This document shows, piece after piece, positions 1 to 64,000 of a stretch of DNA of 64,000 nucleotides; position 1 is the first letter of the stretch; the number at the start of each line of letters is the position of its first letter. Origin of the DNA: Lophium mytilinum (Eukaryota). The position numbers were made by a program, and so were the translations under genes. The notes under the pieces were generated by a model. The model was not told where the DNA came from and ran no database searches. It saw only the letters and a list, made by a program, of their open reading frames with translations. The stretch spans positions 374,726 through 438,725 of the forward strand of contig MU004198.1 in assembly GCA_010093605.1 (NCBI GenBank). The letters run 5' to 3'.

Positions 1-1
1 T

Positions 2-925
2 TCAAGACCGACAACCGAAGATGATCGCTTTGCACCTGTCGATTATGCCGCCATATCTTCCGAAGCTGATGTGCAGGCCATATATATGGACCTCAGGAAG
101 CGCGGTGAACGAGCCATGAAAGACCGGTTCGGCCCATATCCCCGTTCCGACGAAGAGTTCAAAGAGCTCTGGGTCGAACAACACACTCGATTCGACAGTC
201 TGTACAAGTTCCTGCATGTGGTAAACCCGCTCGCGGTAATGGAGTTGACTATCTTATTCTGGACCTTGACGAAGATGATTGGGCATATTGGCGCTGGGCG
301 GATGAGAGCCAAAATGGAGAACATCAGGCTGTGGGGAAGAGTTGAATACCTTGAAGAGTTTGTAGAGTGGCAAGAAAAGCAGCTTGACCGTCTGTCTACA
401 GTCAACCATGAAGCCTCACCGCCAGGAGGAGAATCCTTTGAGGGCTTTCAAGGAGGTTCGCGCGACGGAAGTCATGTCACTGAAAATGCGTCTTCAACAA
501 CACCGCCTCCCATTTTCGATGAGGACGGCCAAGATGCAGCAATAGAGGCGCTGCGACAGGAATTCCAGCACCTCCTACTTTGCCACAACAAACATTCTAC
601 ACCACCAGACCCCAACGATGTCTCTAACGCGACCGATGGAATCAGTGGTAGCGGTGAGCCTTCTTCAAAAGATGGTCCTTCGACCCACGCAACTCCCGCA
701 ACGGGGGCAAGCAATGGCGAAAACTCATGCGACAGCCACAGCGGGGTGCGGGATCCGGAAACCATGGAGCCCGAACAGGCCCCTCAAGATGGAAGGAAGC
801 ATCTACTTGATGACGGAATTTGTGGCATCGGAGTGGAGTCGGACGCAAACCACCATAGTATGCGAGGACTACAGAACTACACCAGTCGCATGATGAAGGC
901 ATACAACCAGCACAGAAAACTTTGA
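2..925 (+). CDS. 3' part of a hypothetical protein; begins upstream of the window
   Basis: The frame is open from base 2 (SRPTTEDDRFAPVDYAAISSEADVQAIYMDL...) to TGA at 923-925. The N-terminal part looks helical and the tail is disordered. No family recognised. Confidence 0.6.
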   Translation, partial: SRPTTEDDRFAPVDYAAISSEADVQAIYMDLRKRGERAMKDRFGPYPRSDEEFKELWVEQHTRFDSLYKFLHVVNPLAVMELTILFWTLTKMIGHIGAGRMRAKMENIRLWGRVEYLEEFVEWQEKQLDRLSTVNHEASPPGGESFEGFQGGSRDGSHVTENASSTTPPPIFDEDGQDAAIEALRQEFQHLLLCHNKHSTPPDPNDVSNATDGISGSGEPSSKDGPSTHATPATGASNGENSCDSHSGVRDPETMEPEQAPQDGRKHLLDDGICGIGVESDANHHSMRGLQNYTSRMMKAYNQHRKL

Positions 926-1619
926 GGCCCTCATTTGGCGTAGGATTCCGTTCATACCAATTGAACTGTTTTCAAGATCGAAAACCACGGATCCAGGTAT
1001 AGTATGGCTCGAGATGTAATGTGGTCTTTTGCGTTCTCGTTACATGCTCAAGCGTTCCCTCAAAAGGTACTGCGGGAGGAAGACACGGCGCAATTCTGCG
1101 AAAGCCGAACGGAATGAAAATTGACGAAAGGCTGCGATGAAGCTTGGAAGTGTTTGCTATCGTGTAGCTTCTTCAATGGGAGGTACAGACTAAGGAAGGA
1201 GGAAGAGGAAACTATTTAGGTTTCCTGACTGCCGGACTTTAAGTCTCCATTCTGTGTATCCAAAGCCTTCTTTCCGCTCTACTCTGTCGTGAATGAAACC
1301 TCCTTCTTTACTACATGTCGATTTCGCATGCACTAACCCAACACTACCCGTACTGATTGACCCAGCCTTCCTCTGAGTCGCCGGATCCTTAAGCAGGACA
1401 AGACTCCTAAGCTATGGAGTGTTTAGAAGGATAAAGATGCCTCCTAGGATCCATGTGTTGCAAGACTAACATGCTGCCCAGGTTTCATAGAGCCCGTTGT
1501 AACTAATTCAGCAGTGTCGAGGAAGCGCAAACGAGCCTTCACAGATAGCGCTACACCTACAGCCATCAACACAGCCCGATTCGCGTGCGCTCGTGACCAC
1601 TAGTGCACTATCCGCAACT

Positions 1620-2327
1620 TCATTTGATCCCGACAGCCTGGAGGAACTCATTCTTTCTCCCCGCTCCGTCGACTTCAATGCTCTTGACTAGCTCGCCCAT
1701 TGTCTCTACCTCTTTGACGCCTCTCAGATGTTCAAACTCCCACAGCTGCCCCTCTTCCTCGTAGCGCACCTGGAAAGCTTGCCAGTTTTCCTGCTTCAGC
1801 GTGCTTACGTGATCGTTCACTGCAGACACCGGCCCAGAGAAGATCATGACACCTGGATATCCGGGTTTGGTGATACCTGAGACGCCGGGGATGGCGGGGT
1901 TGAGTGCCATTTTTCGCTTCGAAGTGGCTAAAAGATGATGGAGCCAGATAACGACTGTTTTCGAGCCCGGGATGCGCTCATGTTGCTTCTCGGCCGGCAT
2001 GTTATCATGTGCAGCCTTATTTTGGTCAAGAAGACCCATAAATGAGGGAATAATCGCGTCGAGGGACTCTTCGCCTTCGGCGAGCTCAAGCTTGGCGATC
2101 TCGGCTTTCATTCGATTTCGCAGGTCGGTCTTGTACGAATCACTCGCAGATACAACCTCGGGAATGCCAGAGCTGGGATAACTTTCAGGAAGGCGAAGGA
2201 GCAATGCAGCGGTATCTTGCGCGAACTTGAGTTCCTTGGACTTTTCTGTAAAGGTGATTTGGTCAGGGTACATGGCGTGCAGGAGTTCCAGCTCCATAGC
2301 AAATCGGTCATCTTCGGAGGCTGCCAT
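1620..2327 (-). CDS. RWD-domain protein (RWDD2/DUF1115-like)
   Basis: Intronless 235 aa ORF. It has an RWD-type N-terminus (ELELLHAMYP...LPESYP) and RWDD2-like C-terminal motifs (IWLHHLLATSKRK, GITKPGYPG). Confidence 0.85.
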   Translation of the reverse strand: MAASEDDRFAMELELLHAMYPDQITFTEKSKELKFAQDTAALLLRLPESYPSSGIPEVVSASDSYKTDLRNRMKAEIAKLELAEGEESLDAIIPSFMGLLDQNKAAHDNMPAEKQHERIPGSKTVVIWLHHLLATSKRKMALNPAIPGVSGITKPGYPGVMIFSGPVSAVNDHVSTLKQENWQAFQVRYEEEGQLWEFEHLRGVKEVETMGELVKSIEVDGAGRKNEFLQAVGIK

Positions 2328-2635
2328 GTCGATCGATGGGCAGATAGGATGTTGGCATCACATCTTCACAGGCTGATGAGGGAAGAGTTGAGATGGGACG
2401 GAAGGAAGTTGGGAAGAGCGGCTCGGTGTTTGTTTTTGCCGCATTGGAAGGGGTTTAGCTTCCCCCGCACGTCCCGTTAATCTTTCCCTCTTCCTTTCGT
2501 CTCATCTTTCTTCCCATCCATACCGTCTGCAAATACTCAGGATCTAGCTAATGTACTACGTTGTTCATGTCCTTCATTTCTATCTTTGTTCAGCTAAATT
2601 ATGCGTCTCATCTCGATCATGCGTCTATCTAGATC

Positions 2636-4612
2636 ATGCGTCTTTTGAATACCCGAACACTGCAGCTTGAGGAGTTCGGTGGGGATAAGAGTCCACAGTA
2701 TGCCATTCTATCGCATACCTGGGGAGCAGACGAAGTCACGTTCCAAGACCTGCAAAGTCATGGAATCACTCGAGGAGAAGAGAGGTATTCCAAGATTGAA
2801 GGATGTTGCAAAGTGGCTGCCGCAGATGGATTTGACTTGGTATGGATAGATACGTGCTGTATCGACAAAACCAGCTCATCCGAGCTATCAGAGGCCATCA
2901 ACTCCATGTATCATTGGTATCAAGAGGCCGAGGTTTGTTATGCCTACCTTGCAGATGTCTTATGTCCGGACGATTTGGCTTTTCCCATCGAAGGCTTCTC
3001 GAACAGTCGTTGGTTCACGAGGGGATGGACGCTTCAAGAGCTGATTGCACCTTCGACCGTTGTCTTCTTTTCCAGCGATTGGCAAGAGATCGGGACGAAA
3101 GGGAACTTGCCGGACTTGATATCGAAAATTACTGGTATACATCCGACCATTCTCATGGGAGAAAGCCCCGAGACTGTAAGCGTAGCACAGAGAATGTCCT
3201 GGGCATCCAAACGCAAAACTACGCGGATCGAGGATCTAGCTTACTGCCTTATGGGTCTCTTTGGGATCAACATGCCGATGTTATATGGTGAGGGGGAGCA
3301 ATCCTTCATCCGGCTTGAAGAGGAGATCATGAAGATCACAGACGACCACAGTATCTTTGCTTGGAGGACGTCCTACATGGCTCCCCATGATGGCGGTATT
3401 CTTGCAACCTCTCCAAAATTCTTCGCCGACTCAGGCAATGTCATCCGATGCGATAACAGCAAAAGTGTCAATGCGCCGATTACCATTAGCAACATCGGAG
3501 ACCATCTGAATCTTCCGCTCGAAGATCTGCGGAGAGTTCACAGGTATGTTGCAGTGCTGAACTGCAGAGACTCAACGGACCTCAATACTCAGCTTGGGAT
3601 CCACCTCCGGGACGTTTCAGCTAGGAAAGAAGACTACACGCAAACGAAGCAGTACTTTCTACGTGAAAGATGTCATATCCTCGACAAGATACACGTTGGC
3701 AAGGTTCGAGAGCTTCCATTGACAAGCATTTGCGTATTGAGAGGCCGCTCTGCTCGCAAGAAAGATCAGAAGTCCGAGCGAAAGTTCATTCTGGAAACGG
3801 ATGTGACATGGAGGTATGGATACGTCGCCGAAGCATTTCCACCAAAAGCCCTCAGTGAGCACCTCAGTACAAAATCATCGCAAATCAAGGTACTCGAGGA
3901 CGGCTCAGTCTGTGTCTTGTTATTCCGCTGCAGCTCCAACTCCCGCCGCCCAGGTCGCGATGGAGAGAGCTTTGCCGTTGCACTCAGGAAGCGTGTCAAC
4001 GCCGTACAATCAAACCTGATCACTGGCATTCAAGGATCAGAAACTGCCGAAGATATCTACATCTCATACCAGCAACCGGCACCAGAGGATGATAGTGACA
4101 GCTACAAAGTTCCGCAGTTTCAAATATCGAATTCGTCTACGGGAGCCGACCCTATCAAAGAAACCAGACACTGGCAAAGCGAATCTAGTCCCATAAAGCC
4201 CTTACTCTTTAAGGGAGGTCGTTCAGGGAAGGTCCGTGTTCTCATCAAACGTCAATTAAAAGATGTCCAGTCCGACAATCTTGCCATTCCTGCGCGAGAG
4301 TTCGGCATACGTCACGCTGCGCGGACGGAAAAGATCTCGTTTGATGTCCTGGAGATTAGGCTCCGACTATCTCGTTTGAATAGCGAAGGTTCACAGATGC
4401 CTCGGTTTTCGCCAGCAGACTGGACTTCTAGTTTGAGTCCAGGAACTTGGACAATCGCAGCGGCTACCTCGCCGGAAGCCGAATCAAAGGATGACATGGA
4501 CATATATTCTTCAACGATAGGCCCTTCGCATGATTACCTTCCGGTTCCACAGCAGGTACACCACACTACGAGAACGAGGACTCCAGAAGTACAAGTCACA
4601 TTTGAGGAATGA
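2636..4612 (+). CDS. HET-domain (heterokaryon incompatibility, PF06985-type) protein
   Basis: Canonical HET motifs are present: MRLLNT, YAILSHTWG, WIDTCCIDK, ELSEAINSMYxWY, SRWFTRGWTLQELIAP, RMSWASKRKTTRIEDLAYCLMGLFGINMPMLYGEG. Confidence 0.93.
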   Translation: MRLLNTRTLQLEEFGGDKSPQYAILSHTWGADEVTFQDLQSHGITRGEERYSKIEGCCKVAAADGFDLVWIDTCCIDKTSSSELSEAINSMYHWYQEAEVCYAYLADVLCPDDLAFPIEGFSNSRWFTRGWTLQELIAPSTVVFFSSDWQEIGTKGNLPDLISKITGIHPTILMGESPETVSVAQRMSWASKRKTTRIEDLAYCLMGLFGINMPMLYGEGEQSFIRLEEEIMKITDDHSIFAWRTSYMAPHDGGILATSPKFFADSGNVIRCDNSKSVNAPITISNIGDHLNLPLEDLRRVHRYVAVLNCRDSTDLNTQLGIHLRDVSARKEDYTQTKQYFLRERCHILDKIHVGKVRELPLTSICVLRGRSARKKDQKSERKFILETDVTWRYGYVAEAFPPKALSEHLSTKSSQIKVLEDGSVCVLLFRCSSNSRRPGRDGESFAVALRKRVNAVQSNLITGIQGSETAEDIYISYQQPAPEDDSDSYKVPQFQISNSSTGADPIKETRHWQSESSPIKPLLFKGGRSGKVRVLIKRQLKDVQSDNLAIPAREFGIRHAARTEKISFDVLEIRLRLSRLNSEGSQMPRFSPADWTSSLSPGTWTIAAATSPEAESKDDMDIYSSTIGPSHDYLPVPQQVHHTTRTRTPEVQVTFEE

Positions 4613-6889
4613 CCCACGCCATATCTGCTACTATCTGAGCGTTATCATTGTGTCTCGCGGTTATGCCAGGTGCAATGTTTGTATGTATCTTCATTTGTCC
4701 TCCTACTACATCATGCTGTCTCTGGACCTGCTCGTCGCAATCCACAATGCATGGGAAAGTGCCTCTCTTGTTCTCTGCCTTAATCTGCTAATTCTCCCCC
4801 TAGATCAGAAGCCTCTTCGTCAACCCCATGGACCTTCCAGTATCTGCCCAGGAGCCGTTTCTCATGGCAACCCTCCTCCGAGCATCAATGGCTCTTTGTG
4901 TGCGGGTTTGCTCAAATCTAGAAGCTTGAATCTCGAAACGATCAAGCGATATTGGTTTCCCGCAAAGAGTTGATCAGCCTGTCGCAAAAAAAGTCACCGC
5001 CTCTATATCACTTCGCAACTTCTCCGTCCGTCTACGCGGCCCTCCGGGTCCAGATTTAAGATTCAAGTGAGCCTGCCTTAGCTTCGCTCGAAGTCTAGTA
5101 GTCTCAAGCATTGCGCAGAAGTGCAAGCTCGAGCGGGGTAGTAGTCTTTTTCTTAACTGCAAGGACCAGACTTCGAAATTTTCTTCCTAGCCCGGCATTT
5201 CGTTGTCAAAGGACTCAACCTGATCACCGAGTTTTCATGCCTTGCGCAAGGTGACCTATGACCAAGTTCTATCCGGTGTCCAACATGGTGATATTACCAG
5301 ATTGCGACGGCTCAGTGAAGAGTTTCCATTACCAAGCTTGAAACGGTATGCAACTTAGTGTTGTTTATTGGAGTATTTAATGTCGCTTATTTTCCGGTCC
5401 CCCTAATCTTAGGCGGGGCGTGCTTTTTCATCCAACATTGTTGACAAGTTGCTAGAGAAAGTCAGTCCATTACCAGGCTGGAATCCTCGAGCAGCTCAGC
5501 TTTGTTACCAATTTAGAATCCTGAAGCAACTCAGTGTCAATAACCAAATACGATTCAGCGCGAGGGTCGGAAATGCTGCCAAGTATCAAGCAGTCAGGAG
5601 ATTTAACCACCAGGTCCATCCGTGCGCCCATAACTGCCACCACCTACCCTGCTGGGCCAGCTCTTCTTCCTCAGCCTGGTCTACCTCTCGTTCATTCTTC
5701 CTCGTCTCTTCTAGCCAAGTGTCAGCTAGGCAAAGAACGGCAATATCGCGAGATCGCCCGCCTATCTCAGTCTTAGACGGTCTTTTGGTCGCAGCGCCGG
5801 ATTTTTGACCGCGTCCACGAAGGGAAATCCGGAAAGTTCAAAGAGCCGTCAGAGTATCGTTGTAGTGTTCGATATGGTGCGTGTGTACCAGCCTCGACGA
5901 TTTAGAAGAAGGTTCGCGGCCGGCTTGAGCGCGCAATTCCAATTTGAGTTCCGGATGCACGCTAACGCGGCCACAGCACCGCCATAGCAAGATTGGAGAT
6001 GCGCGACATCAAAAACAACATCTATCTACTTTCCATTCGCACTATCCGAGAAACTTAGAACAGAAAACTCCAAGCCAGAATATCACTTCAGGGTGTCACG
6101 GATTGTTCGTGTGGCATTGTCAACCTTAAGATCGTTGCAAAGGTTAGAAAGAAAGAGGGTCGACGGAACCGTGATGCTAGGGAATAGTAGTGCATGATAG
6201 CTACGTGCGTTGCCTTTTGGCTTTCGATAACGTGTTGGAGTACCACAGAGAGTAGGGAGGTAGGTCAACTTTCCATGTATGAAACGCTCTATAATTTAAG
6301 CCCTCTGCGACACACTACGTCGGATTTCTTTTCCTGTGCCGAAGGACCTCAATCAGCGACAACTGACTGTGCTCAAGCTTTTAGTATCACAATGGAATAC
6401 TATTTTTCGATATACGAGAGTGAGAAATGAGCTTAAGATAAGCACGGAGCTTAGATGCTGAAGGTCATGGGTGTCACGATCACGTTGAGTAAGACAGTCA
6501 AAGTAAGTATACAAGATCTATTCATTATCACTCTATCCTACCCCAGTCATCTATCCTCCGCGCTATGCTAGGGGGCCTGAGGCGCCGCCTAAGCTGCCGC
6601 GCAACGTCTTGCATTGCCATAGCCGTTACCAGCGGGCCTCCTCGAAAGTGGCGCCGACCGGGTTACAGGCTATCCTAGCGGGCCTTAAGGCACCGGCGAG
6701 GTTGCTGTACGACTGGGCTGATGTGCCCTACAACGAGGCTAAGCTCCGAGTCTCATGCTGTGTTGCTGCAAGCTGGGTGTGGCTCCTGGTTCAGCGCACC
6801 AGCTCACACAGCAAGACGTGCTAGTACGTAGGTGTTGCACTGCGCGAATGCTGCCGATCATTCGGTGTGCTAACACGCTGGTAGAAGGT

Positions 6890-7808
6890 CTACCGCCGCC
6901 TTCCGCTATTATGCTCGTCCATCATACGGCGACCGTAATCCCCAGCTCCTCGTGTCGAGCGGTGGTTCGAATCGGACTCATGGCCAGCGCCAGCGCGAGA
7001 GTTCGAGGCGGCGCCGAGAAGGGAACGTCTAGGTTCAGACGTAGAGGGCGGTGCGGCGTGCCAGGGACGTCCAATCTGGATACTGTTAGCGACGGGGCGG
7101 GGCGACTGACCAACAGGGGCCGACTCTCTGAAGGAGAGGTGACGAGCCTGTTCTATCACAGATCCCCTAGCAGCGAGGGGTGAATGGGCTCGTGTGCCTT
7201 GGTGTGTGGCCGAGCTCCTAGTCTCCTCCATCGCATGTGTCAAGGCACCCGTACTCGCGGATGGATCTGGGGCAGCACCAAAGTGGTCTGCAAACGCAGC
7301 AAGAGTGCTCATAGCTGGAGAAACGCCAGACAGGCCTTCAACCACAGCAGGAGTAGCTAATGCTGGGGCAGCACCAAAGTGGTCTGCAACCGCAGCAGGA
7401 GTGCGCATAGCTGGGGAAAAGCCAGACAGGCCTTTAACAACAGCAGGAGTAGCTAATGCTGGGGCAATGCCGGAAAGGCTTGCATCCACAGCAAGAGTAG
7501 TCGAAGCTGGGAAGAGCTCTTCCCATAGTGCCCTGGCACGTGCCTCCTCGGATTCAGGATCAAGCGGAGCAAGAAGGTCACGCTCTTCTGCTGAAAAACC
7601 CAACGCTAGGGCAATGCCGAATTGGGCTGCATCCGCAGCAATGGTAAATGGCGCCTGGGACGGTGTCCCGGCAGCCGCGCGTGTTGGAAGACCAGGCGAC
7701 TTAGGTCGCTGTTTAGCTAAGTACCGGTTAGCAGATGCCTCTTTCTTCAGTTCCAGCCATAGAGTACTCGCCTTCGCTCACCGGTTGGCGTTTCCGTCGT
7801 CGCGCCAT
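6890..7808 (-). CDS. Orphan Ala/Pro-rich protein with an internal 32-aa duplication; possibly truncated
   Basis: ATG at 7808 (MARRRKRQP) is followed by a short intron with a GCTAAC branch point. Splicing joins it to the long frame containing ORF 6890-7603. A TATAAAAA lies on the minus strand near 8281-8288. Confidence 0.45.
7267..7466. repeat. 96-bp coding tandem repeat, about 2.1 copies
   Basis: CTGGGGCA starts recur at 7267, 7363 and 7459. The minus strand encodes APALATPAVV[K/E]GLSG[F/V]SPAM..ADHFGA twice. Confidence 0.9.
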
Positions 7809-8941
7809 CGTGAATAAAGTGGAGAAGTGAACGTTGTGAGCGAGAACCTGTTGTTGATAGATTAAAGATCCGCGCTAGTCTGTTTCGGGATGCGCTAACG
7901 CACCCACCCCAAGTCTTGCCAGGCGACTTTGTAGCATATCCCTGATGCAAAGAAAAAAACCAGATCTTGATTGTGGCTTTTAGATCATCGTTAAGCTCTT
8001 GATAAGTCTCATGCAGTCGCTAGCAATTTTCCTGGCGCAGAAAGCTTCGGCTCAGTAATTGGGATCCTCATTGATACTCTCACATTGTGTAGGATGTTGA
8101 AAAGGATCTTGCGATGCTTACTCCTCATTCGAGCCATACGCATCACGGCATGTAGAAGCATGGAAATTATGCTATCTTGAGTTTCCTTGGAGCATATCGA
8201 TTCGGTCTTCGCGTCCTCGTATACAGTAGTCTAATACCTAGGTCTAACTGAAATGGCACGTATCTCTTTAGGAAGCAGCTTTTTTATACATACAGCGAGC
8301 AGCCAACAGCATCGCAGAGGAACGCAGCTATGTTCTTTCCTTTCGATGATTCACTACCTTGTATCTCCACAATGTGCGTTAGATCAGGAGAGCGCGTAGA
8401 CGCGGGCGAATGTGCCAAGACTTGTGCGAAGGTGAATGAAATCGTAGAAAAGAGCATTCAGCGCTTGACCGGCGCGGTCGGCAGAAGGAGGTGGAAACTG
8501 GCGGATCCGGAGACTATTCACTACTTGCTCGAGAACGCCCAGGCTCGACGCGCCTTCGCCCACATAAAAGCCTCCTCGCAGTCTCCTCAACCCTCTCTCC
8601 TCCACCAACCTTGAACAAGCACCACCACACCAACAAGCACTTTTCTCAAGCAGCCACCACCGACACCAGCTTCCAGCTTTCAGTCTCCAGCCAGAAACGT
8701 GCTTGTATCGACCGTCGTGTACGCACACTGTACATTGTTCCAGGACTCTACCAGGTTCACAATTCACCACCATTTCTCGTGTCCTGCGACATATCTCCCG
8801 CTGTCGCGCCAGCTGTCGACCTCATCCTCAACAACACACACATCCACCACACCACCGCCTCTCGTCTCCACGTACAAGCACAAGCTTGTCATCACTTCCC
8901 AACACACACCTCTACCGTTCATCTTCACGAACCCACTCAGC

Positions 8942-11083
8942 ATGTCTGCTTTCGACATCACCAACGTCGACGAGGTCACCGGAACCGATCAGTCCAACAC
9001 CAACATCAACGAGGCTGCCGGAACCGCTCCGATCAAGGCAGCTCCCATCAAGCGCAAGAGGGCCAAGAAGGAGCCCAGCATGTTCTTGGAGGACCCGACG
9101 AGGAAGGTCCAGCCTAAGTCCGCGGCCAAAGTTCCTGATACCCCGACACTGGACACCTACGACCCCAACTACGTCCCTCCTCGCGTACCCATGAGCCACA
9201 TCAGCACCCCGATGACCGCTCGCAAGGACGTGTTCGTTGACCAGAACTTGGTCAGCTTGAATGTTGCCGGCCGCGCTGAGTTGGCCTCCACCCCCGCGGG
9301 TCGAAAGCAGCTTAAGGCGGAGGAGACTGGGAAGAAGCCCGCGAAGAAGCAGATCAGCAAGATAGAGAAGGTGATGAAGGATCCTTCCCAAGCGGCCCGG
9401 AACCAGGAGATCCAGGCACAGCGTGCTGCGAACGGTGCGGATCTGGTGGCTGCCCGGAAGGCGGATAGAGCAGCCAAGGAGGCTGCCAGAGCAGCCAAGG
9501 TGGCTCAAAGGAACGCAAGGGAGGCTCAAGAAGCTCTCCCGAGCCCCCCAAGCCCTCCTCAGAAGCTTTCGGCGGACAAAGCGGCTCTCGATGCGCTGTT
9601 TTTCGGCGATGATGAGCCCGAGGTTCCGGCCGAGAAGAAGGTGGTCCAGGAGCTACCCAAGCAGGAGGTGGCCAAGGAGTTGCCCAAGAAGAAGACAGCG
9701 CCGAAGAAGGAAGCGGACGAAGAGCCGCCAAAGAAGAAGTCAGCGCCTAAGAAGAAGGCGGAGGAACCAGAGGTCATCAATCTGGACACAGACGATGACG
9801 AGCCCAAGATGGCTGTTCATGACCAGCCAAAGAAGGCCATCAAGTCTCAGGCCAAGCCAGGTCCTTCCGACCCCACAAAGCATGCAGCTGGTATGGCCGA
9901 GTGGAACAAGAATAAAGAGAGGAGCTCGAAGTCCGCCCTCCCTCAGGCCGCGCTCCCAGGCTTCATTGCGCCTCGCAAGCGGACTGCACACGCTGCCGAG
10001 CTTGAGACGACCCTTGACGACGACGCGCCCAAGCAGCGGGCCCTTCACCCGATGAAGAAGCTGAAGCTGAAGGAGTCTGGCTCGGAGGAGCTGATGGAGG
10101 TCGAAGACACTTCCATGCTTGCCACGGAGCCTGAGAAGGTTCACCATGAGCCAGGTGCCCCTCTTCCAACACCTCCACGTGAGGCAGATCCTTTGTTTGA
10201 AGACGAAAGCGAGGAGGAGGACGAGGATGACGAGAAACCAGTCGAATTCAGCGGTCTGGTTATTGTAGATGAAGATGGCAACGAAATGGACCATCCCCTC
10301 GCCGTCGCCCCGGGCCCCTTCAATCCCCAACGTGAGGTCCCCTCCAAACCTCCACCGAAGAAGGAGCCCGCGAAGCGTACCTCTCTCAATACGGTCGCTG
10401 GAGGCCGCGTCACCAAGAGCACCACCCCGGCCAAAAAGGCAAAGGTCACGAAGGAAAAGGCCGCCCCCAAGCCAAAGGCCGCCCCCAAGCCAAAGGCCGC
10501 TCCAAAGCCTAAGGCTGCTCCCAAGCCGAAGGCCGCCCCAAAGACCACCAAGCGTGGCAAAAACGCCGCAGCTTCTGGACTACATTCCATCAAGGCCCTC
10601 TTTGCCATGAACAAGAAGGACCTCTTCTCTGAGCTCGCGGAAAGTGGCCTGGACATCAACCCCGAGGAGACTGAGCCGCTGCCCCCCATCCTAGCCCGCA
10701 AAGCCATTGAGGACGCCGAGAAGCTCGTCAAGTCCCTCAAGGACGACTATAATGATGAGATGGGGCCTCATTATGGACACGACGGGCAGAAGGCGGAGGA
10801 GGAGATTGAGGCCCGGGTCCAGCAGAGAGTGGAGAACGCGATAATGGCATACATCCGTTCAATGCACCCGGATGATGAGGCCGGTGATGCCCCAGCGGTG
10901 GCCCAATATCAGGCGTATAAGGAGAAGATGGAGGAGGAGCAGGAGCAGGAGGATGAGGACGAAGAGATGGTGAATGAAGAATATGGGGACCTTGAAGCAG
11001 AAATGACGGCAGCGCTCCAGGGTGATTACGAGGAACCCCCGCAGGCGATGAACGACGACTCCTCCGAATCCGAAGAGGAGTAG
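8942..11083 (+). CDS. Low-complexity Lys/Glu/Pro/Ala-rich protein (about 713 aa) with KAAPKP repeats and acidic tracts; probably nuclear
   Basis: Long intronless ORF with strong codon bias from ATG 8942 (MSAFDITNVD). It has an NLS-like IKRKRAKKE, five KAAPK(P) repeats and an E/D-rich tail. Confidence 0.8.
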   Translation: MSAFDITNVDEVTGTDQSNTNINEAAGTAPIKAAPIKRKRAKKEPSMFLEDPTRKVQPKSAAKVPDTPTLDTYDPNYVPPRVPMSHISTPMTARKDVFVDQNLVSLNVAGRAELASTPAGRKQLKAEETGKKPAKKQISKIEKVMKDPSQAARNQEIQAQRAANGADLVAARKADRAAKEAARAAKVAQRNAREAQEALPSPPSPPQKLSADKAALDALFFGDDEPEVPAEKKVVQELPKQEVAKELPKKKTAPKKEADEEPPKKKSAPKKKAEEPEVINLDTDDDEPKMAVHDQPKKAIKSQAKPGPSDPTKHAAGMAEWNKNKERSSKSALPQAALPGFIAPRKRTAHAAELETTLDDDAPKQRALHPMKKLKLKESGSEELMEVEDTSMLATEPEKVHHEPGAPLPTPPREADPLFEDESEEEDEDDEKPVEFSGLVIVDEDGNEMDHPLAVAPGPFNPQREVPSKPPPKKEPAKRTSLNTVAGGRVTKSTTPAKKAKVTKEKAAPKPKAAPKPKAAPKPKAAPKPKAAPKTTKRGKNAAASGLHSIKALFAMNKKDLFSELAESGLDINPEETEPLPPILARKAIEDAEKLVKSLKDDYNDEMGPHYGHDGQKAEEEIEARVQQRVENAIMAYIRSMHPDDEAGDAPAVAQYQAYKEKMEEEQEQEDEDEEMVNEEYGDLEAEMTAALQGDYEEPPQAMNDDSSESEEE
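10457..10543 (+). repeat. 18-bp coding minisatellite (KAAPKP x about 5)
   Basis: AAGGCCGCCCCCAAGCCA-like unit repeated with synonymous changes. Confidence 0.9.
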
Positions 11084-11387
11084 CCCTCTGGTTCTTCCTT
11101 TTCTTTACTTTTGTTATACTTTAAGCGAGTTTTGTTATATTGCGGGTCTTCTAGTGCCTAACAGCACTAGCTAAACTAAGGCTTCTTTTGTGTCTTTTAG
11201 AGGATTCCTTGTCTTTTCATAGGGTCGGTTGTTTGTACATTTGGTTCTGTCCCCTTGCGATATGTTTGCGAACTACCTCCGAAAGGGTAGAGTATGCTTT
11301 GTAGCTGCAGTAGCTAAGAATGGGAACTATATCTACATATACGGATCTCTTTGCTTGACATGATAAATTGGGCTGAAGCAATAGTGA

Positions 11388-12140
11388 TTTTGACAACCTA
11401 CTTACCCGCTTGATCCGCTCCGTGACATACCTAAAATCAAAAGCTCTGATGTAAAGCGCTTGCCACCGTAGATCAGACATGTAAAATTGTAACCCCGCAA
11501 ACCAGCCAGGTAAAAACTGAGCACTGGAAATCGGGATAATATCCTAGGGATTTTGGCAAACTATATGCACTATCCAACCTCCCTTTGCCATATCTACGGA
11601 GAATTTGTCGAATGTAAAGCTCTTAATACCGTAGATTAGACATATAAAATCCTGACCGCGCAAACCAGCCAGGTAAAAACCGAGCACTTTAACCCAGCTC
11701 AACTTCCTAAACCCCTTAGCAACCTACATAGGCTACCAAACCTCCCCGCACCATATCCTCAGATATTTTCTTGAATGTATAGATCTTGGCACCGTATATT
11801 AGACATGTGAAATCCTAACACCTTGAACTACCTAAGTAAAAACTAAGCACTTTAAATTAGCTTATCTTTCTAGGCCCTTTGATAACCTACGTAGACTACT
11901 AAACCTCCCTTCGCCATATCTATAAAGCTTTCTTCGGATGTAAAGCTTTGAAAACCGCAGATTAGATATGTAGAATCCTTGCCTCGCAAACCAGCCAGGT
12001 AGAAACCGAGCACTTTGAATTAGCTCGACCTCCCAAGCCTATTGATAACCTACATACAGTCTCAACCCTCCCTTCGCCATTTCCACAAGAAATCTCTCGA
12101 ATGTAAAGCTCCTGACCCCGCAGACCAGCTAAGTGAAATC
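11388..12140 (+). repeat. Degenerate 163-bp tandem array: 4 full units plus partial flanking units
   Basis: The ATGTA(A/T)AG anchor falls at 11449, 11612, 11775, 11938 and 12101, exactly 163 bp apart. Shared blocks include ACCGTAGATTAGACATGTAAAAT, CAAACCAGCCAGGTAAAAACCGAGCAC and AACCTCCCTTCGCCAT. Confidence 0.93.
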
Positions 12141-12250
12141 TTACCGATCAATAAAGCTTATGCGGCACGTTCAGCAAGGCAATAGCAAGATCATCACTAG
12201 CATCACATAATCTCTATAACCTATCTAATCCCCACCCATCCCCTACTACC

Positions 12251-14252
12251 TCACCACTTCCCAACCAACCCCGCAACCTCCCTCACCACCTCTGTACCCC
12301 CCTTCCTCCCCTCTGCCAACTTAACCTTTTCTACCGTCCCCTTCGCATCCATCGCCAAGCACAAATCCCGTACCTCCCCCTCCCGCCCCGCCCCAAACGC
12401 GATCCACCCCACACACACTACCCCCATATACCGCACCTCCTCCGCCTCGTCCGCAGGAGGCCTTCCCAGCACCTCCAACACCGACGCCAAAACTTCCACC
12501 TGCTCGCCCTCCGGCAGCTCCCCCACCCCGGCCTCCTGCCCTGCGGATAAAGCCGCCGTGCGCACTTTATGGTTCGCCCCCGCGAGATTCAGCGCCAGCG
12601 CCATCGCCGAGGCGCGCAGCGCGCCATGGTGCTCGTCCAGCAGCGCGGCAGTGAGGAGGGTAACGAGCAGCGACGACAGCGGAGGCGCGAGGAGGTGGGG
12701 CGTGAAGAGCGGGCTGGAGAAGAGGTTGCAGGCGAGGTGGATGGATGTGAGGCGGAGGTTGTAAGGGGCGGAAGGGCCGAGTGAGGCCACGTAGCTGAGG
12801 AGGTGGGTGATTGTGGTAGTAGAGCCCGTGGTTGAAGAGGCGGAATGCTCTTCGGCAAACCAGCCGGCGATGCGGGGGTCCGGGAGGGTTGTGCGCAGGA
12901 GGTCGAGGGCTGTGAAGAGGAGGTCTGGGGGGAGGGTTGTTGGGGCGGAGCGGAGGAAGGCGGCGAAGGCCGGGAGGGAGGGGAGGGGGGAGTCGATGGC
13001 GCCGGCGGCGGAGAGGGATTTGATGAAGGAGACTATGGAGGTGACGGCGGGGTCGTGGCCGGCGGGGCCCATTTTGGCAGTGAGTTTGTCGAGGGGTGGG
13101 ACTTTGGGGTAGGTGATTGGGCGGAGGGGGGTGTGGAGGAGCGTTGGGACGTTCTGGAGCAGATGCGGGTGGCGGGGAAATGCTTGGTCTAGGAGCATTG
13201 CTGCGTTAGCCCGTAGTCGACGTTCGTCTGCACCGCTCCATTCGTCTTGCTTTTGGCCGCGAAGGAAGGACGTGAAGGTCGGGGTTGCTCGGACACCGTA
13301 TTTCGATGCGACTTCGTACGCGTTGTTAATGTCGACTTTGATAAAGACGCCTTTGCTGCCGGCTTCTGCGGCGATTTCGTCGTATGCGGGATATACGATC
13401 TTGCAGGGCGCACAGGTAGAGCTCGTGAAGAAGATTATGGCGCATGATTTTGAGGCAGAATATAGGAGACTTTCGACTTCTTGGAGAGAGGTCACGTTAT
13501 GAACTTTGCCTTCTGTGCCATTGGACACCTTATGATATAACCCGGTTGGTGTGTTTCGTGGTAGGGCTGACTGCGGGGGAACGTTTCGTTGCGGTACGGG
13601 TGCTTGAGTAATAGATCTCATGGCGCTGTCCAGTTGTGGTTTGAGCATCTGTCCGAACGGGGTGTTCAGAACAGTCTGTGGAAGGGATGTGATATGGTCT
13701 GGTATGCCTCTGCCGACTAAGAACATGGCGAAGTCGTTGGAACTATGAAGTCGTCAAAGCCGAAACTTCGAGTCTATTGCTCAGTAAACTCACAAGTTGT
13801 TGCAGTTATGCAGGAATAAGTCGTAGGATTCCGGCGTATATATCTGCTTCAGCGAGTCCATGTACTCAAGTATGATTTCCATAGGTAGCGCCGTCTCCCC
13901 CAGTGGTATAACCTCCATCGGTGCTCCATGATGTGTTGTTCCGGGGTAGCATGTCTGTATGCCCTGGCCAAAGAAGTACTCAACGCCACCGAATACGAGT
14001 GCCGTGTGATAGACGGCGTCTAAGGTCTATTAGAGGTCGGCTTGATGGGTGGTAGATGAAGGTATGGTACCTATCTGGGTTCCGAGGAACTGGCGGGACA
14101 GCTATTTGACGTGTTTAGCTTGGCGTATTCGAAGGCCGGAAAATGTAGCATACCTGTCGCGCCAGGCCCTAGGATATTGTTAATTAGCTTTCAGGTGGCG
14201 GGGTTCATGACACTACCTTGGAAAGATCGTAGACGTAGAGCTGGACGTCCAT
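12251..14252 (-). CDS. PPPDE/DeSI-family peptidase fused to thioredoxin-like and PUL domains; 5 exons
   Basis: Exons are 14252-14217, 14168-14154, 14101-14071, 14019-13794 and 13742-12251. The spliced N-terminus reads [33 protein letters not shown]...[14 protein letters not shown] (PPPDE His and NCN motifs), followed by a CAPC thioredoxin motif and a PUL-like C-terminus. Confidence 0.9.
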
Positions 14253-15519
14253 GTTTGCGATCCAGATCGTGAATGCTATCGTAGCATGCTGTAGGACGGG
14301 GAGGGTACAAGTTCTTGAAAGGTGTGAATAGCTTCAGGCATCGGAGTGACGCGTGCGAAGCTTCTCGACACGCTCAACGCAAGGCTGCGCTTATCTAATC
14401 TAAACGCCTCTAACCCCGAGCTGTTAGGGCTGCGTCACCTCAACCACCCTTGCATCTTCATTACAACCTTTCTATTCAGACATATGAGGGGCTGTTAGGC
14501 CATCTCCAGCGGTGCTAGACACGTATTACTACGCCTAGGATACAGAAGTATGCTCCGAATTCCACTGTCTACTTCACATTCTCTTCAGGTATTCTATCCA
14601 TATTCTCACTTCGCGCCCCTGTTTCCAAATCCCGGATCTAAACCCTGGGCAGCCTCTCCACCTCTGGAAGAAACAGCCTGTTTGTTCACGCTTCCGTTGG
14701 ACCGTCTTTGGGTCTCCTGTATCAAGGCGATTCGTTCACTTCCCCTTCGTTATATTCTAGAGCGCGTGGCGGCTGGCGGATCCCAGTATTTCAGAAAATC
14801 GCCATAATGGCCCCAATACAATTGCATACCTGAAAACGCGGCCCTCTCATACCTGCATTTCCTGTGTAAACGTGTCACCCACGTAATGCACTGCCGGTGT
14901 CCAGAAATCCTCCTTCAAGCACTCATCGTCTATCCGATTCTGAGACGCTCACAAGACGACTGCTCTCCCTCTTCTATCAGTACTCGAAATTCAATTATTT
15001 AGCGTCATGTTTAGCCTCTCTGTTCAGCTGAACTACTACGATATCAATTCTGTTACTTCGTCTTTTCTCTACCTGCTTCGTATGTCGAAGATCACAAGTA
15101 TCTAACACTAATCCGCATCTGTTTTAGCGCTGTTGGCCAGGGTGTTGATTTGAAGATTTGTCGTGGAACCGCAGACATCATTCCGGCTCGTTCGACGCTT
15201 CAGTTCACACCTCCAGGTAATCGCTATCACCCTGAATCTTCTTAAAACTCTTGAATCGACACATCTTTGAGGAATCCATGAGAGCGGAATCATATCTTCA
15301 GCCGTTAATGTAGATCACTGTGGCGCAGCAGCTTTAACCTAATTCAGACCGCAGCCCGAGGTCTTTCAAGGGTCTGCTCAGGTGTAAGGCAACGAGACTC
15401 TGAATGAAATATAAAGGCCAAGCCCCAAGCTCTCCCATATCCTCAACATAGCTCCAAATCTGATACTTCTCTTCCAAATCAGAAACGCATCGTAATCATT
15501 ATATATCACCAACGACGAG

Positions 15520-17074
15520 ATGTCCGGGCAGTACTCAATCACGCACGCAGCCAACGGTGACCAAACGCTCATCGTACAAGGCGGTGTTAAAGACTTCAAG
15601 GAAACTGCCGAAAATATAGTCAACGACGACGACCAACTCGTCCACCTTCGGACAATTGAGATCATCGGAAGAGACGACAACGAAGATGCATCCTGGGAAG
15701 AACGACCGCAAGAGGAGCTTAGAGCTGAGTTGAACGCTTTCTGCGAGTCCATGGTCAACATCCTCAACGCAGTCCATGAAAAAGGAAAACTAGAGTCCTT
15801 TAAATGGGCTGGTCTTCGATTCTACCTAAAGAAAGAAGGGCGGTCTGCAGCCTTCTGGGAGGCGCTGTGGAAGCACTCCGCCACTCTCACCAAGCTAGAA
15901 CTAGACTGCGAACAGCGCGAGATTGGAGATATAGTAATTACATCTCCTATCATCCCTATCAACAACTAGCTAACAGCTCAAAGCCCCACCCCACCGCCCC
16001 CATGCCCAATCTGCACACCCTCAACCTCTGGATGGGCAACGCCTGCGGCGACGACGGCACCATCCTCAACACCCTCCTCCACAACACCCCCAACATCCGC
16101 TCCCTCGCCCTCTCCCTACCCGACTGCGACCTCGAAGGCTGCCGCATCCGCAACCTCACCTGGGACTACACGTTCCCTCACCTCTCAACGCTGCTCGTCA
16201 GCGTCTTCAGCGTCCCCTCCACCCCCGTCTTCGCCTTCCTCTCCCGCCACCCCCTCGTCACAACCCTCACCTACGGCGTCGACACCGACCGCGACGACAG
16301 CCCCGACGTCTTCCCCCCCGCCGCCTTACCGCATCTCCGCGCTATCAGGTTCGAGATCTGCTTCGACGAGGCCGCCCTCGCCGAGCTCTTCGCCGCCGAC
16401 GCCGCGCGCCCGATCGCGCACGTCTTCCTGGAAAGGCATTCCCGGAACGCCCTGTCGCAGCTCGTGGGGGTTGCGGCTTCATTGAAGTGTCTAGAAATCG
16501 AGGCGATGGCGCGGGATTGGCGGCCGGAGGAGCCGGATTCGGACGACTCTGACTCCGACGACGATGAGGAAGCGGAGGGAGAGGAGGAGAAGACGGAGAG
16601 AGAGCCGGAGCCGCGGTTGCCGGAAGTCGTTAAGGGGCTGCTTCCGGAGCTGGGGGAGCTGCAGGAGCTCGCGGTTGGTTTGGAGACGGCGAATACGTAT
16701 GTGGGGAGGTTTCAGCATCCGCCGCCGATGGGGGTGGATGATTTGGTAGGAACACCTTGGAATCCTCATGTTGAGTGGCTAGTGACTGACTGCGTGAATA
16801 GATCGCCGTGCTGGAAGTCCTTCCGGCGAAGTCTAAGATACGGGCTATTCGCTTGTCTGATTCGCGGGGCGAAGAGCTTTCGGAGGAGTTTAAGGCGGAT
16901 GTGCCGGGCGTGCCAGAGGGTCTGGAGTTTATTCGATGGGACGTTGGTAAGAAGAAGAATCTGTATCGTCTTGAGAGAGGAAATGGAAAGGTAAAGGCTG
17001 TCTTACATGAGCCACTTTGGCAGAACACGAGTGAGGAGAAGTCTTGGACGGATGAGAGGGTATTGGAGTATTGA
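15520..17074 (+). CDS. Hypothetical LRR/RNI-like protein with 2 introns
   Basis: Three ORF pieces join across introns at about 15933-15982 (GTAATT..GCTAAC..AAG) and 16746-16801 (GTAGGA..CTGAC..TAG). LxxLxL motifs recur (PNLHTLNL, PNIRSLAL, PHLSTLLV, PHLRAIRF). TATAAAG lies at 15410. Confidence 0.7.
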
Positions 17075-17388
17075 AGTGACGATGAGTAACGATCTCATGA
17101 GGATTTGGAAAGAAAGTATACCAAGACTTATTTCTCGATGAACGCAACGTGATAGAGCATGTAAGGTTTGCTAAGAAAACGTTTTTACCTGTAACGGCGG
17201 AGGTACCAAAGGGCCGAACACAGAGAGCTTGGGTTCTTGGCATTTTTCGATTGATATCAAGCCGTATCCCTAAATCGCATATTCATGTACGCTGGTATTC
17301 AACTCGCTACTATCCATCAAAGTTCAGCCAATCTATATACCAGAACCACATACAACCAACAGCCAATAAGTATCCCCCATAGGCCAAC

Positions 17389-20300
17389 TCAACTCAGCAA
17401 CTCCTTGATATCCTCAATGCGCTGTAACCGCTTCTCCTCATCACTCATCATTCCTAAAGAACTCGCACTGCATCACAGTTAGCAAATGCCCTCCCAATAC
17501 CGCACCCATATTCACGGAACGAGAGGACTCACATAAACTTTTTCCGCTCCTGAATCCTCAACATCTTCTCCTCGATGCTCTTCTCCACTACAAACCGAAC
17601 CACCCGCACCTCCCCATCCTGCCCCATACGATGCACACGGTCGATCGCCTGCGCCTCGACCGCAAAGCTCCACCACGGATCCATCATGAACACGCGCTTT
17701 GCAGACGTCAGGTTCAGTCCAACGCCACCAGCCCGCAAACTCAGGAGTAGCACGATCCCCTTCTTGGACGCTGTGAACTCGGTCAATACGGCTGCCCGCG
17801 CTTTCTGTGCCATTGAACCGTCAAAACGTAGGAAAGGGATGCGGTCACGTTCCAGCGCTGGCTCGATGAGGTCGAGGAAGGAGGTGAATTGGGAGAAGAC
17901 GACAGACTTCATGCCGGCATCCGCGCGGCGAATTGACTTGAGGTGCGTGAGCAGCGCAGCAGTCTTCGCGGAGCCAGAGGCGCCAATACGGCGGAGCGAG
18001 ATGCGCGGAGTCTGGGTAGCGGGTGGAGGAGAGGACAAGTCATCGAGGTCCATGTCGCCGTCATCTAGCTCTCCCACGACTTCGTCGTGGCGGATAACCT
18101 CGAAGACGTCGCGAGCGTTGATAGGTTCGCGGCAGTTGAAGCATTTCGCAATTTCGCCTTTATCCCGCTGGTGGGTGATGTAATCGAGAAGACACTTTTT
18201 ACATGCGCTGTGCCAGCAACCGGTGACGGCCTGGTCTTCCATGGGGTCTTCAGAGCATATTGGGCATTCTTGGTTGGCTTCTTCTTGTATCTGCTTCAAT
18301 ACGGTAGCGCCGAATCGGTTTGCGTCTTGGTCGCTGTCTGACGCGAAGCGTTCGAGGAGAGTGTCGAGGTCCATGTCGTCGGCAAGGCCGTTGGCAATGT
18401 CAGCTGCTGCAGCTGCGTCATCTTCGTCTGCTACAATTTCCTTTTTGCGAATGAGGACCGGGTGGCAGCAAGACTGGCGAAGTCGAAGAATTTGCGCGAA
18501 GATAGTGGTGTAGGATTTCATGAGTGTGCCAGCTTCGGCGTTGGCTGCAAAGACTCGTTTCGCACGCGTGAAGATGTAGTCGTATACTTCTCTTTCGTCC
18601 TTGGAGAGCTCAATGCGCTCTATTTCGATCGTCCGTGGAGGTAGTGGCACTAGGGCTTTTCCGTCGGGTGTTTTCATATCTTTCGTCCGGCGTAGGACGA
18701 GAGGCTCTAACACGGTTTGAACGACATCGAGTGCCCGAAGGAAATCCTTTGACTCGAATGGAACGGTGATGAAGGTCTTCCAGAATGAGAAGTTACTCCA
18801 TGGCTCAACTCTCAGGAAACGGACAAGACTGAACAGGTCTTCCAGGCGGTTGACGATGGGAGTTCCGGTGAGTACCCAACGGTGCAGAGCACTAATCTCA
18901 TAACATGCTTTGGCAGTCTTCGATTGTCGATTCTTGATGAAGTGCGCTTCGTCTAAGATAACCCGAAAGTATTCTAGAGAAAAGAGGCCGCCATGTGACC
19001 CTCTATTGCCGTCATTGGCAGCGACTTGGTTGAACTCGGAGAGAATCACACCATAGCTAGTAATTATAACATTTGGGGCATTGGCTGCGTTGGCCTCGCA
19101 GCAAAGTTTCTGCAAGTTTGCAGACTTTTCCGCGCCGTAGTAAACCATTGTTTTCAAGGTTCCAGGCAGGGATGCTTTTTCTGCTTCACTTTGCCATTGA
19201 GCGAGTAAGGACATTGGAGCTACAACAAGCGTTGTGCACGGAGCGCGCTCAACTGATGTTGAGTTCTTTGGCAATCTAGGGAGGTTGTTCACACTTGCTA
19301 CCTCTCCGGATGCCGCCATTGCGACGTCAGATCTATGCGTATGAATGAGACTGAGCATCTCGATCGTTTTTCCAAGACCCATTTCTGTACTAATTAGCTT
19401 TGATGATTTAGCAGGAAGAAGACGTCTTACCATCAGCAAGTATACCACCCAAACAGTTCTGCTCTTGGACAGGAAAGTCAAGTGAGAGTTCTCCGGAATA
19501 GGGGTTGACGTAAAAGCTAGCCTGATCGGTCACTTCTGGCAAGTCTTTGTCGTCTACGTCCTTCGTAGGCCAGCTATACTCTTCCCATAAGGGATGCATA
19601 GATACCTCCTTGTCATCAGCCTTTTCATCCTTCTCTTTGCTTATCATCCAGTGTAAAGCTTGTTTTTGGTACTTCCGCAGATCCATGCAGAATGTGTCGG
19701 CTGGCTCTGCCGTAGGTGTATTGAAGTCGAAAGACTGTGCCTTTTTGTATAATGTGTCGAGCTGGTCTTGTTCCAGCTCTTGGCCATCTTCCGCATCATC
19801 TGAGGGTGGAGAGGCGCCTTCGGCTCCGTCCGGCTTTCCGTCTGGTGTCTTGTTCCCATTCCTCTTCTCATGCTGCTCTGCGACCTCTGCGGCTTGTAGA
19901 AGACCTTGACGTTTATGCTTTTCAGTAGTGGCGTTAATTTGAGTAGGGTGCAGATTGACTTCATCGAACAATTTGACCATTGCGACTTGACGAAGCCTTA
20001 GATTCTTCTCATCGTTGCTCTCTTTAGCTTCAAAGAGCCCTGTTTCGCGGTTATCTTGAGGCCTAATGAAGTTCGCAGCTTCAAACGCGCCCTTCAAGAG
20101 ATAGCATCTCAGCTGCAGATAAACGTTCTCGTTTGTTCTTAATCTTTCGGGTGCATAGACGCAAGATCCCTCGAACGTGCATATTTTCTGGTCGATTAAG
20201 GTTGATATCCAAGCAGCAGACTCATTCTCAAGTCTTCCTACCTCTTGCCCTCGGGTGTTCGTAAATCGTACGATGATATCTTGACGCTTGCTTACAAATG

Positions 20301-21009
20301 CCCGCGCTTTTCCGCCTCTACCAGGCTTTGTAGCTGGGGCTTGCATCTTTGCTCGCTCAATCCCAACCTTTTGACCATACGCGATCAAGCCTGTACCGCT
20401 CTTTGTAGACCATCCTGTCACCCCAAATGCACCAATGTACCTTGTCCGCGGTGTTGATGTCAGAAGAGTTGTGGAAGGCTTGGACGAGGCGTTTGTAGCT
20501 TTGAGGTCGGCAATTGGTGAAGACAGACCCGATTTCTGGTCTTCTTTCCGCCATGATGAGAGAATATTGTGATTCTGCGCCTTGGAGGGACGTGGCGATG
20601 GTGTTGTGTTCCATGATCCGTCCAGATACATGTTTATAGCTATTGGATGTTAGCAAGACAAGACTACAACGCGAACATGGGACCATTTGCCTTTCTGGAT
20701 ATCGTCTCCGCATTGCTCTTTGAGCCTCCGAAGGACAGACGGCGCAACGCGCTCCCCAACGACGCTCGCAAAGAATTCTCCGTCAAATCCACCGGCATCT
20801 TTTCTACCAAATTTCTCTTCATTGTCTGATTGTGTAAGATCAATAGACTCTATGACATCTGCATCAGGCGTAGTTTCTGGTAACGCGTCGATTTCGTCCG
20901 GCAAAGAGGTTTCGTGATGCCGGGTGCGGTCGACAATCGGGGAAGAGGGGTCCTCTACGAAGAAACGGCGCTTCTTCGCGGGTCTCTCCTGGAATTCAAC
21001 GGAGCTCAT
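17389..21009 (-). CDS. RAD5: DNA repair helicase/E3 ligase Rad5 (HIRAN, SNF2 ATPase, RING)
   Basis: HIRAN region; GGILAD|EMGLGKT; DEAH; WVLTGTP; RING CPIC..CWHSACKKC..CFNC; SLRAGGVGLNLT; QAIDRVHRMGQ. Introns are 20640-20690, 19385-19430 and 17468-17532. Confidence 0.95.
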
Positions 21010-21326
21010 GTTGGATATAGAAGGGTGAGCATCTGTATGGCGTTGGAGGTGTGGCGGCGAAGAAAAGTAGGCTGACATTGGAAGACGCGCCGACGCGCTC
21101 CACTTTAAGAAACAACGCTTGGGAGATCTGCGGCGTCATCGCCGAGATTCATCAACGTCCATCCATTCACCATTTCACGCGCATTGTATCTAGAAGCACA
21201 CCGGAGGTTCTTTTCCATGCACTATACTATTGAAGTTGGACATCGAGTCTTCCGTTTCACCTTTCCGTCTACAATGGCAGCTCGTCGTCCCTCTTAAAGC
21301 CATATACCCACTTTCCTCCCGCTTCA

Positions 21327-22580
21327 ATGAGCTTTGCAAACGTCAAAAATATAACAAGATGTCGGAGGGCAGTCTTCTCAGTCTCAAAGAATGGCCGAAG
21401 GAGTTATGCGACCGCAAGAGATGGTGGCTCATCAATGCCCTCGGCTGTTGAAATTGATTCTGCCAGAGCATACTGCTCAAATCTAATACGGTTTGTCCTA
21501 AAACCCTGTCTTTCTAACATATCAACGGAACTTTACTAACAGTACCGTAGTAATTACGACTCGCCCTCATTTACTCTCCAAACCTTCATCCCGCCGTCCT
21601 CCCGCGATGCCTACCTCGCCATTCGCGCTTTCAATATAGATGTTGCCCGCGTAGCCGACACGACGAGCACACCCACAATTGGCATGATGCGCATGCAATT
21701 CTGGCGGGACACTGTTTCCAAGGCACTGGCAGGGTTTCCGCCAAAGGAACCAGCCGCTGTTCTTCTCGCAAAAGCGGCGGAGGACCTGCATGACCGGACG
21801 GATGGGAAGAGCCGCTTCAGCAAGAATTGGTTTTTCCGTGTCATCAACACCCGCGAGCAGTATCTCACCAACCCACCATACCCGGATCTTGCGTCACTGG
21901 AGAGTTATGCGGAGAATACTTACTCCACACTACTGTACCTGACACTCTCGTCCCTGCCCCTGGCATCTGTCACAGCGGACCACTTGGCGTCCCATATCGG
22001 GAAGGCCACGGGCATTGCTGCTGTCCTTCGGGGACTTCCGCTCGTTGCTTTCCCTCCGCCTCCCGCATTTGGCACCAGCAACTCCTCGGCCGGTTCATTA
22101 GGCGGAAGCTCGAGGCAGGGATCAGTACTTCTCCCGTTAGACGTCATGGCCGAAGCTGGGGTAAAAGAAGAAGACATTCTCCGACAGGGCTCGTCCGCCG
22201 AGGGTCTGCGGGACGCCGTCTTTGCAGTCGCGACACGCGCAAACGACCATCTCATCACAGCGCGAGAAATGCTATCGAATCTACGTTCTGGGAGTGATAT
22301 AGGGCACGACTTCGAGCACCAAGATAACGAAGAGAGGCAGTACAGCTCGCAGCAACTCAATGCTGGGTCGACAATGCAGTCGGATGATGTGGAGCGTGCA
22401 TTTGGGGTGTTAATGCCAGCCGTGGCTACGCAGGCGTGGCTAGATAGGTTGCAAAAGGTTGATTTTGATGTGTTCTCACCGACGCTGAGGACGACGGACT
22501 GGAAGTTGCCGTGGAAGGCGTATTGGGCGTTCAGCCGGCGGAAACTGTTGAATATGACGCGAAAAAAGCAAGTAGGATGA
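21327..22580 (+). CDS. NDUFAF6: Squalene/phytoene synthase-fold mitochondrial complex I assembly factor (NDUFAF6-like)
   Basis: Arg-rich mitochondrial-type presequence (..RRSYAT); intron 21491-21550; motifs AYLAIRAFN, MRMQFW, LESYAENTYS, HLASHIGKA. Confidence 0.85.
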
Positions 22581-22897
22581 ACTATATGAGACTTGACGGT
22601 TTGATCATTTCTATTTTCCTACTAGTTCATTCGGTCATGAGTGTGCAGGTGCTATCTTTGCACTCCTATGACCTTGTATCCTCGCTGGTGAACGAATCGT
22701 AACTTATCTACACTTACCCTAGCGTCCTCGTGGGTGCACGGGGCAACTTGCCAAAGTGGCTGGCTGACATGTGAAATCAACATCACTAAGGGTATATAAG
22801 GCTATTTGTTTTCCAGATACCTCAATCTTGGGTGGGTCTACCTGTGCTGCTCTCGTACGCCGTCAACACCTTTGATTACACAAACCAAATAACCCAC

Positions 22898-22977
22898 AAA
22901 AATCTCTCAGCTGTTGCTTGGATTTGAACTAGACTTGGGGCCCTAGTTCGAATCCGAGTGACAGCTGAGAGGTTTTT
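22898..22977 (+). repeat. 35-bp inverted repeat with a 10-nt loop, a B-box-like GTTCGAATCC and a T5 tail
   Basis: Arms 22898-22932 and 22943-22977 pair at all 35 positions on the + strand RNA: 30 Watson-Crick and 5 G-U. Confidence 0.88.
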
Positions 22978-23639
22978 GCTTTTTGCACTCTTTTTGTGCT
23001 TCTCTTATTCACCTTCTTGGACACAACATATATGTACCGTTTCTTTAAAGATCCAATTTGCAGCAAGATTTGTATGAGCCAGGAAACCATTGATAGGCGC
23101 TTGCCTATGTGATAGTAGGAGAAGGCAAGGTTCATTCCGGCGTCACGGCACTATACAGGGCGGAGGGTTCTTACGGAGCACTGAGGCTCAAGGTCTAACT
23201 ACATCTTAGGGCCTACTTCCCTTTTAAAAGACCGGCGTCGACCCATGCCTCTCTGCATGTGACTTGATTCATTTTGGCCTGTCCGTGGAAAGCGAAGCTA
23301 TGAGGAAGCTGGGCTTGATAGCGGCGAAGCCGGGAGATATTGCGAGGTTCTTGTCTGCTGCTTCGGCTGCACTAAACTTGTTTTCTGTTAACAGCCCAAC
23401 CGTGACTGGGCAAAGAGTCGAACTTAGAAGGATCTCCGTTGTTGGTAAAAACTTGAAGAGAGGGAAGCCATCTGTGTTGGGAAAAATCTTTTTTAAGGGT
23501 GGCTGTGGGATCAAGTATGGTACCTGACGTAAGTGAACCAGAGAGAGGTCAAGACCCACGAACTCATCTATGGTTCTTTGAGACGAGGATACCTTATAAT
23601 ACCCGCGGTTGAACATTACACAGCCCTAACATCCTTAGT

Positions 23640-23647
23640 TATAAAAA
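23640..23647 (+). promoter_or_regulatory. Candidate TATA box of the His-rich gene
   Basis: TATAAAAA lies about 87 bp upstream of ATG 23727 and is followed by a pyrimidine-rich leader. Confidence 0.45.
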
Positions 23648-23726
23648 TTTGACGCCGCTTTACCGTTATCTCAATATTACTTTCTCCATCTCACCTCGCC
23701 AACTTTCTATCCACCCTACGAACACC

Positions 23727-24086
23727 ATGACGCACCACCACGCTTCCGCCTCCCACTTCGGAGGACACCATACCCACCACGCATCCCATCATCAACCTAG
23801 CCATCATGGGCACCACAGCCACCACGGCAATCAAGGACATCATGCGCACGACAGCTACCATCACAGCCACCACGGGCGCCACCATCACCAAAACCACCCC
23901 ACGACTGTTCTTCCATACCCCATTGTACTTCCGCAATGGCAGCCACCCTCCTCCCCGGCGGTGACCCTTGCAAAGCAGCCTACCAAACCGGCCAAGTACT
24001 GCCCTCGCTGTAACGCCGGTGAGAAGACTGCGGTTTGCAGCTGTCGCCCGCAGAGCCGATGGCGGAGATTTCTGTGTGGGATGTAG
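23727..24086 (+). CDS. Small His-rich protein (119 aa) with a C-terminal CxxC..CxC cluster
   Basis: The ATG is in ACCATG context with an upstream TATA. There are 27 His in the first about 57 aa, then YCPRC...CSC...LCGM. Confidence 0.7.
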   Translation: MTHHHASASHFGGHHTHHASHHQPSHHGHHSHHGNQGHHAHDSYHHSHHGRHHHQNHPTTVLPYPIVLPQWQPPSSPAVTLAKQPTKPAKYCPRCNAGEKTAVCSCRPQSRWRRFLCGM

Positions 24087-24847
24087 GAAAGGATCAAATC
24101 GCGTACGAATGTGCATTAAGTAGTTAGGATCATCTTCAGAGATATATGAAGAAGTGAGAATTTCAGTATCCTTCGGTATCTATTCTGCAGGCGCACCTCA
24201 GCTATAGTTAGATTATCTAATGAAGCTGACATTGCTTCGACCATAGTTTTAAAAGGGATCCAAGGGAACTAAGATTGTGGAAGCGGACAGGTATTTGTGT
24301 TGGAGGAAGGGCCGAAGATTGGGGATAGCGAAGGTTCAGATAAGAAATACGAGTACACAGTGATGTAGTTTGATCAATTCGACGAGGACAGCAAAGTATC
24401 GTCGTACTTGCCATGAACACTTCATCCGTCTCCTGAGCCCGAAGCAACCCTGGGGTCGAAAGCTTGGTTTTCTTTCCATATTCAACATACTCTCGATGCC
24501 GGCAGTCCATGAGTCGAACCATTTGCGGCAGTATCGCGTTTATCCAGTGTCTCTCGTCCAATTACAGCCTCCCGGGATCGGCCATGTACTTTACCCCAAT
24601 AGAATGAAGTGATCTCCATCAATACGTAGCCCCTGAGGACCGTAATATGGACGGAAAGGCACACAGACACGCGCTGCAGCATTCAAAACATAATGGCATA
24701 CTCTATCTGGTGGCGCCGGGAGCTGTGGGGGAGTATGCGGAGAAGGCCAATGGTAATGAATACAAAGGACACCGTAGGGCGAGTAGATTGATCTTGAACG
24801 TGTTTCTCGTGCTCTTAGCTTCTCCTCTTTCTATATTAAACTTCAAA

Positions 24848-25738
24848 ATGATCTTTTCAACTCTGATATCAACCGTCGTCTTGCTCGTTACCCAGGCGGC
24901 GGCCCATGGTGCGGTGATTAGTTATGTTATTGGCGGTACGACGTACCCAGGGTAAGACGCCTCAATATCTCCGCACATCATAGTGGACAATATTGACGCT
25001 GATGCACTTTCAATACAGCTACACCGGCTTCAGCCCCGCCTCCTCCCCCCAGCCATCCAACGCCAATGGCCCGACTACAACCCCACCCCAACTATCACCG
25101 ACGCCAAAGTAAAGTGCAACGGCCGCACCTCCGCCGCCCTTAGTGCCTGCATCGTCGCCGGCTCCACAGTCTAAGCCATCTGGAGCCAGTGGACCCACCA
25201 GCAAGCTCCGGTCATGGTATAGATGTACAAATGCAGCGGCGCCTTCTCCGCGTGCGACGACTCCGGGCAGGGCTGGTTCAAGATCGACCAGATGGGCATG
25301 ACCTCGCCGCCCCTAACCGGAACGTCCTGGGGACCGCGGTCGTGTACAAGGATCCAGCGTGGACGAGCACGATTCCCCCGAGTCTGGCGCCGGGGAATTA
25401 TCTGATTGGGCATGAATTGCTGGCGCTGCATCAGGCGAACACGCCGCAGTTTTATGCGGAGTGTGCGCAGATTGTGGTGACGGGGGGTGGGAGTGCGGCG
25501 CCGAGTGGGAGCTATTTGGCGACGATTCCGGGGTATGCGAGCCAGAATGATCCGGGAATCATGGTGAGTTGATTTGAGATCCCAATTGATGGGGGGGAAG
25601 AGGAGAGTGCAGCTGAGGTAATATAGATCGATATTTACTCGAGTTCTGCGACGACTTACACGCCTCCGGGGCCGGCTGTATGGAAGGGGTGGATATGTTA
25701 TGTACTGGTGGGAGTTGATGCGTTGGACTATACTTAGT
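24848..25738 (+). pseudogene. AA9 (GH61) lytic polysaccharide monooxygenase pseudogene
   Basis: A signal peptide is followed by His1 (AAA|HGAV), then QWPDYNP, WTHQQ and GNYLxxHELLALHQANTPQFYAECAQ. Lesions: TAA at 25172, TAG at 25220 and a 1-nt frameshift near 25330. Introns start at 24952 and 25564. Confidence 0.9.
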
Positions 25739-25842
25739 AGGCATGCATCGTCCCCACGACCAATTCATGTTGAGGTGCGGATTCCGCTCTTAGTGCCGTG
25801 CTCTTGACATTGCTTTGAGCCAAAAACGATGGTAAAATGGGC

Positions 25843-28422
25843 CTAGAGACCCCATTGACCGCCGGCTCCCCATTCAATGTTATCGAAAAAATCGGCCATG
25901 TCCATATTATCAAGCCCATCTAGAGATGGATTTCCCATGAAGCCAAGGTCTAATGTGCTGTGGAATGCAGCGGATGGTTTGGGGTCCAAAATGTCATCTA
26001 TAAGCCGCGTGAAGGTTTTCGCGGCTTTCTTGCAGATTGGATAATTACCGTCCCCGGGTCTCGAGACTGATTCGAGATTCGAAATTAGTACACTTATGCT
26101 TCGGATAATCTCCGAGCGAGTAATCGATGCCGGCAATGATGCTCCCGTGGCTGACTGCTCTTGGAGCGCGGTCACCAGTACGCTGCCACTTGGGATGCCG
26201 AAGGAAAGTACCTGGCGACTAGTTTTAGTCTGCTTTCCCTACGATAGTACCTAGCGAAATAGGACTTACAATGTACGAAAAGTCTTTGAAGTTATCGAAT
26301 ACTCTGTCGCGTGGTTGACCCAATGTCAGAACTGTAGCAAGAAGCTCCATGCTCACACTTAGATAAGCTTGATTCTGAGCAAGCGGCCTCTTGTCCAGAA
26401 GCTTCTGTATAAGGAATTCATTGAACAAGTATGCCAAATGAGCAAGGACGAGCTTGAAACAGACACCCGATGGTACGAGCTCATCATCCCAAGAGCTATG
26501 CTCATAGCGCAAATGTTCCGGAATCGAGTTCCACATTTCATGGCCCCGCCGCGAGATGTTTCTTATAGAATGTCAACTTAGTGCACAAAGACTGCAAGTA
26601 AGGGCACTCACAGCAACGAAGCTTCAGCTGCCTCATCAATGCTTCCGATCGAATGGTCCATAATCTGCTCTCGAAAAGTGCAGATAAGGCACCGAAGCCT
26701 AATCCAAGTAGATTGATGGACACCTCCGTAGGTGTTCCATCCATTGCTATCCAGGCTCCTGCACGCGAGTTCGACTTCTCCAGTGGGTGCAACCAAATCT
26801 TCATCTCGGAGGTCTAATGGTAGCTGTATATCCGTGTGCCTCCAACACAGACGAGGCGGTCGGCCGAGCAAGGTCGAAGAGATTTTATCCATGTAATAGG
26901 TCGCGCAATAAATTCTTCGACGTGATTCTCGCAAGAAGATTGGCATAGAACCGTCCTTGGATTCCCGATGGATTCCTAGGGCATAGATTTCTCCGATCAA
27001 GTCGCCAAATCTTCGCCAGAGCAGAGGATCTTCGTAAAGGTAAGCGATTTAGGCCACTTTCTTCGATAATCCGTAATCTTTCTGGGTCTTTCCACCTGAA
27101 ATCACGCACTGCCAGGAAGAGGAAACATACAGATAACGATCGACGTCTGACCATGTACCGACGTAATCACTGTAAGGAAGCGTACACAACCAACTGAGAG
27201 GCAATTGAGAATATCAAAAAATTCATGAAATTGACTTACTTGTGTCACCGCATATGATGCTGGTTAGTACGGCATTATCGAAATATAACCATAGCAGCAG
27301 ATCATTGACCGGAGCGAGCAATTTACAAAGCTCCACACAAGCACTACTTGCACGAAACATTTCGTTGGCAGTCTGGAACCCGTCCGTCATTTCGTTTGCT
27401 AGGCCAATATAGACGGCACGAGCGGTGATATTCAAAAGAAGGGCAATTGTCTCAAGACGCAGATTTTCCCCTGTGAACATCTCGTGAAATTGGCTTGCTG
27501 TTGGCGGCACCTTCACCTTCTTGATTGTGTTAGCGAGAACGGCTGTGATAAGGTGCGGGTCCGGGGGATTATTCTCAAGACCGAACTCTTCCACGGTGCG
27601 CCTCACGGCAGCCAGCGCATTGAGGATGAAAGGAGATGGGGCCGGAGATATCAAGGCTTGGGCTTTACCGTAGAATGCCACTACTAATCTGTCTATGACA
27701 GGGAAAAAGCGCAAGCAGGTAAGAGCATCTAAAGCTATTTTACTGCGACTCGATTTTGGAATGAATTGTCCCACAAAGCACTCGTGGTCGCACGCAGAGT
27801 CCGATATTCCAGAATCGCTAGGGGTGCGATCAGGTATCGCATGATTATCTAGCGAGAGTATTGCCTCATAGCTCGTAGGGCCTAGGTAGCCTGGTTGATG
27901 GCTTTGGTTGGTGGCCGAATAGGGGCTGTTTTGTCGTTCGGGTGTGAGAACCTGCGCCTGAGTGCTGAGCTCGACACTATTCATTGATTCGTGCTGGGGC
28001 GTTCGCCGTCTGGGTGACCATTAGCATGAACAGCTGAAAGAATCATAGTAATGCCTGGTCTAATCCTGCACATTTCTATGACTGCCAGAGGTAATTTAAT
28101 GACTTCGAATAAATGAGATATAATGGGCTCCTTATGATGCTGTGATGTATCAGAAACAAGAAGGAAAGTCCGATTACCTTGCATTCGCAGACACCCGCGA
28201 AACTCGTGACGCGGCACTCAAACGCTCGTCCCGAGTTCTAGTCAATGGGGCGGGATGATAAAAACATTGGTCCGCAATGCCACGCTGTTGACAGCGATTA
28301 CAAATCGGGGTTCCATGATCGCAACGCGTCTTATTTTTGCGGCAAGGCTCACAAGAAGCAGGTTTGCCATTCTTACGAGGAGGATGCCTGTCAAAGAAGT
28401 TAGAGAGACCTGGAAATGGCAT
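25843..28422 (-). CDS. Zn(II)2Cys6 fungal transcription factor with a middle homology region
   Basis: CEPCRKNKTRCDHGTPICNRCQQRGIADQC cluster; GYLGPTS; ESRRRIYCATYYMDK..LGRPPRL. About 5 exons with GT-AG introns can be joined in frame. Confidence 0.9.
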
Positions 28423-29670
28423 GCAACTGCGATAGCTCCGGGAGTGAAGCCGTACATTGTGGTGTGTGATCGCGACGCGTGGAGTTGGCGGTCTAGGGTG
28501 TGACTACATGGCACGAAATCCATAGGTAGGGCCATTCTGCTGCATGTTTTAGCGATCACTGAGGCGAAACTCGTATTTGTAATAGACGCTCGATTATTGT
28601 AGGTACGAGGGGTTGAAAAAGATGTGTACTTGGGAGCACGCGGTGCGGCTGTGAACGATTTCAGGGTTTCGCTTAGGGGCGCTAAAGCAGATGCGGTTTA
28701 GTGTTGAAGATTGGTGAGAGACCAGAAGATGAATGACCATTGAGGTTGCTGTACAACTAGTATCAAGGACTAGGAAGGAAATAACAGATGTGAGGGATTG
28801 CAGTTTTCCTAGGCTCGAAAACCTCCACCAGCGTACGCGCTTCCAGGTTGTCAAGATTAAGTAGCGAGAAACATCGTACTCATTATTTCACTGTCAGAGT
28901 CCAACTGATCTATCCAGGATAGCAAAAGAGTGCATTAACATCATTACACCATATTGTGGCCCTTGTATATATGGATCTAAGATATCGGTGCATTATCTAA
29001 ATTAGGTTTAAATTGAGCTATCTATCAGCTTTATCTTCGGCTGCTGCTGTGAGAAGCGGACTGTCCAAAGTCGCGTAGTACTATTATCGTTAAGACTAGA
29101 AACAAGCTGGATCAAGTGCTCTAGGAGATTGGATTCTGGAACCCGTTCATGATTTCAGGCTCATATCAACGGGATCTGCAGCAGAGGAGTTTGACATATC
29201 AGCTGCCGCTGCTAGACCATTGTCATTGTCTGGGCTCAGTCTATCTGGCTGTCGTGGATACCTGCTTACGGAATAATTCCGGTACTAACGGAGTGATGAA
29301 GACAGACCTGGCGATTGTATCAAAGCTCCAGCATTTGGTGGTAGATCGTCAGGAAGTTTCCCGCTTGCGGCCGAAAATAAACAGACCACGGGTATTCACA
29401 TCGTTGCATTTTTGTCTCTCCGCAGTAGAGCTTTCTAGTCTCTATCCATCTGAAAGGTTGAGTATGTAGTGTATGAGAGACTGGTCGGTGAGCGACTACG
29501 GAAACTTGCATAACGCCACGACAATTCGAAGCATCCACCCGTACGAATAGCTCTTCTACCTAGCTTAAAGATCGGTCCTACCTGTAGTCTCGTCTTCTTC
29601 TCATCCGTCATCAATCAATTCCAGTTGCGATCGATCTCATTCCTTAAAACGCTCTGTACAAGAAGATATC

Positions 29671-30431
29671 ATGGGAACTCGTGGCATCCTAGGTAGTATT
29701 CCTGACACTTTTCTTCCGTACGAGCTGACGAAAATTCAGGTTTCCGCAAGAAGAATCCTACTGGTAGAGGCGGCTATATCCGCAAGGGAGCATACAACCA
29801 CTTTGACTCCTTCCCAGGCGGCCTAGGCCACCGCATTGCCGCCTTCGTCCTCAATCTCACCCCCGAAGGACGCCAAGCCATGATCGAGCAAGTCGAAGCC
29901 CTCACCTGGGTCACCGACGGTACCAGAAGCGTCGGTCCTGGTTCCAAACCCCGACCCTCCGACGCAGAGATCGAGAAGTACAACGCTCTCGGCTACGCCA
30001 GTGACGACTTCAGCGGCAAGGCGTGGGACTGGGCTCATGGGAAGATCGGCAAAGTCGTTCCGCTCAACCCTCCGCCGACATGCTGGTACGCGCTCCTCCG
30101 CAACCTGCAGAATGGGTTCCTCCTCTTCGAGATTCACAAGGGGGACCTCACGCATATCATTGATGATTCGAGCTGGCGCTTCAATAAACGCTGCGAGTGG
30201 GGATACTTCATTGATTTAGAGGAGGGCGAGCTGGAGACTTGGAAGGACGGGAAGAGGGCCGATGTCGTGAAGTTTGATGACTTGACTGAGAGCTATATGA
30301 TTGAGGAGTTGGAGCCTCGACTCAGGGGTAGCGAAGCGGGTAAGGGTAATGCCACGTTGAACGTCATCGTTGGTGGACAGGTGGTCGGGCTCTTGAGAAT
30401 TGAGACTCGTGCAGGCGAATGTCAGCCGTAG
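29671..30431 (+). CDS. Conserved hypothetical protein (MGTRG...YNHFDS-type N-terminus)
   Basis: Intron 29693-29739 gives MGTRGILGFRKK...AYNHFDSFPGGLG. The C-terminus has CEWGYFIDLE. Confidence 0.75.
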
Positions 30432-30557
30432 ATGGCGGACAGAATAACCTTCGGCTACGGCGATATCGGGGTGGTTTCTAAAGCTCTACGCTGCCATTAA
30501 TAAGTGGAAGCCCACATCCACCATGGCCTAGACAGTTGTACCACTCCTCTGACGATG

Positions 30558-31700
30558 TTATTCCCAGGCAGTGCCCTTTGACATCGGAGTTCTACTTTCA
30601 AGCCACCTTTAATGATTTAGCACGGGACAACATCTTCAAACCCAAGCTACCCAACTCACCTAACGGAGTATTCCAGGAATGGATCCCTCAATTCCGCCCT
30701 CTCATTATGACCAGCATGCAACATGTCCGGCCACGACTTGAATTCTTTGTCTTGTACACCCAGCTTTTCAATAAAGTTACGCGAAGCTTCTGGGCTCGTC
30801 GAAATGTCCTTTTCTCCATGCGAAATCAATATTGGCAAGTTCTCCGGCCAGCTCTTATACCCGTCCGAGAGAATCTTATACCCTTCACAGAGCATGCCGC
30901 TGACGGTCTTGATGAAGATATCGCCGCGAAAGGAAGGGTCTGATTGGATGTTTTCTGCGATTTCCGGGTCACTTGTCAAGTGATCCGTCTTCAAAATTTT
31001 CGTTAAGCGCAGATTAGGGTATATCCAGGTTACGACAGGAGCAATCAAAAGGACTTCAAAGGGAGGTAGCTGAATGAAATGAGCTTGAGTCTTCGAATTG
31101 AGATGTTTTAGGGGTGGGAGTGGTAGCTCTTACGTCCTTTCGTAAAATCCAAGGCGCGCCACATATCACCCCGGATATCATATTACGGACGTCTGGAGAT
31201 TTCTCCCTTTTACTTCGAGGTCGTGTCATCAGCGTGAGAATGATGCCACCTCCCTACATTGACCAATCAGCATATTGTGCCGAGTGCTATCAGAAGCAGC
31301 CGTAGGCTGGGTTCTAACTCACCATGCTATGCCCATACAAATAGATGGGTACAGTTCTCTTCTCAAATCTCTCGTCTAGTCCCTTCCTTTCTGTTCGAAT
31401 AGCATATGCTAGGTCTGCCACTTGCTTTTCCAACGTAGTGTCGCCATACCTTGGCCCTGATCTTCCAAATCCTCGTTGGTCGTACCCGAAGACCTCAATC
31501 CCTTGGGCTGCGAAGCGAGGCCACACATGGTCGTACCGCTCAACGTGCTCCGCAAAGCCGTGGAGGAAAATCACCAAGGCTCGTGGTGGTGAAGGGTCTC
31601 TTGGAATCCACCGTTTCGTGAAAAACCGAACTCCGTCATGCCATGGCACTGATGTTGATTCAGTGTAGGATTTGTCACGGCTTGAAAATTTCTCGCCCAT
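30558..31700 (-). CDS. Alpha/beta-hydrolase of the monoacylglycerol lipase/lysophospholipase family (Hydrolase_4, Yju3-like)
   Basis: Motifs HGFAEH, DQRGFGRS, nucleophile GHSM|GG split by intron 31254-31322, HGEKD and a C-terminal catalytic His region (MLHAGHNE). Three introns. Confidence 0.88.
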
Positions 31701-32291
31701 GTTCAAAACCCAATGAATTGCGCAAACTACGGCGACATGCACAGATCAAGCAGCGGCGTGATGTAGGAAGGTGTGAAGGCAAGAACTGACACCGGTTGGT
31801 GTTCATATTAATGATAAGAGGCTGTAGGTGTGTAGCCTGGGTATGAAACAAGCTAAGCAGCTGCGCCTCCTACGCACTGACGCCGAGGTTGTATTGACAT
31901 GCGTTAAAATGCCTTAAATTACATGACTGGAAAATGGACAGAGAGGAGAGTAAATCTGGACTGTTGGGGTAGTCAAATACTATACCTAGGATCAACACTT
32001 TTAAAATGCCAAGACTTTGCCCTTTCAGACGAATTAGGAGAGCCTGACTTGGGCATGAAGTCTTATAATATGGTAGTGGTATTGCCGCTCATTCTAAAAA
32101 AGTTTACAAGAAAAGTGTCTATACCTGGCACATCGTCGTCATGAGCTTACATCTTACCTACACATCGCCGGAACTCCTTCGCGATGCTCATCCAGGCATT
32201 CCACCCGCTAGCAAAGGAATCCGGCCTGCTATCATCCAGCAGAAGCATCAGTTGCTTCGCCTCGTACACTCCAGCTTTCTCCCGCCCAGCA

Positions 32292-33362
32292 TCAAGCCGT
32301 TTCCCTCCACTTCTCAAGCAATCCCACGCCCCCTGCCACGATCCCAAGCGCCCCGACCAGTGGTTCACTAACCATACCCGCCTCCGTACTCCAGTGCAGC
32401 GTCAACGGCCCCCAGGCCGCATTACTGACCGCATCGCGCCACCACGCCTTATCCTCCTTACTACTCTTCTCCACCTCCTCCTTCTCCGCTTTCCCACTAT
32501 CGACATGCTTCTTGAACAACACCCCCAACCTCACCCCCTCTAACGCCACATGCGCCGCCCAAAACCTACTACTCCACACCCACCACCTCGCCTCCCTCCT
32601 CTTCCCCGCCTCCCCCATCCACCCCGGCGTCACAAGCACCCCCTTACTCGCCAGATACGCCCCATTCTCCAGCACCTGATACGCCGCGCAACTCGCCACC
32701 TGCCCCCACGCCACCGCCCTCAACACCTTCTCCTTTCCGCCCGCTCCCTCCGCCAATTTCGCATTCCACACCCCCTTGCCCCATGTGTATATTCCTAGCA
32801 GCCCCCACAGCCGCACGAAGATCCGGTAGTCGCTGATCACGCTCGCTAGCGCTTTCGACCCCGCCGCGCCGCTTGCGAGGAGTTTCGTGGATGTGGGCGC
32901 TTCGAAGGTCGTTATCAGCGTCTCGCCGGGGAGGAGCACGCCGTCGGCTTTGGTGGCGATTGTTGTCGCGAGAGCGCGTAGACGGCGTTCTAGGAGGTAG
33001 GAGAGGGCGGGGTGGAGGAGAGTGAGGGTGTAGCCGAGCGTGCAGAGGAAGGAGTCAATCCCGCCTGGGGTAGAGAGGAGGCGGGAGAGGCGGGAGAGGG
33101 TTGAGTCGGTGGAGCGGGCGGTTGTGAGGGTAGAAGAGATGGCGAGGTTGCGGAGTTTGGCGAGGCGGGTTGAGGTGGTGGGAGTAGGGCGGAGCTGTGG
33201 GGTGGGCGGTGGAGTTGGCTCTTGTTGCGGAGGTATGGAGTCCTGCGATAGAGGCGCGGGTGCTGGTTCGGTTGGTGATGGTGGGGCGGGTGGTGGAGCT
33301 GTAGTTGGGATTGTTGTCGTGGTTGGAGGCAGGGGGACATCTGGCTCTGGTGTAGCCTCCAT
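32292..33362 (-). CDS. PEX11-family peroxin (Pex11C-like)
   Basis: Motifs LLSTPGGIDSFL, ISDYRIFVRLWGL, YQVLENGAYL, WSSRFWAAHV and NAAWGPLTLHWS, with a C-terminal transmembrane segment. Confidence 0.8.
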   Translation of the reverse strand: MEATPEPDVPLPPTTTTIPTTAPPPAPPSPTEPAPAPLSQDSIPPQQEPTPPPTPQLRPTPTTSTRLAKLRNLAISSTLTTARSTDSTLSRLSRLLSTPGGIDSFLCTLGYTLTLLHPALSYLLERRLRALATTIATKADGVLLPGETLITTFEAPTSTKLLASGAAGSKALASVISDYRIFVRLWGLLGIYTWGKGVWNAKLAEGAGGKEKVLRAVAWGQVASCAAYQVLENGAYLASKGVLVTPGWMGEAGKRREARWWVWSSRFWAAHVALEGVRLGVLFKKHVDSGKAEKEEVEKSSKEDKAWWRDAVSNAAWGPLTLHWSTEAGMVSEPLVGALGIVAGGVGLLEKWRETA

Positions 33363-33922
33363 CGTGAGAAGTTCGTAAAGTAGTATGGAGGAATGGCGGA
33401 GGAGAGTGTGAAGGTAGAATTAGATGGATGGCGTGGTGTTTATCTTTCAGGGTTTAGATAGCCATGCGGCCGAGGTTGATCGGGCTTGGCAAATTCAGGT
33501 CATGAATCACGTGCAAATAAGAATAGGGGACATATCAAATAAGGGTTCCTTTCCGTGTTGTATGATTATAGTTTACCATTATTGATTCCCTAAAGCATAC
33601 CCTGCAGACCGTCCTTTCTGTCTTGCTTAGACGCCGTCAATGTAAATTCAAGAAGCCACCCAGTGTGTGAATCCATGTAACCCCCTTCTGCCCCTCTCCA
33701 ACGCCGCCGCCGATGCAATGCAGATTATAGTTGTACACCTTCTTGTAAAGTACAGCAAAAGAAGATGGACTGACGCAGGTGCTACAGTGCTCTGAGAAAA
33801 AAAAAAAGAGAGAGCAAGCCAGGGGGGGTTTGGAGAGCGGGTAAAGCTCCGTCGCCGCTGCGATACTGTGCAAGGGACACACTGTTGGGAAAGGTACAGT
33901 GTTTGCAAGGCACCGCAGGAAC

Positions 33923-35353
33923 CTATACCTGGGTCATTATTTGCTCTTCGTCTTCGGTAAGGATATCAGGTATGTGCTTTTCCACGGACTCCTCCGTCAA
34001 TGCCACACCGCCGTCCACCTCAACCTCGCTGCCCTCAGACAAGCTGGAATACTCGGAATAGGCATCAGAGCTAGAGGCATCCAGATGGTCATCCTCACTG
34101 ATGTCCGATGTAAAGCCGCTCGTAGTCCTGGAACTTTCCTGCTCGATGACAAGCCGCCTATGACTACGAACTCGCTTGAGCGAACCAAGATCGAAATCGT
34201 CGGTTTCATCCGTCCATCCACCACGGTGTCTACCAGTCCGCGCTAGAGGCAGTGTGATGGTCGACCCATCCGAGGAAGGGTCCCTGCTTGGGCGAAACAG
34301 ACTGTTGAAAGCTTGCATTAGACTGCTACGCAGACTGATCTTCTGGAACTCGCGCTTCAGCTCATTCGAAGGACCAGAGCCGAGTTTATAGAAGTCTCGT
34401 GGGCCTTGCCTCAAGATGTGGAGATCTTCTTGCTCGGAATGAGTGGTCGTGATGGTGTATTGGCTGTCGAAGCTGGCGTAAAACTCTTCGCTGAGTAGTC
34501 GATGTTGTCGAGGGCGTAAACCGATGTTGCGAACAATCTCGGCACTAACAACAGGAAGATCCTTAGCCTCCTCGGTTGTTAGAGGAGGAACCTCGTTGGC
34601 TAAGACAGCCCCGAACGAAATGTAGATGCGATCCTTGTAGAATGGTCGGCAGCTATGGCACACCTTCATCTGACAGGGCGGGGGTATTGTAATAATTCTC
34701 TTGAGAGTTGGGTCTAGCTCGTTGAGACTAGTCGAGGTGGATGGGGCTGGCTGAGGAAGCGGAAAGATCTCGTCCTGGGACTGTTGATTCTCCGTGCTAT
34801 CGTTTGTCATTGGGGGAGGATCGTTCTCAGACGACGGTCGATCAACGCCCGAGTCTTTCCTCTTGTGGCCTTCAGTATTTGTTCCAAGTTCTACCAGTTC
34901 CTTGGTCTGGGGACTTTCGTTTTCGCAGCGAAAGCGGTCTGCAATGGAGACGACCTCGTTGAGGCGAAGCTTCTGGGCTTTGATTCTGTGCAACTGTTCG
35001 ACTGTGTATCCACCCTTCTCGGCATTTTCGACGATTGATTTGCTCACGCCGATGTCTTCAAGGTCGGCACGCGCCAGAGATTCAATGGAGGAGTCGTTCT
35101 TGAGGATGCTATCATTGAACGGGAGGGGTTCCGCCTCTCGTTCGTCCTGGCGGCACATGTAGAGCCAACCAAAGGAGGGGAATCTTCCGCAGGACTGGCA
35201 TTGCTGGTATCCGAAGATGCGGTCCATCTCGATATGGGTACAGTTGACCTTTGTGGCGTGGCGGCGCCCGGTAGGCTTGCGATTCTGCATCGCCGAAGTC
35301 AATGCTTTGCGCAGCTTCTGAGCGTGTTCCGCGAAGTTATCACTTACGCTCAT
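33923..35353 (-). CDS. Conserved ascomycete hypothetical protein with Cys/His clusters
   Basis: 476 aa ORF with CTH..M.R..CQSCGR..GWLYMCRQD and CQMKVCHSCRP, and an acidic tail EVEVDGGVALTEESVE. Confidence 0.8.
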   Translation of the reverse strand: MSVSDNFAEHAQKLRKALTSAMQNRKPTGRRHATKVNCTHIEMDRIFGYQQCQSCGRFPSFGWLYMCRQDEREAEPLPFNDSILKNDSSIESLARADLEDIGVSKSIVENAEKGGYTVEQLHRIKAQKLRLNEVVSIADRFRCENESPQTKELVELGTNTEGHKRKDSGVDRPSSENDPPPMTNDSTENQQSQDEIFPLPQPAPSTSTSLNELDPTLKRIITIPPPCQMKVCHSCRPFYKDRIYISFGAVLANEVPPLTTEEAKDLPVVSAEIVRNIGLRPRQHRLLSEEFYASFDSQYTITTTHSEQEDLHILRQGPRDFYKLGSGPSNELKREFQKISLRSSLMQAFNSLFRPSRDPSSDGSTITLPLARTGRHRGGWTDETDDFDLGSLKRVRSHRRLVIEQESSRTTSGFTSDISEDDHLDASSSDAYSEYSSLSEGSEVEVDGGVALTEESVEKHIPDILTEDEEQIMTQV

Positions 35354-36506
35354 GGCGACTAATGGCCGAGAAGAGGTGGTGGAGCGGCGGGAGACGCAGC
35401 GAGTGTGTGGTCACGGGAGGAAATTTGGAGGTCTTGAGACGGTATGAAGGCGCTAGACGGAGTATACAGAAGGTATTTCTCGTGGGTAGAAGCGAGAGAC
35501 TCCCATTACGGGGCGTATTGGGGCGGGTGCCCTTGAGGGTGAGGCTGTTGTTGTTGTTGTGGAGGAGGTGAAGTTGGAAGGTGATGGCGGGGCCACGATA
35601 TGAAGCTGCAGTGGGAAAGATAGGTGGGTAACGATGGATCCGGGTCGCCGTAATGGCTTGAGAACGACCGTCACATAGGTAGGCCTGGACCAATATTCAC
35701 GGAAAAGAAGAAGTACAGGGCGTACGAAGAGAGTGGAGGGGTTTGAGCCCCGCGCAGGTGAAGAGGAAGCTATGCGCTATGGGCAGGCACGCCGTGGATG
35801 TAGACAGATATGTTCCCAATGAGACTGCTGTGCCTATTTTACCACCTACCATTGCCTTCCAGTTCTATTTGTGAGTCTGCTCAACCCTAGGCTATTCAGA
35901 CCCGCTATTCGCCTCGTGATGTATCCACGGTAGCATGTCTCTCCCCGCGACCAGAATGTTACCACTTACAAAGGCACTGTGTCACCCACACGAGCGGCAG
36001 CCCGTCAAGCAAGGGACTGCCGGCTACTTGAGCTTACCGCGACCTCACGCTTGTCTCGATGTCCATTTTGAAGCCGTCCAGGCCGTGGCGTACGGACCTC
36101 GCCGTCGTGCGCAGCTATCTTGCCGTCCTCTCGCCTTCCGGTTGAGGCGCAAATTCTCACCTTCGTCCCGTGCCAGCCGTCTGCACGAACATTTACATGT
36201 CCATCTCGTAATCTGCACGAAGATTTACAACTCCATCTCATAAGGAACAGCCGCACGCCGCAGTAGGACAGCAATCGTCGAGTCTGCTTTTGGTGTCGTC
36301 GGCGCGTCCCGAGGTCCCCAGAAAAAGCAACCCCTGTCCCGCGCTAACTGTCGTCGTCCTAACGACAACAAACACCTCTCGGCCCTGTCGCCAGCCATCA
36401 CCACCTCCTCCCAGCCCTCCGACACCAAAGCGCAACACAGCAAACACTCTACGCGCGCCCTCCCGACGACTGCGACCTGGCGCCGTGACCCGCACCCGTC
36501 GAAGCC

Positions 36507-37445
36507 ATGTCGGTCAAGTTTGAGAAGGAGACGATCAAGACGACCACCGGCATCCCCGTGCCCGGCGGCAAGCTGGATGATGGGAAGCACCACATTGCCC
36601 GCGAAATCGGAAATGCCCTTACCAAAGGCGGCGGGCCGAATGGCTACCTGGCTGTATGTTGCGCGCCATTGCAGTGTGGGAAGAACGCGATGCTGACTAT
36701 CCGGTGTGCAGGCTTATCTCAAGCAGCTTCAGGACAACCCAATGCGCACCAAGATGCTGACCTCTGGCACTCTCGCCGGGCTGCAGGAGTTTATGGCCTC
36801 GTGGATTGCGCACGATCGTAGCAAGCACGGTCATTACTTCACCTCGCGCGTTCCCAAGATGGCCCTCTACGGAGCTTTCATCAGCGCGCCCCTCGGCCAC
36901 GTCATGATCAGCCTGCTCCAGAAGATGTTCCGTGGCCGCACCAGCCTGAAGGCTAAGATCTTGCAGATTCTCATCAGCAATATGGTGGTATGTGTCAATT
37001 CCGTCATCCCTTGAGCTGCCCCGCTAACTCCTTCCAGGTGGCTCCGATACAGAACACCGTCTACCTCATTTCGATGGCCATCATCGCAGGCGCCCGCACT
37101 TTCCATCAAGTGCGCGCCACCGTCAAGGCCGGTTTCATGCCCGTCATGAAGGTTAGCTGGATCACGTCGCCAATCTGCCTCGCCTTTGCCCAGCAATTCC
37201 TCCCCGAGAGCGTCTGGGTGCCCTTCTTCAACCTGGTTGGATTCATTATCGGCACATACATCAACTCGCACACCAAGAAGAAGAGGCTTGCAGCGTTGAG
37301 GCGCAAGCATTACGGAGATTCTGGACGGGATTCATCTGGACTTGGTCGGGATCCGTCCGGGCTTGGACGGGACCCATCAGGAAGGGAGACTGGCCGCAGG
37401 GAACCAGGGAGGCCCGGAGATGATTACGACAGGCGGGGGTACTAG
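36507..37445 (+). CDS. Mpv17/PMP22-family peroxisomal membrane protein
   Basis: Introns 36654-36711 and 36988-37037. Motifs YLKQLQDNPMRTKMLTSG, ISAPLGH and FAQQFLP..WVPFFN. The tail has a short GRD(S/P)SG(L/R) x3 repeat. Confidence 0.88.
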
Positions 37446-38555
37446 ATATATCACAGGCCGGCGTTCTGGTGGTTTGTTGGCCTGCCACCTACCCCTGAGA
37501 GACGCCGTAACTATGGACAACGGGACTGTGTCACGAGCGACTTTGTAAATTCAATGATTTTTGGCCGGGTAATTGGTGGGTAGGCTAGGTGTTGCTTTTG
37601 GATATAACTTAAATTCCAGTGCCTCGTTGTAAGTGTGTATACTTTTCTGTCGCTTTTTGAGATGCTTCATTACATTCTCAGAAACGCTAAAGAGATGGAT
37701 TTCAGCTTGGATAATATTTCGATGAGCTGGGCCCGTCCAAACGGCGAGACCTAGGCTGAAATGGGATATCTCCTTTAGACTTTCTAAAGTACTGAAGGGT
37801 CACAAGCAGCGTCAGAAGAATGCACATCCCTATGACGAAGCATGCCCAGTCTTCCCCGTTCATCTCCGTCATCCTTGATTTCTCCATCCATCATATAATG
37901 CTAGTTAGCTGAACTAAAACACACGTACAGGTACATGTAGGCGATTCTTCCCGTTTCTCTCAACGTTTCTATCTCTTTTCCAGCCAGTTCATAATCTCCA
38001 TCGTGCATCTTCTCTCCCAACGCGGTGGTCTTTTCAGCCGCTCCGTCATTATCCTCTATGCGTCGTCCAGGCATCATCTAAGAAGCACCACGATAGTATC
38101 ACGCGGCCGGTTGTCTTATCCCGACCCCGTCATTTCATCAGTAATATCCGGAGTTGAGTCCTGATCCTATCCACAAACTGAGCTTCCCCGCGATCGGTTT
38201 AGCATCTTCTCCTCGCGTTGGTGGTGTGGAGATCTACAGCTACCCGCACCCGATGATTGTCCCCGTGATTGTGGTCACAAAACAATCTTACTGGCACAAC
38301 ACTACGCTAAGCATCGACAAACAACCGCTATTCCGCTGCTAAATGACGTGTTCAACCTTCCATACTCCAACACTTTTACCGACAGCTGGTAGGACAGAGC
38401 ACATGGACAAACCGCTTTCTGCCCACGATGCCTGTCTACGATGCTGGACGATGACAATCTCTATGCATTATAAAATTGCCCGGCACGCTTCTGATTGAGA
38501 GGGCACTGGTATCCTCAGTTCAGTCCATAACCATCAGTTCGAAACCACTACAGTC

Positions 38556-40640
38556 ATGTACGCTCAATCCGTAAGTCGAGTCACTCGCCCTGGTCACGCT
38601 CCCGTTTCGTGGCAGAATTATCGCATGGATGATGGCTCCTATTCGTCCGAATATGAGGGCAACTTCAGAACTACGTACCCATTGCGGCCTCGGATTGGAA
38701 GAAACCGCGCCTTTTATCCCGATGCTCCGTATCCTGGAATTCATGCGCAACCATTCTTACACCATCCTACTGTGATGTCTCGACCTAAGGGACCTCCCCC
38801 GCCTCTTGAGGATCCCGATCTGGAGTACAAGTTCAATCCGAAGTGGAATATCGACTATGCTACCGTATTTCTTATCAATCGACTAGGAAAAGACAAAGAT
38901 CTAGCCAATGGAATAAGCAAGATACGCGAGAAATCCCGGCGATACGATACGCGAGAAATTCCATACCGATCCTTCGACGCTCTCAACGACGTCTTGTTCG
39001 CAGGTCGACTGAAAGATGCCGTCTACCTCAAATGGGTAGACCTCGGCCCTCATGTCTCTGGCACCACGTGCAATCCCGGAGAAGGACCTGACCATCGTGT
39101 CTCCCGGAGTACTCTTCTCCTGAATTTCACGTTGCACCAAGACGCCCATCCCGATGATATCTTAGCCTCATTGATACATCACATGATCCACTGCTACTTC
39201 ATCGTCACCTGCGGCCCCCAGCTCCCTGATGAAACAAAGTATGGTCGTCTCTCACACGGAATGCACTTCGGCAAGGTCATGTCTACTATTAAAGACCTCT
39301 CTGCCTCCACAGGTCGTCGGCCTCTCCTTGTCGACATTGGTCACAACCTCGCACAAGTCAGAGACTACCAGTATGAGAGACCCACTCCAGCCTTATCTCC
39401 CCGCAACCTCTCCCTCCTTCGTTCCCAAATGGAACCACGCAACCAACGCTCTTCTACCCGCAGTTTCTGCCCTCCTCACCCAAAGGTCAACCGGCCTAGT
39501 CAAGCAGAAGTGGATGAGTGGTACACGAAGACATGCATTCCGCTCCCTGACCTCCCCAAGTGCGTCCGTGGACAGAATCTTTACACGCTCGTTCTCCCCG
39601 GCTCTGACTTCCGCGAGTTTCCACGCGCAAAAGCACCGCCGAACCAGGAGTATGTTGAGCTCATCTACGCAGATAAATGCGTGTATATCCCTGCTACCTC
39701 CATCTCCAGCTACCCGAGCCTGGTAGCACAATTCGAGAAAGCAAGATGGCTCGAGATACCGGACGAAACCTCCCTAGAAAGCTTCAAAACCCTCTACGAA
39801 TTCCTACTCCGCGGTAGATTCAGCCCCGACCAGCCATCCGACCACGAGCACGGCAACCACCATACCCCCAGCCCCCCTCTCATCCGCTCCCCCTCCGCAA
39901 CCGCCGACCCCTACCTCACCACCTCCATCAAAGCCCTCAAACTCGCCACATCCCTCAAGTTCCCCCAGCTCGAAGCCCACGCCCTCCACCGCCTCAACGC
40001 CCTCCCCCACACCCACGAAGACCCCTTCACCCTCCTCTCCGAAATCTACACCGACTCCCCTGACCCCCTCCCGGCCCTCCGCGCCTGGGCCCGCGCTTTC
40101 CTGCTTCGCCGCGCGCCCGATCACCCCGTTATGGCCTACCTCGACCTCGCCACCGACGCCGGCGCCGCTCCTGCGAACCTCGAGCTGCTGGAGCGCGACC
40201 GCGGCTTGCGGGAGCGGTTTGACTACCTCCTCGAGCACGGCGGCGCGTTCCACGCCGACGTCACGGCCGCGCGGACGGCGCTGGAGCGGGACCGCGAGCG
40301 CGACGTGTTCTCCTGGCAGGGCGGGCGTGTGCATCCGCATTTGTTTGAGGTCCCGATCCCGCCACCCCCACCGCGGATGATGGATGATTGGGACCTCCCG
40401 CCTCCACCGCCGCCGCCGCCGCCGCCGATGTTTGAGGGGTTTGAGGGGAGGGGGTTCCCGCATCCGGATTTTGCGTGCTCGGCGACGGCGCTGGGGAGGG
40501 AGAGGGAGGCGAGGTTGGGGGTGTTGGGGTGGGGGCCGGTGGAGAGGGAGGGGGAGGGGTGGTGGAGGAGGCGGAATGGGATGACGGGGCAGGTGGCTGG
40601 GAGGAGGGGGGAGGGGGAGTGGGTTTTGAGGGGGGGTTGA
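38556..40640 (+). CDS. SprT-like metalloprotease-fold protein with a downstream BTB-like region and Pro-rich tail
   Basis: FDALNDVLFAGRL..VYLKW; HHMIHCY in place of HExxH; downstream HGMHF. The later segment FKTLYEFLLRG..ALKLATSLKFPQL is BTB-like. The start codon is uncertain. Confidence 0.7.
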   Translation: MYAQSVSRVTRPGHAPVSWQNYRMDDGSYSSEYEGNFRTTYPLRPRIGRNRAFYPDAPYPGIHAQPFLHHPTVMSRPKGPPPPLEDPDLEYKFNPKWNIDYATVFLINRLGKDKDLANGISKIREKSRRYDTREIPYRSFDALNDVLFAGRLKDAVYLKWVDLGPHVSGTTCNPGEGPDHRVSRSTLLLNFTLHQDAHPDDILASLIHHMIHCYFIVTCGPQLPDETKYGRLSHGMHFGKVMSTIKDLSASTGRRPLLVDIGHNLAQVRDYQYERPTPALSPRNLSLLRSQMEPRNQRSSTRSFCPPHPKVNRPSQAEVDEWYTKTCIPLPDLPKCVRGQNLYTLVLPGSDFREFPRAKAPPNQEYVELIYADKCVYIPATSISSYPSLVAQFEKARWLEIPDETSLESFKTLYEFLLRGRFSPDQPSDHEHGNHHTPSPPLIRSPSATADPYLTTSIKALKLATSLKFPQLEAHALHRLNALPHTHEDPFTLLSEIYTDSPDPLPALRAWARAFLLRRAPDHPVMAYLDLATDAGAAPANLELLERDRGLRERFDYLLEHGGAFHADVTAARTALERDRERDVFSWQGGRVHPHLFEVPIPPPPPRMMDDWDLPPPPPPPPPPMFEGFEGRGFPHPDFACSATALGREREARLGVLGWGPVEREGEGWWRRRNGMTGQVAGRRGEGEWVLRGG

Positions 40641-40859
40641 GGTGGATGGTTTTGGGGTGGTAGGGGGTGTAGGGGACGGATCAAAGAGATAGACGATAGG
40701 GGCGGGATTGCGGTGTTGGCGGTCGAGGATGGCTGAGTGGGGTGTTTTACGGTATGTAGATTTCATGTGGGTGATTTACGGTGGCGCGGTCTTGGTGTTG
40801 AGTAACGTGTTCTGGTGATTCGGGCGACGGGTGGTTTGGTGGGTTAAAGAGGTTGTCGG

Positions 40860-41335
40860 AAAAGGAGTGATGGGCGAACTGATTTGAAGAGCTGGATTTG
40901 GACATGTCTGACGCGCGCTGTAGGAAATTCAGTGACTGAATATAGTATTAAGGAAGTCGAGTCAATAAGGGTGCTCTTATAGGAGGCGGAAGTCAAAACG
41001 ATAGAAAAGCGAGCTGATTCGAATGGTCGAGATTTTACATAGCTGCTCTGCAGTGTCAGGAGTTTTACATCCGAGAAAATCTGTGTAGATTTGGCGAAGG
41101 GAGGTGTGGTAGTCAATATGTTAAGAGCTTTACAGAAACTTTTTGGGGACAGCGCGAAGGGAGGTTTGATTATTCATATAAGCTGTTAAAGGGCTTAAGA
41201 AGATAAGATAATTTAAAGTGCTTAATTTTCATATTACTATTTTGCGCGGTTAGGATTTTACATGCTTGATCTACGGTGTCAAGGGCGTTACATTTGGGAA
41301 AATCCCTACACCTATGGCAGAGGAGGGTTGGTTGG
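40860..41335 (-). repeat. Second, inverted and more decayed array of the 163-bp family
   Basis: The reverse complement reads CAACCTCCCTCTGCCAT..ATGTAACGCCCTTGACACCGTAGATCAAGCATGTAAAATCCTAACCGCGCAAA..AAGCACTTTAAATTA..AAACCTCCCTTCGC. Anchors are at 41293, 41135 and 41070. The left boundary is approximate. Confidence 0.88.
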
Positions 41336-41630
41336 GAAGTGGTGAGGTGGGAGGGGATGGGTGGGGATTAGATGGTTGATTGATCGATTGATTATTACTC
41401 GCAGATTCTATTTTAAGGAACGTGGAGGCTGTTCTTGTATGTAATTAATAGCCAGCCCACTAGACAAGTGTAGGTCTACATGTGCCTCATGGGCAAAAGT
41501 CGGGTATCCAAAGAACCGAACCCATATAACCCCTCTCTATGTTTCCTCACCGCCACCCCCAAACCCCCATCCATCTCTCCAACCTCCCCACCGGGCTCCC
41601 CTCGGCCTCCAACCCCCTCCCCGTATCACG

Positions 41631-43809
41631 TCAAACCGTATAGCTCCTCTCCACCAACGCCCTCCCCCTCCTAATCCCCCTGCGCCCCTCCCGCCTCTTC
41701 TTACTCTTCCGAATCGCCCTCTTCTGCACCACCCGCTGTATAACCCTCCACAACATGCTGCGCATCAATATAATAATCGTCGCCGCCATGACCGGAATCG
41801 CAATCGTCCAAAAGAACTTATCCGAATGCTGCTGAACGCCCGGGAACGTCGCGAAATTCTGCCCGAAGTAGCCTACCAGAAATGTGAGGGGCAGGAAGAA
41901 GATGGTGACAACGGTGAGCTGCTTCATGCTCTCGTTCTGGAAGGAGCCGACCATGTTGAAGATGAGGTCGATCATGTTGTCGGCGGCGCGGCGCATTTGG
42001 TCGAGCGAGGCGGTGATGGTGATGCAGTGGTCTTCGACGTCGCCGAGGTAGGTGTGGGCGAGGGGGGAGATGGTGATGCTGGAGATTTGGATGCGGGAGG
42101 GGCGCCCTGAGAGGCCAGGGCGGCCGGAGAGGCCGGTGAGGCCCGGGGTGGACATGGGCTCGGATTTGTGGTCGCGGAGGGAGTTGATGAGGGAGCTGAT
42201 GGGTTGGATGGAGCTGCGGAGGATGGAGAGCTCGGAGGTGAGGATGTCTGGGGACGTTGGTGTTAGTTTTATGGGTGTATGAAGAGTGTATTGGTGATGA
42301 CTGGGATCGCGTTTTGAAATGATAGGATTTGAACGTACACAAAGATCGCGAATGGCCGATGTCAGGGTCGGTCAGGACCTCTAGCTCCAGCTCGCTCATG
42401 GCATCTTCATAGGCTGCAACGACAGGAATGGCCAGATCGATAATGGCATCTATGATGGCTTGGACGAGCATGCTACCGTCACAACTCTGTCTGATGATCG
42501 TGTCTGAAGAGCCGAGACGCTTCAGGATTGGCTTCTCGATATCTTCTGCGGAGTGCTCGAAGAAGGAGATGACGGTATTGTCCGAAGTTATGAACATGGA
42601 CACCTGCTCTACGCTGACTGCTAGCTTCTTCTTGGCCAAGGTCGAGTTGCGCTCCATGTAGATGGTCCTCTCGATGTTTGGTCCGCCACGGTAACGCTGT
42701 AGAGTCCGAATCTGTTCCTTGCGTTGGACACTCGACTGCAGGCTCCGAGCAGTGACGGTTCCATCAAGCGTGAAGCTCTTGTCTTCTGTCTGCCACGTGT
42801 GCTCCATGTCGGCGCTAGTGGGAGTTGGACTCAAGAAATCTCGACACTTCTTGTAGAATGACTTCGTCTTCTTGGTCTTCTTGTGCTTGTGTTTTCTGGC
42901 AGGGCCGAAGTCTTGGTCCGAGTCGCTGTCCGAGTCGTCGTCTGTGAGTTTGACGAGCTTCTGTAGGGTCAATAGCACTTGTTCAGTTAGTATGATACAT
43001 TCTGATTGACTAGATGAAACAAGATAGATGCAAGATGCAAAAACAGCAAACAAGTAAAACATAGGTTGTATTGTACATGAGTTTCGATGGATATGGTTAT
43101 ATTTAGGGGTTTGTTTAGGACCCGTGTAGCCCAGGATTGGAAGGATGAAGAGATGAGCATCACATGGAGCAAACGTCACGTGACTGCTTAATGACACCAA
43201 ATTGCGTATCTTGGCACGAGTAATAGATTTTGACTTACTGAAAGCCTGGTCAGAGTACCAGTCAGCCTTTGTGCGGCCCCTAGTATTCATCAAGTCTTCA
43301 ATGGCTAGCCGATGTAGATTTTTGTGGTTTCCCAGCATCCTGATGACGTCCCAGCTGAGACCATTGACATTGATCCACCGGCATTGGACCCATTCCTCCT
43401 TGGGCATGTCGAGAAACACGGCCAAGTCGTCATTGTCTAGGCGGCTCTGCATGATCTTCTCGTCGGAGAAGTCTACAACTGTGATGTCGCAGTGCTGCTG
43501 GAGCAGCTCGAAATGCGGCTGGGCTTCCTGGGCAGTGTCTACACCCGGCTCGGCACCTGGCTCCTCCCATGTTGGCCGTGTGGGCGAGTGGTAGTTTCGC
43601 ACGGTATTGGAACGCGTCATACGCCGCTTCATGGGAGAGTCGACGGAGAATCGAGGGCTGTGGTGGCCGGTGGCCGACAGGTTGGCCGACAGGGCTGAGA
43701 CAGCACTGTGCCGGCGGCCGCGATGCGTCTCTCCATCGGTCTCGGGGATTGTGATGGTAGGGCCTCGCGGGCGGGTCTGGAAGTCCCTGACGTTGGTGGA
43801 GTCCGACAT
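41631..43809 (-). CDS. CorA-family divalent cation (Mg2+) transporter
   Basis: Motifs [37 protein letters not shown] and [25 protein letters not shown], with 2 C-terminal TMs. Introns 42978-43238 and 42248-42338. Confidence 0.9.
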
Positions 43810-45164
43810 GGCCGAGGATCGTGGTGCTTGGCAAGGGTGTCGAAGATATCTGTACGATCTGATATGCAGGCAATTCAGAGGCCTGCTCGAGGTCAGCCCG
43901 CGGTCCAGGCTGTTGGGATTCCCGTCTGCTTTTATGAAGTGCACTTACGCTGACGACCCCTATACCGTCCCAGCTGGCCGAGATGAGTTGTTGTCTTTGG
44001 CCGCAGCGCAGGACGCAGGCGGTGGTCCAGTCTCAGCCCGGGGAGTCGCCATATAGAGTCGGCGGATTGTGCCGTGGCAGGAAAAGTCAATCGCCATGAG
44101 ATCACAATGCGCCAGAGTTTTCGTCTAGTCGACCCGCAGCGCGTCACTTGTCTTCAGCTTCTGGACTCTCAGGACTCTCCAGCACGCTGCACGTCCAGAC
44201 GTCCGGGTGTAAGCGAACGTCTCTGGCTCGGCACCAGCACCGTTTCATCTGGGCACAGGCATGGAGCGTTGTAGCCCGTGGACTCGGCGCATTTGCTGCT
44301 GACCAAGGCGTGCGAAGCCGACCTGGCCGACTCCCCGCTGAGGAGACTTGGGGACGCTGCGAGCAGCACAAAGACACACTCTCCCCTCCTCAAGCCTCTG
44401 CTTCTACTATCACCGCTGCATTATCCCTATTCTCCCTCTGCGGCACTGTATTGGCCGTCCCGCGTCCATTAAGCGCCTGTGCTGTGTTGGTGGCTATTCA
44501 TAACGCATTGAAATTCACCCTCCTCGGGCCCAATCACCTCCCTGCCGCCCAGCCTTCCCCATCTCCACTCCTGGGCAGCAGCAACGCCAACACCTCACGC
44601 ACCGTCTCGTCTCCCATCACCGTCCAGCTGCGACCCTCTATCCATCAGCTAGCAGATATACCCCCTCCGCGCCGCCAAAGCCTCACCTCTACAACCCCCC
44701 GACTCCTCGCCGCGCTGAGCCTCCTCCCAAGCCTCGCCGGCCTTCACCTGAGCGCTCTCGCCACACGCGCACTTTCCCGACCCGAGCGCCCCTAAGGAGA
44801 CCATCGCCATCCAGATCCCATAATCAACCCTTATAAATCCCTCCATCCACTGTCCGACACACGCACGCTGCTGTTTGGCCGCCGAGTGTCTTCTATATTG
44901 TCCTGCCTGCCTAGCAAACCCCTCTGCCGTCACAGTTTGCTGTTCTGCCTCCCGCCGTCCTCGACACCTCGACACGGACCTCTTTGGCCGCCCGGCCGCC
45001 GAAACAACTACTGGATCGTGTCTCTGCGCCCGCTGCCGTCTCTGGGTACATGCCAACACGCAATCTCGTCGGCTTTGACTAACCGCCCGCGCCCCTAGTC
45101 TGTGAACAGTCACACCTCACCCCGACGACCGGCCATCAAACCGTTGCTGCAAACCGACGCAAAC

Positions 45165-46991
45165 ATGAGAGAGGTCAACTTCAGCATCCCGAACGCTAAT
45201 AAGGCGTCGGTGGGCATCACTACCGCCCTCTACGACCGCCGGGCGCTCGACTGCACCTCCACCCTGCCTCTCATCAACTCGCTCAACCATCTCGCATATC
45301 TCACCACCTCATCTGCCCGCATTCGGGACATCCTCACCGTCGATGGCGGTGTCGAACGATTGGTATGCATTCTCAAAGAGGGGCGGAGTAAAGACATGAT
45401 GGACATGTGGAAGTGGAATCTTGCGTTTCAATGCGTTTTTAACATTGGTGTCCGCGGCACGGAGAACGTCAGGACACGAGTAGTAGAGGCCGACATGGTC
45501 CCTGTCATCGCCACGATACTCGATAACTACGTCAAAGTCATTGACAAGTGCCGGGAAAAGGCAGAGGCCGAGTTGAAGAGGAATTCTGCCAGGCTTGGCG
45601 CTTCGTCGAGGCATCACTTCTCCCGCTCCGATCACGTTGGCTCGTCTTCTGGCCACCGCTCAGAGCGAACTCGGCGCCATGCACCTCCTCCCATCGAGAT
45701 TCCACAGACCTTCACACAACCGCCGCTCGAATCACAGCTGGGGGACGTCACACCGACTCCTGCTTTTGCCATGAGCTCTCCTCCCGAACGAACCACATTC
45801 ACACGACCGAGCACTCTCCACAACCACCGCAGTCAAGAAGGCAGGACACAGCTCTTTGGCACTATCGGTGGGCAGACTCGTAACATTGGTCAGCCTTTGG
45901 TCAGTGCGTTACCGACAATGGAAACTGGAGAGACGTTCGGGATCAGGCCTGTTCGGGACGTTGACCGTCTCCCTTCTATGCTCCCAGCACTGCAAGGGGA
46001 AATCACCTCACAGCCAGAGTCCCCCACAACGCCAAGCGCAGCCCGACCCACCAGTCCGCGGGCTTTGGGAGCTGGCAGATCTCGGAGACGACCATCGATT
46101 CGCCATCAGCTGTCGATGTCTGGCGAGTCCGACGATGGCCAGAACGACGACATGATGGCAGACGCCTCTGCCACCGCTGGCCCGGCGAGCGAGCCCATCG
46201 TCGGGATCCAGAACGAGATCAATATGCAGGACATCGTGGACAACGAGGAGATGCTGGACGCAGGGGCTACCCCTGTTGGACTTGCTGCACCCCCTTCGGA
46301 AGGGCCCGACGCAGACACTTTCAACATCACCCACAGATCTGCTCTAGATGGCAGCATCATCAACCCTGCAAATACCCAAACAACAGGTGCTATTGGCTTC
46401 TCTCCCGTGCAGCCAACCATCAACGTTGCCAATGCAAACCCTCCAGCAGCACCGTGGTATCCGCGCTACGCTCAGGACCGCAATGCAACGGCGGGAGTAC
46501 TTGCGGCCATGCCGAGAGATGAAGATGTCCTCATGTCCCTTCAGCTCTTGGCGTACATCTCTAAGTATTGCTACCTCCGCTCGTACTTCCAGAAGTCTCA
46601 CCTTGTGCCGAAACTGAAGATTGGATCCGATTTACAACTTCTCGATGGCGAAACGTGTGCTGCTCCTGCTGCGTCAGAAGAAGATGAGGATGAGGAATAC
46701 CTTCTCCCGGATGACTTCAACATTTTCCCTCTGGTCGAGAAGTTCACGGTCCGACACCACTCCCAGGATATGCAATACTGGGCTGGTGTTGTAATGAGGA
46801 ATCTGTGCCGGAAGGACGACTCCCGCGGTGGAATCCGACAGTGTGCATACTACCAGTGCGGTCGGTGGGAAGAATTTACGCGACAATTTGCCAAATGCCG
46901 TAGATGCCGACGCACAAAATATTGCAGCAAAGAGTGTCAAAAGAGCGCTTGGGTTTTCCACAGGCATTGGTGTGTAGCAGCTCAACAGTGA
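45165..46991 (+). CDS. samB: MYND zinc-finger protein SamB/Mub1
   Basis: MREVNFSIP..LYDRRALDCT..LINSLNHLAYLT; WAGVVMRNLCRK; MYND finger CAYYQC..CRRC..YCSKECQKSAWVFHRHWC. A probable 5'-UTR intron ends at 45098. Confidence 0.9.
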   Translation: MREVNFSIPNANKASVGITTALYDRRALDCTSTLPLINSLNHLAYLTTSSARIRDILTVDGGVERLVCILKEGRSKDMMDMWKWNLAFQCVFNIGVRGTENVRTRVVEADMVPVIATILDNYVKVIDKCREKAEAELKRNSARLGASSRHHFSRSDHVGSSSGHRSERTRRHAPPPIEIPQTFTQPPLESQLGDVTPTPAFAMSSPPERTTFTRPSTLHNHRSQEGRTQLFGTIGGQTRNIGQPLVSALPTMETGETFGIRPVRDVDRLPSMLPALQGEITSQPESPTTPSAARPTSPRALGAGRSRRRPSIRHQLSMSGESDDGQNDDMMADASATAGPASEPIVGIQNEINMQDIVDNEEMLDAGATPVGLAAPPSEGPDADTFNITHRSALDGSIINPANTQTTGAIGFSPVQPTINVANANPPAAPWYPRYAQDRNATAGVLAAMPRDEDVLMSLQLLAYISKYCYLRSYFQKSHLVPKLKIGSDLQLLDGETCAAPAASEEDEDEEYLLPDDFNIFPLVEKFTVRHHSQDMQYWAGVVMRNLCRKDDSRGGIRQCAYYQCGRWEEFTRQFAKCRRCRRTKYCSKECQKSAWVFHRHWCVAAQQ

Positions 46992-48131
46992 GCGGTATCC
47001 TTTGTCCGGCATCTCAGCACATCCCCACGACGAACACTTTTATTTACGCGGCATACTGCACGGCGCGAAGCAAATTTCCGATACTCAGATTTTATGAACC
47101 GCAACGACGACCGAATACCTCCTATACGCGAATGGATTGGCGAAATCTATCTTGGAGTTGGAGCACGATACGCTCTGGGGGATATAACCCCGCTTTCCTC
47201 ACATACCCATACCACATTGTTATCCAGGGCGATGAGCCATTCTTATCCTTTTCTCCTCTTCCGCATGTTTGGGAGGAGGCCTCTGAACGTTGCTCTTTAG
47301 CGTCTCCGCATTGCGAATTGAGAAACCGCTCTGTGATTTTCGTTTCCTAGTGCTCTGGTCGTGGTGCAAAAGGCGTTTTTCTCTATTCTTCATATCCGGG
47401 AGCATCAGTCGTCATCTTCCTTCTCCGTTCCTAATTGCATGCGAGGTGCGTGGTTGGTGGCTCGGTGTAACTCCCGTTCTTCTCTTTGTTCGCACTCTCA
47501 CGCCCTCCCTGTGTTGGAGCAGGCTTAATGGCACGGTTCGTCCCGGTGCGCTGGGTCAATGCGAATACACAATCGGGGAAAAGCCCGTGGACAATGCTTT
47601 CTTTGTGTCTCCCGTTCGCGATGGTTAATTCGGGGATTGGGGATCATTGGATGGGACTGGACCTCGTTGGCGAAGAACTGGCTATATAGGATGCGTACCT
47701 AGGGCTGGAGAATGACAATGCTTAATTTCTGATCAACGTCGTTGCCAGGGTCGATTTGTGCCCCACTAGTTTCGTGTTGTTGCCCATCATACGCGGCGGG
47801 GCGGCCTTTCATCGCGCCGCTCGGAGCGTGCAGATTGGATAGCTCGTAGTTTGCACCGGGTCTAATCAAGCTCGGCACTGCTTTATCGTGTGGCATGAAA
47901 GAAGTACTCGATATTCTACAGCCGCCAAGCTTGAAGTTACGGTACAGCCAATCAACGAGCACGGCTTACCTCGAAGCATACGCAGTTACGGGAAAGCCGG
48001 CTGGAAGTAGTGACCCACAAACGATACGGTCAATGGATTGAGAAATTGGTGTACGAATGTCAGGGTCGCGCAGGCATGATTTAGAACTTCCAATGATTAG
48101 AACATAATTAAAGGATTGCTTTTACTTTCTA

Positions 48132-51100
48132 CAGCCTTGACCAAAATTAGAGGCCGCCCTAAATTTAAAAAACGTATTTTTAAATATAGATTTCGGGCCG
48201 CCACGTAATCTCCGTAAATAGGCTATTCCTGTAGTAGTAATTAGCCTGTTTTTCAGGGGATTAAGTGCCCGGCCGTAATTACTATAGCAATATAAAGTTT
48301 ATATTATCTTATACTTGCATAGAGAGGGCTAAGAAAGCTTATACTTATCTATTTACTACTTTTTAATAATAGCCTTCTTTCTAAATTACTAGAAACCTTA
48401 ATATAACGCTGTAATATTATTAAATAACCTAGAGTTAGCCTCTATTTCTTATCGCCCGCCTAATTTACTGTTATTATTAAATTTTAACGAATCTTAATAG
48501 CTTCTAAGTATAGCCTTATTTAATTTCTATTCTTAGCCAATTAATAGCCTAACGTGGCTGCCCCCTTTAACCCAGCTTAACTACACTAATACGGAAGCGG
48601 CTAAGCTACTTAGCGGCCTATTAATTAATAAGATTATAGGCGGAGTACTAGCGGAAGAGGCGCCTCTTAGAGGGCTATTACTACCGCCTATAGATAACTA
48701 TAGCCCTAAAATTAGCTGTAATTTTAAAGAGAATAGCTAGGCGTTTAAGAACTAGAGGGCCCCTAGAGGGGGCTACAGCCGCCTACCTACGCTGTTATTA
48801 TTAGCTAGATCTGCCTCTTAAACGGCCTCTTAAATAGCCTCTTAAATAGCCTTAACTGCCTTACCTCTATATTATATATTACGGGCGCCTATAGAGTATA
48901 GTAATAGTAATAATACCCTAAAAAAGCTAATTCTCTGCTAGTAGGGGCGCTAATAGAAGGTCTATAGGCCGCCGCGTAGCTGTATATTTACTATATATAA
49001 TATACTATTAGTAATTAAGGTAAAGGTAGGTAAGCAGGTAGTAAGAATCTTACTAGAGAATACCTTTAAGAAATAAGGCGTTCTATACGCGGTGCTCTAG
49101 GTAAAGATTATCTACCTAAAAGTGCAGGCTACTCTTTATATATATAACCCGGCGGGTAACTAGATATTAGCCCCGCCTATTAAAATAAAGTTTAATACTA
49201 TATAGTACAGCGTAAAGCTTTTAAAGCTCTTAATTAATCTAGAGAAGAAAAAGGACTGCTAACGCTTTAATAAGAAGGTAATTAATTAGGTAGGCTACAT
49301 TAATAACGCTAACATGTAGAAGCTATTAATAATTAAGATAGAACTATTCTATACTAATTAGGGCAGCGCCGGCGGAATAGGCGGCCCGGCGTTAAATTCT
49401 ATAGTAGCTTAGTTAGCTAGAGCTCTACCTGCTTAATTAGTACTAGTTAATAAGGCTACTAGTAGTGCATAGCTCTTCTAGACAGCTCTTATAAGGCAGT
49501 AGAGGTGTAGCAATTAAACCTATATATAGTTATTAAGCTAGTACTTTTAAATAGATAGTATATACGTTAGAATTCTTATAGGTAATCTTATAAGCTAGAC
49601 TATAGTAAGAGGAGAGAATAGTATTAATATAGAGACGCCTCCACGGGTAATAATAAAGGTATTCTAGAAGTAATAAGATAATAGGCAATTAAGGCCTAAA
49701 TTAATGCTAGCTCTAGCAACGCTAGCAGCGCCTATACTAGTTATTGTAGTCCTTAATAATTAGGTAGTTAGTAGCCGCCGCCGCAGGCGTAGCTTAAGCT
49801 TAGAATCTAGGTCGCTATTAAGAAGGAGAAAGAGATTAAAGAGGGTACTAACTAAGCTGCTATTATTACCGCCGCTACGTATTTAATATGTAAATAGAGT
49901 TAAGAATTGCGTCTAGAATATAGAGGAGTACTTTAATAGCCTTAAGGCGAGTATATAGAATAATTCTAAGTAGGTAGAGAAGTTCTAGGTAGCTTAAAAG
50001 GCTCTCTAGAAGTAGCGGATAACCCTAGATTATATCCGCAAAAATAAGGCGGCGGTAAGGGCTATTATAATAGATATAGGCGTTTCTAATATATTAATTA
50101 GTAACGTAATTAAAGGAGTTAAGTAGTAGAAAAAGGAGAGGATAGAGGTGTTAGTAGAGGAGGAAGAAATGTAGAATAAGCTATAGGCACAAGAGAGAGG
50201 TAAATTAAGCTTATTTAAACAGGCAAAAATAGTTATATATAAAGGAGAAATGCTATATAAAACTATAGTATATTTACTTACTATTTCTATATATAAAATA
50301 TATGCTATTTTATATATATATTCTCTTTTTATATACTATATTTATACTTGCTATTAAATAGGAAGTCTATATACAGCCTTTCTATTTAGCTTAGCCCTTA
50401 TTTAAGCTAATTAGAGGCCGTATATTAGCTTAGCAAGCACGCTAATAGCTATTAGCGCAATAGTAAGTATATACGTAGACTTACTATATAACTACAGTCT
50501 ATACCTCTATTAATTTTCTAGGCTATAGTTACTTAGCTCTAGGCAGCAGCCGTTTAAGCTAATTAGAGGCTGTAGTCTAGCGTAGAGGCAGAATAGACTT
50601 AAAAGGAGTAAGAATAAGGTACACGCTAATATAATAAGCGAGCTAATTAGCTGCTAGTATATTTTAATTTACCTGCACTTCTAGAAATTAATAGTAAACG
50701 CTAGAGAGAATAACCTTCTACTAACTATAACCTCCTCTATATTCTCCTCTATGTTCTTAAATGTAACTACTATATTTAAAATAGCCTCTTACCTAAGCCC
50801 TATTACTACCTACTACCCCTATATAATACTCTAGGAACTATTTAAAGCTATACTTAAAGTACTTAGAGTAGCCTATCTAAGCCAGCCAGCTATAATATAT
50901 AAAGCTCTTTAGCTTACTAAAAAACTCCTTAATTAGGTTTAAATCTAGTAAATATAGTAGTAGGTATACTAAAATAACGCCTGCCTCTCTAAATAAAGCT
51001 TCTATCTAATTAGAGTAGTAGAAGCTCGCATTATCTATAACTACTACTAATTTTAGCGCAGGAAATTAACTATACGCTGGAAGAAGGTAGTTCCGGATCT

Positions 51101-52035
51101 AGTACTTATAGTTCTTATTATTTATAGCTCCTTTATATACTAATAAGATAAGAACGCTATTAATAGTATAGGCTAGTAGTATATTAAGCCGCGTCTCTTC
51201 TTAATTATATAGTACTCTCTACACCGGCGCAACACCTATAGAAGACTATCTAAACTTCCTTATACTAGTCTTTAAGTTAGCATCTAATTTATTAATAAAT
51301 ATAAGCTAATTAGTCTAGAACTATAAGATCCACGCTATATATATATTACGTGCCTTATAGCTATATTTAAGGGCGTAATGGCAGTACTAGGTATATTAGT
51401 ATAGGCTTTATCTACTAGGCAGTATACTTACTATCTTTCTATTCTAACCGGCCAGCCTTAACTCTCTTATAATAGATAAGCGAGAAATAATAGTACTAAA
51501 CTTATTATATAGTAGCTACTATATCTTATCTATATATAGTATTAGCTTTTTAGTAAGCTATACTAGTAAATAGATAACTATTACTATAGTAAGGCTGCGC
51601 CGTCTTCCTACTTAATTAGAAGGCGCGTAGATAGTGCCCTAGGCCCTCTACTACCTTATTAACTTTCTTGCGGTCCTCTAGCAGTAATTAAGCTTATAGC
51701 TAAGCTTATAAAAGGTAATTCCGCCCTTAATTAGTATATTAGCGGCGTTATAGGTGTATTTACTTAGGCGGGCAGGCATAGTAGTAAAGAAAATAAGAAG
51801 CTATTACAAGAAATCCGTGTAGAAAAGGAGGAAGAGAGAATGCAGCAGATGGGATAGAAGGGCTCGGCGAAATCCAGTTTATTTGTTGTTGTTGTTATCC
51901 ACTTAATCCCCTGAAAAACAGGCTAATTACTACTACAGGAATAGCCTATTTGCGGAGATTACGTGGCGGCCCGAAATCTATATTTAAAAATACGTTTTTC
52001 GAATTTAGGGCGGCCTCTGATTTCGGTCAAGGCTG
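48132..52035 (-). mobile_element. RIP-inactivated Tc1/mariner (IS630-like) DNA transposon, 3904 bp
   Basis: 136-bp TIRs (48132-48267 and 51900-52035) begin CAGCCTTGACC and are flanked by TA on both sides. The interior is AT/TpA-rich and has no long ORFs. Confidence 0.95.
50750..51779 (-). pseudogene. RIP-degraded DDE transposase (DDE_3/IS630-Tc1 type)
   Basis: ATG at 51779 (MPARLS..). The relic VVVIDNASFYYS..AGVILVYLLLYLLDLNLIKEFFSKLKA corresponds to VVMDNASFH..LPPYSPDLNPIEEFFS after C>T/G>A changes. The 3' boundary is approximate. Confidence 0.85.
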
Positions 52036-52406
52036 TATATGCTCTATAATACGAATCGGTATAATCTCCGACTTATCGTCTATCCAGGCTTTGGTGGGGA
52101 ACTGGGCGTTACGTCAGGTGCTTAAAATAGTGTATATGCAGGGGTCGAGGGACCACTTCGTGGCTTGGAAAGAAGACGCAGCAGCTCGAGTCGGATCGCC
52201 CTTATTACTTCCCTATCATCAACCACGGGGCTGGAATCCTGTCGTACCACAGCCGGCTCTCCATGCCTGCGTCCTAGTCGTTTCCCGAACCATAAAACTC
52301 GTTGAGTATGCAGAATGTCCCGCCTTGACATGAAGACTTGGGACGAGAGACTGACTATACATTCTCGTAGGGCAAACTTCCCCCCACATAGGCATGCGAT
52401 GCGACA

Positions 52407-55400
52407 ATGACCGGCGGCGACGAACCCCCGGAATATAATCGCGATGGCCTCCGGCGGCGCCAATCGTCCCATCATGAGGACAACGAGGACCTGCTCGCAG
52501 CCGCGCAAACTGTGGCGCCGGTCTCGCCCACTACATACCACGTAGAGCCTCCCCGGCGAGCAAACACCGACCCAGACGCGGCCGTGGCCTCGACTTCTTC
52601 CGCGGTGGATAATGGCACGAGGACAGCTACCAGGGCTTCGATTGATGTGGGGCCGCGCGTTCGTTTCTCCACAGATGTGGAGAGGCAGCTCCCGTCCCAA
52701 TCGAAGAGGAACTCAGCAGGTGCTTCCATGGATATTGGTGGAGATGGGCGGAGGGCCTCGCTGCCGAAGATGAAGTCTGGGGCTCCGGAATTGAGAGTCG
52801 ATACCCAGGGCGGCGCTGCGGCGGGAGGTGCGCCGATATTGGGCCAGGGAACGGTACTGTCACCTACGACTGCTTCACCAACATCGCCGGTTGCTGGCTC
52901 ACAGAAGTCGCCCATTTCACCTGCGGCGCGGAATCGAGGCTATTCGCTGCGTCGGGCGCTGTTTCATAGGACGATTGAGGATCAGGCCACTTCGCCGGGA
53001 TCTATAATTGAGATGCAAGATACGGCTGGATCGTCGAGTCAAGCATCAACCTCTCAATTGGATGGTGTCCACGATCGCAGTACGCCAAGTAAGAAGCGGC
53101 AATCAATGGTCGTCGTTACACCGGTGGCTATGGATTTTGGAGATCTCCCTGATAGGAATAAATCCAAAGGCTACAAAGGGACTTCTGCGCTGCCGAATTG
53201 GGAGAATTGGGTGGAAAAGAAAAGCAAGAGGATCGCGATCTCGAGCAAGGTTCGTGACTTTACGACCAAAACGAAGAAGTTCGTTCTGCGAATCCAGGAG
53301 ATACCGCCAAGCAAAGACGGCAGACACATTGACCTTGACTGTTCGCGGAAAGAACCTCTGATTGACGAAAGAACCAATAAGCCGTATATCAGTAACTACA
53401 TCCGCTCAACTCGTTATTCGGCCTGGAACTTTCTACCCCGGCAATTGGTTGCACAGTTTTCGAAACTGGCAAATTTCTACTTCTTGTGTGTTTCTATCCT
53501 GCAGATGATCCCTGGTCTCAGTACTACGGGTACTTACACGACGATTATACCGTTGATTTTCTTCGTGTGTATATCGATGGGCAAGGAAGGGTATGATGAT
53601 CTCAGGAGACACAAGCTTGACAAGGCCGAGAATAATCGCGAAACCAAAGTTCTACATGCGTACAAGAACACCGGTCCTACGGATGAAGAAAACATCCCGA
53701 CCTCTCCTTCAGGTGCCGTTGGCCCTCTACATTGGGCAACGACGAAATGGCATAACCTCCAGGTCGGCGACGTTGTGAAACTTGATCGAGACGACGCTGC
53801 CCCAGCCGACCTTGCCATCTTGCATTCAGGGGGAGAAAATGGCATTGCATATGTGGAGACTATGGCTCTCGATGGAGAGACTAACCTCAAGAGCAAGCAA
53901 ACAGCGACATCTGTGAGCAAAGTCTTGACTAATCAGGATGATGTTGCGATATGCAACGCCGAGTTTGTGGTCGAAGATCCTAATCTCGATCTCTACAACT
54001 TCGAAGGCCGAGTCAAAGTCAACGGAGAAACAGCGCCGCTAACTACCGCTGAGGTCATCTACCGGGGTAGTATTCTCAGGAACACTCCCAACGCCATTGG
54101 CATGGTCATCTACTCTGGTGAGGAGTGCCGAATTCGAATGAATGCCAATAAGAACCCTCGCATCAAAGCTCCGTCGCTTCAGAGCATAGTCAACAAGGTC
54201 GTCATTATCATTGTCATTTTCGTCATTGCGCTTGCGATCTTCAACACCGTCGCGTATCGCATATGGTCTAATCAGACAGAGGACAAGTCCTGGTACCTCT
54301 CCAATGCTGACGTGGCGTTCTTTCCCATTCTCACCTCGTTCATCATCATGTTCAATACCATGATTCCGCTGTCCCTATACGTGAGTTTGGAAATTGTCAA
54401 ATTGGCACAGATGTTTTTTCTCAATGACATTGACCTATACGATGCCGAGTCTGATACGCCTTTGGAAGCACGGACCTCGACAATCAATGAGGAGTTGGGC
54501 CAAATCAGGTAAGCTGGCCATAATATAATGTTCGGGCTGCTTTGCTGACCTTTACAGTTACATCTTCTCCGATAAAACCGGCACCCTCACAGATAACTCG
54601 ATGAAGTTCCGGAAAATGAGCGTGGCTGGTACTGCATGGCTTCATGACGCAGATTTACAAAAGGACGCCGCCAAGAGGAAGCTTTTAGAACCCAAGAAGA
54701 AAAACAAGGGCAAAGGCAAGAAGCCAGCTAGGAAATCTCGTGATGTTCAGGCCGTTGAAGAGTCCCTTGCACTCCGAGAGCATGTAGTGGACCCAGCCAG
54801 CACCAGCCGCTCGTCAAATGAAGCGTCTGGCGCTAGTGGGCTTCAAAGAAGCGGATCAAACTGGAAATCGACAGCACGGCCTGGAAAGGCTCAACCTGAG
54901 CTTCTGACGAAGGACATGCTCCGGTATATTCAACGCAAGCCGTATACCCTATTCGCTAAAAAGGTACGATTGTTTCTTCTCTCTTTGGCACTATGTCACA
55001 CCTGTCTTCCAGAGACACAGGAGAATGGAGAGATCGAGTTTATGGCATCCTCGCCGGATGAGTATGCTCTTGTGCATGCAGCTCAAGAGATGGGCTTCCT
55101 GGTCATCAACCGCGACTCTCGAACCATCACGTTGAAGATCATGCCCCAAGGCAATGACGCGGAACCATTGCTGGAAACCTACGATATCCTAGATGTCATT
55201 GAGTTCTCCAGTAAGCGAAAGCGGATGTCTATTGTCGTCCGCTTCCCAGACCAACGGATTTGCATTTTCTGCAAGGGCGCCGACTCCATCGTTATGCAGA
55301 GACTCAAGCTTGCAACACTTGCAAATAAGAAGGTCGTCGAGATTGAGCGTCGCGCGAGCAAGAGAAAAAGCTTGGAAGCACAGTACGCCATTGCACGGAA

Positions 55401-57600
55401 AAGTGAACAGATTGAGCGGAAGAGCAGTGTCGGCGGCCGAAGAAGCATGACCCTCAGTGGTGCGGCTCGAGCGAGTTTCACCATCGGGCGTGCCAGCACA
55501 ACACTCAGTCGTGGCAGCGTTAGCGGAAATCGTTTGAGCATGGTCGGCACTGTACGACAGCCGGTTCGTGACGAGTTAGATCAGTGGTTGACTGAACGCG
55601 AGCATGACGTGGATATCTCCTCGGTTGAGGAGAACAGCTTATATTATTCTCCGCGTCCTTCAGCTCAGCTTAACCGGCAGTCTCTTGCCCTCTCATTCAG
55701 TTCCGATCCCCGAAGTTCGATGCAGTTCGAAGAGATGGATGAGTTTGTTGAAGAGTCGCTGGTAGCGGACGAGACAGCAGTGATCGAGCGCTGCTTCCAA
55801 CATATCAACGACTTCGCAACTGAAGGACTAAGGACGCTTCTCTATGGCTACCGGTTCATTGACGAGCAAGAGTATATTTCATGGAAAAAGGTCTATCTCG
55901 ACGCAACTACAAGTCTCATCAATCGTCAAGACATGATCGAATCTGCGGGCGACCACATCGAACAGAATCTCGATCTCGCAGGCGCTACTGCTATCGAAGA
56001 TAAGCTTCAAAAGGGCGTCCCAGAATCCATCGACAAGCTCCGCCGTGCGAGCATCAAGATGTGGATGCTAACAGGCGACAAGCGCGAGACGGCCATCAAC
56101 ATCGGCCATTCCTGCCGCCTGATCAAAGACTACTCCTCCGTGACCGTCCTGGACCACGAAAGCGGTGAAGTCGCGCAGTACATCGCCGACGCCATCCTCA
56201 ATATCAACGGCAGCAAAGTCGCACACTCGGTCATCGTCGTCGACGGCCAAACCCTCGCCACCATCTACGAAGACAAGCACCTCACCGCCCTCTTCTTCGA
56301 CCTCGCCGTCCTCGCCGACTCCGTCATCTGCTGCCGCGCCTCGCCCTCCCAAAAAGCCGGCCTGGTCAAAGGCATCCGCAAGCGCGTCCGCAAATCCATC
56401 ACCCTCGCCATCGGCGACGGCGCCAACGACATCGCCATGATCCAAGAAGCCCACGTCGGCATCGGCATCACGGGCAAAGAGGGCCTGCAAGCCGCACGCA
56501 CGAGCGACTACTCGATCGCGCAGTTCCGCTTCCTCACCAAGCTCCTCCTGGTCCACGGCCGCTGGAACTACGTCCGCACGTGCAAGTACACCGTCGGCAC
56601 CTTCTGGAAGGAAATGCTCTTCTTCCTCACGCAGGCGCTGTACCAGCGCTGGGCGGGCTACACGGGGACTTCGCTGTACGAGAACTGGAGCTTGAGTATG
56701 TTCAACACGCTGTTTACGAGCTTACCGGTGATTTTCCTCGGGATCTTTGAGAAGGACCTTGCGGCGAGTACGTTGTTGGCGGTGCCGGAGCTGTATACGA
56801 AGGGTCAGCGGAACGGCGCGTTTAATTTTAGGATCTATGCGGGTTGGATGTTTATGGCGGCGAGTGAGGCGATGGTTGTGTTCTTCGTGATGTTGGGGGT
56901 ATATGGCCAGGCGATTTTCACGAGCGATCAGGGGATGTTCGCGTTGGGTGATCTCTGCTTTAGTGCTGCGGTTATCGTCATTAGCGTGAAGATGCAGTAA
57001 GTTCCCCCCCATTCTCCTCATACCTTCTGTTCTCAAACAAAGGTTATATACTAACGACCCTCTAGGCTTATCGAACCCCACACCCGTACCCTCCTCATCC
57101 TCATCCCCCTCATCTGCTCCATCGGCGGCTGGTGGCTCTGGAACCTCCTCCTCGCCGTGCTGTACAACCCCCACGCGCCCATCTACCACGTGCGCAACGC
57201 CTTCACGCACACGTTTGGCGCGAATGCGCTGTGGTGGCTTACTCTCGTCCTCATCCTCGCGTGTGTGGTTGTCTTTGAGCTCGGGGTCGCGAGTCTGAGA
57301 GCAACGTTTTATACGCAGGACGTCGATGTTTTCAGGGAGTTGGAGAAGGATGAGGGGGTGAGGAGAAGGTTTGAGGAGGCGGCGAGGGGGGAGATGCCGG
57401 TTTCGTTGGTAGGAGTGGGGGTTGGGGAGGTGGAGGTAAAGGGGGTGGAGAGGGTGAAGACGAGGGAGGAGGAGGAGAGGAGGGAGGGGGAGGTGGCGGA
57501 GATGCTGGCGATGAGGCCGGTAGGGGAGCTGGGGAGGGGGGGGACGGATGTGGAGGAGGCGCTTAGGGGGGCGTTTGGGAGGGTGAGGGGGGTGGAGTAG
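52407..57600 (+). CDS. DNF3: P4-type phospholipid-translocating ATPase (Dnf3-like flippase)
   Basis: Motifs LDGETNLK, IPLSLYV, EELGQI|SYIFSDKTGTLT, ATAIEDKLQ, WMLTGDK, AIGDGAND and LLVHGRWNY. Introns 54509-54557 and 56997-57065. Subfamily assignment is by resemblance only. Confidence 0.92.
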
Positions 57601-58201
57601 GGGTGGGGTGGGTTGGGTTGGGCCGAAGGGATGATTGTATGATTTTTGTGATGGGTGATGCTGTTTTGGGATGGGTTGGGTTAGCAAGGGGGGGCATGCG
57701 GAGGCGTTTTTTTTTTTGGTAGCGGTGATATCCAGCCCCTGATTATTCTTATGAAGAGGATCGTGGTACGCGATTGTGATCAGCCGCTGTGGATAGGGGA
57801 GCCTAGAAGGACCGAGCGAGTGCTGAGAGCGGACGTCGGACGACCTAGATTGGGAAGATGTTGCAGCAAACGAAATTTCTGCTTGCGCTTCGTATGTGTA
57901 GTGCTTTCAGGGAACATCTAGCTATGCGATCAGTTTGCTCGTAGAAAGAGTTGGCAGTATAAGTGTCATAGACCCTCATCCGTCGGCCGAAACTCGTATC
58001 TCGAAGCGAAGCTGGTAAGTCTCCCGAAGGGACGAGACAAGACGCTATCAATACTCTGAGCCAGGGGCGAGCAGGGAGATCAGCGGGAGGAGCGGAGCGA
58101 GGGTAATTGAAGAGGTGAGCCATTGCGTAAGCAAGTCTGCATACAACCATTGATTCAGTTTGAGATTAGAACGCATCTGACCCAACGCTTCTTTTATATA
58201 G

Positions 58202-59620
58202 CCCACCAAGCCAAGCATCCCCACCCTCGCCACCGAGCTCCAAGAACTCGTCTTCTCGCACTGCGACGTCTTCTCCGTAGAAGCTCTTCGAGCAACTTGC
58301 AAGCAGCTCCGCGCCGTCGGAGCGCGCTTTCAATTCGACGAGGTGCACTTTGCGTGGCACAAACGCAGCGTCAACGGGTTCCTCAGCGTCGCAAATAATC
58401 TAGGACGCTGCCAGAAAGTGAGGAGGGTGGTTATACATGCAGATGTGCTTCGGCCCCTTCTGGAGGTTAAAGACATGTTCTGCCTTGATTACGAGGACCT
58501 CGAGCACTTTCTCAAAAGGCGGTATGCGGGATGGGATGTTGATTTGAACGCAGAGGTTGTGTTTCAAGAGGCCCGAGATGTTGTGTTCACGATAGATCAA
58601 CTTAGGGGATTTGATCTGTGGCAGGAAATTCATCAAAACAGAGATCATGAGGACATGTATGGTTGGGGTTCGCCGGATTATCTCTTGCACAACTCCGACA
58701 TTCCTCGGGCCATCAACCGGCTAGAGAACCTGGAATAGGTTGTTGTGATGGTCACTGAAGGCGAGCTAGAAATCGCCCACTGGGTAGACTATACTCCAAC
58801 CTGCCGGCATCCGTTTTGGCGTACTCTCTACGACGCGGTCCCTTCACAGCTTTATTTCTGGTCCTGGCCACCGAGGGGTCTGCACCAGGTTCTGGAACTT
58901 ATCTATGGTTTCATGATGCTGAACCAGTACCCTCCAAGGTTACGCATTGAGTGCCTTAGCTTGCCTTCATGGCCACAAAACTGGTCAGACGCCCATGAAC
59001 GAGCGTTGTGGCATCTGAACCTGCACAGACTGAACGCATTGCCACCCGCGATTGCACTCCTCACCCGCTTCAAGTTCCGATTCATGGCATTTCCGGGATC
59101 CTCAATGTGCGACGACTGGCTTCCCATGTGGTGCGGTCCGGGTAACATAGAGGAGCACCGCCTGAACGAGTTCTTGCTGCAAGCCACGAATCTCCGTGCC
59201 TTATCCGTCGAAATTACTTCGAACGTCAGTTTGGACGCGGCTTTCCGAGGTGTAACACTTCCATCTCTTGAGTCTCTTGGACTCGCCGGGACAGCTTCTT
59301 TGGCCGAAATGACGGCTTGGCTCAGGATAACGCGCCTCTGCTCCGAGAGCTGAACGTTGTGAAATGGAAAGAGCAAGATTTGGAAACCGATTTGTTGATG
59401 AAAGCTGATTACGAAAAGGTTTGCAAATTCGTGTAATGGCGAGAGGCAAGCCGAAACGATGAGGATAGAAGCGATGGAAGTGGATTTTAGAGGTCGTTTC
59501 GGGGATATGATATCTCTGTATGCGTTTTGGCGCCCTAAAGAGACAGGGGAGGAGCCAGCGACGGCAGAGTCGGGACCGTCGTTGCGAGAGGGAAAGGATT
59601 ATATGGTGCTGGAATGGTAG
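58202..59620 (+). pseudogene. F-box/LRR-like gene with an internal stop and a probable frameshift
   Basis: F-box-like start IPTLATELQELVFSHCDVFSVEALRATCKQLR. A TAG at 58736 separates two ORFs in the same frame. LRR-like text (..NAPLLRELNV) resumes in another frame near 59325. Boundaries are approximate. Confidence 0.55.
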
Positions 59621-60054
59621 ACCGGTCGTGGTAGAGACTGGTGGATATAGGCGGTGGACATCTCTTACCTACGCTAAATCCTCCTCCACAGCGTGAAATG
59701 AAAAGAGCAAGATACAGTACTAGCCCACAAGACTGGGGTCACTGGTATACCACAGCTTGAGGGCCATTTTGGAAGCTAGGCATCACTGTCAAAGGCGGCA
59801 CCGATGCTTGAAAATCGGCAGTCAAGAGGCTGCTTAGACTCCAAGGTATGAGATTCGGCATCACGCGTAGGTTTTTGTGGCACCACTGGAGCACCTCAGG
59901 CAGTGGGAAACGAAGGTGCAAAGACCTGTTGTCGGTCACCTGAATCTAACCCTTATGACAAAAGCGTTCAAAAAGAGACTGTAAATCAGGTCAACGAATT
60001 CTTGATTCCTAAGCGGCCGCTGGAGTGTCTCTGTGGGAAGCTTAGTTGCTTTTG

Positions 60055-61100
60055 TCACTTAAAGTTACAGATCGAACCGAGTAAACCGAACTTTGATAGA
60101 CGTGGTGTGCACGCGGCGTAGTTACAAGTTGGCTAATATGGACCACAGAAGCAGCAGACGTAAATAAGGTCGTCGTTCAGAGGATGTTTAAACCCTGCTG
60201 AGGCACCTCTGTTAGGAATTAGCGCAGTGTAGTTGCTTAAAGTCACAATTCGAACCGCGTGAAAGGAATTCTGGTAAGATGCGGAGGGCTCGTTGGAGAG
60301 AGAGGCCAGATTAGAGCGACGGAAAAAGGATTACGAAAAACGGAGGAAGCGCCTTTCCGAAGATTCTGAGCCGATTGGTTACTAAAATTCACATATCTAA
60401 CTGCGTACAAAAAGATTTTTAGACGCGGAGGGTACATCGCGTGGCAGATATAGTTGTGGTTTTACCCCTTGATAGATAGATATAAATTAGGCTGATGGAA
60501 TTAGGATCGCAAAAGACAGTGGAAACACCTCCATGGAGGATCTGAACAGATTGGTTACTAAAAGTCACATATTGAACCGCGTGAAAAAAAACTTTTTACT
60601 TTTTGATGGAGGGGCGTAAGTTAGGCTGGCGGAAATAGGATGGCGAAAAACGGCGGAAGCACCTCTATGAAGGACCTAAGCAGATTAGTTACTAAAAGTC
60701 ACATATCGAACCAAGTACACCGATTTTTGGTAGACGATGCGTGGACGCGGCGTGCCGTAGCCTAGTCTCTACCAAGGAGGCATGAATCAGCCCGCGGGGA
60801 AGGGGATATCGGAAACGTTCCTGGTTTCCCCTCTGCGCCAGTTCTACACTTTTTTGTTGCAACTTTTCACGAATCTGACCGCGCGAATCGAAAAATCAGT
60901 GACGCAGCGTATACGCAAAGACCACGAAAAGGGCTGCGCTGCGAGCAAAGGGCTATTAATTAGACTATTGTCAAAAGGATAATGAACACAAGACGAGGTA
61001 CCCCTGTTAAGAGTTTGTGGCCTTTTATTGCAAGTGTTAACGAATCTAACCACGCGAATCAATTTTTGGTAGACGTGGAGGGCACGCGGCGTGCACCTGG
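60055..61100 (+). repeat. Degenerate tandem array, about 7 units of 134-178 bp
   Basis: The core GATTGGTTACTAAAAGTCACATATCGAACCGCGT..TTTTGGTAGACG has anchors near 60073, 60251, 60397, 60573, 60707, 60875 and 61046. Confidence 0.85.
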
Positions 61101-61402
61101 CGTAGTCACCTTTCCAAACGAAAGTAGTGAGATGCATATGTTTGAATTCAGATGCTCTTTCGAAAAACATTGGTAGGTGCGATCGAAGCTACCCTTGTAA
61201 TGTCTAGCCCAGATTTAATGTGTCCCAGATCTTGAATGGCATCGTGCTTCGCCGCATTGCCTCGCCGCAATCGAACCAAGGTGCGACGTTTTGCTTTCGA
61301 GTCCTCTACGAATTCACGACAAATCCAGCACACGACATTCGCGCTCCCATTTTGGTCTTTTCTGAAATCTAGAGACTCCCGGCATCTTTATACCATCGCA
61401 CA

Positions 61403-61988
61403 ATGAACGCGCTTGTCATCCCGACCTATGACATCACGCCCGAGGTACGTCCTCCACATCTCCAAGTTGATGTTAAGAAAGTATACTCATCTGACCGACT
61501 ACTAGCAATGGGCCGAATTTGCCAAAGCAGCTGCAATTCCTCCTGAAGATGTAGGCGGCAAACACATTGTTCCATACGTCCTTCTACACTCCCCCACACA
61601 GCAGCATGTCCATCAACAGACCGATCGAATCAGCACAACAGTCAAAACAAAATTCAGCTCAGCTACTTGGCAAGAAATGAGAGACACCGTTCTCGAACTT
61701 GGAGAGCAAGAACCTCCAAATATCCACACGCTGTACTTCTTGATACTGGACAAGCAGTCAATCGAGGATCGCAGGGTCATTGTTATGCAAAGGGACGGGA
61801 AGTACGTGAACGCAGAGGGCCAAGAGTGTTGGCCGGTCCCGGGGGATTACGCGACATGGATAAATGTATGGAAGAGACATCGGGTCCCGTTTGAGAAGGC
61901 GTGGGTAACTGTGGCCATGATCGATACGCATGGGGGCTTGGATGAAGAGCCGTATCTAGAAGAGGTGATGGAGGAGCAGCCTGAGTAA
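61403..61988 (+). CDS. Small hypothetical protein with one intron
   Basis: MNALVIPTYDITPE, then intron 61445-61506 (GTACGT..CTGAC..TAG), then an open frame into ORF 61677-61988. Confidence 0.7.
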
Positions 61989-62514
61989 CGCGTTGAGATA
62001 CCTGTGGTATATAGACGACTCTTCGGGCTTGTAGTTTTACTAGTCTAGTTTAGGCTATCCAGCACGTACTTCTTATGCGCGCTGTAGGATTAGCATTGTG
62101 AAAAGTCCACAGAATACGATGATGTGAGCGCTTGATGCGACGCGGCGCTTGACAAGCAGTGAAGGTGTGAGGTGTGAAGAGGTATCAAGATGACAAGGAG
62201 TTGGCGATCACGTGGCAGTGAGGCTCTGCGGACGCCTTTCCCTTTTAGGCTACTGCCAGCTCAAGAAAAGAACAGTCTACAAAGGGGTTGAGGGGGCAAT
62301 TCACCGCCAAAGTCCCTGAATCCCTCTGCCATCCCCTCTACGATTGATTGCTTCTGCGTGAGTACCCTTTTCATGTACCTCTTGTGTTTCTGATCCGCGC
62401 AACATACCGCTCGTCCTCCACCATCCTCGCAACTAATCTCAACAACCCCAGCCCCGTCACTCGCTAAGGTCGCGTCGCAATCTGTGAGCGCACGCCCTGA
62501 ACTTCGCGACACAT

Positions 62515-64000
62515 ATGTCAAGCGGTGTTGACGTCCGCCGACGTCCAGGAATCTGGTCTTACCTGAGCTTCTCCTCTAGCCCTCGCCGCCGCACCTCCTC
62601 CGTCTCGCTACCGCGTAGCAACAACACCCAGGACCCCTTCGAGAAGGCCGACCGTCACTCTGGACACGGGCCGTCAGGATCAGGCTTCATGAACGATATC
62701 AAGGCCGCGGGGATGAATCAGGGGCAGCGGACACGATACTTGAAGGCGGGTGGCATTCTCGCCTTCATCCTCCTTATTTTCTTCTATCTCGCGCCCAAAC
62801 ATGGCAGTGGTATGTTTTTCAAACAGCCCCTGGCTTCTATCAACATGCTAACAACCCCAGACTCAGGTCCTTTCCCCGGCGGAGATACCGCATCAGATCC
62901 CTCTCTGGCTACGTCGAAGTGCAAGAAGTCTTTTGACTCCCATAAGCCCCTCATCCAGTACGCCCTCATGATCGACGCTGGCAGCACCGGCTCTCGCATC
63001 CACGTATACCGTTTTAACAACTGCGGCTCTACCCCGGAGTTGGAAGATGAAATATTCGAAATGACCGCGAAGAAGGACGGCGGCTCCGGCTTAAGCTCAT
63101 ATGGCGAGAAGGCCGAAGAGGCGGCCGCTAGTCTGGACGTTCTCATGGACGTTGCTGTGAAGAATGTCCCCGATAAGATCAAGAAGTGCACCCCAGTTGC
63201 CGTCAAGGCGACTGCTGGCCTTCGCAAACTTGGCACTGAGAAAAGTGACAACATTCTGAAGGCTGTTCGACACCGATTGGAGACCAAGTACCCCTTCCCC
63301 GTTGTATCGGAAGAAAATGGAGGTGTGGAGGTCATGGATGGCAAAGATGAGGGTGTTTACGCTTGGATCACAGCCAACTACCTCCTAGGAAAGATCGGTG
63401 GCCCTGACAAGTCTCCAACCGCCGCTGTCCTCGATCTTGGTGGCGGATCCACTCAAATCGTTTTCGAGCCTACCTTCAAGGACAGCAAAACCGGCGGTAT
63501 GCCTGAGAAGCTGGCTGATGGTGACCACAAGTACGAACTGAGCTTCGGCGGTCGCAAGTTCGAGCTATACCAACACTCCTACCTAGGCTACGGTCTGATG
63601 GAAGCCCGCAACAACCTCCACAACGTCGTCATCAACGCCACCTACGAGGAGAACAAATCCACCGATGCCTCCAGCTGGCTTTCCAAGCCTGTCCTCAACC
63701 CCTGCATCGCTCCCGGTATGTCCAAGGAGGTCACTGTCAGCCTAGGCGCTGCCCACCCTCTCGGTGAGTCCGTCACAGTCAATATGACGGGACCCTCCGA
63801 CGGCTCGCCAGCTCAATGCCGCGCCCTCGCCGAGAAGACTCTTGAGAAAGACGCGGATTGCAAGCTTGCTCCCTGCGCTTTCCGAGGCGTCCATCAACCG
63901 TCGCTCGAGAAGACTTTCGCCCGCGAAGACGTCTTCCTCTTCTCCTACTTTTACGACCGCACGCAGCCGCTCGGCATGCCAGAGTCGTTCACGCTATCCG
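62515..64000 (+). CDS. GDA1: Golgi guanosine diphosphatase (GDA1/CD39 apyrase); 3' end lies outside the window
   Basis: N-terminal TM anchor (GGILAFILLIFFYL); intron at about 62810-62860; apyrase conserved regions DAGSTGSR, ATAGLR, MDGKDEGVYAWITANYL and DLGGGSTQ. The start codon is tentative. Confidence 0.92.
   Translation, partial: MSSGVDVRRRPGIWSYLSFSSSPRRRTSSVSLPRSNNTQDPFEKADRHSGHGPSGSGFMNDIKAAGMNQGQRTRYLKAGGILAFILLIFFYLAPKHGSGMFFKQPLASINMLTTPDSGPFPGGDTASDPSLATSKCKKSFDSHKPLIQYALMIDAGSTGSRIHVYRFNNCGSTPELEDEIFEMTAKKDGGSGLSSYGEKAEEAAASLDVLMDVAVKNVPDKIKKCTPVAVKATAGLRKLGTEKSDNILKAVRHRLETKYPFPVVSEENGGVEVMDGKDEGVYAWITANYLLGKIGGPDKSPTAAVLDLGGGSTQIVFEPTFKDSKTGGMPEKLADGDHKYELSFGGRKFELYQHSYLGYGLMEARNNLHNVVINATYEENKSTDASSWLSKPVLNPCIAPGMSKEVTVSLGAAHPLGESVTVNMTGPSDGSPAQCRALAEKTLEKDADCKLAPCAFRGVHQPSLEKTFAREDVFLFSYFYDRTQPLGMPESFTLS

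Follow-up and report, generated by a model that had tools for sequence, protein, structure and literature searches.

A 163-bp tandem array between convergent genes of Lophium mytilinum and its irregular second locus

Fungal minisatellites and low-copy intergenic tandem repeats consist of head-to-tail non-coding units, which are present in few copies at one intergenic locus and decay by point mutation. The array described here, from the wood-dwelling fungus Lophium mytilinum, shares all of these traits. In contrast to such repeats, its unit is long (163 bp), its copies are old, about 70% identical and unhomogenised, and it has a related second locus. Another group of comparable repeats is the nucleosome-length satellites of animals and plants, such as the 171-bp alpha satellite and the plant satellites of 150–180 bp. 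These are likewise tandem repeats with a monomer in the nucleosome range, and the preservation of monomer length that marks them is also seen within the array at its main locus. Unlike them, the array comprises about five units and not thousands, lies between two genes in gene-rich DNA, shows neither homogenisation nor a higher-order repeat nor a 10-bp WW periodicity, and has lost its unit length at the second locus.

Two further systems have features in common with the array. The internal tandem arrays of MITEs and Helitrons resemble it in occurring at separate loci, here two, and in carrying a piece of a host gene with them, whereas the family studied here has no terminal inverted repeats (TIRs), no common termini and no parent element in the window, and the order of its pieces is permuted. 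The RIP-diverged duplications of ascomycetes also accumulate substitutions without indels, and this genome shows RIP elsewhere, in a transposon at 48–52 kb of the window; in the array, by contrast, C>T and G>A make up 40 of 130 changes and transversions 44 of 130, and the dinucleotide indices depart little from neutral values. Among the listed literature matches on Lophium mytilinum and on satellite DNA or tandem repeats of filamentous fungi, as seen from their titles and the openings of their abstracts, no 163-bp repeat was found.

Structure and setting of the array

The window is the whole 64-kb stretch of DNA that was analysed. The array (locus 1), the second locus (locus 2) and the genes around them are listed in Table 1. 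TRF reported a period of 163 at 11449–12111 with 4.1 copies, 70% matches, 0% indels and a score of 575, and no other array of period ~163 was found in the window at a TRF score of at least 60. The edges of the array, at approximately 11365 and 12148, were set by in-phase identity and by a unit HMM, which gave E-values of 1e-45 to 1e-49 on locus 1; the identity at lag 163 was 0.68, compared with a background of about 0.3. Over 11388–12140, ungapped self-identity was 0.68 at lag 326 as well as at lag 163, and the next best lags (297, 134, 192 and 29) did not exceed 0.355. Neither microsatellites nor homopolymers of at least 6 nt occur in the array. Locus 1 is thus a tandem repeat, that is, a minisatellite or satellite in the broad sense.

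An earlier reading of the letters alone (the sequence-only reading) had described anchors lying 163 bp apart with no net indel, units about 65–80% identical by eye and internal sub-repeats of about 30 bp, and these descriptions were borne out. The anchor ATGTA[A/T]AG begins at 11449, 11612, 11775, 11938 and 12101, so that all five copies are spaced by exactly 163 bp, in agreement with the absence of indels in TRF. The four full units have pairwise identities of 0.67–0.75 and were aligned by MAFFT without gaps. Inside the units a weak sub-repeat of ~29 bp is visible, from lag 29 and its complements (0.34–0.355). The same reading had placed the array in the gap between two convergent 3' ends, which is correct: the ORF on the + strand ends 282 bp before the array, with its stop at 11083, and the ORF on the − strand lies on the other side, with its stop codon at 12251–12253; therefore the array fills a 3'-3' spacer.

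Table 1. Positions in the window of the two loci, their units and the adjoining genes
Feature	Position	Strand	Basis or detail
Upstream ORF, 713 aa, no Pfam family	8942–11083	+	Stop 282 bp before array
163-bp tandem array (locus 1), ~4.8 units	11365–12148	+	TRF, lag-163 identity profile, unit HMM, anchors
Partial u0	11365–11448	+	Unit positions ~80–163
Full unit u1	11449–11611	+	Array at locus 1
Full unit u2	11612–11774	+	Array at locus 1
Full unit u3	11775–11937	+	Array at locus 1
Full unit u4	11938–12100	+	Array at locus 1
Partial u5	12101–12148	+	Unit positions 1–48
Non-repeat spacer	12149–12212	+	Between array and end of the − strand gene; AATAAA at 12150–12155, + strand
59-nt piece	12213–12271	−	38 nt of 3' UTR, stop and last six codons (GLVGKW) of PPPDE/thioredoxin/PUL gene
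PPPDE/thioredoxin/PUL protein, C-terminal ORF	12251–13726	−	Pfam PUL 2.6e-39, Thioredoxin 1.1e-14
ORF with SprT-like domain, ends just before locus 2	38556–40640	+	ORF list, domain search
Second locus of the 163-bp family (locus 2), irregular	40743–41383	−	nhmmer, blastn, sequence reading
Doubtful unit E	40743–40786	−	E = 0.15–1.7, not significant
Decayed unit D, positions 34–141, two indels	40823–40931	−	E = 7.6e-5
Unit C, positions 1–59	41012–41070	−	nhmmer alignment
Unit B, positions 3–16 joined to 115–163	41071–41133	−	Internal loss of ~98 bp
Unit A, positions 1–160, ungapped	41134–41293	−	76% identical to locus-1 consensus
Unit tail, positions 125–158, one deletion	41299–41331	−	nhmmer alignment
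59-nt gene-end copy (duplicate of 12213–12271)	41325–41383	−	blastn
Last coding ORF of CorA-like Mg2+ transporter gene	41631–42155	−	Pfam CorA 1.8e-21

The product of the PPPDE/thioredoxin/PUL ORF is 100% identical to a 599-aa protein of Lophium mytilinum. Its nearest relative, at 81%, is found in Mytilinidion resinicola, and both species belong to the Mytilinidiales (Dothideomycetes). The C-terminal GLVGKW of this protein is kept as GLVGLW in the Mytilinidion homologue. An origin of the unit from the end of this neighbouring gene was considered and rejected, since the unit HMM gave no signal beyond unit position 48 in 12149–12600.

In one sequencing run (X3), whose kind is uncertain and was guessed to be RNA, contigs identical to the window cover 10500–11220, 11876–12216 and 12404 onward, leaving 11221–11875 and 12217–12403 uncovered. 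The contig at 11876–12216 is 341 nt long with a word depth of 5.3, and the one from 12404 onward has a depth of 133. Because the kind of these contigs is uncertain, they settle nothing on the expression, the 3' ends or the silence of the array.

The second locus and its relation to the array

A search of the window with nhmmer --max gave only two loci; the weakest extra matches (E = 3.9–7.4) were no better than those of a shuffled control, the best of which had E = 0.21. Locus 2 lies 29 kb from locus 1 in the opposite orientation and, like locus 1, between convergent genes. Its units are irregular. About 80 unrelated bases separate units C and D, three small indels fall inside the alignable segments, and TRF found no 163-bp period. 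The sequence-only reading had proposed that length rather than sequence is conserved, and had itself named freely varying unit lengths as the observation that would speak against this. Such variation is what the only other locus in the window displays: the spacings between unit starts, read from alignment coordinates, are ~158, 65, 106 and 166 bp, with small indels besides, so that a fixed length is not a property of the 163-bp family.

A distance of 248 bp separates the stop of the CorA-like gene from the 59-nt copy; the units of locus 2 come further downstream, in the sense orientation of that gene. At both loci, therefore, the units begin ~250–300 bp past a stop codon and run in the sense of the gene so ended. 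With two loci, this placement between convergent genes and in sense orientation may be a coincidence.

The clearest tie between the loci is the 59-nt piece of gene end. The stretch at 12213–12271 matches its copy at locus 2 without gaps at 89.8% over 59 nt (a match also seen as 54 nt at 94%), and in the orientation of the units this copy immediately precedes those of locus 2. Since this stretch is the conserved end of a gene (GLVGKW/GLVGLW), it must be native to locus 1 and have been copied to locus 2, which indicates that locus 2 is in part a patchwork copied from locus 1. The units point in the same direction. Unit C equals u5 at 35 of 41 positions, compared with only 27–30 of 41 for the heads of the other units, while u5 itself is 68–71% identical to its neighbours at locus 1. 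This best match shows that u5 and C correspond, and that the transfer from locus 1 postdates the divergence of the units.

The order of the pieces is not the same at the two loci. At locus 1 the units are followed by the spacer and then by the 59-nt stretch, while at locus 2 the 59-nt stretch comes first and the units after it, and internal junctions are present. The permuted order and these junctions lead us to infer that the pieces were copied by ectopic gene conversion, or else in the course of templated break repair during which the template was switched; the route may instead have led through a circular intermediate. No significant flank shared by the loci beyond the units and the 59-nt stretch was detected by sensitive blastn (best flank match, E = 4.3), the only inverted repeats around locus 1 are 12-nt arms, at chance level, and the loci have no common termini. 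Together, the lack of shared flanks, of terminal inverted repeats and of common termini argues against a simple transposon.

Outside the window, contigs of two probable source DNA runs (~45 Mb each) were searched at a threshold of 80% likeness, which would overlook copies whose divergence equals that among the units themselves. In each run one extra contig touched the array at 80% or more, and its loose ends identified it as locus 2. A search of metagenome contigs for two conserved unit motifs with a variable gap gave 0 matches. Furthermore, 80 metagenome loci that encode relatives of the PPPDE/thioredoxin/PUL flanking gene (40–67% identity, 523 kb) held neither a unit match (best E = 6.7) nor a tandem repeat of period 150–180 bp, and the only arrays of period of at least 60 bp in them had periods of 65 and 76 bp. 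These relatives are distant, hence the absence of the repeat there does not date the array. The sequence-only reading had also raised the idea of an undescribed dispersed family. A second homologous locus 29 kb away does exist; with just two loci seen, the family is dispersed in a minimal sense only.

Divergence, phase and tests of function

Relative to the majority consensus of five units (the four full units and unit A), 130 changes were counted, namely 40 C>T or G>A, 46 T>C or A>G and 44 transversions. All pairs of units are about equally distant (0.67–0.75) and identity does not rise from lag 163 to lag 326, so the identity matrix of locus 1 carries no sign of a higher-order repeat or of recent homogenisation. 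A star-like matrix and an ordinary substitution spectrum are direct evidence of independent divergence by point mutation without homogenisation. Among the four full units 76 of 163 columns are invariant, where uniform star-like decay predicts an estimated ~77. The first 78 positions of the unit change less than the remainder (0.49 vs 0.82 minimal changes per site; permutation P = 0.017), a difference that weakens to P = 0.054 when unit A is included, and rate heterogeneity along the unit is at most mild.

The sequence-only reading had remarked that the array lacks the strong TpA-rich RIP texture of a nearby transposon, and the indices agree with it. In the array, TpA/ApT is 1.15 and (CpA+TpG)/(ApC+GpT) is 1.08, values that are not RIP-like, as against 1.86 and 0.37, signs of strong RIP, in the AT-rich transposon at 48130–52037, an element with 138-bp terminal inverted repeats of 96% identity. 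RIP was accordingly rejected as the source of the indel-free divergence, because C>T and G>A form only 40 of the 130 changes and the indices are near neutral; with so ordinary a spectrum, RIP cannot account for divergence without indels.

How unusual the strict phase of locus 1 is depends on the rate of indels that is expected. The minimal number of changes is 108 among the four full units and 130 with unit A of locus 2. At assumed indel:substitution ratios of 0.02, 0.03, 0.05 and 0.1, the Poisson probability of no indel is 0.07, 0.02, 0.0015 and <1e-5, respectively. As a yardstick from within the window, small indels in alignable repeat segments give a ratio of about 0.02–0.04. Locus 2 contributes three small events in ~450 aligned positions, plus the junction events, and the seven copies of a 69-nt repeat family at 60051–61092 show at least two indels of 1 nt; this diverged intergenic repeat has spacings of 178, 146, 176, 134, 168 and 171 bp. 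In Neurospora crassa, a mutation-accumulation study gives 1077 point mutations and 231 indels, and places 88 of 96 one-bp indels in homopolymers (PMC10234303). The consulted part of a Zymoseptoria mutation-accumulation paper held no usable indel:substitution ratio (PMC8497519).

Two observations weigh against taking the strict phase for chance and ascertainment. Locus 1 has none of the ~7 indel events that were counted in a comparable length at locus 2, which by our own arithmetic has a probability of about 0.004 under equal rates; some of the events at locus 2 may have arisen during the copying. In addition, unit A of locus 2 aligns over 160 nt without a gap. Altogether the strict phase of locus 1 is mildly unusual and not compelling, because it was the phase that drew attention to the array in the first place.

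Power in the 9.8–10.8 bp band of the WW spectrum was as high in 10% of shuffles and in 7% of 162 window tiles, and the strongest WW periods in the array are 14.8 and 12.5 bp. Measured against shuffles, band power gave P = 0.10 for WW and P = 0.13 for AA/TT, and for SS a nominal 0.016, uncorrected. The A-tracts that the sequence-only reading saw roughly every 10 bp are thus unsupported, the WW band power being not significant.

Several tests concerned RNA. No Rfam family reached its gathering score in the whole 64-kb window. One weak match, to the C/D-box family GlsR5 at 11435–11524, scored 23 bits against a gathering score of 100, had E = 0.0086–0.019 in small search spaces, and included UGAUGU and CUGA boxes. 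The C-like box occurs only at the junction of u0 and u1, and the position of the D box reads CUGA in one of the four full units and CCGA, CUAA and CCGA in the other three. No tRNA was found, and a tRNA or SINE origin was rejected on that ground. Consensus folds of the five units were weak, with covariation terms that are penalties (+0.56 and +2.32 kcal/mol for the two strands). In the better fold, 83.7% of cells are paired compared with a shuffle mean of 83.1%, a value as high being found in 169 of 500 shuffles, and the covariation score was reached by 204 of 500. A structured RNA on either strand was rejected, as there is no covariation beyond that of shuffles.

Origin of the array and its meaning

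We consider it reasonably probable that the array is a lineage-specific, low-copy and mostly neutral repeat of minisatellite or small-satellite type, whose second locus was partly copied and has decayed. A unit of 163 bp, built in part of ~29-bp sub-repeats, would have multiplied into about five copies, slippage or unequal exchange being the probable mechanism. Thereafter each copy accumulated ordinary point mutations on its own, so that identity fell to about 70%, and the copies were not homogenised. The perfect phase at locus 1 may reflect a low input of small indels together with chance and ascertainment, and not selection on length; a low input would be expected because the array is free of homopolymers of 6 nt or more and of microsatellites, the main sites of small indels. 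The target at locus 2 may already have held an older array, of which unit D would be a remnant. To it a patchwork of locus-1 pieces would have been added, among them a 59-nt stretch from the neighbouring gene's end, probably by ectopic gene conversion or by templated break repair with template switches. No sequence-specific function is expected for the array beyond that of 3' spacer or 3' UTR DNA.

Certain observations sit less easily with neutrality. Zero indels against 108–130 substitutions are nominally unlikely, and unit A is ungapped too, with ~7 indel events at locus 2 against none at locus 1. Both loci lie between convergent genes and in sense orientation (n = 2), and changes are somewhat fewer in the first half of the unit than in the second.

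Among the other explanations, it is unlikely that both loci are what remains of insertions of a non-autonomous mobile element (a MITE, something Helitron-like or another element with internal tandem repeats) that, in the manner of a Helitron, captured a fragment of the neighbouring gene. Such an origin would explain why two homologous loci stand 29 kb apart in opposite orientation, why a fragment of a gene end travels with the units, and why the same truncated terminal unit is present at both (u5 and C, 35 of 41); regions between 3' ends tolerate insertions. The array family, however, has none of the terminal inverted repeats and common ends by which MITE and TIR elements are recognised: only 12-nt arms at locus 1, and no flank or terminus common to the loci beyond the units and the 59-nt stretch. 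A permuted order of that stretch and the units is not what a cut-and-paste or rolling-circle copy should leave, no further copy at 80% or more was seen in the ~45 Mb of probable source contigs, and the units have no similarity to the TIR transposon of the window at 48130–52037. Improbable to a greater degree is a cis-acting 3'-end element serving the sense gene, either as a fail-safe array for polyadenylation and termination or as a set of protein-binding sites in the 3' UTR, with repeated UGUA/AUGUAAA-type motifs as the proposed active parts. UGUA is a polyadenylation-factor motif in filamentous fungi, each unit carries the conserved ATGTAAAG anchor together with a further motif, ATGTA/ATGTG, and the distance of ~250–300 bp past the stop, in sense to the + ORF at locus 1 and to the CorA-like gene at locus 2, would suit such a role. 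Yet the second motif varies among units, and with two loci the arrangement may be fortuitous.

The length-constrained chromatin element, with one nucleosome per 163-bp unit or an insulator, from which indels are purged while sequence drifts, is given very little weight. It draws on the lack of any indel in ~784 bp despite ~30% pairwise divergence, on the position of both loci between convergent genes and on the unit length itself, 163 bp being within the range of fungal nucleosome repeat lengths. Against it, unit length varies freely at locus 2, no significant 10-bp periodicity appears in WW or AA/TT, none of the 80 related loci has such an array downstream of the orthologous gene, the family is small, and it is implausible that selection could act so effectively on the length of five units at a single locus. 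Equally little credence goes to a selected in-register spacer at locus 1, phasing nucleosomes or acting as a fail-safe terminator between the convergent genes, with locus 2 as a dead copy; in its favour are the nominally improbable lack of indels beside ~110–130 substitutions and the setting that the two loci have in common. The nucleosome-positioning, insulator or terminator element that the sequence-only reading had offered consequently finds no support: the 10-bp WW periodicity is missing, the 80 orthologous loci are without the array, and no abundant family is seen at 80% likeness or more in the ~45 Mb of probable source contigs. Least credible of all is the idea that every unit is a small non-coding RNA gene, such as one for a C/D-box snoRNA, and the array a cluster of them. 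What speaks for it is the weak GlsR5 match with its UGAUGU and CUGA boxes; at 23 bits this is far under the gathering score of 100, which nothing in the window attained, the C-like box is confined to one junction and the D box to one full unit in four, and covariation lends no support to the predicted structures (169 of 500 shuffles have as many paired cells), so that the snoRNA reading is close to refuted.

If the favoured reading of a mostly neutral repeat is right, the locus matters little. It then adds another tandem repeat confined to one lineage, whose use would not go beyond marking strains and illustrating, on a small scale, how patchwork copying between two repeat loci can take a fragment of a neighbouring gene along. 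If, on the other hand, many arrays across the genome kept tightly to a period of 163 bp between convergent genes, they would be a rare instance of a fungus in which the length of DNA is itself under selection, and such length selection, if true, would offer a natural system for nucleosome phasing or termination between convergent genes.

Short-period and non-coding repeats

The repeat of 18 bp lies within a 713-aa plus-strand ORF (8942-11083), which has no Pfam family and is convergent with the PPPDE/thioredoxin/PUL gene. Each unit comprises six codons, and the repeat keeps the frame of its host. Another tandem repeat has a period of 96 bp with a sub-period of 48 bp. Besides the 163-bp tandem array, the window holds a second non-coding repeat family, in which a motif of about 69 nt occurs seven times; it was used solely as an in-genome contrast to that array. 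Its copies are unevenly spaced, at intervals of 134-178 bp, and some of them carry 1-nt indels. This family may represent either an array of motifs in a promoter region or a repeat that has decayed.

Coordinates of repeats and related features in the window
Feature	Position	Strand	Description
96-bp tandem repeat	7267-7511		2.1-2.4 copies, 86-93% identity
18-bp repeat	10456-10543		4.9 copies, 87% identity
59-nt gene-end piece	12213-12271; 41325-41383		duplicated
Palindromic self-match	22897-22978		~82 nt, 76.7% identity, 8 gaps
AT-rich block	48130-52037		GC 0.31-0.37
Terminal inverted repeats of AT-rich block	48130-48267; 52037-51900		138 bp, 96% identity
~69-nt motif family	60051-61092	+	copies start at 60051, 60229, 60375, 60551, 60685, 60853, 61024

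Inverted repeats and the AT-rich block

The palindromic self-match was found when the window was compared with itself. The AT-rich block, probably a DNA transposon inactivated by RIP, is bounded by terminal inverted repeats and has strong RIP indices (TpA/ApT 1.86; (CpA+TpG)/(ApC+GpT) 0.37).

G-runs in the duplicated gene-end piece

The 59-nt piece, which holds 38 nt of 3' UTR, the stop codon and the last six codons of the PPPDE/thioredoxin/PUL gene, is C-rich on the plus strand at the locus of the 163-bp array. Its complement, as read from the sequence, carries four G-runs (GGG, GGGG, GGG and GGGG), which could fold into a putative G-quadruplex within this transcript's 3' UTR.

Follow-up and report, generated by a model that had tools for sequence, protein, structure and literature searches.

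Scar of a probable 29-kb inversion through a tandem-repeat array and a gene end in Lophium mytilinum

Genes, arrays and a gene end present twice

We analysed a window of 64,000 nucleotides of Lophium mytilinum DNA. At one place in this window (locus 1), a PPPDE-thioredoxin-PUL gene ends next to an array of 163-bp tandem repeats. At a second place (locus 2), an inverted copy of the end of that gene lies between another array of the same repeat family and a CorA-like magnesium-transporter gene. The features, from left to right, are as follows.

8942..11083, plus strand: lysine/glutamate-rich orphan gene, left of array part A and outside the proposed inversion
11388..12160, plus strand: array part A, a non-coding tandem repeat with a 163-bp unit present about 4.7 times
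12161..12217, plus strand: interval separating copy 1 from the last clear unit, ending in a unit-start motif (12209-12223) that contains ATAACCTA
12216..12223, no strand: junction J1 between array part A and copy 1; the overlapping AACC(T)A agrees with the unit as well as with the native 3' flank
12218..12271, minus strand: copy 1, the last six codons, the stop and the first ~33 nt of 3' flank of the PPPDE-thioredoxin-PUL gene
12218..41324, no strand: proposed inverted segment, 29.1 kb
12251..14275, minus strand: PPPDE (Peptidase_C97)-thioredoxin-PUL gene, stop at 12251-12253, 5' limit approximate
38499..40640, plus strand: SprT-like gene, the last gene of the proposed inverted segment and now adjoining the CorA-like gene
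40788-40743 and 40931-40875, minus strand: two weak remnants of units, located past array part B (E 3.5e-3 and 3.2e-4, respectively, in a 992-nt search)
41006..41331, minus strand: array part B, consisting of unit positions 24-163, a unit with an internal deletion and a unit ending near position 119
41325..41331, no strand: junction J2 between array part B and copy 2; the overlapping GGTTGG agrees with the unit as well as with the gene
41325..41377, plus strand: copy 2, non-coding, with a relic stop at 41343-41345
41366..41400, plus strand: GATT/GATC-type simple repeat, read from the sequence and directly adjoining copy 2
41631..43944, minus strand: CorA-like magnesium-transporter gene, stop at 41631, 5' limit approximate

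The product of the last exon of the PPPDE-thioredoxin-PUL gene is 100% identical to a Lophium mytilinum protein. In addition to this gene, the interval 12218-41324 contains a SNF2/HIRAN/RING helicase gene, a squalene/phytoene-synthase-like gene, a PEX11-like gene, the SprT-like gene, several ORFs that belong to no family, and array part B. The orphan gene on the other side of locus 1 codes for 713 residues rich in lysine, glutamate and proline and carries an 18-bp coding repeat at 10456-10543; its product has no Pfam family and one weak match among 1.84 billion representative proteins. Further to the left, a 96-bp tandem repeat with a 48-bp sub-period (7267-7498; 2.1-2.4 copies, 86-93% matches) lies inside long ORFs of both strands (6893-7777 minus and 7143-7814 plus), of which the minus-strand one matched no Pfam family.

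Tandem Repeats Finder reports the 163-bp period at 11449-12111 (4.1 copies, 70% matches). A unit-profile search of the whole window gave three groups of matches, including those at 11388-12145 at locus 1, with an envelope up to 12160, and those running from 41331 down to 41006 at locus 2, on the opposite strand. In the middle unit of array part B (41120-41190, minus strand), about 100 nt are deleted internally, so that position ~77 is directly followed by position ~13 of the next unit. The units are diverged. After one of the 28 pairs had been set aside as too short, 27 pairs with at least 50 compared columns remained; they share 62-76% identity inside locus 1 and 42-72% across the loci, and transversions are common. 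In contigs assembled from two DNA runs, no other array of the family was found at ≥80% likeness. We rejected repeat-induced point mutation as an explanation for a faster decay of the units because the composite index in the arrays, at 1.03-1.21, is not low and because of the common transversions.

Rfam gave no match at locus 2 and, at locus 1, a single similarity of one unit (11435-11524, plus strand) to the C/D-box snoRNA GlsR5, with 23 bits against a gathering threshold of 100 and E 0.013. As this is one sub-threshold match in one unit, and as the box-like positions vary among units, we rejected a C/D-box snoRNA origin of the unit. A run that we only guess to be RNA (X3) has contigs over 40723-40952, 41375-41636 and 41682 onward as well as a 341-nt contig of the locus-1 array, and none over 40962-41374. 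Its contig at 40723-40952 (230 nt, word depth 142, no Rfam match) lies between the SprT-like stop and array part B and may be the 3' UTR of the SprT-like gene.

The original prediction had described 41326-41373 as an inverted copy of the stop-codon region of the PPPDE gene, and we find the same 46 of 48 positions shared with the reverse complement of 12223-12270. With blastn, the match extends to 41325-41377 against 12271-12218, with 51 of 54 columns identical (94.4%), one 1-nt gap and E 7.8e-19 in the 64-kb window. The copied segment spans the codons L-V-G-K-W-stop together with about 30 nt of 3' flank. Copy 1 forms the left end of the proposed inverted segment and runs unbroken into the PPPDE gene; copy 2 is continuous with the CorA side, where it is separated by 285 nt from the stop of the CorA-like gene and faces that gene tail to tail. 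Copy 2 contains a canonical four-run G-quadruplex motif (41349-41366, plus strand), which copy 1 lacks because of two substitutions between the copies, and G-rich runs are also present after the SprT-like stop (40599-40640).

Contigs of the two DNA runs were compared with 40500-41750 at 80% likeness; both runs were made from a single sample and the assembly may itself have been built from them, so that they are not independent proof of the layout. In each run, one contig covers all of 40500-41750 with 0 differences, and exactly one other contig matches 41325-41373, with the two differences expected of locus 1. The loose end of this locus-1 contig runs into the PPPDE coding sequence, and its array pieces follow 278 nt further on. 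The contigs that span the two loci are 10-17 kb long in both runs. The 53-mer thus has two copies in these contigs at ≥80% likeness, and no third copy was found there; the only further contig match in 40500-41750 is an unrelated C-rich 38-mer at 41574-41611.

The prediction that the duplicated segment is better conserved than the units is borne out. The segment has 3 differences in 54 columns, compared to 106 in 505 for the best between-locus BLAST matches of the units, whose pooled segments overlap one another (Fisher p 0.006). Similarly, if the segment had diverged only as far as the best unit match between the loci (81.6% identity), at most three differences would arise with a probability of 0.006. 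Because the segment is 94% alike and the units are 42-76% alike, the duplicated copy is much younger than the arrays.

Short matches lie at the joins. The original prediction had placed a microhomology at one join; in fact, both joins carry one, AACC(T)A at 12218-12223 and GGTTGG at 41326-41331. The 8-mer ATAACCTA, which corresponds to unit positions 6-13, has four occurrences in the window on both strands (11882, 12045, 12216 and 48424). The first two fall in units, and the one at 12216 touches copy 1 and is 8 nt off the phase predicted from the 163-bp period. The sequence leading up to it (12146-12215) has no significant unit similarity, with z from -0.84 to 0.55 for four locus-1 units and 2.0 for one locus-2 unit, and the idea of a split unit at J1 therefore rests on the out-of-phase 8-mer (11 of 13 positions with flank). 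At J2, the profile alignment of array part B places unit position 24 at 41331 and overlaps the first 6 nt of copy 2. Thus, part A ends near position 13 and part B starts near position 24 in the opposite orientation, which is the layout expected if one array is cut inside a unit and one side is flipped.

A 10-mer, CAACCTCCCT, had been noted both in the unit and at 12274, where it lies inside the PPPDE coding sequence, 3 nt from copy 1. We recover both occurrences, the one in a unit being at 11575, and one more at 19278 on the minus strand, three in the window. Plain blunt end joining does not account for its position near copy 1. This position suggests a microhomology-driven pairing of the two break regions, which the homeology of the 10-mer would have favoured, but the join of copy 2 is without the 7 nt that joining at the 10-mer would retain.

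The PPPDE gene and its neighbour in related fungi

Two origins had been considered for the sequence shared by the loci, namely that it came from the end of the gene, or that the last codons of the gene were co-opted from the repeat family. Comparison of the C-termini of the orthologues supports the former. The closest PPPDE orthologues end in ...EGLVGLW (Mytilinidion resinicola), ...GGLAGKW (a JGI protein), ...LGRGW (Lepidopterella palustris) and ...LEKGW (Glonium stellatum), and more distant ones retain a ...REV.GL... motif. Since the nearest orthologues share W-ended, GLVG[K/L]W-like tails, the terminal codons are native to the PPPDE gene, that is, ancestral, and co-option from the repeat is contradicted. 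A kinship of unit and gene end in either direction (the unit having arisen from the end of the gene, or the latter being a decayed unit) was also rejected, as two-phase profiles gave no match in 12272-12450, 12146-12222 and 41378-41560, and as array part B occupies the place that would be required for coding sequence.

In the window, the PPPDE and CorA genes are 29 kb apart. In three of the four relatives that were looked up, the accessions of the two genes are consecutive.

Mytilinidion resinicola: PPPDE KAF2809144 (XP_033576108), CorA KAF2809145 (XP_033576109), consecutive
Glonium stellatum: PPPDE OCL14302, CorA OCL14303, consecutive
Lepidopterella palustris: PPPDE OCK80449, CorA OCK80448, consecutive
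Zopfia rhizophila: PPPDE KAF2190060, CorA KAF2190112, 52 apart

In Neocucurbitaria cava, the locus tags of PPPDE and CorA are four apart, and in many Dothideomycetes the two genes appear to share a contig, one such contig being just 20,252 bp long. Because consecutive numbering in three genomes cannot be chance, we take PPPDE and CorA to be ancestral neighbours, an adjacency that we infer from accession numbering, which contains neither coordinates nor strands. If the PPPDE gene of the relatives adjoins CorA, then the copy at locus 2 is the piece left at the old site and it is the gene itself that moved. Copy 2 would accordingly be a footprint of the end of the PPPDE gene at its former place. 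It is in sense orientation on the strand opposite to CorA, at the position expected for the end of a gene arranged tail to tail with CorA.

The SprT-like gene is 77 accessions away from CorA in M. resinicola and on a different contig from it in Lepidopterella and Zopfia. A single inversion predicts a distance of about 10 genes, and the 77 in M. resinicola therefore imply at least one further rearrangement in one of the lineages. A metagenome scan for the loci of relatives found only distant ones, with 29-41% identity (tblastn up to 51% per segment), and no homologues of the CorA, SprT or orphan genes in the 3-kb flanks of these loci. On the metagenome contig of one distant relative (L001, 48% identity), PPPDE and a GDA1/CD39 nucleoside phosphatase gene (L001 4424-5935) are transcribed towards each other. 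The window has a GDA1/CD39 homologue at 62488-63999 (plus strand), about 48 kb from PPPDE. Here, linkage has been kept and order shuffled, and this has no bearing on the 29-kb event.

Proposed inversion and other explanations

Based on these data, we suggest that the two copies are the scar of one inversion of about 29 kb (12218-41324) in the Lophium mytilinum lineage, in which a staggered or microhomology-mediated break duplicated 53 bp; we give this reading a probability of roughly 80%. In this model, the PPPDE gene would initially have been arranged tail to tail with the CorA-like gene, with one old 163-bp array about 29 kb away. One break would have fallen inside a unit of the array, between about positions 13 and 24, and the other in the stop-codon region of the PPPDE gene, where the ends would have been staggered by about 53 nt or where a replicative template switch would have taken place during repair. 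Through the stagger or the replicative repair, the 53 nt would have ended up on both new ends, and the segment would have been rejoined upside down via microhomologies of 4-6 nt. Through the inversion, the PPPDE gene and copy 1 would have come to lie beside array part A, and array part B and the SprT-like gene beside copy 2 and CorA. Array part A itself would not have moved, and array part B, which lies within the proposed segment, is inverted in orientation.

The present layout is that the stop of the PPPDE gene is intact, that the gene runs into array part A and that array part B abuts copy 2. The original prediction had reported that the array precedes the segment at locus 1 and follows it at locus 2, and we find this order when both are read in the same orientation. 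A single inversion through one array gives rise to this permuted order of segment and array. The reciprocal nature of the inversion, and the manner in which the ends broke and were joined, are deduced from this layout; staggered breaks and a replication-based origin would fit the present data equally.

Among the competing explanations, the one that fares best is still improbable. It holds that the PPPDE gene moved by duplication, with a PPPDE block copied to locus 1, the old copy on the CorA side deleted save for its last 53 bp, and the second array adjacent by chance. Such a relocation accounts equally for the PPPDE-CorA adjacency in relatives and for a young relic of the gene end beside CorA. 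However, it needs more events, and it leaves unexplained both the inverted array of this repeat family directly beside the relic and the complementary ends of the two array parts (~24 versus 13). Moreover, no other part of a PPPDE gene remains at locus 2.

Somewhat less probable again is that gene order never changed and that copy 2 is filler DNA, i.e. a templated insertion. A second array would already have been present, and a break at its edge would have been repaired through microhomology with 53 nt copied from the gene end 29 kb away. The shortness of the patch, the microhomology at both joins and a copy much younger than the arrays would all be in keeping with such a repair, but it would then be a coincidence that the patch landed at the ancestral neighbour of the gene, tail to tail with it, and the loss of the PPPDE-CorA adjacency would be left without explanation.

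The original prediction had suggested a circular intermediate or template switching. In the circle scenario, an extrachromosomal circle or rolling-circle copy of the array and the gene end would have been sealed at the CAACC/TCCCT microhomology and then have integrated at locus 2. The permuted order and the unit-like 10-mer beside copy 1 would be in keeping with a circle. The sequences themselves speak against it and make it very unlikely. The array units are old at both loci, and those beside copy 2 are no closer to the locus-1 units than these are to each other, yet the copy is 94% alike; with the units this diverged, the copy was not accompanied by the array when it moved. The 77-bp spacer of locus 1, which a circle should have carried along, is absent at locus 2 (score 12 versus a shuffle mean of 14.2, with 284 of 300 shuffles scoring at least as high). 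The join of copy 2 also lacks the 7 nt that joining at CAACCTCCCT would retain and that closure at the 10-mer leads one to expect, and a circle ignores the change in gene order.

Finally, an assembly artefact or a chance low-complexity match can practically be dismissed: the sequence is G-rich and the assembly would have been built from the same sample as the runs examined, but 10-17 kb contigs of both runs span the two loci, with 0 differences at locus 2 and the two expected ones at locus 1, and the match at E 7.8e-19 is followed in the window by one of only 15 nt and E 0.48, which shows that the segment is not a G-rich low-complexity artefact.

Relation to known rearrangements

As a rearrangement scar, the feature belongs to a known type, and several established systems resemble it in part. 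Template switching of the FoSTeS/MMBIR type leaves short microhomologies at the joins and a small duplication at the breakpoint, both of which are also present here; in contrast to that process, the Lophium locus has neither a triplication nor a complex insertion. Satellite arrays can spread through extrachromosomal circles, and a family with two arrays at a distance of 29 kb, one with its flank permuted, is reminiscent of this. By contrast to circle-spread satellites, however, the units are old at both loci, the content of a circle is missing, and a change in gene order explains the layout. In Dothideomycetes, Hane and colleagues reportedly described in 2011 how frequent intrachromosomal inversions result in mesosynteny.

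Ohm et al. 2012 (PMC3516569) report that gene order in Dothideomycetes is reshuffled by frequent intrachromosomal inversions, the exact mechanism being stated as unknown, and that simple repeats are enriched within 500 bp of breakpoints. The proposed inversion shares with the mesosynteny described there the fungal class, the intrachromosomal nature and breakpoints at a repeat, in this case a tandem repeat at one and a GATT-type repeat beside the other. It differs from such scaffold-scale work (PMC3516569) in that a single event is seen at base level and with a breakpoint duplication.

For the duplication itself, the closest parallel is in flies. In Ranz et al. 2007 (PLoS Biol 5:e152, PMC1885836), inverted duplications of non-repetitive sequence accompany 17 of 29 Drosophila inversions, a single breakpoint is duplicated in 12 of the 18 cases described, one case has a 56-59-bp overlap, and a staggered-break model is put forward. 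The Lophium locus has much in common with these fly inversions (PMC1885836): a partly coding stretch that was single-copy in the ancestor has one copy within the flip and another, in opposite orientation, beyond it, one breakpoint is duplicated, the size is near 56-59 bp, and the duplication polarises the event. Unlike the Drosophila cases (PMC1885836), the event belongs to a filamentous fungus, its other breakpoint falls within a unit of a tandem repeat, microhomologies of 4-6 nt are present at both joins, and a 10-nt unit-like motif is located beside the break. The joins point to microhomology-mediated joining or template switching at least as much as to simple fill-in and end joining. A narrow literature search for fungal reports of staggered-break inversions brought up a single paper, on a fly, which does not show that the point is unpublished.

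If our preferred reading of a single 29-kb inversion is correct, then the locus would present one Dothideomycete inversion at base resolution. One of its breakpoints would lie in a tandem repeat beside a simple repeat, an inverted duplication of 53 bp would have kept the stop codon of the gene intact, and both joins would carry microhomology. The microhomology and the duplication argue for break-and-join or template switching over recombination between dispersed repeats. An inversion through an array would also provide a simple explanation for related arrays tens of kb apart in this genome, in what is a single case. We speculate, and consider it doubtful at this point, that the many old intergenic arrays of this genome may be preferred break sites for the small inversions that cause Dothideomycete mesosynteny, and that array families that look dispersed, with members a few tens of kb apart, may be single arrays that were split and joined by microhomology, sometimes with duplicated gene ends. 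If true, array dispersal and mesosynteny would be one process that can be read base by base from such scars.
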